Assembly (NCBI GenBank): GCA_040905425.1
Contig: JBBDRO010000051.1
Span: forward strand, 1 to 30,083
Direction: 5' to 3'
Length of the DNA: 30,083 nt
From: Gemmatimonadota bacterium
GTDB taxonomy: Bacteria; Gemmatimonadota; Gemmatimonadetes; Longimicrobiales; RSA9
Shown piece after piece: positions 1 through 30,083 of this stretch. Both the position numbers and the translations under genes were made by a program. Each line of letters starts with the position of its first letter. Position 1 is the first letter of the stretch. The notes under the pieces were generated by a model, which ran no database searches, had not been told where the DNA came from, and saw only the letters and a list, made by a program, of their open reading frames with translations.

Positions 1-50
1 TCCTCTTCAACTGCGGTGGTCTCGACCTCTACCCACACAATGTCTTATAG
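1..50 (+). CDS. ISL3 family transposase, C-terminal end (partial at window edge)
   Basis: Translation LFNCGGLDLYPHNVL* in the frame starting at base 3; only 15 residues visible. Confidence 0.75.
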   Translation, partial: LFNCGGLDLYPHNVL

Positions 51-54
51 AGCC
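1..54 (+). mobile_element. Right end of an ISL3-family insertion sequence (rest lies left of the window)
   Basis: Frame from base 3 reads LFNCGGLDLYPHNVL-stop (TAG 48-50), the typical ISL3 transposase C-terminus (xLF[H/N]CGGLDLYP). The element ends in AGAGCC at 49-54 (reverse complement GGCTCTATAAGACATTGTGTGGGT), fitting ISL3 terminal inverted repeats that start GGCTCT. AT-rich ATCTTTGA (55-62) is a candidate 8-bp target duplication. Confidence 0.8.
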
Positions 55-186
55 ATCTTTGATTGCCAGCAAGAGGTGATCGGGAACCTGCCGCTCGGTG
101 ACAACTACGATTTCGCCGTGTCGGTTCTTCCAGCGCTCCCGCGTGCATCACCTCCTACAGGGACGTCCCCGCTTCGCTGGCCGTGA
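55..186 (+). pseudogene. Probable 3' remnant of the gene interrupted by the ISL3 element
   Basis: Open frame immediately after the IR (IFDCQQEVIGNLPLGDNYDFAV...WP*), followed by a strong terminator-like hairpin at 270-313. Family not identifiable. Confidence 0.3.
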
Positions 187-269
187 GCCAGCCGCCGGTC
201 GTGGGCCCTGTCCGTGGGTGGCGGGCCTGAGCCGCCCCGCCGAGGACTCTTGCAGGATACCCTGCAACG

Positions 270-313
270 CACCGGGCCCGCATCGCAAACGCGGTGCGGG
301 CCCGGTGGGTTTT
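270..313 (+). terminator. Putative intrinsic terminator
   Basis: CACCGGGCCCGCATCGC-AAAC-GCGGTGCGGGCCCGGTG, a 17-bp stem with one G-U pair, followed by GGTTTT. A smaller hairpin TTGCAGG-ATAC-CCTGCAA lies at 250-267. Confidence 0.6.
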
Positions 314-399
314 CCGGCAACATCGCTTGAAGGGTGATTGAAGGAAGCTCGCCGAGGTCTGTCGTCCATGCCCATGTGGGACGAGCAGGCCGCCCCCGT

Positions 400-621
400 C
401 ACCACATCATGCAGGGCCTCTCCGGCGCCGCCGACGCCGACGCCAACGGCATCGTCACCTTCTCCGAGGTGGCCGCCTACGTGAGCGCCGAGGTGCCTGG
501 CCAGACCAACGGCCGCCAGCACCCGCAGCGCAGCGGCATCGGCGACGTGCCGCTGGCGGTGGTGCCGGCCAGCAAGGCGGCGGGTGCGGGCGCCGGTGCG
601 GGCGGAGGCGGACAACGGTAG
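400..621 (+). pseudogene. C-terminal fragment of a caspase-family (peptidase C14) protein
   Basis: HHIMQGLSGAADADANGIVTFSEVAAYVSAEVPGQTNGRQHP matches the GLxGxADxDxDGxVTxxExxxYV...TxGxQxP tail of bacterial caspase domains. GC-rich codon use begins abruptly near 400, no catalytic His/Cys region upstream, and a terminator follows. Confidence 0.6.
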
Positions 622-651
622 GACGTCCCTTACGATCCGTTCTCCGCACGC

Positions 652-692
652 AGGGAGGCCGCCCGGATGGTTCGGGCGGCCTCTCTTGTCTT
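652..692 (+). terminator. Putative intrinsic terminator after the caspase fragment
   Basis: GAGGCCGCCCG (655-665) pairs perfectly with CGGGCGGCCTC (673-683), followed by TCTTGTCTT, about 30 nt after the stop at 621. Confidence 0.55.
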
Positions 693-949
693 GCTGCGAA
701 GGGGTACGCCGCAGCACGTCTTGGCGGCGTCATCATCTCCGCCTGGCGTTCTCCCGCGGGCAGACATGTCTTGCCCTCACGGAGAGCGGCGGGTACCGTG
801 GGCGGGACAACCTGCCCGGCCGACGCAGGCCGACCCGATCACCCGTCGATCCGGACCGCTTCCGCACCCGCGTGTCTCTCGCCTGACATGCACCTCCCTG
901 CCCTCGGGCGGACGCGCTCCTGATCGTCGATCGCCACACGAGGTGCCCC

Positions 950-1108
950 ATGCCTGCCGTGCTGGTCGTCGATGATGAAGCCTCTCCTGGGGAGTTCGCC
1001 GGATTCGGTGCGGTTCGAAGAACTGCTGCTCGATGCCCGGAGGGAGCATGGGCGACCGCAATGACTGCCTGCAATTGCAGCGTGACGGGCTCCACCGCTA
1101 ACCGATGA
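950..1108 (+). pseudogene. Possible remnant of a response-regulator receiver domain
   Basis: RBS-like GAGGTG (940-945), ATG at 950, reads MPAVLVVDDEA (canonical REC strand 1 and acidic pocket), then loses similarity. A different frame reads VRFEELLLDARR, resembling a REC C-terminal helix. Confidence 0.35.
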
Positions 1109-2103
1109 CCATCTGCACCCGGCGCCGGTGGCTAGCATTAATCCTCGTGGCGGGGGCGCTGCTGGGCGCCGCGGAAGTAGCTAGTGACGGTCAGGACGGC
1201 AGTCAGAACCAGTTCGGCTTCATACGCGATGCGGCGCTCAATCCGAGCGGCGTCCTGTCCGTTCTCGATGTCTCGATCGGCAACAACAGAGCGGTGGTCG
1301 TCCTGGACTCACTCGGCCGTCGAGTGAGTGAGCTGCCAGCGGGCAGAGCGGACGGTCAGGTCTCAGCAGCGACGGGATTGGGCACCGCGCCCGGCGGGCG
1401 ATTGCTCGTGGCAGATTGGGGAAACAGCCACGTCAGCGTCTTCGTCATCGATGAAGCACGGCGCCCCGTACACACACTGACGATCGATACGGGACAGGCG
1501 CACGACGCGTGCGGAAGTGCCACCGAGTACTTCGTGGCAGCACCGCGCCTCACGGGGCTAATCCACGTATACGATGCCACGGGCGGACACGTGCGGTCCT
1601 TCGGCGAGCCGGCGGTTCTCGACTACGCCATCGAGGTGAACCGTCAGGAACACCTGTTGGCAAAGGCTAACGCGGCATCGGTAGCGTGCGACACGTCGGA
1701 AGGTGCGTTGTATCACTACAACCTGGTTCTGGGACGCATTACCAAATTTCTATTCGATGGCAGTGAGGTTTGGACGGTGCGGCTCGAGCAAGAGGATTTC
1801 TCCCACCTGGAGGCGGGCAACGGGTGGTGCTGCGGTGTGCTGCCGGGTTCCTCGGGACGGCAACTGGAGGGGAAAATGCCCCTCGTCCTGGACGGGAGCG
1901 TTCTCCGGGTCAGCGCCGGCGAGTACGTAGGAGAGGCTCGGTGGTCGCACCATAGCTACGTCCTGGACGCCGCCACAGGGCGGCTGCTGGAAAAGCAGCC
2001 GATGGATTGGTTGCCGCTCGGCACCATCGGCGGACGAAGTTACAATTACCTCGCGGGTTCACCATCGCGTATCAGCGTCGTCCCGGCAGGAGCCCGGAAG
2101 TGA
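1105..2103 (+). CDS. Exported 6-bladed beta-propeller (NHL-like) protein
   Basis: 332-aa ORF, signal-like N-terminus (RRRWLALILVAGALLGAA), NHL-type blades (GRLLVADWGNSHVSVF, IHVYDATGGHVRSFG). Confidence 0.75.
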   Translation: MTICTRRRWLALILVAGALLGAAEVASDGQDGSQNQFGFIRDAALNPSGVLSVLDVSIGNNRAVVVLDSLGRRVSELPAGRADGQVSAATGLGTAPGGRLLVADWGNSHVSVFVIDEARRPVHTLTIDTGQAHDACGSATEYFVAAPRLTGLIHVYDATGGHVRSFGEPAVLDYAIEVNRQEHLLAKANAASVACDTSEGALYHYNLVLGRITKFLFDGSEVWTVRLEQEDFSHLEAGNGWCCGVLPGSSGRQLEGKMPLVLDGSVLRVSAGEYVGEARWSHHSYVLDAATGRLLEKQPMDWLPLGTIGGRSYNYLAGSPSRISVVPAGARK

Positions 2104-3329
2104 GCGGCGCAGCGGCTGGTAGGCTCTGGAATTTTGAGGCCGGCCGGCGCTACATGTCATTCGGCACCATTGCGTCCGCGCTCAGCACCGCCTGCATCGG
2201 CTGCGTTGACGCAGCACCCGCCGGCCGTGTGGTCAGCGACAGCGGCGGTGTAACCATCGTCCAGAGCGCCGCCGGCGCACCGGTGCGCATCCTGCGCGCC
2301 GACACCACCCCGGTGCTGACCATTGGCGGCGCGACGGCGGAGGGCGCCGAAGTGGTGCACAACGTTCGCTGGGGAGCGCTCCTGGAGGACGGCGCCGTAG
2401 TTGTGCTCGATGGCAATGACGAGGTGCGTCTCTTCGACGCGGCGGGGCGCCACTTACGCTCATTCGGAGGGCCGGGCGACGGACCGGGCGAGTTGCGGCA
2501 GCCGCAACGCGTCTGGGCGCTGGCCGATTCGCTCGTGGTCTGGCAGGCGGACAATCGCCTGACGGTCTATCCATTGGACGGCAGTCCGCCCCGCGTGCTG
2601 ACGAGCAGTGCGTCCCGCACGCCGACTACCGACCGGCGAGCATGGTTGGACGGCGCCCGGGTGGTGCTCGCGCTCAGCAACCGGCCACCGATCATTGAGG
2701 GGATGGCCGGCGAGCATCCGGGAGACGTACACGTACAGGTGGACTTTACGGCCGTGGCGCTTGATGACGGTGAGTCGAGCACCGTGGTATCGCTGCCCGG
2801 CGCCGTGGAACGGTATCTGGAGCTCCGCATCGGGAGGTTTGGCCAGATGAACTTCTACCCCCTGGCCATGTATGGGGCCGCGCATGGCGCGGGTTCGCCG
2901 GGCCGGTTCTACGCCGGCAGCGCCCGGCGGCCGGAGGTTCAGGTGTTCGACACGACCGGAAGCTTGGTCCGCGTGGTGCGCTGGGACACCGCTACCACGG
3001 CCATCGGGGACGAAATGGCTGAGCGCTTCCGAGCCAGCCAGGTGCCTGCGATGCGTGCGGTCCCGCTGGCCGACAGCGTTCCCTACTTCGACGAACTGGC
3101 CGCCGACACCGAGGGACGCCTCTGGGTGCGACTCTTCGACGCGCGCTCCGCAGAGGTTCCGCAGCGGTGGATGATCTTCGATCGGGACGGCCGGCGATCG
3201 GCCGTGGCCTATGTGCCGCACGACATGGAAGTCCTTGACGTGGGGCTGCACCACCTGCTGGCGCTCGGCGTGGACAGCCGCGGGGCGCAGGCGCTGCACG
3301 TCCTGCGTCTCGTGGAGGAGCGCCGCTAG
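2100..3329 (+). CDS. Exported 6-bladed beta-propeller protein, possibly a lipoprotein
   Basis: Motifs VRLFDAAGRHLRSFGGPGDGPGELRQP, DTEGRLWVR and WMIFDRDGR are typical of this propeller family. Start uncertain: GTG 2100 (overlaps upstream TGA) or ATG 2154; the 2007 start in the ORF track is probably too long. Confidence 0.8.
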   Translation: MSGAAAGRLWNFEAGRRYMSFGTIASALSTACIGCVDAAPAGRVVSDSGGVTIVQSAAGAPVRILRADTTPVLTIGGATAEGAEVVHNVRWGALLEDGAVVVLDGNDEVRLFDAAGRHLRSFGGPGDGPGELRQPQRVWALADSLVVWQADNRLTVYPLDGSPPRVLTSSASRTPTTDRRAWLDGARVVLALSNRPPIIEGMAGEHPGDVHVQVDFTAVALDDGESSTVVSLPGAVERYLELRIGRFGQMNFYPLAMYGAAHGAGSPGRFYAGSARRPEVQVFDTTGSLVRVVRWDTATTAIGDEMAERFRASQVPAMRAVPLADSVPYFDELAADTEGRLWVRLFDARSAEVPQRWMIFDRDGRRSAVAYVPHDMEVLDVGLHHLLALGVDSRGAQALHVLRLVEERR

Positions 3330-3359
3330 CCTAGTACCGGCTACGGTGATCGGTCACGC

Positions 3360-3548
3360 GTGCTTGTAAGCCAGTTGTTCCCTGGATTCATCTTCGAAAA
3401 TCTTTCCGACGGACGGGTGGTAGTCTACCGGGAGACGGACGACGGCCTGCAGTACTTAGAGATCGTCATGCTCGAATTATCGCGGCGGCGTCAACCCAGC
3501 GCGATGCTCGCCGGTGATCTTTTGCTGCCAGCAATAGGTGATCTGTAA
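3360..3548 (+). pseudogene. Small ORF, possibly the C-terminal remnant of a third propeller gene
   Basis: DGRVVVYRETDDGLQYLEIVMLEL resembles the last blade of the neighbouring family (compare LLALGVDSRGAQALHVLRL); AT-richer codons and no convincing RBS. Confidence 0.3.
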
Positions 3549-3844
3549 CCCACCCCCGCATCTACGATCCACCCACGCCGCTCGACCAGGCCCTCGATCA
3601 GGTGGCCGCATGGATGGAGTCTCCTTCCCTGGTGATGATCGCCGAGGGCGAGGGCTACTGGGAGCGCCTCTCCGAGGTGGCCCGGGGCGGAAGGGTGACG
3701 GGCGGGAGGGTGCATGACGCCCGCATCGCCGCACTCTGCTTGCACCACCGAGTGGATGAACTGTGGAGTGCCGACCGGGACTTGTCGAGATTCCCGGAGC
3801 TGAGGATCCGCAACCCCCTCATGGACTCGAGGCAAGCGCCCTGA
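3545..3844 (+). pseudogene. vapC: 5'-truncated VapC-type PIN-domain toxin
   Basis: Frame reads VTHPRIYDPPTPLDQALDQVAAWMESPSL...GGRVHDARIAALCLHHRVDELWSADRDLSRFPELRIRNPL, the distal two-thirds of a VapC. An in-frame TGA at 3539-3541 replaces the N-terminal DTN motif; no antitoxin upstream. Confidence 0.8.
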
Positions 3845-4025
3845 CGGGGTACCCTGAACACGCTGCCGCGACGCCGGCAGCAGTGCGCGGTGAGGGTTCA
3901 GACGGACGTCGCTTGGATGGAATTGAAATGAGGTGACGAACCTGCGCGTGCGGAGGGATGGCGCTCCCGCCGCGAACCCTGTGCGTCAGGGTCCCCGGCG
4001 GGGCGGCTCACCGGTCAGAACGGTC

Positions 4026-6074
4026 TCACATCACGTCGCGCGGCCGCGGCGCTAGCTTCACCGACCACAGCCCGCTGTTGAAGTCGGAGAAGAAGATGTG
4101 GCCCTTGTAGGGCTGGGCGCCCCACACCATGGCCGAGTTGGCCGCGAAGCCCGCCGGGTCATAGGACTTGAAGACGGCGATCTCGCGGCCCTGGTTGTAG
4201 AGGTCTCCCAGCAGCTCGCCGGAGACGTCCACCATGCGCACGCCGCCCTCGTAGTAGCCCTGGAAGAGGATGTCATCCTCCACCCACGAGTTGTGGGTGC
4301 CGAACTCGTCCACCTCGTAGCGGGCCACGTCCTTGGGATTCTCCGGGTCCGTCCAGTCGATGATGTGGATGTAGCCGGAGTAGGCGGAGGGCGTGCCGCC
4401 CTGCGTGGGGACGCCGTTCAGGTAGTCCCCGCGCCAGGCGGCGCCCGGACGCGCCATGATCTCGTCACCCAGGAAGAGGTAGAACTTGCCGGCGCTCTCC
4501 GAATAGTACGGGAAGGCGGCGTGCGTGCGGCCTACCGGATAGGGGACGGCCTTCACGAAGACCGGGTTCTCGATGCTGCCGCCCCACTTGCCGTTGCCCA
4601 CGTCCACGATGACCACGCCGGTGCCCCACTCGGAGGAGTAGGCAATGCCGTCGTTCACCCACACGTCGTGCAGGCGGGAGTCAGGATGGTTGTACTCGGA
4701 GACGTAGCGCGGGTTGTCCAGGTCACGCACGTCGATGATGACGTACTTGTCCCCGCCGGAGAGGGCAAAGAGGTAGTCCTCGGTGGCGAACATGTTGTGC
4801 ACGCCGCCGGTGATGCCCTCCTCCACGTAGCCGGCGATGCGCGGCTGCCGCGGGTTGGACATGTCCACCAGCACGGGGCCGTTGGCGCGCGTGGAGGCGC
4901 CCTCCCGCGAGAGCGCCACGTAACGGCCGCTGGGTGAGGCCTTCACGTCATTCACCGTGCGGGCATCCACCTGCAGCGAGTCCATGAGCACGATGTTGGC
5001 CGGGTCTGTGACGTCCCAGAAATAGGCCCAGCCGTCCCCGTTCCAGGTGCCGGTGACGGCGTAGTCGCCGCCGTCGGCGCCGGGGAATACCCACAGGTCC
5101 GAGGTGTGAACGTGGGTAATGGAGCCATGGCCGGTGAAGTCGATGTCCCGCACGGCCTCGCGCGGGCGGACGTCCACGGTGCGGCGCGCGGAGAGGGGGC
5201 CGGCGTTGGCGATGATGGTGTAGAGCCCCGGCTCCTCCGCCACGAACTTGCCGTCCTGGATGTAGCCGCTGGCGCCCGGCGCCTTGATGGTGTCGTCGGG
5301 CACGAAGGTGTAGGACCAGGTGGTGGGGATGCCGGCGACGGGGCTGCCGGATGCGTTCCTGGCGGTGGCGCTCACGTCGATGACGTCACCCGTACGCAGG
5401 CGCTCGGCGGACACGTCCACCTCGAGCTGTGTGGCGGGGAAGGCGCTCACGGTGTAGGACGTGTCCTGGCGGCCCTGCTCCAGCGAAGCGGTGATGGTCA
5501 CCTGGCCCGGGGCCACGGCGGTAACGTTGCCGAAGCGGTCCACGGTGGCCACGGCCGGATTGCTGCTCCGCCACTGGATCTGGGCACCGGGGCGCTCCGA
5601 ACCGTTGGCGTGGAAGGCCTTCGCGGTATGGCGCACGGTGGTTCCGGCGTAGAGCCGATCCGCCTCGGCCTCGACGCTGATGCGGGCAATGGCCGGCCAG
5701 CGCACGTTCACCGGGATGGTCAGGGTGACGGGCTCACGGTCCGCGTCCTGCGGCAGCGGCACGCTGGCCGCCAGCTCCCAGTTGCCCGCCGCGAGGCCAG
5801 TCACTACGTAGCTGCCGCCCTCTCCCGGGGAAACCCGTACGGCCGAGCGCGCTCCGGTGAGGCGGATGGGGACGTCCACGGCGTTACCCTGCGCGTCCAC
5901 CGCCACCAGGCGGAGGGTGGCCTCCTGGAAGGCCTCCACGTTCAGGTTGGCCGGCTCCACACGGATGCTGGTGACCCGGAGGGCGGCTTCCGAGGTCTGC
6001 TGGGCCGACAGCGTGCCGGCCGCACCCAGGAGGGCCAGGGCGGTGACGAGCGCTGCGCGAGGCATTAGCTTCAT
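4026..6074 (-). CDS. Exported Ig-like (Big_2) domain plus LVIVD-repeat beta-propeller protein
   Basis: Signal peptide (..GAAGTLSA|QQ), Big_2 motif WRSSNPAVATVDRFGNVTAVAPGQVTITA, LVIVD-type blades (YVIIDVRDLDNPRYV, GVVIVDV, IHIIDWTDPENPKDVA). RBS AGGAGA upstream. Confidence 0.9.
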   Translation of the reverse strand: MKLMPRAALVTALALLGAAGTLSAQQTSEAALRVTSIRVEPANLNVEAFQEATLRLVAVDAQGNAVDVPIRLTGARSAVRVSPGEGGSYVVTGLAAGNWELAASVPLPQDADREPVTLTIPVNVRWPAIARISVEAEADRLYAGTTVRHTAKAFHANGSERPGAQIQWRSSNPAVATVDRFGNVTAVAPGQVTITASLEQGRQDTSYTVSAFPATQLEVDVSAERLRTGDVIDVSATARNASGSPVAGIPTTWSYTFVPDDTIKAPGASGYIQDGKFVAEEPGLYTIIANAGPLSARRTVDVRPREAVRDIDFTGHGSITHVHTSDLWVFPGADGGDYAVTGTWNGDGWAYFWDVTDPANIVLMDSLQVDARTVNDVKASPSGRYVALSREGASTRANGPVLVDMSNPRQPRIAGYVEEGITGGVHNMFATEDYLFALSGGDKYVIIDVRDLDNPRYVSEYNHPDSRLHDVWVNDGIAYSSEWGTGVVIVDVGNGKWGGSIENPVFVKAVPYPVGRTHAAFPYYSESAGKFYLFLGDEIMARPGAAWRGDYLNGVPTQGGTPSAYSGYIHIIDWTDPENPKDVARYEVDEFGTHNSWVEDDILFQGYYEGGVRMVDVSGELLGDLYNQGREIAVFKSYDPAGFAANSAMVWGAQPYKGHIFFSDFNSGLWSVKLAPRPRDVM

Positions 6075-6179
6075 GGGAGGGTCTCCTGTCGCGGGTGTGA
6101 CGTCCGAAGAATGATGGCCGCAGAGGGTGGCGCCACCTGTTGATACCAGGAATCATTTCATTCTGATTGGATCCGCAAG

Positions 6180-7400
6180 ATGCCGAGAGAGCGCAACCTC
6201 CGCAAGCATGGTCCTGCTGACGTAGCCCGGCGCGCCGCCGCGGTGCTGGTGCTCTCCGCCGCGCTCGGGGCGGGCGCCGCGGCCGCCCAGGCGCCGGCCG
6301 GGGAGCGCCCGGCGGCCACCTACTGGGTGTACGTGGGCGCCGAGTCGGCGGACCTCCTGCACCGGGTCCGCTTCGGCCCGGACGGGGCGGAAGTGGAGAA
6401 GACCATCCCGGCCGGGGTGCTGCCCACCGAGACCGAAGGCCCGCACGGCCTGCGCGTGGACGCCGCCGGCAAGTACCTGCACGTCACCACCGGGCACGGG
6501 CTCCCCTTCGGACAGTACTGGAAGTATGCGCTGGGGCCCGACACGCTGGTGGGCGCGCCGGTGGCGCTCGGTGACTTCCCGGCTACCCTGGACGTCACGC
6601 CGGACGGGCTCTACGCCTTCGTGGTGAACTTCAATCTGCACGGGGAGCACGTCCCGTCCAGCGTCTCGGTGGTCTACACGCCGGAGAACACCGAGGTGGA
6701 GCGCATCACCACCTGCACCATGCCGCACGGCGCCCGCATGAACCCGGCGGGTACGCGGCTCTACTCCGCCTGCATGATGGATGACCAGCTCGTGGAGCTG
6801 GACACCAACCTCTTCCAGGTGGCGCGCCGCTTCAGCGTCTCGGTGGGGGACGAGGGCCCCATCGAGGAAATGCACGACAACGCCATGCACGCCCAGCACA
6901 TGGCTGACCCCGCGCACGCCATGCAGCATGCCATGGAACACGGAGAGATGGCGGCGCCCACCTGCTCGCCCACCTGGGCGGAGCCCTCCCCCGACGGTCG
7001 CTGGGTGTATGTGGCGTGCAACAAGGCCAACACCATCCTGCAGATTGACGCGGAGGACTGGAGGCTGGAGCGTACGCTGGAGACCGGTACCGCGCCGTAC
7101 AACCTGGCCGCCACCCCGGACGGACGGCGCCTGGTGGCCACGCTGAAGAAGCAGGCCGCCGTGCAGGTCTTCGATCTGAGCACGGGGGAGAGCCTGGCCA
7201 CCATGCCCTCCACCACCACCGTCACGCACGGCGTGGTGGTCTCACCCGACTCGCGCTACGCCTTCGTGAGCGTGGAGGGGGTGGGCGCCGAGCCCGGCAA
7301 GGTGGACATCTACGACCTGGAATCCTTCGAGCGGGTGGCCAGCGTGGAGGTGGGGCAGCAGGCGGGGGGGATCGCGTTCTGGAAGATGGAGGCCCGCTAG
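6180..7400 (+). CDS. Exported YncE/YVTN-family beta-propeller protein with His/Met-rich insertion
   Basis: Repeats PHGLRVD, PATLDVTPDG, PHGARMNPAG, PTWAEPSPDGRWVYVACN, PYNLAATPDG, THGVVVSPDSRYAFV; hydrophobic signal ending AAAA|QA. Confidence 0.9.
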   Translation: MPRERNLRKHGPADVARRAAAVLVLSAALGAGAAAAQAPAGERPAATYWVYVGAESADLLHRVRFGPDGAEVEKTIPAGVLPTETEGPHGLRVDAAGKYLHVTTGHGLPFGQYWKYALGPDTLVGAPVALGDFPATLDVTPDGLYAFVVNFNLHGEHVPSSVSVVYTPENTEVERITTCTMPHGARMNPAGTRLYSACMMDDQLVELDTNLFQVARRFSVSVGDEGPIEEMHDNAMHAQHMADPAHAMQHAMEHGEMAAPTCSPTWAEPSPDGRWVYVACNKANTILQIDAEDWRLERTLETGTAPYNLAATPDGRRLVATLKKQAAVQVFDLSTGESLATMPSTTTVTHGVVVSPDSRYAFVSVEGVGAEPGKVDIYDLESFERVASVEVGQQAGGIAFWKMEAR

Positions 7401-7404
7401 GGCC

Positions 7405-9363
7405 CTAGAGTTCGCGCCAGTCCGCCTCGAGCACGCGGCGGTAGATCTCCCCCTGGATCAGGATCTCCACCAGCTCGCTGTCGAGCATGCCGTCCTTGGC
7501 TTCCATGGTGAGGATGTCCAGGGCGCGCTCGGCGGGGAGGGCCCGCTTGTAGGGGCGGTCGGAGGCGGTGAGGGCGTCGAAGATGTCCGCGATGGTCATC
7601 ATGCGCGTCTGCACGGGGATCTCCTCCCCGGTAATGCCGCGCGGATAGCCGCGGCCGTCCAGCTTCTCGTGGTGGCCGTAGGCAATGTCGGCCAGGTTGC
7701 GGAGGTCGTCGGTCCACGGGATCTCGCGCAGGAAGCGGTAGGTCTGCTCCACGTGGGACTCGATCTCCTTGCGTTCGTCCTCGTCCAGCGTGCCCCGGGG
7801 AATGCGCAGGAAGTGGAGCTCCTCGGGGCTCAGGAAGGGCGCCTCTACGCCGTCCGGTCGCGGATAGCGGCGCTCGGCGATGTCCCCCAGGATGGACGCG
7901 GCCTCCTCCGGTAGGACCGTGGGCTCGTTGGCCGTCTCGACCACCTCCCGGAAGCGATCGATCTCCTGCAGCTCGGCCTCGAACGCCTCCTCCAGGGAAT
8001 GTACGGCGTCCATGGCGGCGCCGGAGCGCAGCAGTTCGGCCTGGCGGCGCCAGAAGTCGGCCTCCGTGGTGCGGCGGATCAGATCGAAGCGCACGGCCAC
8101 GCGCTCGAAGAGCTGGGGCGGTAGCTTCTTGGCCTTGGTGAGCACGTGCTCACGCACGCCCACCTTGCCGAAGTCGTGAAGCATGGCGGCGTAGCGCAGC
8201 TCGCGCATCTGCTCGCGGCTGAAGCGCACATCCCGGTGGCGTCCGCTGCCGCCGCGCTGCACCGCCTCCGCCAGGTCGGTGGTGAGGGTGGCCACGCGCA
8301 CGCTGTGCCCCGCAGTGGTGGGGTCGCGTTGGTCGATGGCCGTCACGGCCGCCTTCACGAAGCTCTCGAAGAGCGTCTGGATCTGCTCGTAGAGGCGGGA
8401 GTTCTCGATGGAGACGGCCGCCTGGCCGGCCAGCGAGCGGACCAGCTGCAGCTCGTGCATGTCGTAGCTGGAGACGTGCGCGTCGGCCGCCTCCTCGCTC
8501 GTGATGCGGGCGTCCGGATCCGTCTTGCGGTTGATGAGCTGCACCACGCCGACCACGTCATCCTTGTGGTCCACCATGGGCACCACGAGCATGGACTTGG
8601 TGCGGTAGCCGAAGCGCTCGTCGAAGCTGCGATTGAAGCCGTAGGGCGCGTCCGCGGGCGGCTGGTAGGCGTCATCCAGCACCAGCGGCTCACCCGTGGT
8701 GGCGGCGTAGCCGGCCAGGCTGCTGGGGTCCACCGGCAGCGTGAACTCGTTGAAGGGCAGATCGGGCAGGGAGGTGTTCTCGGCCAGCTTGAAGCGGAGC
8801 CGCGTGCCGCCCTCCCCGTCGGCCTCGGCCAGGTAGAGGCTGCCGGCGTCACTGGCGGTGAGCCCCATGGCCTGGGAGAGGATCTTACGCAGCAGGCGAT
8901 CGGGGTCGCGCTCGGTCATGAGCGCCATGCCGATCTCGTGGAGTTGGGAGAGCTCGCCGCGGGAGCGCTCGAGCTCCGCCTGGGCGCGCTCCGCCGCCAG
9001 CCGGGAACCCGCCACCGTGAAAGCGTTGCGCAGCACGCGGAGCGCGACCTGCCCGTCCGTGGGCAGCGTGAAGAGGGCGGTGCCGGGCGCCTCGGCGGCC
9101 TCGGCTTCGGTGGCGGCCACGGCCACCACGCCCAGCGGGGGGGCAAAGTCGCGCGCCAGAACCCCCTCCAGCAGCACCACCGATGGCTCGCTCACACGCT
9201 CCGGCAGGTCGGCCACGTCGGCCAGCGGGCGCAGCTCCACCCCCTCGGCGGCCAGGATGGTCTCCAGCGCCCGGGCGGTGGGGCCGCCGGCGTGGTAGAG
9301 GACGGCGCGCGCGGTGGTGGACGCGGCCACGCCCGTCAACTCCGCTGCGGCGCCTTCACTCAC
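7405..9363 (-). CDS. GAF + HD-GYP domain metal-dependent phosphohydrolase
   Basis: GAF (SLAGYAATTGEPL..DDAY...FDERFGYRTKSMLVVPM...GVVQLIN), DPTTAGHSVRVA, LHDFGKVG, HHEKLDGRGYPRG, ADIFDALTASDRPYK. GTG start overlaps the upstream TGA. Confidence 0.92.
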   Translation of the reverse strand: MSEGAAAELTGVAASTTARAVLYHAGGPTARALETILAAEGVELRPLADVADLPERVSEPSVVLLEGVLARDFAPPLGVVAVAATEAEAAEAPGTALFTLPTDGQVALRVLRNAFTVAGSRLAAERAQAELERSRGELSQLHEIGMALMTERDPDRLLRKILSQAMGLTASDAGSLYLAEADGEGGTRLRFKLAENTSLPDLPFNEFTLPVDPSSLAGYAATTGEPLVLDDAYQPPADAPYGFNRSFDERFGYRTKSMLVVPMVDHKDDVVGVVQLINRKTDPDARITSEEAADAHVSSYDMHELQLVRSLAGQAAVSIENSRLYEQIQTLFESFVKAAVTAIDQRDPTTAGHSVRVATLTTDLAEAVQRGGSGRHRDVRFSREQMRELRYAAMLHDFGKVGVREHVLTKAKKLPPQLFERVAVRFDLIRRTTEADFWRRQAELLRSGAAMDAVHSLEEAFEAELQEIDRFREVVETANEPTVLPEEAASILGDIAERRYPRPDGVEAPFLSPEELHFLRIPRGTLDEDERKEIESHVEQTYRFLREIPWTDDLRNLADIAYGHHEKLDGRGYPRGITGEEIPVQTRMMTIADIFDALTASDRPYKRALPAERALDILTMEAKDGMLDSELVEILIQGEIYRRVLEADWREL

Positions 9364-10295
9364 CGGCGGCCAGCCCGATCGGCGGCCTGGAACGCCTCCG
9401 CGGCTCCCTCCAGGTCCCCGATGGCGTCCAGCGCCTCACCGCGCATGAGGTGCAGCAGGCGGCCGCCGGTGCCCTCGGCGGCCAGGCGCTCGAGCGCCTC
9501 CGCGGCGTCGTAGACCAGTCCAGCGTCCCGATAGACCACCGCGGCCACGAAGAGGCCGTCGTCCGCCGGGTCCAGCCCGGACGCGCTCATGGCTTCCATG
9601 ACGGCCTGGATGGCGGCGTAGCGCTCGGCGTCCAGCACGCGAAACTCCATCTGCTGGCCGATGCGGCCGGCGTCGGTGCCCACCACCCAGCTGTACGTCC
9701 CGCCGCGCTCCAGCGCGGGCGCGTCGGCCGGGTAGCTCCACACGGTGTCGGCGCCCGCCTCGAAGCGGACAGGCTGGCCGGGGGCGTCGGTGCGCCGCAG
9801 CATGATGGTGTAGGTGGTGGTGCCGGGCACGGAGTACCAGGTAAAGGTGGGGCGCGTCTCGTCCACGGCAATGCCGTTCCGGGGGGCAATGCCCGTGGCG
9901 GTGCCCTGCACGGGCCGGATCATGCCCTGCCGGTTGGGTTGGCGGGCGGCGTCCGTGGTGGCTACCTGCGCGATGGTGCGGGCCGTCTGGGCGTACAGGC
10001 CCGCGGGCTCACCGCTGGCCGGCTCCGCCACGGTCACGGCCTCCGACGCCGTCTCCATCTTGCCCGTGCGGTACATGAGGACGGCCTTGCCGCCGTCAGG
10101 CACGAGCACGCGGTCACCCGGCTCCAGGCTGAGGCCCACGGTGCCAGGGACCTTCTCCTCGGAGACCTTCTGGACCTCTACCGCGCCGCTCACCTTGACG
10201 AGCACCGCCGCCGGCTCGCGCGTCCAGGTGAACGCCGCCAGCAACGCCAGTCCCGTCATCATCGTGGCCGACACGAAGCGCTTCGTGCTACGCAT
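9360..10295 (-). CDS. Exported protein with FecR-like N-terminal beta domain and DUF928-like/TPR C-terminus
   Basis: Signal-like N-terminus; AVLVKVSGAVEV...GLSLEPGDRVLVPDGGKAVL (FecR-like); ETRPTFTWY, LERGGTYSWVV and YRDAGLVYDAAEAL match DUF928-type motifs. RBS GGAG upstream. Confidence 0.75.
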   Translation of the reverse strand: MRSTKRFVSATMMTGLALLAAFTWTREPAAVLVKVSGAVEVQKVSEEKVPGTVGLSLEPGDRVLVPDGGKAVLMYRTGKMETASEAVTVAEPASGEPAGLYAQTARTIAQVATTDAARQPNRQGMIRPVQGTATGIAPRNGIAVDETRPTFTWYSVPGTTTYTIMLRRTDAPGQPVRFEAGADTVWSYPADAPALERGGTYSWVVGTDAGRIGQQMEFRVLDAERYAAIQAVMEAMSASGLDPADDGLFVAAVVYRDAGLVYDAAEALERLAAEGTGGRLLHLMRGEALDAIGDLEGAAEAFQAADRAGRR

Positions 10296-10322
10296 GGCTC
10301 CATCCTTTCAGGCTGTCGCGGC

Positions 10323-12509
10323 TCACTTGACCTGCCGCCGCTCGACGAAATCCCAGTCCTCGGGAGGCGGTTCCACCAGGTAACCGCGCGACCGCTCCAG
10401 GTAGAGCGCCGCGGGACCATCCCCCGGCGCTACTTCCAGTGCGGCGTTGAAATACTCTACGGCCATCTCGAAATCTCTGTCCCGGAACGCGGCCAGGCCC
10501 CGCGCGTACTGCTCCAGGAGGTCCTCCTCCAACGGCGTCGGCTCGTCGGCCAGCGCCAGCAGTTCGTAGACGGTCACCGGCTCCGCCTTGCCGTACACGG
10601 CCAGGCGGTCCAGCTCGCGCACCTGGATGGCGTCCCCGGCCGCCGCCCGCGTCTGCTCGGCGATCATGATGGAGACGCCGTAGCTCTTGCAGGCGGGCTC
10701 CAGGCGGGCGGCCAGGTTTACCGCGTCGCCCAGCGCCGTGTAATCGAAGCGCTTCTGCCCGCCGATGTTACCCACCACCGGCTCACCCGAGTTCACGCCG
10801 ATGCGCATGGCCAGCGCCGGCCAGTCCGGATCGCGCGCCTGCCACTCGGCGTTCAGCTGGCCGAGCCGCGCCTGCATGCGGAGCACCGTACGGCAGCCGC
10901 GCAGCGCGTGGTCCGGATAGGATGCCGGCGCCCCGAAGAGCGCCATGATGGCATCACCGATGTACTTGTCCAGCGTGCCCTTTTCCTGGAAGATGATCTC
11001 CGCCATCTCGTCCAGGTACTCGTTCAGCACGGACACCAGCCGTTCCGGCGAGAGCCGCTCCGACATGGAGGTGAAACCCGCCACGTCACTGAAGACGATC
11101 GTGATGCTGCGCCGCTCACCGCCGAGCTTCAGGCGCGAGGGGTCCGCCACCAGCTCGTCCACCACCCCGGGCGGCACGAACTTGGAGAATGCCCCCCGGA
11201 TCATGCGCTTGTCCCGCCCCTCCACGATCGAGACGTAGCCGGCCGCGCCCATGAGGGACAGCCCCGCCGAGAGCGCGGGCGCGATCATGGGCAGCACCAG
11301 CCGGCCCTGGTAGAAGACCAGCAGGCCGCCCCACCAGAGCCCCGCCACCGCCAGCAGCGCTGCGCCGGCGCCCCATTTGACACCGCCCACGAAGGTGACG
11401 CCCGCCACCAGCGCGGCCACGCCGAACAGCAGCAGGAGCTTCCACCCCAATCCCAGCGGGATCAGGTAATCACCCGCCAGCAGGTTCTGCAGGGCGTTGG
11501 CGTGGATCTCCACGCCGTACGTCCAGCCGTAGATCTCCCCCTCGTCGGGGCCGTACTCCGCCGGCACGCCCTCCACGCCGGTGCCCTCCAGGAGCGCCCC
11601 GCGTCGGGGCGCGTCGTAGAACGGCGAGCGGAAGCGCTCCGAATCGTGGAAACCGCTGCCGAGCAATACCGCCTTGCCGTCCATCCAGGAGGAGAGCGCC
11701 GGGTTTCGCCCCAGAAAGGACACCGCCTCCACCCCGTAGGCCGGATAGGTCCAGAACGCCCCGTCATCGCGCCCCTCGATGCTGGGCGGCCCGGCAAAGA
11801 GCACCGGCACGTTCAGCGGTCCCGCCTCCGGCAGCGGGCGATAGCGCTCCGGCATGCCCGGCACGTCCAGGCGCCCGCTCGCGCGCGTGGCCACCAGCAG
11901 CGAATCCAGGTCCCGCCCCTCGGCCAGCGCCCAGAGCGCCAACGCGAAGCCGGGCACCAGCGTGCCGTCCGCCTGCACGGTGACGAGCTGCGCGTCCCGC
12001 GCCGTCTCGTAGGGCGTGGGGATGTCCGCGGACGCCACGGCCGCGGCCGCCTCCGCGAAGTACGGATCCGGCGGGAGCAGGCGACGGTCTTCCTCCTCAC
12101 CCACCATGGGCGCCACCAGCACCACGTTCCCGGCCGCCGCCATGGCCGCCCGCAGCAGGGAGTCTCCATCCTCGCCGCGCACCGGCTCCTGGCGCCGGTC
12201 CAGGTAGACGTCCAGGCCGATGGCGCGGGCACCGTTGGCCGCCGCCGCCTCCACCAGGCGCGCCAGCGGCGCCCGCGGATATGGCGACAGGTAGGGCCAC
12301 TCCTCCACCGACGCACTGTCAAACAGCACCAGCACCACACCCGTGCTATCCCGGTTGGCCCTGACCGTGGAGCGCACGCGGTAGTCCACGGTGGCCAGTT
12401 CGGGCTGGGCGAAGATGGCCCCGAGGATCTGCACCTCCGTGAGCCCGTACGCCGCGCCCGCCGCGGCCGCCGCGATCACGGCGGCCACGGCTGTCCGGCG
12501 AAGGCGCAT
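10323..12509 (-). CDS. CHASE2-domain transmembrane class III adenylate cyclase with C-terminal TPR-like helix pair
   Basis: CHASE2 (PYPRAPLARLV..GARAIGLDVYL, DGKAVLLG, GVEIHANALQNLL), three TM helices, cyclase motifs FSDVAGFT, DKYIGDAIMA, MRIGVNSG, DYTALGDAVNLAARLE. Lys plus Thr specificity residues indicate ATP substrate (class IIIb). Confidence 0.95.
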   Translation of the reverse strand: MRLRRTAVAAVIAAAAAGAAYGLTEVQILGAIFAQPELATVDYRVRSTVRANRDSTGVVLVLFDSASVEEWPYLSPYPRAPLARLVEAAAANGARAIGLDVYLDRRQEPVRGEDGDSLLRAAMAAAGNVVLVAPMVGEEEDRRLLPPDPYFAEAAAAVASADIPTPYETARDAQLVTVQADGTLVPGFALALWALAEGRDLDSLLVATRASGRLDVPGMPERYRPLPEAGPLNVPVLFAGPPSIEGRDDGAFWTYPAYGVEAVSFLGRNPALSSWMDGKAVLLGSGFHDSERFRSPFYDAPRRGALLEGTGVEGVPAEYGPDEGEIYGWTYGVEIHANALQNLLAGDYLIPLGLGWKLLLLFGVAALVAGVTFVGGVKWGAGAALLAVAGLWWGGLLVFYQGRLVLPMIAPALSAGLSLMGAAGYVSIVEGRDKRMIRGAFSKFVPPGVVDELVADPSRLKLGGERRSITIVFSDVAGFTSMSERLSPERLVSVLNEYLDEMAEIIFQEKGTLDKYIGDAIMALFGAPASYPDHALRGCRTVLRMQARLGQLNAEWQARDPDWPALAMRIGVNSGEPVVGNIGGQKRFDYTALGDAVNLAARLEPACKSYGVSIMIAEQTRAAAGDAIQVRELDRLAVYGKAEPVTVYELLALADEPTPLEEDLLEQYARGLAAFRDRDFEMAVEYFNAALEVAPGDGPAALYLERSRGYLVEPPPEDWDFVERRQVK

Positions 12510-12516
12510 GCGCCGC

Positions 12517-14337
12517 CTACCGCGGCGTGATCGTGTAGACCACCGAGGCCGTGGCCCAGTCCTCCACCGGTACGGCGCCCGCCGGGGCGCGCAGCGCGGC
12601 GCGCAGCGCTACCGCCACCTCGGCGGCCTGCGCGGGGGCGGCGTCGGCGCTGCCGTCGGTGAAGGGCAGCTCCAGCGGCCGCTCCGTGACGATGGCGCGC
12701 ACGATGCCGCGGCCCGCCGGGGCCTGCGCCTCGTACATGTAGCCCGCGTCGCGCGGCGGCAGGCTCACCGTCTGGCCCGCCTCCACGCGCGTGCTCGGGT
12801 AGAGGATGGCCACCTGCCCGTTGGTGCCCAGGTCCACGATGGTCAGATAGCCGGCGCGCGCCGAGTGGGCGCTGAAGCCGATCTCGTCTCCCACGCGGAA
12901 CTCGGTGCGCCCGCCCGTGAAGCCAAAGTCCACGGCAAACGGCCGGGCCGGGTTGTCCAGCGCGGCCAGGCGGTGGGCGGCCAGCTCCCGGCGGAGCGCC
13001 GCGGCCACCGCCACCGCGTCCATGAGCGGCTGCAGATTTCGCGTGGCGCCGTCCAGCCCCAGGATGGCGTAGCCGTCCTCGGCGGGGCGCACGAGCAGGT
13101 GCGCGAAGTCCCGCGCGCCGGGCACGAGCACCACGCCCTGGTCCAGCCGCAGCGCGCTCGCCACCTCGGCCCGCGTGGCCGGTGCCAGACCCGCCACCGA
13201 GACGCGCAGCTCGGCGGGCGGATAGGCGTAGGCCACCAGGCGCGCCCGGTCACCGGCGGAGACGGAGCCGCCCTCGACCCGCGCCTGCGCTCGCTCGCCC
13301 GCCACGCTCGTGATCACCAGTTCGGCGCCGCCCGCGCGGAAACGCGAGCCCACCGTGATGCCGGCCGCGCTGCCACCCGCCAGTTCGGCGGTGCCGTCCT
13401 CGACAGCGGTCACGGGAACGAAGCCGGCCTCCGCCACGTCACCCGCACCGGGCAGGGAGAAAATCGGGGCCGCGGCTTGATGAGAGATCTGCGGTTGCTG
13501 CGCGAAACGGGCGCGCTTCATGTCTTCCACGGTAGCCTGGAAGACCGCCTGGTAGCTGGCGCGACGCGGCGCCTGCCAGAGGTTGCGCACGAAAGCGGTG
13601 GTGAAGGCGCCGCCGTAGGTGGAGGCGCCTCCGTCCGCGGCGGGCCATTCTACGTCCACGGCCACCTCGTCCGCCCGCGCGGCCGCCAGCTCCAGCCACG
13701 GCGCCCGCTCCGGCGCCACGGCCGGCACGGCGGCCGTCTCGGCGGGCCGCTCCACGTCACTGCGGACGTCGCGCGCCAGGTTGCGCGGGCGGGCGAACGG
13801 CGTCACGGCGCGCGTGCCCGTCCCCGAGCTGCAGTTGTCCAGGAACACCACCACGTTCTCCTTGGCGGTGGGCAGCGCGTGCAGCCAGCCGTTCAGTTCG
13901 TCGTCCAGGATGTCCGTGTCCGTGTTGCCCTTCATGACGTCGGTGGGGCAGATGGTCTCGTCCAACCCGTCCTCCTCGTCGCCGTCCAGGTCCCAGGCCT
14001 GGGAGCCGTGCCCGGCAAAGAAGAAGAAGACCAGGTCCCCCTCGGCCACCACCGACGGCAGCCAGTCCGTGAACTCCCGCTCGATGCGCGCGCGCGTGGC
14101 GTCCAGGTCCAGGACCATCTTCACGTTGTTGTCCGCGAAGCCCATGCGGCCCACCAGGACGTCGCGCATGCGGCGGGCGTCGTAGACGGCGCCGGGGAGG
14201 TCCCCGCCGATCTCGTCGCCGAAATTGGCGTAGTCGCTGATGCCGATCAGCAGCGCCCACTTCGTGGGGGCCTTGTGGGGGATGGCGCCCAGAATGAGCG
14301 CCGCGCCCGCCAGCACCACCAGATGTCTGATTCTCAC
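12517..14337 (-). CDS. Exported metacaspase-like peptidase C14 with C-terminal DUF4384-like domain
   Basis: Short signal-like N-terminus, KWALLIGISDY, catalytic FAGHGSQ and FLDNCSSG, acidic DGDEEDGLDETICPTD, p10 region ELAAARADE..GGAFT; C-terminal FRVGDEIGF...GYLTIVDLGTNGQVAILYP (DUF4384-like). GTG start overlaps the upstream TGA. Confidence 0.92.
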   Translation of the reverse strand: MRIRHLVVLAGAALILGAIPHKAPTKWALLIGISDYANFGDEIGGDLPGAVYDARRMRDVLVGRMGFADNNVKMVLDLDATRARIEREFTDWLPSVVAEGDLVFFFFAGHGSQAWDLDGDEEDGLDETICPTDVMKGNTDTDILDDELNGWLHALPTAKENVVVFLDNCSSGTGTRAVTPFARPRNLARDVRSDVERPAETAAVPAVAPERAPWLELAAARADEVAVDVEWPAADGGASTYGGAFTTAFVRNLWQAPRRASYQAVFQATVEDMKRARFAQQPQISHQAAAPIFSLPGAGDVAEAGFVPVTAVEDGTAELAGGSAAGITVGSRFRAGGAELVITSVAGERAQARVEGGSVSAGDRARLVAYAYPPAELRVSVAGLAPATRAEVASALRLDQGVVLVPGARDFAHLLVRPAEDGYAILGLDGATRNLQPLMDAVAVAAALRRELAAHRLAALDNPARPFAVDFGFTGGRTEFRVGDEIGFSAHSARAGYLTIVDLGTNGQVAILYPSTRVEAGQTVSLPPRDAGYMYEAQAPAGRGIVRAIVTERPLELPFTDGSADAAPAQAAEVAVALRAALRAPAGAVPVEDWATASVVYTITPR

Positions 14338-15311
14338 GGTCCCGCCTCCTCGTGTCCGGGGGCCAGTAGCCCCGCGCTCACCGTCAGCTCCTGCCCTTCC
14401 GCCGCCGCGTGCACTTCCAGCGTGCCGCCGCGCCGGGCCACGTCATCGCGCAATCGCTCCACCGCGCGGTCCAGTTCGTCATCCGAGCGCTCCGGCGCAT
14501 GGTGGAACAGGTACAGCCGGCGCACGCCCGCGCGCTCCGCGAGCGTCACCGCGTCCTCGAAACTGCTGTGTCCCCAACCCACATGCGCCTCATACTCCTG
14601 GCTGGTGTACATGGCGTCGTGGAAGAGCACGTCCACGCCGTCCAGGAACCGCACCAGCTCGTCGTACCAGCCCTCCGCCACCGGATAGTGCCCGCCGCGC
14701 AGCTCGTTGTCCGGGATGAAGGCCAGCCGGGCCTCTCCCGCCGAGATGCGGTACCCGTACGTGTGCGCAGCGTGCCGCACGCGCAAGGCGTCCACCGCCA
14801 CGCCATCCACACGCGGATCCTCCTCGTCCAGGTGGTGGAAGCTGAGCTGCGCCGCCACCGCCTCGTAGGGGATGGGGAAATACACCGGCCCCATCTGTCC
14901 CGCCACCAGCGTGGGCATGTCCACGTCCCCCTGCCGGGCGCCGTGCAGCCGCAGCCGCGCCTCCGGATCGTAAAGCGGTCCGAAGAACGGCAGCCCCTGG
15001 ATGTGGTCCCAGTGGAAGTGGGTCAGAAAGATGTCCACGTCCACCGACCGGCCGGGCACGGCCAACCTGTCCCCCAGACGCCGGATGCCGCTGCCCGCAT
15101 CGAAAATCAGGGAACGGCCCTGCGGCGTCTCCACGTGGAGACACGATGTGTTCCCGCCGAAGCGGGCCGTGTGGGGCCCCGGACTCGGCAGAGAACCGCG
15201 CGTGCCCCAGCAGCATGCGCGCAGCACACGTTGTGCGGCACGGCCCGCGCGGATGGGCACAGCGGCATCTCCGGGCGAGGCCGATGCATCCCGCTCTCGA
15301 TCTCGCACCAT
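14334..15311 (-). CDS. MBL-fold metallo-hydrolase (RNase Z / cyclic-nucleotide phosphodiesterase-like)
   Basis: WGTRGSLPSPG...GGNTSC, FDAGSG, THFHWDHIQGLPFF (HxHxDH), WGHS, LFHHAP. Start is ATG 15311 or GTG 15227; the 15413 start in the ORF track is probably too long. Confidence 0.88.
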   Translation of the reverse strand: MVRDRERDASASPGDAAVPIRAGRAAQRVLRACCWGTRGSLPSPGPHTARFGGNTSCLHVETPQGRSLIFDAGSGIRRLGDRLAVPGRSVDVDIFLTHFHWDHIQGLPFFGPLYDPEARLRLHGARQGDVDMPTLVAGQMGPVYFPIPYEAVAAQLSFHHLDEEDPRVDGVAVDALRVRHAAHTYGYRISAGEARLAFIPDNELRGGHYPVAEGWYDELVRFLDGVDVLFHDAMYTSQEYEAHVGWGHSSFEDAVTLAERAGVRRLYLFHHAPERSDDELDRAVERLRDDVARRGGTLEVHAAAEGQELTVSAGLLAPGHEEAGP

Positions 15312-15519
15312 GGATCGGCTTCGGGAGTAAACGTGATCGGCCTGGCGGCCGCGTAGCAGGGAGCTCCGGGAGAGAGCCTCTCCAAGATGGGGCGCCGGGG
15401 GGCGGGGAAGCAAGGCCCACGCCAGGACCGCCCCCGAGAGGGCACCCTTTCACCCGGCCGCGGCGGCGTCTACATTGGGCAGGGCAGCAAACCCACCAAC
15501 CCCTCCCGGATTCAAAGGT

Positions 15520-16686
15520 ATGGCAGCGGTCAAAGCCGAGTTTCCGATCGAGCAGGTGGTCAAGATGCTCGACAAGGTGCCTCTCTTCGAGGGGCTTCCG
15601 ACCAGCGACCTGGAGCGCATCGCCGCGCTCGTGCGCGGCCGGGAAGTGGCGGAGGGCGAGCAGCTCTTCCGCGAGGGGGACGCCGGCGACCGCTTCTACA
15701 TTGTCCATTCCGGCGCGGTGGAGATCCTGAAGGAGCGGCCGCGCGGTGATCACGAGCGCCTGGCCGTCAAGCGCGCGGGTGAGGCGTTCGGCGAGATGGC
15801 GCTGCTCACCGACGCGCCGCGCTCGGCCACCGTGCGGGCGCTGGAGGCCACGCGGTTGCTGAGCGTCTCGCGCGCGCAGTTCGACGAGTTGCTGGGCGGC
15901 GAAGGGCTGGCCGTGCGCCTCATGAAGGGGCTGGCCCGCGCGCTGCGGGCGCTGGACGTGCGCTTTGCCGCGCGCGAGGCGGGCGGCGGTGGGGACGCGC
16001 TGAAGGGCTTCAACCGCTACCTGCAGAAGGGTCTCCTGCCGCGCGCGGCGCCGGGCGTGGACGGCTACGACGTGGGCGGCGGGTGCGCGGTGGACGAGGG
16101 GGACGTGAGCCAGTCCCTGTGGGACGCCATCGAGCTGCCCGGGAACGCAAAGCTGCTGGCGGTGTTCGACGTGAAGGGGGAGACGCTTCCCCCGGCCCAT
16201 CTGCTGGCCGTGGCCCGCGCTCTGCTACGCGAAATCGCCGAGCGTGAAGAATCGCTCGAGGCCATCCTGACACGCCTCAACGAGGCCGTGGCCCGGAGCC
16301 TCTTCGAGGGTCTGGACCTGTGCGTGCAGGTGCGCCTGGCGCACATCACGCCCGCCGGCCTGCGCTGCGCCGCGGCCGCCGAGGATCCGATTCTGGTGGT
16401 CCGGGCCGGTGGGGACGTGGAGGAAATGGCTCCCGACGGTCCGCCGCTGGGGATCCTGCCCAGCTTCGATTACGGCGCCACGGCGGTAACATGCCAGCCT
16501 GGTGATACGCTGCTGCTGCTCTCGGAAGCCGACCGACGGCTGGCGCGCGGCGCCGCCGACCTCCTGGCCCGCAGCGCGAAAACGCCCGCGGCCGAGACGG
16601 CGGGGGCCCTGCAGGGCGCGCTGCTGCGGGCCGCGGAGGCCCGGCAGGGCAAGGACATCTGCTTCATACTGGCACGCAAGAAATAG
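15520..16686 (+). CDS. Cyclic nucleotide-binding domain fused to a degenerate SpoIIE/PP2C-like domain
   Basis: LFREGDAGDRFYIVHSGAVEI and FGEMALLTDAPRSATVRA (intact phosphate-binding cassette); C-terminal LQKGLLP, LLAVFDVKG, GPPLGILP, PGDTLLLLSE, KDICFIL follow the SpoIIE pattern. ATG 15520 preferred over TTG 15475. Confidence 0.88.
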   Translation: MAAVKAEFPIEQVVKMLDKVPLFEGLPTSDLERIAALVRGREVAEGEQLFREGDAGDRFYIVHSGAVEILKERPRGDHERLAVKRAGEAFGEMALLTDAPRSATVRALEATRLLSVSRAQFDELLGGEGLAVRLMKGLARALRALDVRFAAREAGGGGDALKGFNRYLQKGLLPRAAPGVDGYDVGGGCAVDEGDVSQSLWDAIELPGNAKLLAVFDVKGETLPPAHLLAVARALLREIAEREESLEAILTRLNEAVARSLFEGLDLCVQVRLAHITPAGLRCAAAAEDPILVVRAGGDVEEMAPDGPPLGILPSFDYGATAVTCQPGDTLLLLSEADRRLARGAADLLARSAKTPAAETAGALQGALLRAAEARQGKDICFILARKK

Positions 16687-16700
16687 AAGGAAGGCTGTAC

Positions 16701-16997
16701 ATGCCCACGGAGAAGGACGTCCGGCGCGCCCTCAGGCGGGTCAAGGACCCTGAGCTGAACCTGGACCTGGTGGTCCTGGGGCTCATCTACGACATCGACA
16801 TCCACGACGAGCACGTGAAGGCCACCATCTCCCTCACGAGCCCGTTCTGCCCGGCGGCGAACCAGATCATCGAGGACACCAAGAGCGCCATCGAGGGCGT
16901 GGAGGGTGTGAGCACCGCCGAGGTGGAGCTCACCTTCGATCCCCAGTGGACGCCCGAGCGCATCGACCCCGTGATCCGGGCGTCACTCGGCATCTGA
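16701..16997 (+). CDS. sufT: DUF59/SufT-family metal-sulfur cluster assembly factor
   Basis: VKDPELNLDLVVLGLIYDI, LTSPFCPAA and ELTFDPQWTPE are the DUF59 signature (DPE..T..C). RBS AAGGAAGG. Confidence 0.9.
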   Translation: MPTEKDVRRALRRVKDPELNLDLVVLGLIYDIDIHDEHVKATISLTSPFCPAANQIIEDTKSAIEGVEGVSTAEVELTFDPQWTPERIDPVIRASLGI

Positions 16998-17007
16998 GGC
17001 CGCCCTC

Positions 17008-17805
17008 ATGGAGAAGAACGTGGCGGACATCGAGCTGAATACGCGGGAGGCGGGGGAGGGTGACACCATCCTCTTCATCCATGGCTTCCCGTTCGACGGC
17101 GCGCTCTGGGAGCGGCAGCTGGCGGCGCTGCCGCCCGGTTGGCGGGGGCTGGCGCCCGACCTGCGCGGCTTCGGCCAGAGCCCGATGGGCAACGAATCCG
17201 TGCACTCCATGGAGCTGCTGGCCGACGACCTGGCCGCGCTACTCCGGGGCAGGGGCGTCGAGGAGGCCGTCATCTGCGGGCTCTCCATGGGCGGCTACGT
17301 GGCCTTCGCGCTGCGTCGGCGCCACCCGGAGCTGGTGCGCGCCCTGGTCCTGGCCGACACCCGCCCGGGCGCGGATAGCGCGGAGGGGCGCCAGAACCGC
17401 GAACGGCTGGCCGGCGCGGTGCGCACCGAGGGTGTGGCGCCCGTGGTCAACGCCATGCTGCCCAAGCTGGTCTCCATGGCCACGCGCGTGGAGCGGCCGC
17501 AGGTGGTGGAGGAGATCCGGGCCATGATGGAGCGGCAGCCGCCCGAGGGCGTGGCCCGCGCGCTGCTGGGCATGGCCGGGCGCCCGGACGCCGGCCCCGG
17601 CCTGTCCCGCATCGACGAGCCCGTGCTCGTCCTGGTGGGGGAGGAGGACGCCATCACGCCGCGCGGCGAGGCGCAACTCATGGCGCGCGCCATCCGCGGT
17701 GCGCGCATCGAAATCATCCCCGAGGCCGGGCACGTCTCCAACCTGGAGGCGCCGGACGCCTTCAACCGCGCGCTGGCGGGCTTCCTGAACGGCGTGCGGG
17801 GCTGA
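17008..17805 (+). CDS. Alpha/beta-fold hydrolase (enol-lactonase/esterase-like)
   Basis: IHGFP oxyanion motif, PDLRGFGQS, GLSMGG nucleophile, GEEDAIT acid, AGHVSNLE His. Confidence 0.92.
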   Translation: MEKNVADIELNTREAGEGDTILFIHGFPFDGALWERQLAALPPGWRGLAPDLRGFGQSPMGNESVHSMELLADDLAALLRGRGVEEAVICGLSMGGYVAFALRRRHPELVRALVLADTRPGADSAEGRQNRERLAGAVRTEGVAPVVNAMLPKLVSMATRVERPQVVEEIRAMMERQPPEGVARALLGMAGRPDAGPGLSRIDEPVLVLVGEEDAITPRGEAQLMARAIRGARIEIIPEAGHVSNLEAPDAFNRALAGFLNGVRG

Positions 17806-17813
17806 GCAGCCGG

Positions 17814-20387
17814 TTACTCCTCCATCATGTCGAGCTGGTCGGCGGCGCTGCTGGACGCGGCCGCCGCGGCAGACGCGTCTCCTTCGGGGGTCTCGTCCCC
17901 TGAGCCGGCCGCCGTGTCATCACCGGCCGCCCCGCTCGCCCCCGCCGCCCCGTCTCCCTCGCTGGCTACCCGCGCTACCTCCACCACCCGGTCCTCACCC
18001 TCCAGCGCCACCACCCGCTTGCCCTGTGTGGCCCGGCCCTGCACGGGGATCTCGTCGGCGGTGGCGCGCAGCGCTGCGCCCCTGGCGGAGAGCACCATCA
18101 GCTCATCCCCGGGGAGGAGCTCCTTGGCCCCCACCAGGGGACCGGTCTTGGTGCTCACGTCCAGCGTCACGGTGCCCAGGCCGCCGCGCTTCTGCACCGG
18201 GTAGTCCCCGATGGGCGTCCGCTTGGCGAAGCCGCGGGCCGTCACGCAGCACAGGGTGGCGTCGCGGCGCACCACCACCATGCCCACCACCTCGTCGCCG
18301 CCGCGCAGGTTGATGCCCCGCACGCCCTGCGAGACCCGGCCGGTGAGCGGGACGTCATTCTCGGGGAAGCGGATGGCCCGCCCCTTCGAGGTGACCAGCA
18401 CCACGTCATTGCTGCCGTCGGAGAGCTGCACGTCCAGTAGCCGGTCCCCGTCCTGCACCTTGATGGCGGCAATGCCGCCGGCGCGGATGTTGGCGTACTG
18501 GTCCAGGCCCGTGCGCTTCACCGTCCCGCCGGCCGTGAGGAAGAGCAGGGAGCGCGCCTCGTCGAATTCGGCCACCGGCGCCAGCGCCGCCACGCGGGAG
18601 CCCTTCTCCATGGTGAGGACCTGTGCCAGGGCGCGCCCGCGGCTGCTGGGCCCGCCCTCGGGCAGCTCCAGCACGGAGATGGCGTGGGCCTGCCCCTGGT
18701 CGGTGAAGAAGACCAGCGTGTCCGTGGTGTTGGCCACGAACACGTGCTCCAGGAAGTCATCCTCGTGGCGGTCCATGCCGGCCATGGCCCGGCCGCGGTT
18801 CATGCGCCGGCGGTAGAGCGCCAGCGGGACGCGCTTGATGTAGGACTGGTGGCTGAGTGAGACCACCACCTGCTCCTCGGCCACCAGGTCCTGGACCTCG
18901 AACTCCTCGGCCTGGTCCGTGATGGTGGTGCGCCGCTCGTCACCGAAGCGCTCCACCACGTCGTCCAGCTCGGCAATCAGCACCTCCAGCTGACGCTCCT
19001 CCGAGCGCAGGATGGCCTCCAGCTCGCGGATGAGCTTCTTCAGCTCGCGCAGGCGCGCCTTCAGCTCCTCCGTCTCCAGCGCGGTGAGCCGGCCCAGACG
19101 CATGTTCAGGATGGCGCGCGCCTGGATCTCCGAAAGCTCGAACTTCTTCTGCAGGGTGCGGCTGGCGTCGTCCTGATCGCTGGCCTTGCGAATGATGCGG
19201 ATGACGGCGTCGATGTTGTCCAGCGCCACCAGCAGCCCCTCGGCCACGTGCGCTTCGGCGCGCGCCTCCTCCAGGTCGTGGCGCGCGCGCCGCTGGATGA
19301 CGTCCAGGCGGTGGTCCCGGAAGCGCTCCAGCATCTCCTTCAGGTTCAGCTCGCGCGGCACGCCGTTGTCCAGCGCCAGCATGATGGCGCCGAAGGTGGC
19401 CTGCATGTAGGTGCCCCGGTAGAGCACGGCCAGCGTCTTCGTCACGTTGGCGCCGCGCTTCAGCTCCAGCACCAGGCGCATGCCGTCGCGATCCGATTCG
19501 TCGCGCAGGTCGGAGATGTCATCGATCTTCCGGTCCCGCGAGAGTTTGGCAATCTGCTCGATGACCTTGGCCTTGGAGACGCCGTACGGGATGGCGGTGA
19601 CCACGAGTTGCTCCTTGCCGCCGCGGAGCGCCTCCTTGACTACCACCGCACGCATGACGATGCGTCCCCGCCCGGTGCGGTACGCGTCGCGGATGCCGTC
19701 GCTGCCCAGGATGTAGGCGCCGGTGGGGAAGTCGGGGCCCGGCACGTGGTCCATCAGCTCTTCGACGGGGCACTCCGGATGGGCCACCAGGTGCCGCACG
19801 GCGGCGGCGATCTCACGCAGGTTGTGCGGCGGGATGTTGGTTGCCATGCCCACGGCAATACCGCTGCTGCCGTTGACCAGCAGGTTGGGGAAGCGGGCGG
19901 GCAGGACCTTCGGCTCCCGCAGCCGGTCATCGAAGTTGGGCACGAAGTCCACCGTGTCCCGGTCGATGTCGGCCAGCAGTTCGGTGGCCAGCTGCGTGAG
20001 GCGCGCTTCCGTGTAGCGGTAGGCCGCGGCGTTGTCCCCGTCGATCGAGCCGAAGTTGCCCTGCCCGTCGATGAGCGGGTAGCGCAGCGAGAAGTCCTGC
20101 ACCATGCGCACCATGGCGTCGTAAACCGCCGAGTCCCCGTGCGGGTGGTATTTGCCCAGCACGTCACCCACTACCGTGGCGCTCTTCTTGTGCGCCCGCG
20201 TGGGCAGCAACCCGGCCTCGTGCATGGCGTACAGGATGCGCCGGTGCACCGGCTTCAGGCCGTCCTTCACGTCGGGCAGCGCCCGCTGCACGATCACGCT
20301 CATGGAGTAGTCCAGGAAGGAGTCCTGCATCTCCTCCTCGATGAGCCGTGGCAGCACCCGCTCCCGCCTCGTAGCCATCGCCACCAT
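17814..20387 (-). CDS. gyrA: Type IIA topoisomerase subunit A (GyrA/ParC); lacks a canonical GyrA-box, so possibly the Topo IV subunit
   Basis: [39 protein letters not shown], catalytic [10 protein letters not shown], six beta-pinwheel blades and an acidic tail. RBS GGAGG 9 nt before ATG 20387. Confidence 0.93.
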
Positions 20388-20575
20388 CTTTGCCGGCCTC
20401 CCCTTCCAGGTGCGTCACCGCGCGGGCAGGCCCCGTTGCGAAGCCCGCGCATGATCGATCCGTAACGTTCGGTATGTCTTCGGGGAGCGCAAGGTGTCGT
20501 GTGCAGCGGTGCGCGTCTCCCCCGCCAATGAAGGGGAGAGGAGGGACGAGCGCAATGTGGGGAGGAGGGCGGAGC

Positions 20576-21241
20576 TCAGTGCGCCGGGCCGGCGTCCGCG
20601 GAGGTGGCCACCGGGTAGCCGCGCTCGCGCGCATAATCCGCCAGGGCGCCACGCAGGATGCGGCGGCCGCGGAAGAGGCGGCTCTTGAGCGTGCCCAGCG
20701 GGACGCTGAGGCGCTCGGTGGCGTCGGCGTAGGGCAGCTCCTGCACGTCGCACAGGAGCACCGCTTCGCGGAAGTGGTCGGGAATGCGTTCGATCTCCTG
20801 CAACACGCGATGGCGCACGGCCACCGCCATGAGGCGCTCCTCGGGATCCCGGGGCGGCGCGCCGGTCAGCAGCGGCCGCGCTTCCGGCGCCTGCCGCTCG
20901 TGCGTTTCGTCCAGGCCGCCGGCCGCGCGCAGCATGACCTCCCGCCGCCGCCGCTCCCGCTGGCGATCCCGCAGGAAGGCGTTCCGGCAGATGGTGAAGA
21001 GCCAGCTGCGCGCCCGCGTCCCCGGCGTGAAGGTCTCCCAGGCGCGAAAGGCGCGCAGGTAGGTCTCCTGGACCAGGTCGTCGGCGTCGCTGGTGCTGTG
21101 GCACAGGCGGCGGGCGAAGCGCTGGACGGCGTCCAGGTGGGGCAGGGCCTCACGCTCGAAGGAGGCGGCCGGGTGGTCCGGCTCGCGGTGGAGGCGAACC
21201 GCGATGGTGGAAGCGGGGAATACGTCGTTTCCTGCCTGCAT
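20576..21241 (-). CDS. ECF-type RNA polymerase sigma-70 factor
   Basis: Region 2 FEREALPHLDAVQRFARRL...DADDLVQETYLRAFRAW...SWLFTICRNAF; region 4 IPDHFREAVLLCDVQELPY...PLGTLKSRLFRGRRIL. Start ATG 21241 (GGAGA upstream) or 21274/21280. Confidence 0.92.
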   Translation of the reverse strand: MQAGNDVFPASTIAVRLHREPDHPAASFEREALPHLDAVQRFARRLCHSTSDADDLVQETYLRAFRAWETFTPGTRARSWLFTICRNAFLRDRQRERRRREVMLRAAGGLDETHERQAPEARPLLTGAPPRDPEERLMAVAVRHRVLQEIERIPDHFREAVLLCDVQELPYADATERLSVPLGTLKSRLFRGRRILRGALADYARERGYPVATSADAGPAH

Positions 21242-21287
21242 TGTCTCCGGCCGCGTCGATGTGTTCCGATTCATCCCCATATAGAGT

Positions 21288-21299
21288 TGAAACGTTTCA
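21288..21299. promoter_or_regulatory. Perfect 12-bp palindrome resembling a LacI-family operator
   Basis: TGAAACGTTTCA in an AT-rich patch between the TPR gene and the ECF sigma start; central CG flanked by AAA/TTT fits LacI/GalR operators. Confidence 0.45.
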
Positions 21300-21380
21300 G
21301 TCGCGGATTCTGAGACACCGCCGGCCGGGAAGGGCCGCTGGCCGACGACGCTGCTGACCGGCGCGGGCGCCTGGTACTGC

Positions 21381-21695
21381 TCAGTCCCAGTCCTCCAGCA
21401 CCTCCTCGAATTCGGCCGCCATGGTGGGGTGGCCGTGGCGCTCGGCTTCCTGGACGCCGCGCTGGTACGCGGCGCGCGCTTCCTCGTGGCGGCCGAGCTG
21501 GCGCAGGGCGTGGCCCAGCCGCCCCCAGGCGTTGCCCTCGTCCTCGGCCAGCGCCAGGTAGGCGCGCAGGTGGTCGGCCGCCGCCTCCCAGCGCCCGGCC
21601 TTCTCCATCTCGGCGGCCAGGCCGAAGCGCACGCGGGTGTCGTTGGGGTCACGCTCGAGCATGTGCTGCAGGCTGTGGATGCGGGCGTCTTCCAT
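21381..21695 (-). CDS. Small tetratricopeptide-repeat protein
   Basis: 104 aa with two TPR units (DPNDTRVRFGLAAEMEKAGRWEAA; AWGRLGHALRQLGRHEEARAAYQRG). Confidence 0.85.
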   Translation of the reverse strand: MEDARIHSLQHMLERDPNDTRVRFGLAAEMEKAGRWEAAADHLRAYLALAEDEGNAWGRLGHALRQLGRHEEARAAYQRGVQEAERHGHPTMAAEFEEVLEDWD

Positions 21696-21712
21696 AGTGT
21701 CCCCTGGATGCG

Positions 21713-23385
21713 TCAGAGTCCCGGGCGGGCGTCACCGAGCGCCCGTTGCCCCAGTATGAAGACCGCGGTCATCAGGACGATGAGCAGCACGGCGTAGGCG
21801 GCCGCCGCGCCGAAGTCGAAGGCGCGCAGCTGCGCCAGGATCTCGATGGAGATGGGGCGCGTACGGTGCGTGTAGAGCAGGATGGACGCCACGAACTCGC
21901 CGAGCGCCGTGACGAAGGCCAGCATGGCGCCGGCCGCCAGCCCCGGCAGCACCAGCGGCAGCGCCACGCGCCGCATGGTGGCGGGCCAGGTGGCGCCGAG
22001 CGAGGCCGCCGCCTCCTCCAGCGACGGGTCGAACTGCCGGAAGCTGGTCAGCGCCGCCCGCGTCACCAGCGGGATGTTGCGGATGAAGTAGGCCAGCGGC
22101 AGGATGGCGCCCGTACCCACCAGCAGGAAGCGGCCGGCCAGCGGCTGGTCCACGCTGAAGGTGGTGGCCAGCGCCACGGCCAGCACGGTGCCCGGCAGCG
22201 CCCACGGCAGCGTCACCAGCGTGCTCACCAGCCCGCGCAGCGGCGCCCCCCGGCGCGCCAGCAGGTAGGCCGCCACGAACGCCAGCAGCACGTTGCCCAC
22301 CGTGGCCACCGTGGCCATGCGCAGCGAGTTCAGGATGGGCACGAACGCCTGCCGGTCCGTGAAGACCTGCACGTAGTTCTCGCCGCTGTAGGCGGGCGGA
22401 AAGAGCTCCGTGGTCCACGTCCCGTCCGGCACCAGGGAGACCACCAGGACGGTGGCGTGCGGCAACAGCAGGAAAGCGACGAGGCCGCCCGCCAGCGCCG
22501 TCACGCCCCAGCGTGTCCCGGCGGACGCCGGGTCCGCGGGGGCGCCACGCTGGCCGGGCCCCTTGCCGGCGCCCGTGTAGAGGCGCGCCGCTTCGTAGCG
22601 CTGCAGCAGCGCCAGGAAGAGCAGCGAGGACGCCGCCAGCACCACCGCTTCCACCGCCACCAGCCCCAGTGCGCCGTTCAGCTTGCTGGCAAAGAGCTGC
22701 GTGGTGAGCACGCGGAAGTTGCCGCCGAACACGTAGGGCGCGCTGAAGGAGGCCATGGAGGTCATAAAGACCAGTAGCCCCGCTCCCCCCAGCGCGGGCG
22801 CCAGCATGGGCAGCGTGACGCGCCGGAGCATCCCCCAGCGGGAAGCGCCCAGCGAGGCGGCCGCCTCCCCCAGCGCCGGGTCCAGGCGCGCCAGCGCCGC
22901 GCTCGTGAACAGGTAGAAGTACACGTACATGGTGTAGGCGTGGACCAGCAGGATGGCGCCCGCCCCGCTGAGCCGCCACGGCGGCGCGGCCAGGCCGAGC
23001 AGCTCCTGCAGGCCGCGCGTCAGGAAGCCGGTCTCCCCGTACAGGAAGAGGAAGGCAATGACGCCCACGAGCGGCGGCAGCAGAACGGGGAGGGAGACCA
23101 GCGCCCCCAGGATGCGCCGCCCGGGGAAGTCCGCGCCCGCGAAGAGGAAGGCCAGCGGCACGCCGATGAGGCCGGCCAGCACCACGCTGGCGCCGCTGAT
23201 CCACAGGCTGTTCCACAGCGCCCGCAGCTCGGCGCCGCTCGACACGAAGGTGCGGTAGTGGTCCAGCGTCCAGCCGCCGGCGTCCCGCAGGCTGTCCAGC
23301 AGCACGAAGAGGTTGGGGTAGGCCACCGCCCAGAGGAGGAGCGCGGCCACGCCGCCGGCCAGCAGGAGCGTGCGGCGGGCGGCGC

Positions 23386-23389
<4 letters not shown>
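21713..23389 (-). CDS. ABC transporter permease, fused double domain (FbpB / iron-type)
   Basis: Multiple TM helices and two EAA loops (LDPALGEAAASLGAS; FDPSLEEAAASLGAT). ATG 23389 overlaps the ATPase stop. Confidence 0.93.
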
Positions 23390-24483
<1,094 letters not shown>

Positions 24484-24488
24484 CCGCG

Positions 24489-25538
24489 CTACCGCCCGCC
24501 CCGGCCGCGCACGTGCTCGTCCCAGTGCATCATCCAGCTGTTGGACTGGGCCTGGAAGCGCTCCCAGTCCATGGGGTCGGAGATGATCTCCTCCTGCGCC
24601 CGGCGCAGTCCGTCCGGCAGCGAGTCCCCCGGAATGTCCGCGCGGGCCGGCAGGCGGAAGAAATCGCGTGCCGCGCGGATGATGGCCTCGTCGCTGCCGA
24701 TCCACTCCACAAACGCCGCCGCCTCCCCGGGATTGGGCCCCCCGGCCACCACGGCCACCGCGTCCACGGGCGTGGGCGTGCCGCTGGTGGGGAATACGTA
24801 GTCGATGGGGAAGGTGGTGCGCGCCTTCAGCTCCTCCAGGTCCGGCATGTCCCAGAGCGTGATGGCGCCCTCCTGCCGGGCCAGTTTCTGGTACAGGAGC
24901 GTGGGGTTCAGCACGTACTCCTTGGTCTGCGCGTCCAGCCGCCGCAGCCAGTCCATGCCCGCGGCCGTGTCCCCGGTCTCCCGGATGGAGCGGTCCACGA
25001 TCATGCCGAAGATGGCGCGCATGGTGCCGCTGGCCAGCGGGTCGCGGATGAGCACGCGCCCCGTCCACTGCGGCTCCAGCACCTCGTCCCAGTCCTTCGG
25101 CACCTCCTCGGCGGAGACCAGCTCGGTATTGTAGGCAATGACCTCGGGCGTGATGAAGGTGCCGTACCACATCCCCTCGGGATCCCGTGCGCTCGCCGGC
25201 AGCGCCCCGGCCCAGGACGGCTCCGTCTCCGCCAGCAGCCCCTCCCGCGCCGCGGTCTCGAAGAGCGGCGCCGGTGCGCCCCACCAGACGTCCGCCTGCG
25301 GATTGGCGCGCTCCGAGCGCACGCGCTCCAGGACCTCCTGCGAGCCCATGTCCAGCCACACCACGTCCACGTGGGGGTTGAGCTCCTCGTAGCGCGCCTC
25401 GAAGACCTCCAGGAGCTCCCGCCCGTGTGGGGAGTAGAGCATGAGCTGGGTGCGGCCGTCATCGCCGCCGCCGCAGGCCGCCAGCGCGGCCAGGGCCATT
25501 ACGCCAATGCATCGGCCGGATCGCTGTGATGATTTCAT
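24489..25538 (-). CDS. ABC transporter extracellular solute-binding lipoprotein (iron/FbpA-AfuA-like family)
   Basis: Lipobox LAAC after a hydrophobic stretch; LYSPHG, ERANPQADVWWG, IAYNTELV..PKDWDEVL, RDPLASGT. Start ATG 25538. Actual ligand not determinable. Confidence 0.9.
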   Translation of the reverse strand: MKSSQRSGRCIGVMALAALAACGGGDDGRTQLMLYSPHGRELLEVFEARYEELNPHVDVVWLDMGSQEVLERVRSERANPQADVWWGAPAPLFETAAREGLLAETEPSWAGALPASARDPEGMWYGTFITPEVIAYNTELVSAEEVPKDWDEVLEPQWTGRVLIRDPLASGTMRAIFGMIVDRSIRETGDTAAGMDWLRRLDAQTKEYVLNPTLLYQKLARQEGAITLWDMPDLEELKARTTFPIDYVFPTSGTPTPVDAVAVVAGGPNPGEAAAFVEWIGSDEAIIRAARDFFRLPARADIPGDSLPDGLRRAQEEIISDPMDWERFQAQSNSWMMHWDEHVRGRGGR

Positions 25539-25626
25539 GGCCTGCAAGCTAAAGCGGTAAGGGTCCGTAGTCACGCCGACGGGCGGTCGGGCCGTTGGGC
25601 GGGCGCAGGCGGATCGGGCGTGCGGT

Positions 25627-25666
25627 TGAGCGCGGGCGCCTGAGCGCGGGCGCCTGAGCGCGGGCG
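25627..25666. repeat. 14-bp tandem repeat, about 3 copies (TGAGCGCGGGCGCC)
   Basis: Exact copies at 25627-25640 and 25641-25654, and a 12-nt partial copy at 25655-25666. Confidence 0.85.
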
Positions 25667-25742
25667 GCCACAATTTTCCGCGAGCGCAGGCAGGTAGGTG
25701 CTGGAACGCCCGGGGCTGCACCAAGGTCCGGCCCGGTCTGCC

Positions 25743-25770
25743 GCCAAAATACTTTATAAAGTATTTTGGC
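25743..25770. promoter_or_regulatory. Perfect 28-bp AT-rich palindrome, candidate operator overlapping a putative minus-strand sigma-70 promoter
   Basis: GCCAAAATACTTTA|TAAAGTATTTTGGC with no loop. On the minus strand TTGAGC (25774-25769)-17 nt-TATTTT (25751-25746) points toward the ABC operon. Confidence 0.6.
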
Positions 25771-25831
25771 TCAACCACGCGGCAATTGTGTAAAATCTCC
25801 GGGTGCTGCGTACTCCCCGGCCCGCTCCCCT

Positions 25832-27058
25832 TTATCCCCCGCAGAATTTCAGCGCGGCCCGGGCAAGCACGCGCGCACACGTCACCGTGGAGTCGATGTC
25901 GGCCCACTCCACCGCGGCGTGCGCACCCGCTCCGTCCGGCCCCAGGTTGACGGCCGGGATGCCCGCCCCCGCGAAAACCGCCGCGTCCATCCAGTAAGCG
26001 ACCCCGCTCGGCGCGCGTGCCACGCCTGTCTCCGCCTCCAACGCGGCCGCCAGGCACGTGGCCACGGGCGCATCCACTGGCGTCTCCAGCGGCGCTCGCT
26101 CCAGCAGCAGCTCGATGTCCGCCTCCTCGGCCGCGTCGCGCACGATCTGGTGCAGTTCCTCCAGCACCATCTCGGCGTCCTCACCGGGGAGCGTGCGCCG
26201 CTCCAGTTCCAACGTGCACGATGACGCATAGGTGGACGGGCCGTCCCCGCCCCGCACCAGGGTGCAGTGCATGGAGGCGGAGCCGACCAACGGGTGCGTG
26301 CGCGCGCGCAGCACCTCGGCGTCGTATTGCTCCAGGGCCGCTATGATGCGGCCGATACGCCCGATGGCCGAGACGCCCACGTCCCAGCGGCTGCCGTGCG
26401 CGGCCGTGCCATGGGTGGTGAGGCGCGCCCAGACGAAGCCCTTGTGGGCGGTGACGGGCTCGAGGCCGCTGAACTCGGTCAGGATGCAGGCGTCCGCCGT
26501 GTGGCGCTTCACGAAGTCGAAGGCGCCGGCGGAGGCGTACTCCTCGTCGGCCACGAAGGCGGCCAGGACGCGGCCGCGCGGCAGCGCGTCCCGCAGCGCA
26601 TCCAGGGCGCACAGGATGGCGGCGGCCCCGGCTTTCATGTCGTAGGCGCCGCGGCCGTAGAGGCGGTTGCCCGCCACGCGCGCCTCGAACGGGCTGATCT
26701 CCATGCCGCTGGCGGACACCGTGTCCGTGTGCGCGCAGAGCACGAGCGTGGGGCCCTCACCGGGGCCGATCTCCGCCACGGCGTTGGGCCGGCCGGGCAG
26801 CGCCGCCTCCAGCCAGGCGCGGATGCCGCGCCCGTCACACCAGGCGCGGATGGCCTCGGCAATGTCGGCCTCGCCGGCGCCTGACGCGTCCAGCGACGGA
26901 TTCACCGAGGGCACGCGCACGAGCGTGGCGAGCGTGTCCACGACGGCGTCACGGCGGAGCGAAGGGTGGTCCAGCGCGGGATCGTCGGGCGCAGGGTGTC
27001 CCAGCGCGGGACGGTCGGGCGCCGGGCGGTCGAGTGCGGGTCGAGGGTTGTCGGGCAT
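25832..27058 (-). CDS. M20/ArgE/DapE-family metallo-hydrolase (deacetylase/peptidase)
   Basis: LVRVPSVNP, CAHTDTV, LYGRGAYDMK, ADEEY, AAHGSRWDVG, YWMDAA, GAHAAVEW. Confidence 0.92.
   Translation of the reverse strand: MPDNPRPALDRPAPDRPALGHPAPDDPALDHPSLRRDAVVDTLATLVRVPSVNPSLDASGAGEADIAEAIRAWCDGRGIRAWLEAALPGRPNAVAEIGPGEGPTLVLCAHTDTVSASGMEISPFEARVAGNRLYGRGAYDMKAGAAAILCALDALRDALPRGRVLAAFVADEEYASAGAFDFVKRHTADACILTEFSGLEPVTAHKGFVWARLTTHGTAAHGSRWDVGVSAIGRIGRIIAALEQYDAEVLRARTHPLVGSASMHCTLVRGGDGPSTYASSCTLELERRTLPGEDAEMVLEELHQIVRDAAEEADIELLLERAPLETPVDAPVATCLAAALEAETGVARAPSGVAYWMDAAVFAGAGIPAVNLGPDGAGAHAAVEWADIDSTVTCARVLARAALKFCGG
26957..27046 (-). repeat. Degenerate 15-bp coding repeat (six pentapeptides) at the M20 N-terminus
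   Basis: PRPAL-DRPAP-DRPAL-GHPAP-DDPAL-DHPSL precedes the M20 core. Confidence 0.7.
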
Positions 27059-27071
27059 CGTCGCTTAAAGC

Positions 27072-29393
27072 TTACGCGGTTTCGAGGACGCGGATGGGTA
27101 CGCCGTGCTCCCAGCCGGTGATGTAGCCCGCCACCGCCGAGGCGGCCACGGTGTAGGGGGAGGCCAGGTAGAGCTGGCCGGGCCCCGAGCGGCCGGGGAA
27201 GTTGCGGTTCTGGGAGCTGATGGTCACCTCGTCCGGGGAGGCGCTCGTGCCCGGCCCGGCCGCGATGCAGGCGCCGCAGCCCGGCTCGATGAACTCGGCG
27301 CCCATCTCCTCGAAGAGCCTCAGGTAGCCGCGCTCCTCACAGTAGGCGCGCACCTCCTGGGAACCGCACTGGATGTATAACCGTATATCCGGATGAATGG
27401 ATAGACCTTGCTCCCGAGCCTCCTGGAGGACCGCGGCGTACATGTCCATGTCCTCCTTCTTGCCGGCGGTGCAGGAGCCGGCGTAGGCCACGTCCAGACG
27501 GACGGGGTCCGCGCCCAGCTCCGTGATGTAGCGGCCGTTGCCGGGGTCGCCGGGAAGGGCCACCATGGGGCGGATGGTGGCCGCGTCGATCTCGATGACC
27601 TTGACGTACCCGGCGTCCGGGTCGCTGGTAAGGCCCTCGCAGAGCGCCTCGGCGCGGGCGCGCTCCATGCCGCGCTCCTCCACCAGGTAGTCCACGGCGC
27701 GCGCGTCCGGCGCCACGATGCCGGTGAAGGCGCCCACCTCGGCGGCCATGTTGGTCATGGTGGCCCGCTCGTCGATGGAGAGCGCCGCCACGGCCTCACC
27801 CGCGTACTCGATGATCTGGCCGATGGCGTGGCCGTCCCGGATGTAGGGATGGCGCAGGATCTCCAGCATGAAGTCCTTGGCCGTGACGTTGGCCGGTTTC
27901 TCCCCGCGGATGACCACCTTGAAGGAGGGCGGCACGCTCACGCGCACGTCCTTGGTGATCCAGGAGTTGAAGATGGCCGTGGTGCCCACGCCGAAGGCAA
28001 TGCAGCCGATGGCGCCCGAGTGCGGCGTGTGGGAGTCCGTGCCCACGATCATCATGCCGGGCTCGGCGTAGCTCTCCAGCACCTTGCTGTGGCAGATGGC
28101 CTCGGAGCCCAGGCGCGCGCCCACGCGCTCGCCGTAGAGCTTGATGCCCTGCTTGGCGGCGAACTCGCGCTGCTTCACCTCGAGCTGTCGGGCCACGTCC
28201 AGCAGGCCCAGCTGCACACGCTCCTGCGGCATCACCTCGTGCAGGTAGGTGAGGTGGTCGCGGAACATGAGGATGCTGTGGGGATCGGTGACTCGGGCGT
28301 CCGCGCCCAGCTTCTGCTCGAAGAAGATGGCGGCCATGGGGGAGACGTACTCGTGGCTGAAGCGCAGGTCGGTACGCACGAAGCCGCTGTCGCCCGGTTG
28401 CACCCAGGGCACACCGGTTCTGCCCGCTACGGCGTCCGTCACCCAGCGGCGCGCGAAGATCTTTTCGGCCAGGGTCATGGGGACGGCGGGCGCGGAGGTG
28501 GGCCCGGCCGCGCCGTCCCGGTGCCCGGCGCCGTCGCGCGCGCTGGCGGCGTCCCGGCGGGCCGCCCGCCCGTCCGCGCCATCAGCGGAGGCACTCCGTG
28601 CGGCCTGCGTGTCCGTGCTGCTGGGCGGGTTGGCGGGCTGCGAGGTGGCGGCGGTCTGCTCGGCCTGCATCTCGGCGTTCCAGTGCTCCGGGTCGGGGCC
28701 CATGTCGGCGCCCGAGCCGCGCAGCTGCTTCTCCTCCTCGGCGTCGTGCGCGGGCGGTTCGGCCTGTGTCTGGGACGTGATGGGCGGGATGGGCGCCTTG
28801 CCCTGCAGGCGGGCCACATTGTACTCGAAGAGGCCGCCGTACTCGATGATCTCACGCGTGATGGCGTCCACACCGTCCGTGAACTCCGCCAGCGGGATCT
28901 CCTCGCCCGCCCGGATGCGCGCGGTGAGCCCGAAGTCCGTGGAGGTCAGGATGCCCAGGTTCTGGCAGTTCTCGTTGTAGATGCGCTCGATGTTCTCGGC
29001 CAGCACGATGCGGATGCCCGCCATCATCTCGGCGTAGGGAGACTGCTCCCGGCTGCTCCCCTTGCCGCGCCGCTTGCCCGCCACGGAGCAGACGAAGCCC
29101 CCCTGCTTCACACTGCCCCGCTCCACGGGTGCCTCGCCGCCGGCGCGCAGCCCCAGGTACGGGAACTGCCCCAGCGTTTCGTCGAAGTAGTAGCAGATGT
29201 AGGCGGGGGTGATCTCGTCGGTGGAGATCTGGTCGCGGAGTTTGGCCTGGAGCTCGGGGGTGAAGTCCAGGTCCTCCCCCGCGAGCTGGCGCCGCATGAG
29301 CTCGGCGTCATCCACCAGGTAGAGGATGCGCCCCTCGAAGCGGAGCATGGCGGGGCGCTTTTCGACGGTCAGGGCCTGGAGGTCCTTCTGCAT
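27072..29393 (-). CDS. Aconitase-family dehydratase: N-terminal swivel (LeuD-like) domain fused to a C-terminal [4Fe-4S] (LeuC-like) domain
   Basis: DQISTDEITP, GKGSSREQSP, ERIYNENCQNLG, IIEYGGL (small subunit); MTLAEKIF, FRDH, GTDSHT, DERATMTNMAAEVG, Fe-S cysteines AGSCTAG and GCGACI, SSQNRNFPGR, YLASPYTVAASA (large subunit). Start ATG 29393 with AAGG upstream. Confidence 0.9.
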   Translation of the reverse strand: MQKDLQALTVEKRPAMLRFEGRILYLVDDAELMRRQLAGEDLDFTPELQAKLRDQISTDEITPAYICYYFDETLGQFPYLGLRAGGEAPVERGSVKQGGFVCSVAGKRRGKGSSREQSPYAEMMAGIRIVLAENIERIYNENCQNLGILTSTDFGLTARIRAGEEIPLAEFTDGVDAITREIIEYGGLFEYNVARLQGKAPIPPITSQTQAEPPAHDAEEEKQLRGSGADMGPDPEHWNAEMQAEQTAATSQPANPPSSTDTQAARSASADGADGRAARRDAASARDGAGHRDGAAGPTSAPAVPMTLAEKIFARRWVTDAVAGRTGVPWVQPGDSGFVRTDLRFSHEYVSPMAAIFFEQKLGADARVTDPHSILMFRDHLTYLHEVMPQERVQLGLLDVARQLEVKQREFAAKQGIKLYGERVGARLGSEAICHSKVLESYAEPGMMIVGTDSHTPHSGAIGCIAFGVGTTAIFNSWITKDVRVSVPPSFKVVIRGEKPANVTAKDFMLEILRHPYIRDGHAIGQIIEYAGEAVAALSIDERATMTNMAAEVGAFTGIVAPDARAVDYLVEERGMERARAEALCEGLTSDPDAGYVKVIEIDAATIRPMVALPGDPGNGRYITELGADPVRLDVAYAGSCTAGKKEDMDMYAAVLQEAREQGLSIHPDIRLYIQCGSQEVRAYCEERGYLRLFEEMGAEFIEPGCGACIAAGPGTSASPDEVTISSQNRNFPGRSGPGQLYLASPYTVAASAVAGYITGWEHGVPIRVLETA

Positions 29394-29553
29394 GGCTGGG
29401 CCTTGGTCAACAGGAATCGGCGGCATGAAAAACGGGCGGCGTGCGGGCCGCGCCGCCCGGCCCCCCTTACGAGCAGGGGCTGACCCGCCTAATCTGTGCC
29501 GCGGCGCGGGGCTGCGGCAACCCGGCGCGCATTCCACGCACGAGCGAGCGTTC

Positions 29554-30083
29554 ATGGCCTGCAGTCTCATCACCGTTACGCCCAACCCGTCTCTGGACCT
29601 GCTGTTCACGGCCCCGCGCCTGGCGTGGGATGACGCCAACCGCATGGCCGCGCCGCGCCGGCGCCCCGGGGGCCAGGGCGTCAACGTGGTGCGGGCCGGG
29701 GTGGTGCTCGGCCTGCGCGGCCTGGCCGTGGCGCCGCTCGGGGGCGGGGTGGGGCGCGAGCTGGCGGAGACCCTGGCCGCGGAGGGCACGCCCCATGTGG
29801 CGGTGCCCGTAGCCAATGAGACGCGCTTGTTCGTGGGGGTGCGGGAGATGGAGACCGGCCGCAACCTCCTCCTCAACCCGCGCGGGGAGGAGGCCGGTCC
29901 GGACGACCCGGTGCGCCTGCTGGAGGCCGTGGCGGCGGCGCTCCGGGAGCACCGGCCGGCGTGGGTGGCCTCGTGCGGCAGTCTGCCGCCGGGCTACCCG
30001 GAGGACTTCCACGCCCGCGTGGGCGCGCTGGTGGGTGGGGCGGGTGCCCGCTTCGTGCCGGACGCCGACGGGGCGGGGCTGGC
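29554..30083 (+). CDS. PfkB-family (1-phosphofructokinase-type) carbohydrate kinase, 5' partial
   Basis: Missing from the ORF track because it runs off the window. ATG 29554 reads MACSLITVTPNPSLD...PGGQGVNVVRA...LGGGVG...ETR...CGSLPPG...VPDADG, the PfkB/FruK N-terminal motifs. Confidence 0.9.
   Translation, partial: MACSLITVTPNPSLDLLFTAPRLAWDDANRMAAPRRRPGGQGVNVVRAGVVLGLRGLAVAPLGGGVGRELAETLAAEGTPHVAVPVANETRLFVGVREMETGRNLLLNPRGEEAGPDDPVRLLEAVAAALREHRPAWVASCGSLPPGYPEDFHARVGALVGGAGARFVPDADGAGL

Follow-up and report, generated by a model that had tools for sequence, protein, structure and literature searches.

Why would an exported caspase be encoded within a gene cluster apparently devoted to cAMP signalling? 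Our analysis of the window, the whole 30,083-nucleotide stretch of Gemmatimonadota DNA that was examined, supports with moderate confidence a chromosomal cAMP signalling operon built in two layers, a core and an input cassette, and a scheme in which a CHASE2 cyclase would make cAMP upon a periplasmic cue. Five co-directional minus-strand genes encode, in this order, an MBL-fold metallo-hydrolase, the caspase, the CHASE2 cyclase, an MtxA-like protein and a GAF-HD-GYP protein. Adjoining genes either overlap by 4 nt (14334-14337 and 9360-9363, both GTGA on the coding strand) or are separated by 7 nt (12510-12516) or 27 nt (10296-10322), and a gene for a cNMP-binding/PP2C(SpoIIE)-like protein is transcribed divergently on the plus strand. 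Open reading frame coordinates bear out this arrangement, divergent gene included, just as the initial annotation had it. When domain calls were judged against curated Pfam cut-offs, all the domains named there also stood, except for a FecR/DUF928 label. The divergent intergenic region, 61 nt between maximal open reading frames (15414..15474), extends to approximately 208 nt (15312-15519) with the ATG starts of both flanking genes; neither a sigma-70-like promoter site nor a Crp-box-like site was found in it.

The arrangement is more than chance, since it recurs across many genomes. Gemmatimonadota genomes, and metagenome contigs as well, show the same gene order, with identities of 37-63%. 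With the MtxA-like gene as anchor (36 Gemmatimonadota genome loci, denominators being the assessable loci), the cyclase lies directly upstream in 34/34 and HD-GYP downstream in 31/34, while the caspase is present in 29/29, MBL in 20/21 and the divergent cNMP-PP2C gene in 15/19. With the caspase as anchor instead, 71 close metagenome loci gave MBL in 57/61, the cyclase in 28/31, the MtxA-like gene in 15/15 and HD-GYP in 13/13. Thus, co-location in other genomes, set beforehand as the refutation test of the proposal, was found strongly in genome and metagenome loci alike. The locus is nonetheless not the single self-contained unit first envisaged. MBL occurs in 199/301 genomes of the phylum and the MtxA-like protein in 7/301, and in several families the core is almost universal. 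Two parts can be distinguished: an apparently old, phylum-wide core (cNMP-binding protein, MBL, GAF-HD-GYP), and a lineage-restricted input cassette (caspase, CHASE2 cyclase, MtxA-like protein) that appears to have been inserted between MBL and HD-GYP. In four relatives MBL and HD-GYP are adjacent without the cassette. In other families a cNMP-binding gene lies directly upstream of MBL on the same strand (19/19 loci); in the three such loci examined it encodes a Crp-type protein and is followed by MBL, a CsgG/LpoB-like TPR lipoprotein and GAF-HD-GYP. In one Gemmatimonadota genus, a CHASE2 cyclase diverges from MBL-HD-GYP together with a FecR protein and an outer-membrane barrel.

Within the cassette, the 311-aa product of 9360..10295 (minus strand) had been labelled FecR/DUF928-like, a label that falls below Pfam thresholds: FecR gave no Pfam match, and DUF928 only 14.9 bits against a cut-off of 26 (E 0.023). 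Among 56 family members, DUF928 was touched at E<=0.1 by 13 and FecR by none. Fold and genomic context match MtxA instead. The AF2 model (pLDDT 88.9, pTM 0.81) comprises a signal/anchor helix (4-20), an N-terminal β-domain (30-83), a helix (99-113), an unstructured linker, an FN3-like sandwich (135-220) and TPR (223-309), and the only solved chain found to span both sandwich and TPR is the MtxA C-terminal domain, 4z29 (Foldseek TMt 0.64; Z 10.9, 161 aligned, rmsd 3.7). At the sequence level there was neither a Pfam MtxA match nor a profile match to 4z29; it is on predicted structure and genomic context that the protein is better described as MtxA-like. It has more than 300 relatives, every source-named one among the 120 matches listed being called "hypothetical protein", and orphan paralogues occur without CHASE2 or caspase neighbours. 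Strict adjacency, together with published clusters joining MtxA, or FecR and TPR proteins, to CHASE2 cyclases, suggests that it may serve as a periplasmic co-sensor of the cyclase. A linker motif, R122-Q-G-M-I-R-P128 (codons at 9912..9932, minus strand), is invariant in 56/56 sequences with a mean column identity of 51%, and the model places it in coil of the lowest confidence (pLDDT 63-69). At least 90% of more distant homologues retain Arg127; Arg122 is invariant in cassette-type proteins only. The motif is a candidate docking or processing site. Cleavage at Arg127 itself is counted against, because the next residue is Pro and an Arg-Pro bond is a poor substrate for trypsin-like cleavage.

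Could the caspase be the processing enzyme? The 606-aa protein (12517..14337, minus strand; Peptidase_C14 84.5 bits, DUF4384 52.7 bits) consists of an N-terminal hydrophobic signal segment (mean hydropathy of residues 1-19, 1.75), a metacaspase-type domain (22-300), a small β-barrel (304-370), one further domain and, at the C-terminus, a DUF4384 β-sandwich. The folds that best match its AF2 model (pLDDT 82.6) are two from Arabidopsis, metacaspase 4 (Z 24.1, 248 aligned residues, rmsd 3.4) and metacaspase 9 (Z 22.7), and 23/23 orthologues have His110, Cys169 and Asp167. We propose that the enzyme, an Arg/Lys-type orthocaspase, would modulate the periplasmic step, in the simplest case with the MtxA-like protein or some other exported partner as the protein it processes, a tentative suggestion more apt to be wrong than right. 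That the caspase is an input to the CHASE2 cyclase is likewise something we infer. Contigs L166 and L170 keep the caspase between MBL and HD-GYP without cyclase or MtxA-like gene and, along with CHASE2-cyclase clusters published, as far as their descriptions go, without a caspase (PMC9239204, PMC4439547), they argue that CHASE2 signalling does not in general require the caspase. These observations favour an alternative that we judge unlikely yet deserving of attention, namely that the caspase provides no input and acts as a protease of the periplasm or cell surface on substrates of its own (e.g. in envelope or matrix remodelling), co-expressed or acting as output, the MtxA-like protein alone partnering CHASE2. 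Such a role would also suit its C-terminal β-sandwich/Ig-like modules, typical of surface proteins, and the CsgG/LpoB-like TPR lipoprotein that sister families have at the same operon position, with or without MlaEFD envelope genes; it suits less well the finding that the caspase is directly upstream at every assessable flank of loci that have both cyclase and MtxA-like genes, the four genes overlapping or lying no more than 27 nt apart.

The initial annotation had the caspase generating or releasing a CHASE2 ligand, the cNMP-PP2C protein as sole reader, and MBL and HD-GYP both degrading cAMP. The MBL gene (14334..15413, minus strand; Lactamase_B_2 66.5 bits) has a maximal open reading frame of 359 aa, with homology beginning near residue 60, and its true start is probably the ATG at 15311 or a later one. 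The WGTRGS and HFHWDH motifs do not vary among 23 sequences. Longer relatives, among the 120 matches listed, carry GAF fusions (106/120) or cNMP_binding fusions (13/120), and one, P0324, is fused to GAF-HD-GYP. These fusions with GAF or cNMP-binding domains make the protein a credible cAMP eraser, and the neighbouring genes also suggest that it would degrade cAMP. Its substrate is not thereby fixed as cAMP, since among solved structures it is most closely related to RNase Z/ElaC phosphodiesterases and the score against the NCBIfam "cyclic nucleotide-degrading phosphodiesterase" is 52 bits (cut-off 400); pGpG or another phosphodiester is a possible substrate. The GAF-HD-GYP protein (7405..9363, minus strand, 652 aa; HD_5 116.4 bits, GAF 58.6 bits) keeps the HD and HHE..DG.GYP residues in 31-32 of the 32 orthologues, the Asp of DG varying. 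Among solved structures PmGH matches it best (4mcw, E 1.7e-37) and one relative bears the name 3'3'-cGAMP phosphodiesterase; its GAF resembles GAFs that bind cNMP, those of PDE5, PDE2 and CyaB2 (E 1e-16 to 5e-11). Being PmGH-like with such a GAF, it is, by analogy, more likely a second cAMP reader or effector hydrolysing c-di-GMP than a second eraser.

Under our preferred scheme, cAMP would have two readers, the cNMP-PP2C protein and the GAF of the HD-GYP enzyme; that enzyme, once cAMP-bound, might hydrolyse c-di-GMP as Tlr0485 does, linking cAMP to c-di-GMP; the 11 GGDEF matches in the window's own genome indicate that c-di-GMP signalling is available. The earlier scheme can point to six genes all conserved together, to phosphodiesterases in both MBL and HD folds, and to MBL and HD-GYP being neighbours even without the cassette and fused in P0324, but we consider it improbable as a whole. 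By the published account consulted, HD-GYP enzymes are described for c-di-GMP and none for cAMP (bioRxiv 2021.11.05.467447), a solved relative is named for 3'3'-cGAMP, and the sole studied cAMP-responsive GAF-HD-GYP uses cAMP as activator; the caspase contigs without a cyclase weigh against it too. What endures from that scheme is a writer, one reader and a credible MBL eraser, the latter backed by its fusions and the upstream cNMP-binding gene; HD-GYP as a second resetting hydrolase does not.

The writer is the 728-aa receptor cyclase (10323..12509, minus strand; CHASE2 81.6 bits, Guanylate_cyc 86.2 bits), with a first TM helix, periplasmic CHASE2, three TM helices (hydrophobic segments 6-24, 359-377, 381-399 and 404-422), a class III cyclase domain and a C-terminal TPR. 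Both metal Asp and the Lys, Asn and Arg are kept in 33/33 orthologues, the Thr position being Thr in 15/33 and Ser in 18/33, so the catalytic and adenine determinants claimed for it hold. In class III cyclases a Lys plus Thr/Ser pair is the adenylate-type pattern, guanylate cyclases having Glu/Cys-type residues. Every residue checked is consistent with a cAMP writer, a prediction we regard as sound, and exactly one class III cyclase is present in each of three genomes carrying the core operon. The presumed reader (15475..16686, plus strand, 403 aa; cNMP_binding 84.7 bits, SpoIIE 73.7 bits) probably starts at the ATG at 15520, which has AAAGG in front. In agreement with the role first proposed for it, 17/17 orthologues keep the phosphate-binding-cassette residues G, E, R, S and A, and its prediction as a cAMP reader is equally sound; the PP2C acidic motifs have degenerated in part and are retained incompletely among orthologues. 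As cNMP-binding and GAF domains are not assignable to cAMP versus cGMP by sequence, and the best solved GAF matches include the cGMP-binding PDE5 and PDE2, the messenger might be cGMP or another nucleotide, though the substrate-defining cyclase pair, present in all 33 orthologues, renders this very improbable.

The chromosomal neighbours, an alpha/beta hydrolase and gyrA, are retained across genera (45-63% identity), which argues for vertical descent and not a defence island. Caspase-like proteases are effectors in some defence systems, and PADLOC models for PycC cyclases, caspase and cNMP-binding effectors match at the domain level, but a Pycsar/CBASS-like anti-phage or abortive-infection system, with the cyclase signalling infection and the caspase killing, is the least probable reading of all, given that these matches are to generic domains with none for the MBL, MtxA-like and HD-GYP proteins, that the caspase carries an export signal and lacks a nucleotide-binding domain, and that neighbours are constant and the core near-universal in several families. 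Overall, because a membrane-bound, cAMP-making sensor, two exported helpers and cAMP-reading and -degrading enzymes are joined in one conserved cluster, the operon offers a good system to learn how the poorly understood CHASE2-cyclase type of sensor is activated.

How does it compare with known systems? In magnetotactic bacteria, a CHASE2 adenylate cyclase gene comes next after mtxA (PMC4439547). As described there, MtxA and the window's protein are both approximately 310 aa and exported, with signal peptide, N-terminal part, Ig/FN3-like sandwich and TPR, and both genes adjoin that of the cyclase, although no sequence-level similarity was detected between the two. Trypsin strips the first 141 residues off MtxA, which reveals that a linker lies exposed at a place equivalent to that of the window protein, and mtxA deletion is reported to give no phenotype; by its description, the MtxA cluster is without caspase, MBL and HD-GYP, all three present here (PMC4439547). 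A four-gene Campylobacterota cluster, a bioinformatic description whose authors suggest its transfer to other phyla, comprises a CHASE2 adenylate cyclase, a cAMP phosphodiesterase, a FecR-domain protein of the outer membrane along with a TPR protein (PMC9239204). It likewise groups the cyclase with a phosphodiesterase and exported FecR/TPR-type partners, whereas the window has no Pfam-detectable FecR and, relative to that description, an extra exported caspase, GAF-HD-GYP and cNMP-PP2C-like reader. Tlr0485 of Thermosynechococcus is described as a cAMP-activated GAF-HD-GYP c-di-GMP phosphodiesterase (bioRxiv 2021.11.05.467447; PMC8846402). It and PmGH share with the window protein, by their descriptions, the order GAF then HD-GYP and retained catalytic motifs; the window protein has an extra N-terminal region of approximately 135 aa and, separating its HD half from its GYP half, an insertion of approximately 90 aa. 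MBL-type phosphodiesterases activated by cNMP binding are described in Dictyostelium (class IIb GbpA/GbpB; PMC11988041) and, likened by description, unite MBL and cNMP-binding domains much as the fused relatives of the window MBL do and as its adjacent cNMP-binding gene recalls; in the window, the regulator is a separate gene and RNase Z/ElaC are closest among solved structures. Our searches also turned up fusions of caspase with CHASE2, and CHASE2-DUF928 neighbours. Such fusions, as described, link a caspase-family protease, cytoplasmic, to a CHASE2 that is the extracellular sensor of the same protein (PMC3501461; PMC8195603); in the window the caspase is separate and exported, and CHASE2 drives a cyclase. 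Related CHASE2-cyclase clusters are thus already published, and the window's variant adds, relative to what is described of them, an exported caspase and a GAF-HD-GYP protein.

The layout described in the initial annotation is confirmed and its interpretation is partly supported, with putative cAMP writer, eraser and reader roles derived from sequence. Five minus-strand genes follow one another in the order MBL-fold hydrolase (hereafter MBL; 14334-15413, Lactamase_B_2), caspase (12517-14337, Peptidase_C14 and DUF4384), CHASE2 cyclase (10323-12509, CHASE2 and Guanylate_cyc with a weak C-terminal TPR match), MtxA-like protein (9360-10295, 311 aa) and GAF-HD-GYP protein (7405-9363, GAF and HD_5/HD), and a cNMP-PP2C gene (cNMP_binding and SpoIIE) diverges from them at 15475-16686 (+). 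All six are ORF calls, accompanied by Pfam matches in every case except the MtxA-like protein. Two junctions are 4-nt overlaps with the coding-strand sequence GTGA, the other two are gaps of 7 and 27 nt, and Lactamase_B_2, Peptidase_C14, DUF4384, CHASE2, Guanylate_cyc, GAF, HD_5, cNMP_binding and SpoIIE all exceed their curated Pfam cut-offs. Two starts are uncertain: homology of the MBL begins at about residue 60 of the maximal ORF, and for cNMP-PP2C an ATG at 15520 is better placed. The G+C content of the window is 68-75%, and the long ORFs 9183-12530 (+), 12391-14688 (+) and 14590-16200 (-) (1115, 765, and 536 aa) were rejected as stop-poor high-G+C frames. A promoter and terminator scan of 6900-17000 returned one promoter-like and three terminator-like sites, all intragenic and close to the shuffle expectation; a Crp-box pattern matched twice in the window (5.9 expected), with no match in the divergent region. 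An alpha/beta-hydrolase gene (17008-17805, +) lies on the same strand as cNMP-PP2C after a gap of 321 nt; given that this position is kept in several relatives (e.g. loci L023-L026, L034, L036, L037, L039, L043, and L119), it could be part of the divergently transcribed unit. The locus is adjoined by gyrA (17814-20387, -) and a sigma-70 family gene (20576-21652, -), the product of the latter being extended at its N-terminus by about 160 aa. Elsewhere in the window, a 934-aa aconitase-family protein (27072-29876, -) presents its Aconitase_C match (265-311) before the main Aconitase domain (502-917), an order that we take to be typical of aconitase B.

The expected co-location of these genes in other genomes was borne out, with seven relatives of the window's genome showing the same order at 44-63% identity. 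A pattern scan with one genome per species retrieved 36 loci, all from Gemmatimonadota or Longimicrobiales MAGs. At the assessable loci anchored on the MtxA-like gene, the cyclase lies directly upstream in 34/34 and the caspase is present in 29/29, as are the MBL in 20/21 (the exception being locus L047), a downstream HD-GYP gene in 31/34 (exceptions L044, L047, and L062) and the divergent cNMP-PP2C gene in 15/19 (exceptions L050, L061, L064, and L065). Anchoring on the caspase (71 metagenome loci, at least 42% identity) gave a similar picture among assessable loci: MBL 57/61, cyclase 28/31, MtxA-like 15/15, and HD-GYP 13/13. Nine distant caspase-DUF4384 homologues (28-41% identity) were found without the other locus genes (MBL 0/5, cyclase 0/6). 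One contig, L117, carries a copy of the whole neighbourhood that is 95% identical. The metagenome protein P0280 (917 aa) appears as one MBL-caspase-DUF4384 fusion; since the window MBL and caspase genes overlap by GTGA, it may be either a real membrane-spanning fusion or a frameshift or assembly error.

The genes of the locus differ in their distribution. The MtxA-like profile is found in 7 of the 301 phylum-sampled genomes, all from two families of one order, and the MBL in 199/301, a tally that takes in the unpublished genomes G097, G187, and G210 (196/298 without them); a separate tally of 24/41 takes in the unpublished genome G018. In other families, the gene immediately upstream of the MBL, and on its strand, encodes a cNMP-binding protein in all 19 loci. 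Three such operons (L100 7225-14308, L101 7500-11990, and L105 7406-12512) comprise a Crp-type regulator, the MBL, a CsgG/LpoB-like TPR lipoprotein and GAF-HD-GYP, with MlaE/MlaF/MlaD (MlaEFD) preceding GAF-HD-GYP in L100 only. Pfam recognizes the regulator in two of these operons, and in the third it is 72% identical to one of those two. The operons adjoin a gene for a peptide-chain release factor, with PCRF and RF-1 domains, and L100 also an lnt-like gene. Their contents and neighbours are a hint that the core formed by the cNMP-binding protein, the MBL and GAF-HD-GYP has to do with the envelope. Three genomes with an operon of this Crp-MBL type encode exactly one class III cyclase each, and no CHASE2 domain occurs in them. 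Within the window's own order, four relatives have MBL and HD-GYP adjacent, without the caspase-cyclase-MtxA-like cassette; one core-only locus, L107 (genome G251), is flanked by the same gyrA and sigma neighbours as the window. Two contigs hold only MBL-caspase-HD-GYP. In one genus, an alternative input set diverges from MBL-HD-GYP (L029 8260-13233 in genome G034, and L028 in G032), consisting of a FecR protein with a signal peptide (Pfam E 7.6e-17), an outer-membrane barrel-like protein of about 700 aa with an Ig-like N-domain and a C-terminal Phe, and a CHASE2 cyclase. A 606-aa ORF in L029 (10347-12167), considered as a replacement for the caspase, proved to be a wrong-frame high-GC artefact, the actual gene being that of the outer-membrane barrel. 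Taking the distribution and variants of core and cassette together, the cassette has the appearance of an input module placed within an older core of cyclic-nucleotide genes.

The catalytic determinants of the cyclase are retained. Its Guanylate_cyc and CHASE2 matches reach 86.2 bits (cut-off 21.9) and 81.6 bits (cut-off 26.3), and hydropathy places hydrophobic segments at 6-24, 359-377, 381-399, and 404-422, that is, one transmembrane segment before CHASE2 and three after. Class III cyclases rely on two metal-binding Asp residues, a transition-state Asn/Arg pair and, for adenine, a Lys with Thr or Ser (or Asp). The residues singled out in the initial annotation hold throughout the family, with D475 and D519 (metal), K515, N598, and R602 present in 33/33 orthologues and position 591 occupied by Thr in 15 and Ser in 18; Lys515 with Thr/Ser591 is, by the rules of this class, presumably an adenylate-type pattern. 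From sequence and context, the cyclase is the probable cAMP writer.

The MBL is the candidate eraser on similar grounds. It matches Lactamase_B_2 at 66.5 bits, its metal motif HFHWDH is invariant in 23/23 sequences and, among solved structures, it is closest to RNase Z/ElaC; against the NCBIfam "cyclic nucleotide-degrading phosphodiesterase" equivalog it scores 52.2 bits, below the cut-off of 400. Among the 120 longer relatives listed, 5 of which were checked individually, 106 are fused to GAF (often with REC) and 13 to cNMP_binding, 3 of these also with GGDEF, besides one GAF-HD-GYP and one caspase-DUF4384 fusion. Such fusions match the logic of the Dictyostelium MBL-type phosphodiesterases, which are activated by cNMP binding (PMC11988041). 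The locus also points to bacterial cyclic-nucleotide phosphodiesterases as the probable identity of a large family of MBL hydrolases that carry fused GAF or cNMP-binding domains. The initial annotation had proposed two hydrolases as erasers; the MBL retains this role, but the HD-GYP protein is better read as a cAMP reader, being PmGH-like (best solved match, E 1.7e-37) with a GAF that matches those binding cNMP in PDE5, PDE2, and CyaB2. The HD and HHE..DG.GYP residues are conserved in 31-32 of its 32 orthologues, the Asp of DG excepted (D in 14, N in 15, S in 3). Pfam recognizes nothing in residues 1-135, and the HD and GYP catalytic halves are set apart by some 90 inserted aa (~425-512). The architecture is that of Tlr0485, in which, as cited in bioRxiv 2021.11.05.467447 and PMC8846402, cAMP activates hydrolysis of c-di-GMP. 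The window's genome has 11 GGDEF matches. In the cNMP-PP2C protein (cNMP_binding 84.7 bits, SpoIIE 73.7 bits), the phosphate-binding cassette G106, E107, R116, S117, A118 is present in 17/17 orthologues. The PP2C acidic motifs (DxxG, TDG-type) vary across the same 17; the window protein reads SEA in place of TDG, the Asp of DVKG is missing from several orthologues, and in some family members the PP2C/SpoIIE-like domain (residues ~215-400) may be a pseudo-phosphatase. We infer two readers, the cNMP-PP2C-like protein and GAF-HD-GYP, the latter probably relaying the signal to c-di-GMP.

A periplasmic location is expected for the caspase, for the CHASE2 domain and for the MtxA-like protein. Neither label first attached to the MtxA-like protein was sustained: DUF928 (PF06051) reaches 14.9 bits where the cut-off is 26 (E 0.023), and FecR (PF04773) matches 0/56 family members. 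DUF928 matches at E<=0.1 do occur in 13/56 members (best 2.2e-4), so that a distant relationship is possible. Profile alignment (hhalign) of the family with the L029 FecR protein gave a probability of 1.4%, and with the CsgG/TPR lipoprotein of the sister families 0.2-0.3%. The family matches neither the Pfam MtxA_IG-like and MtxA_C models nor the 4z29 sequence, and its profile retrieved only spurious nitric-oxide-synthase and TPR matches from PDB sequences, MtxA not being among them. The likeness to MtxA is structural. The predicted model (pLDDT 88.9, pTM 0.81) runs from a signal/anchor helix through an N-terminal beta-domain, a helix and a coil linker to an FN3-like sandwich (135-220) and TPR (223-309), and the MtxA C-terminal domain 4z29 is the only solved chain seen to cover both sandwich and TPR (Foldseek TMt 0.64; Z 10.9, 161 aligned, rmsd 3.7), with middling Z values, and each of the two domains is by itself a common fold. 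A protein atlas cluster of MtxA-annotated look-alikes (score 0.95) serves as a lead only. The linker R122-QGMIR-P128 is invariant in 56/56 sequences against a mean column identity of 51%, and Arg127 is kept in at least 90% of more distant homologues. Two orphan paralogues have unrelated housekeeping neighbours: the second copy of genome G304 (contig C75; L069 9457-10368; 37% identity), with QGMIRP still present, and that of G266 (contig C46; L066 6606-7301; 29% identity).

Gene neighbourhood lends further weight to the MtxA comparison. According to PMC4439547, mtxA adjoins a CHASE2 adenylate cyclase gene, as does the MtxA-like gene in all 34 loci here, and trypsin removes the first 141 MtxA residues. 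PMC9239204 describes a Campylobacterota cluster that combines a CHASE2 cyclase and a phosphodiesterase with a FecR and a TPR protein, and PMC5192318 describes Burkholderia LysM-FecR genes beside CHASE2 histidine kinases. A periplasmic CHASE2 partner is therefore a recurring theme, and the MtxA-like protein would, by analogy, be such a partner. Complex prediction for the CHASE2 periplasmic domain (26-350) and the MtxA-like protein (26-311) from separate alignments scored 0.00, which is evidence neither way.

The caspase has the dyad and the fold of a metacaspase/orthocaspase. It has a hydrophobic N-terminal segment and a Peptidase_C14 match of 84.5 bits, and the His110/Cys169 dyad and Asp167 are each present in 23/23 orthologues, as are Asp35 and Asp167 (of the D-x-C) as candidate S1-pocket residues. 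After metacaspase structures, Asp35 and Asp167 may form an acidic S1 pocket that would give Arg/Lys specificity; PMC6426788 supports an S1-pocket role for such Asp residues. The caspase model (pLDDT 82.6) is closest in fold to Arabidopsis metacaspase 4 (Z 24.1, 248 aligned, rmsd 3.4), followed by a plant metacaspase (Z 22.7) and Geobacter GSU0716 (Z 22.1); a small beta-barrel (304-370) follows the caspase domain, and the C-terminal beta-sandwich corresponds to DUF4384. An atlas search with the C-terminal half reached only DUF4384 clusters (scores <=0.86), and hhalign against the CsgG/TPR lipoprotein that holds the same operon position in sister families gave a probability of 0.2-0.3%.

The caspase may process the MtxA-like protein: strict adjacency (29/29), the Arg/Lys-type pocket residues and the invariant, exposed, Arg-containing linker speak for it, yet Arg127 is followed by Pro, the caspase also occurs without the cyclase, and related published clusters have no caspase. 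A full scheme, in which the exported caspase would be the signal-generating step, cutting the MtxA-like protein at or near R122-QGMIR-P128, switching CHASE2 and thereby setting cAMP and, via GAF-HD-GYP, c-di-GMP, seems to us improbable as it stands. If true, it would be the first case in which the activation of a CHASE2 sensor is explained, and the first in which a caspase homologue exported by a bacterium takes part in signalling. A Pycsar/CBASS-type defence system is unlikely, as PADLOC gave generic domain-level matches only, with none for three of the six proteins, and the chromosomal neighbours of the locus are kept across genera.

The literature consulted gives the CHASE2 ligand as unknown and MtxA as without an assigned function. 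In the literature searched, we found no signalling role assigned to exported bacterial caspase homologues; outside subscription journals, no publication joined CHASE2, CHAT and FecR, a single one joined CHASE2 and DUF928, and published work on CHASE2-caspase combinations and Gemmatimonad metacaspases did not describe the operon. The locus is a compact, widely conserved unit in which a CHASE2 cyclase is joined by an exported caspase of putative Arg/Lys type and by an MtxA-like partner whose exposed linker is invariant, and, because its output (cAMP, possibly c-di-GMP) is readily measured, CHASE2 activation becomes directly testable in a heterologous host. Nature supplies the comparisons: core only, core plus caspase, full cassette, and the FecR/outer-membrane-barrel version. 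The individual parts are of known kinds and the theme of CHASE2 cyclase, partner and phosphodiesterase has already been described bioinformatically; what is new is the exported orthocaspase inside the cluster, the pair of MBL and GAF-HD-GYP that, with a cNMP-binding gene, makes up a core across the phylum, and the natural series of locus variants.
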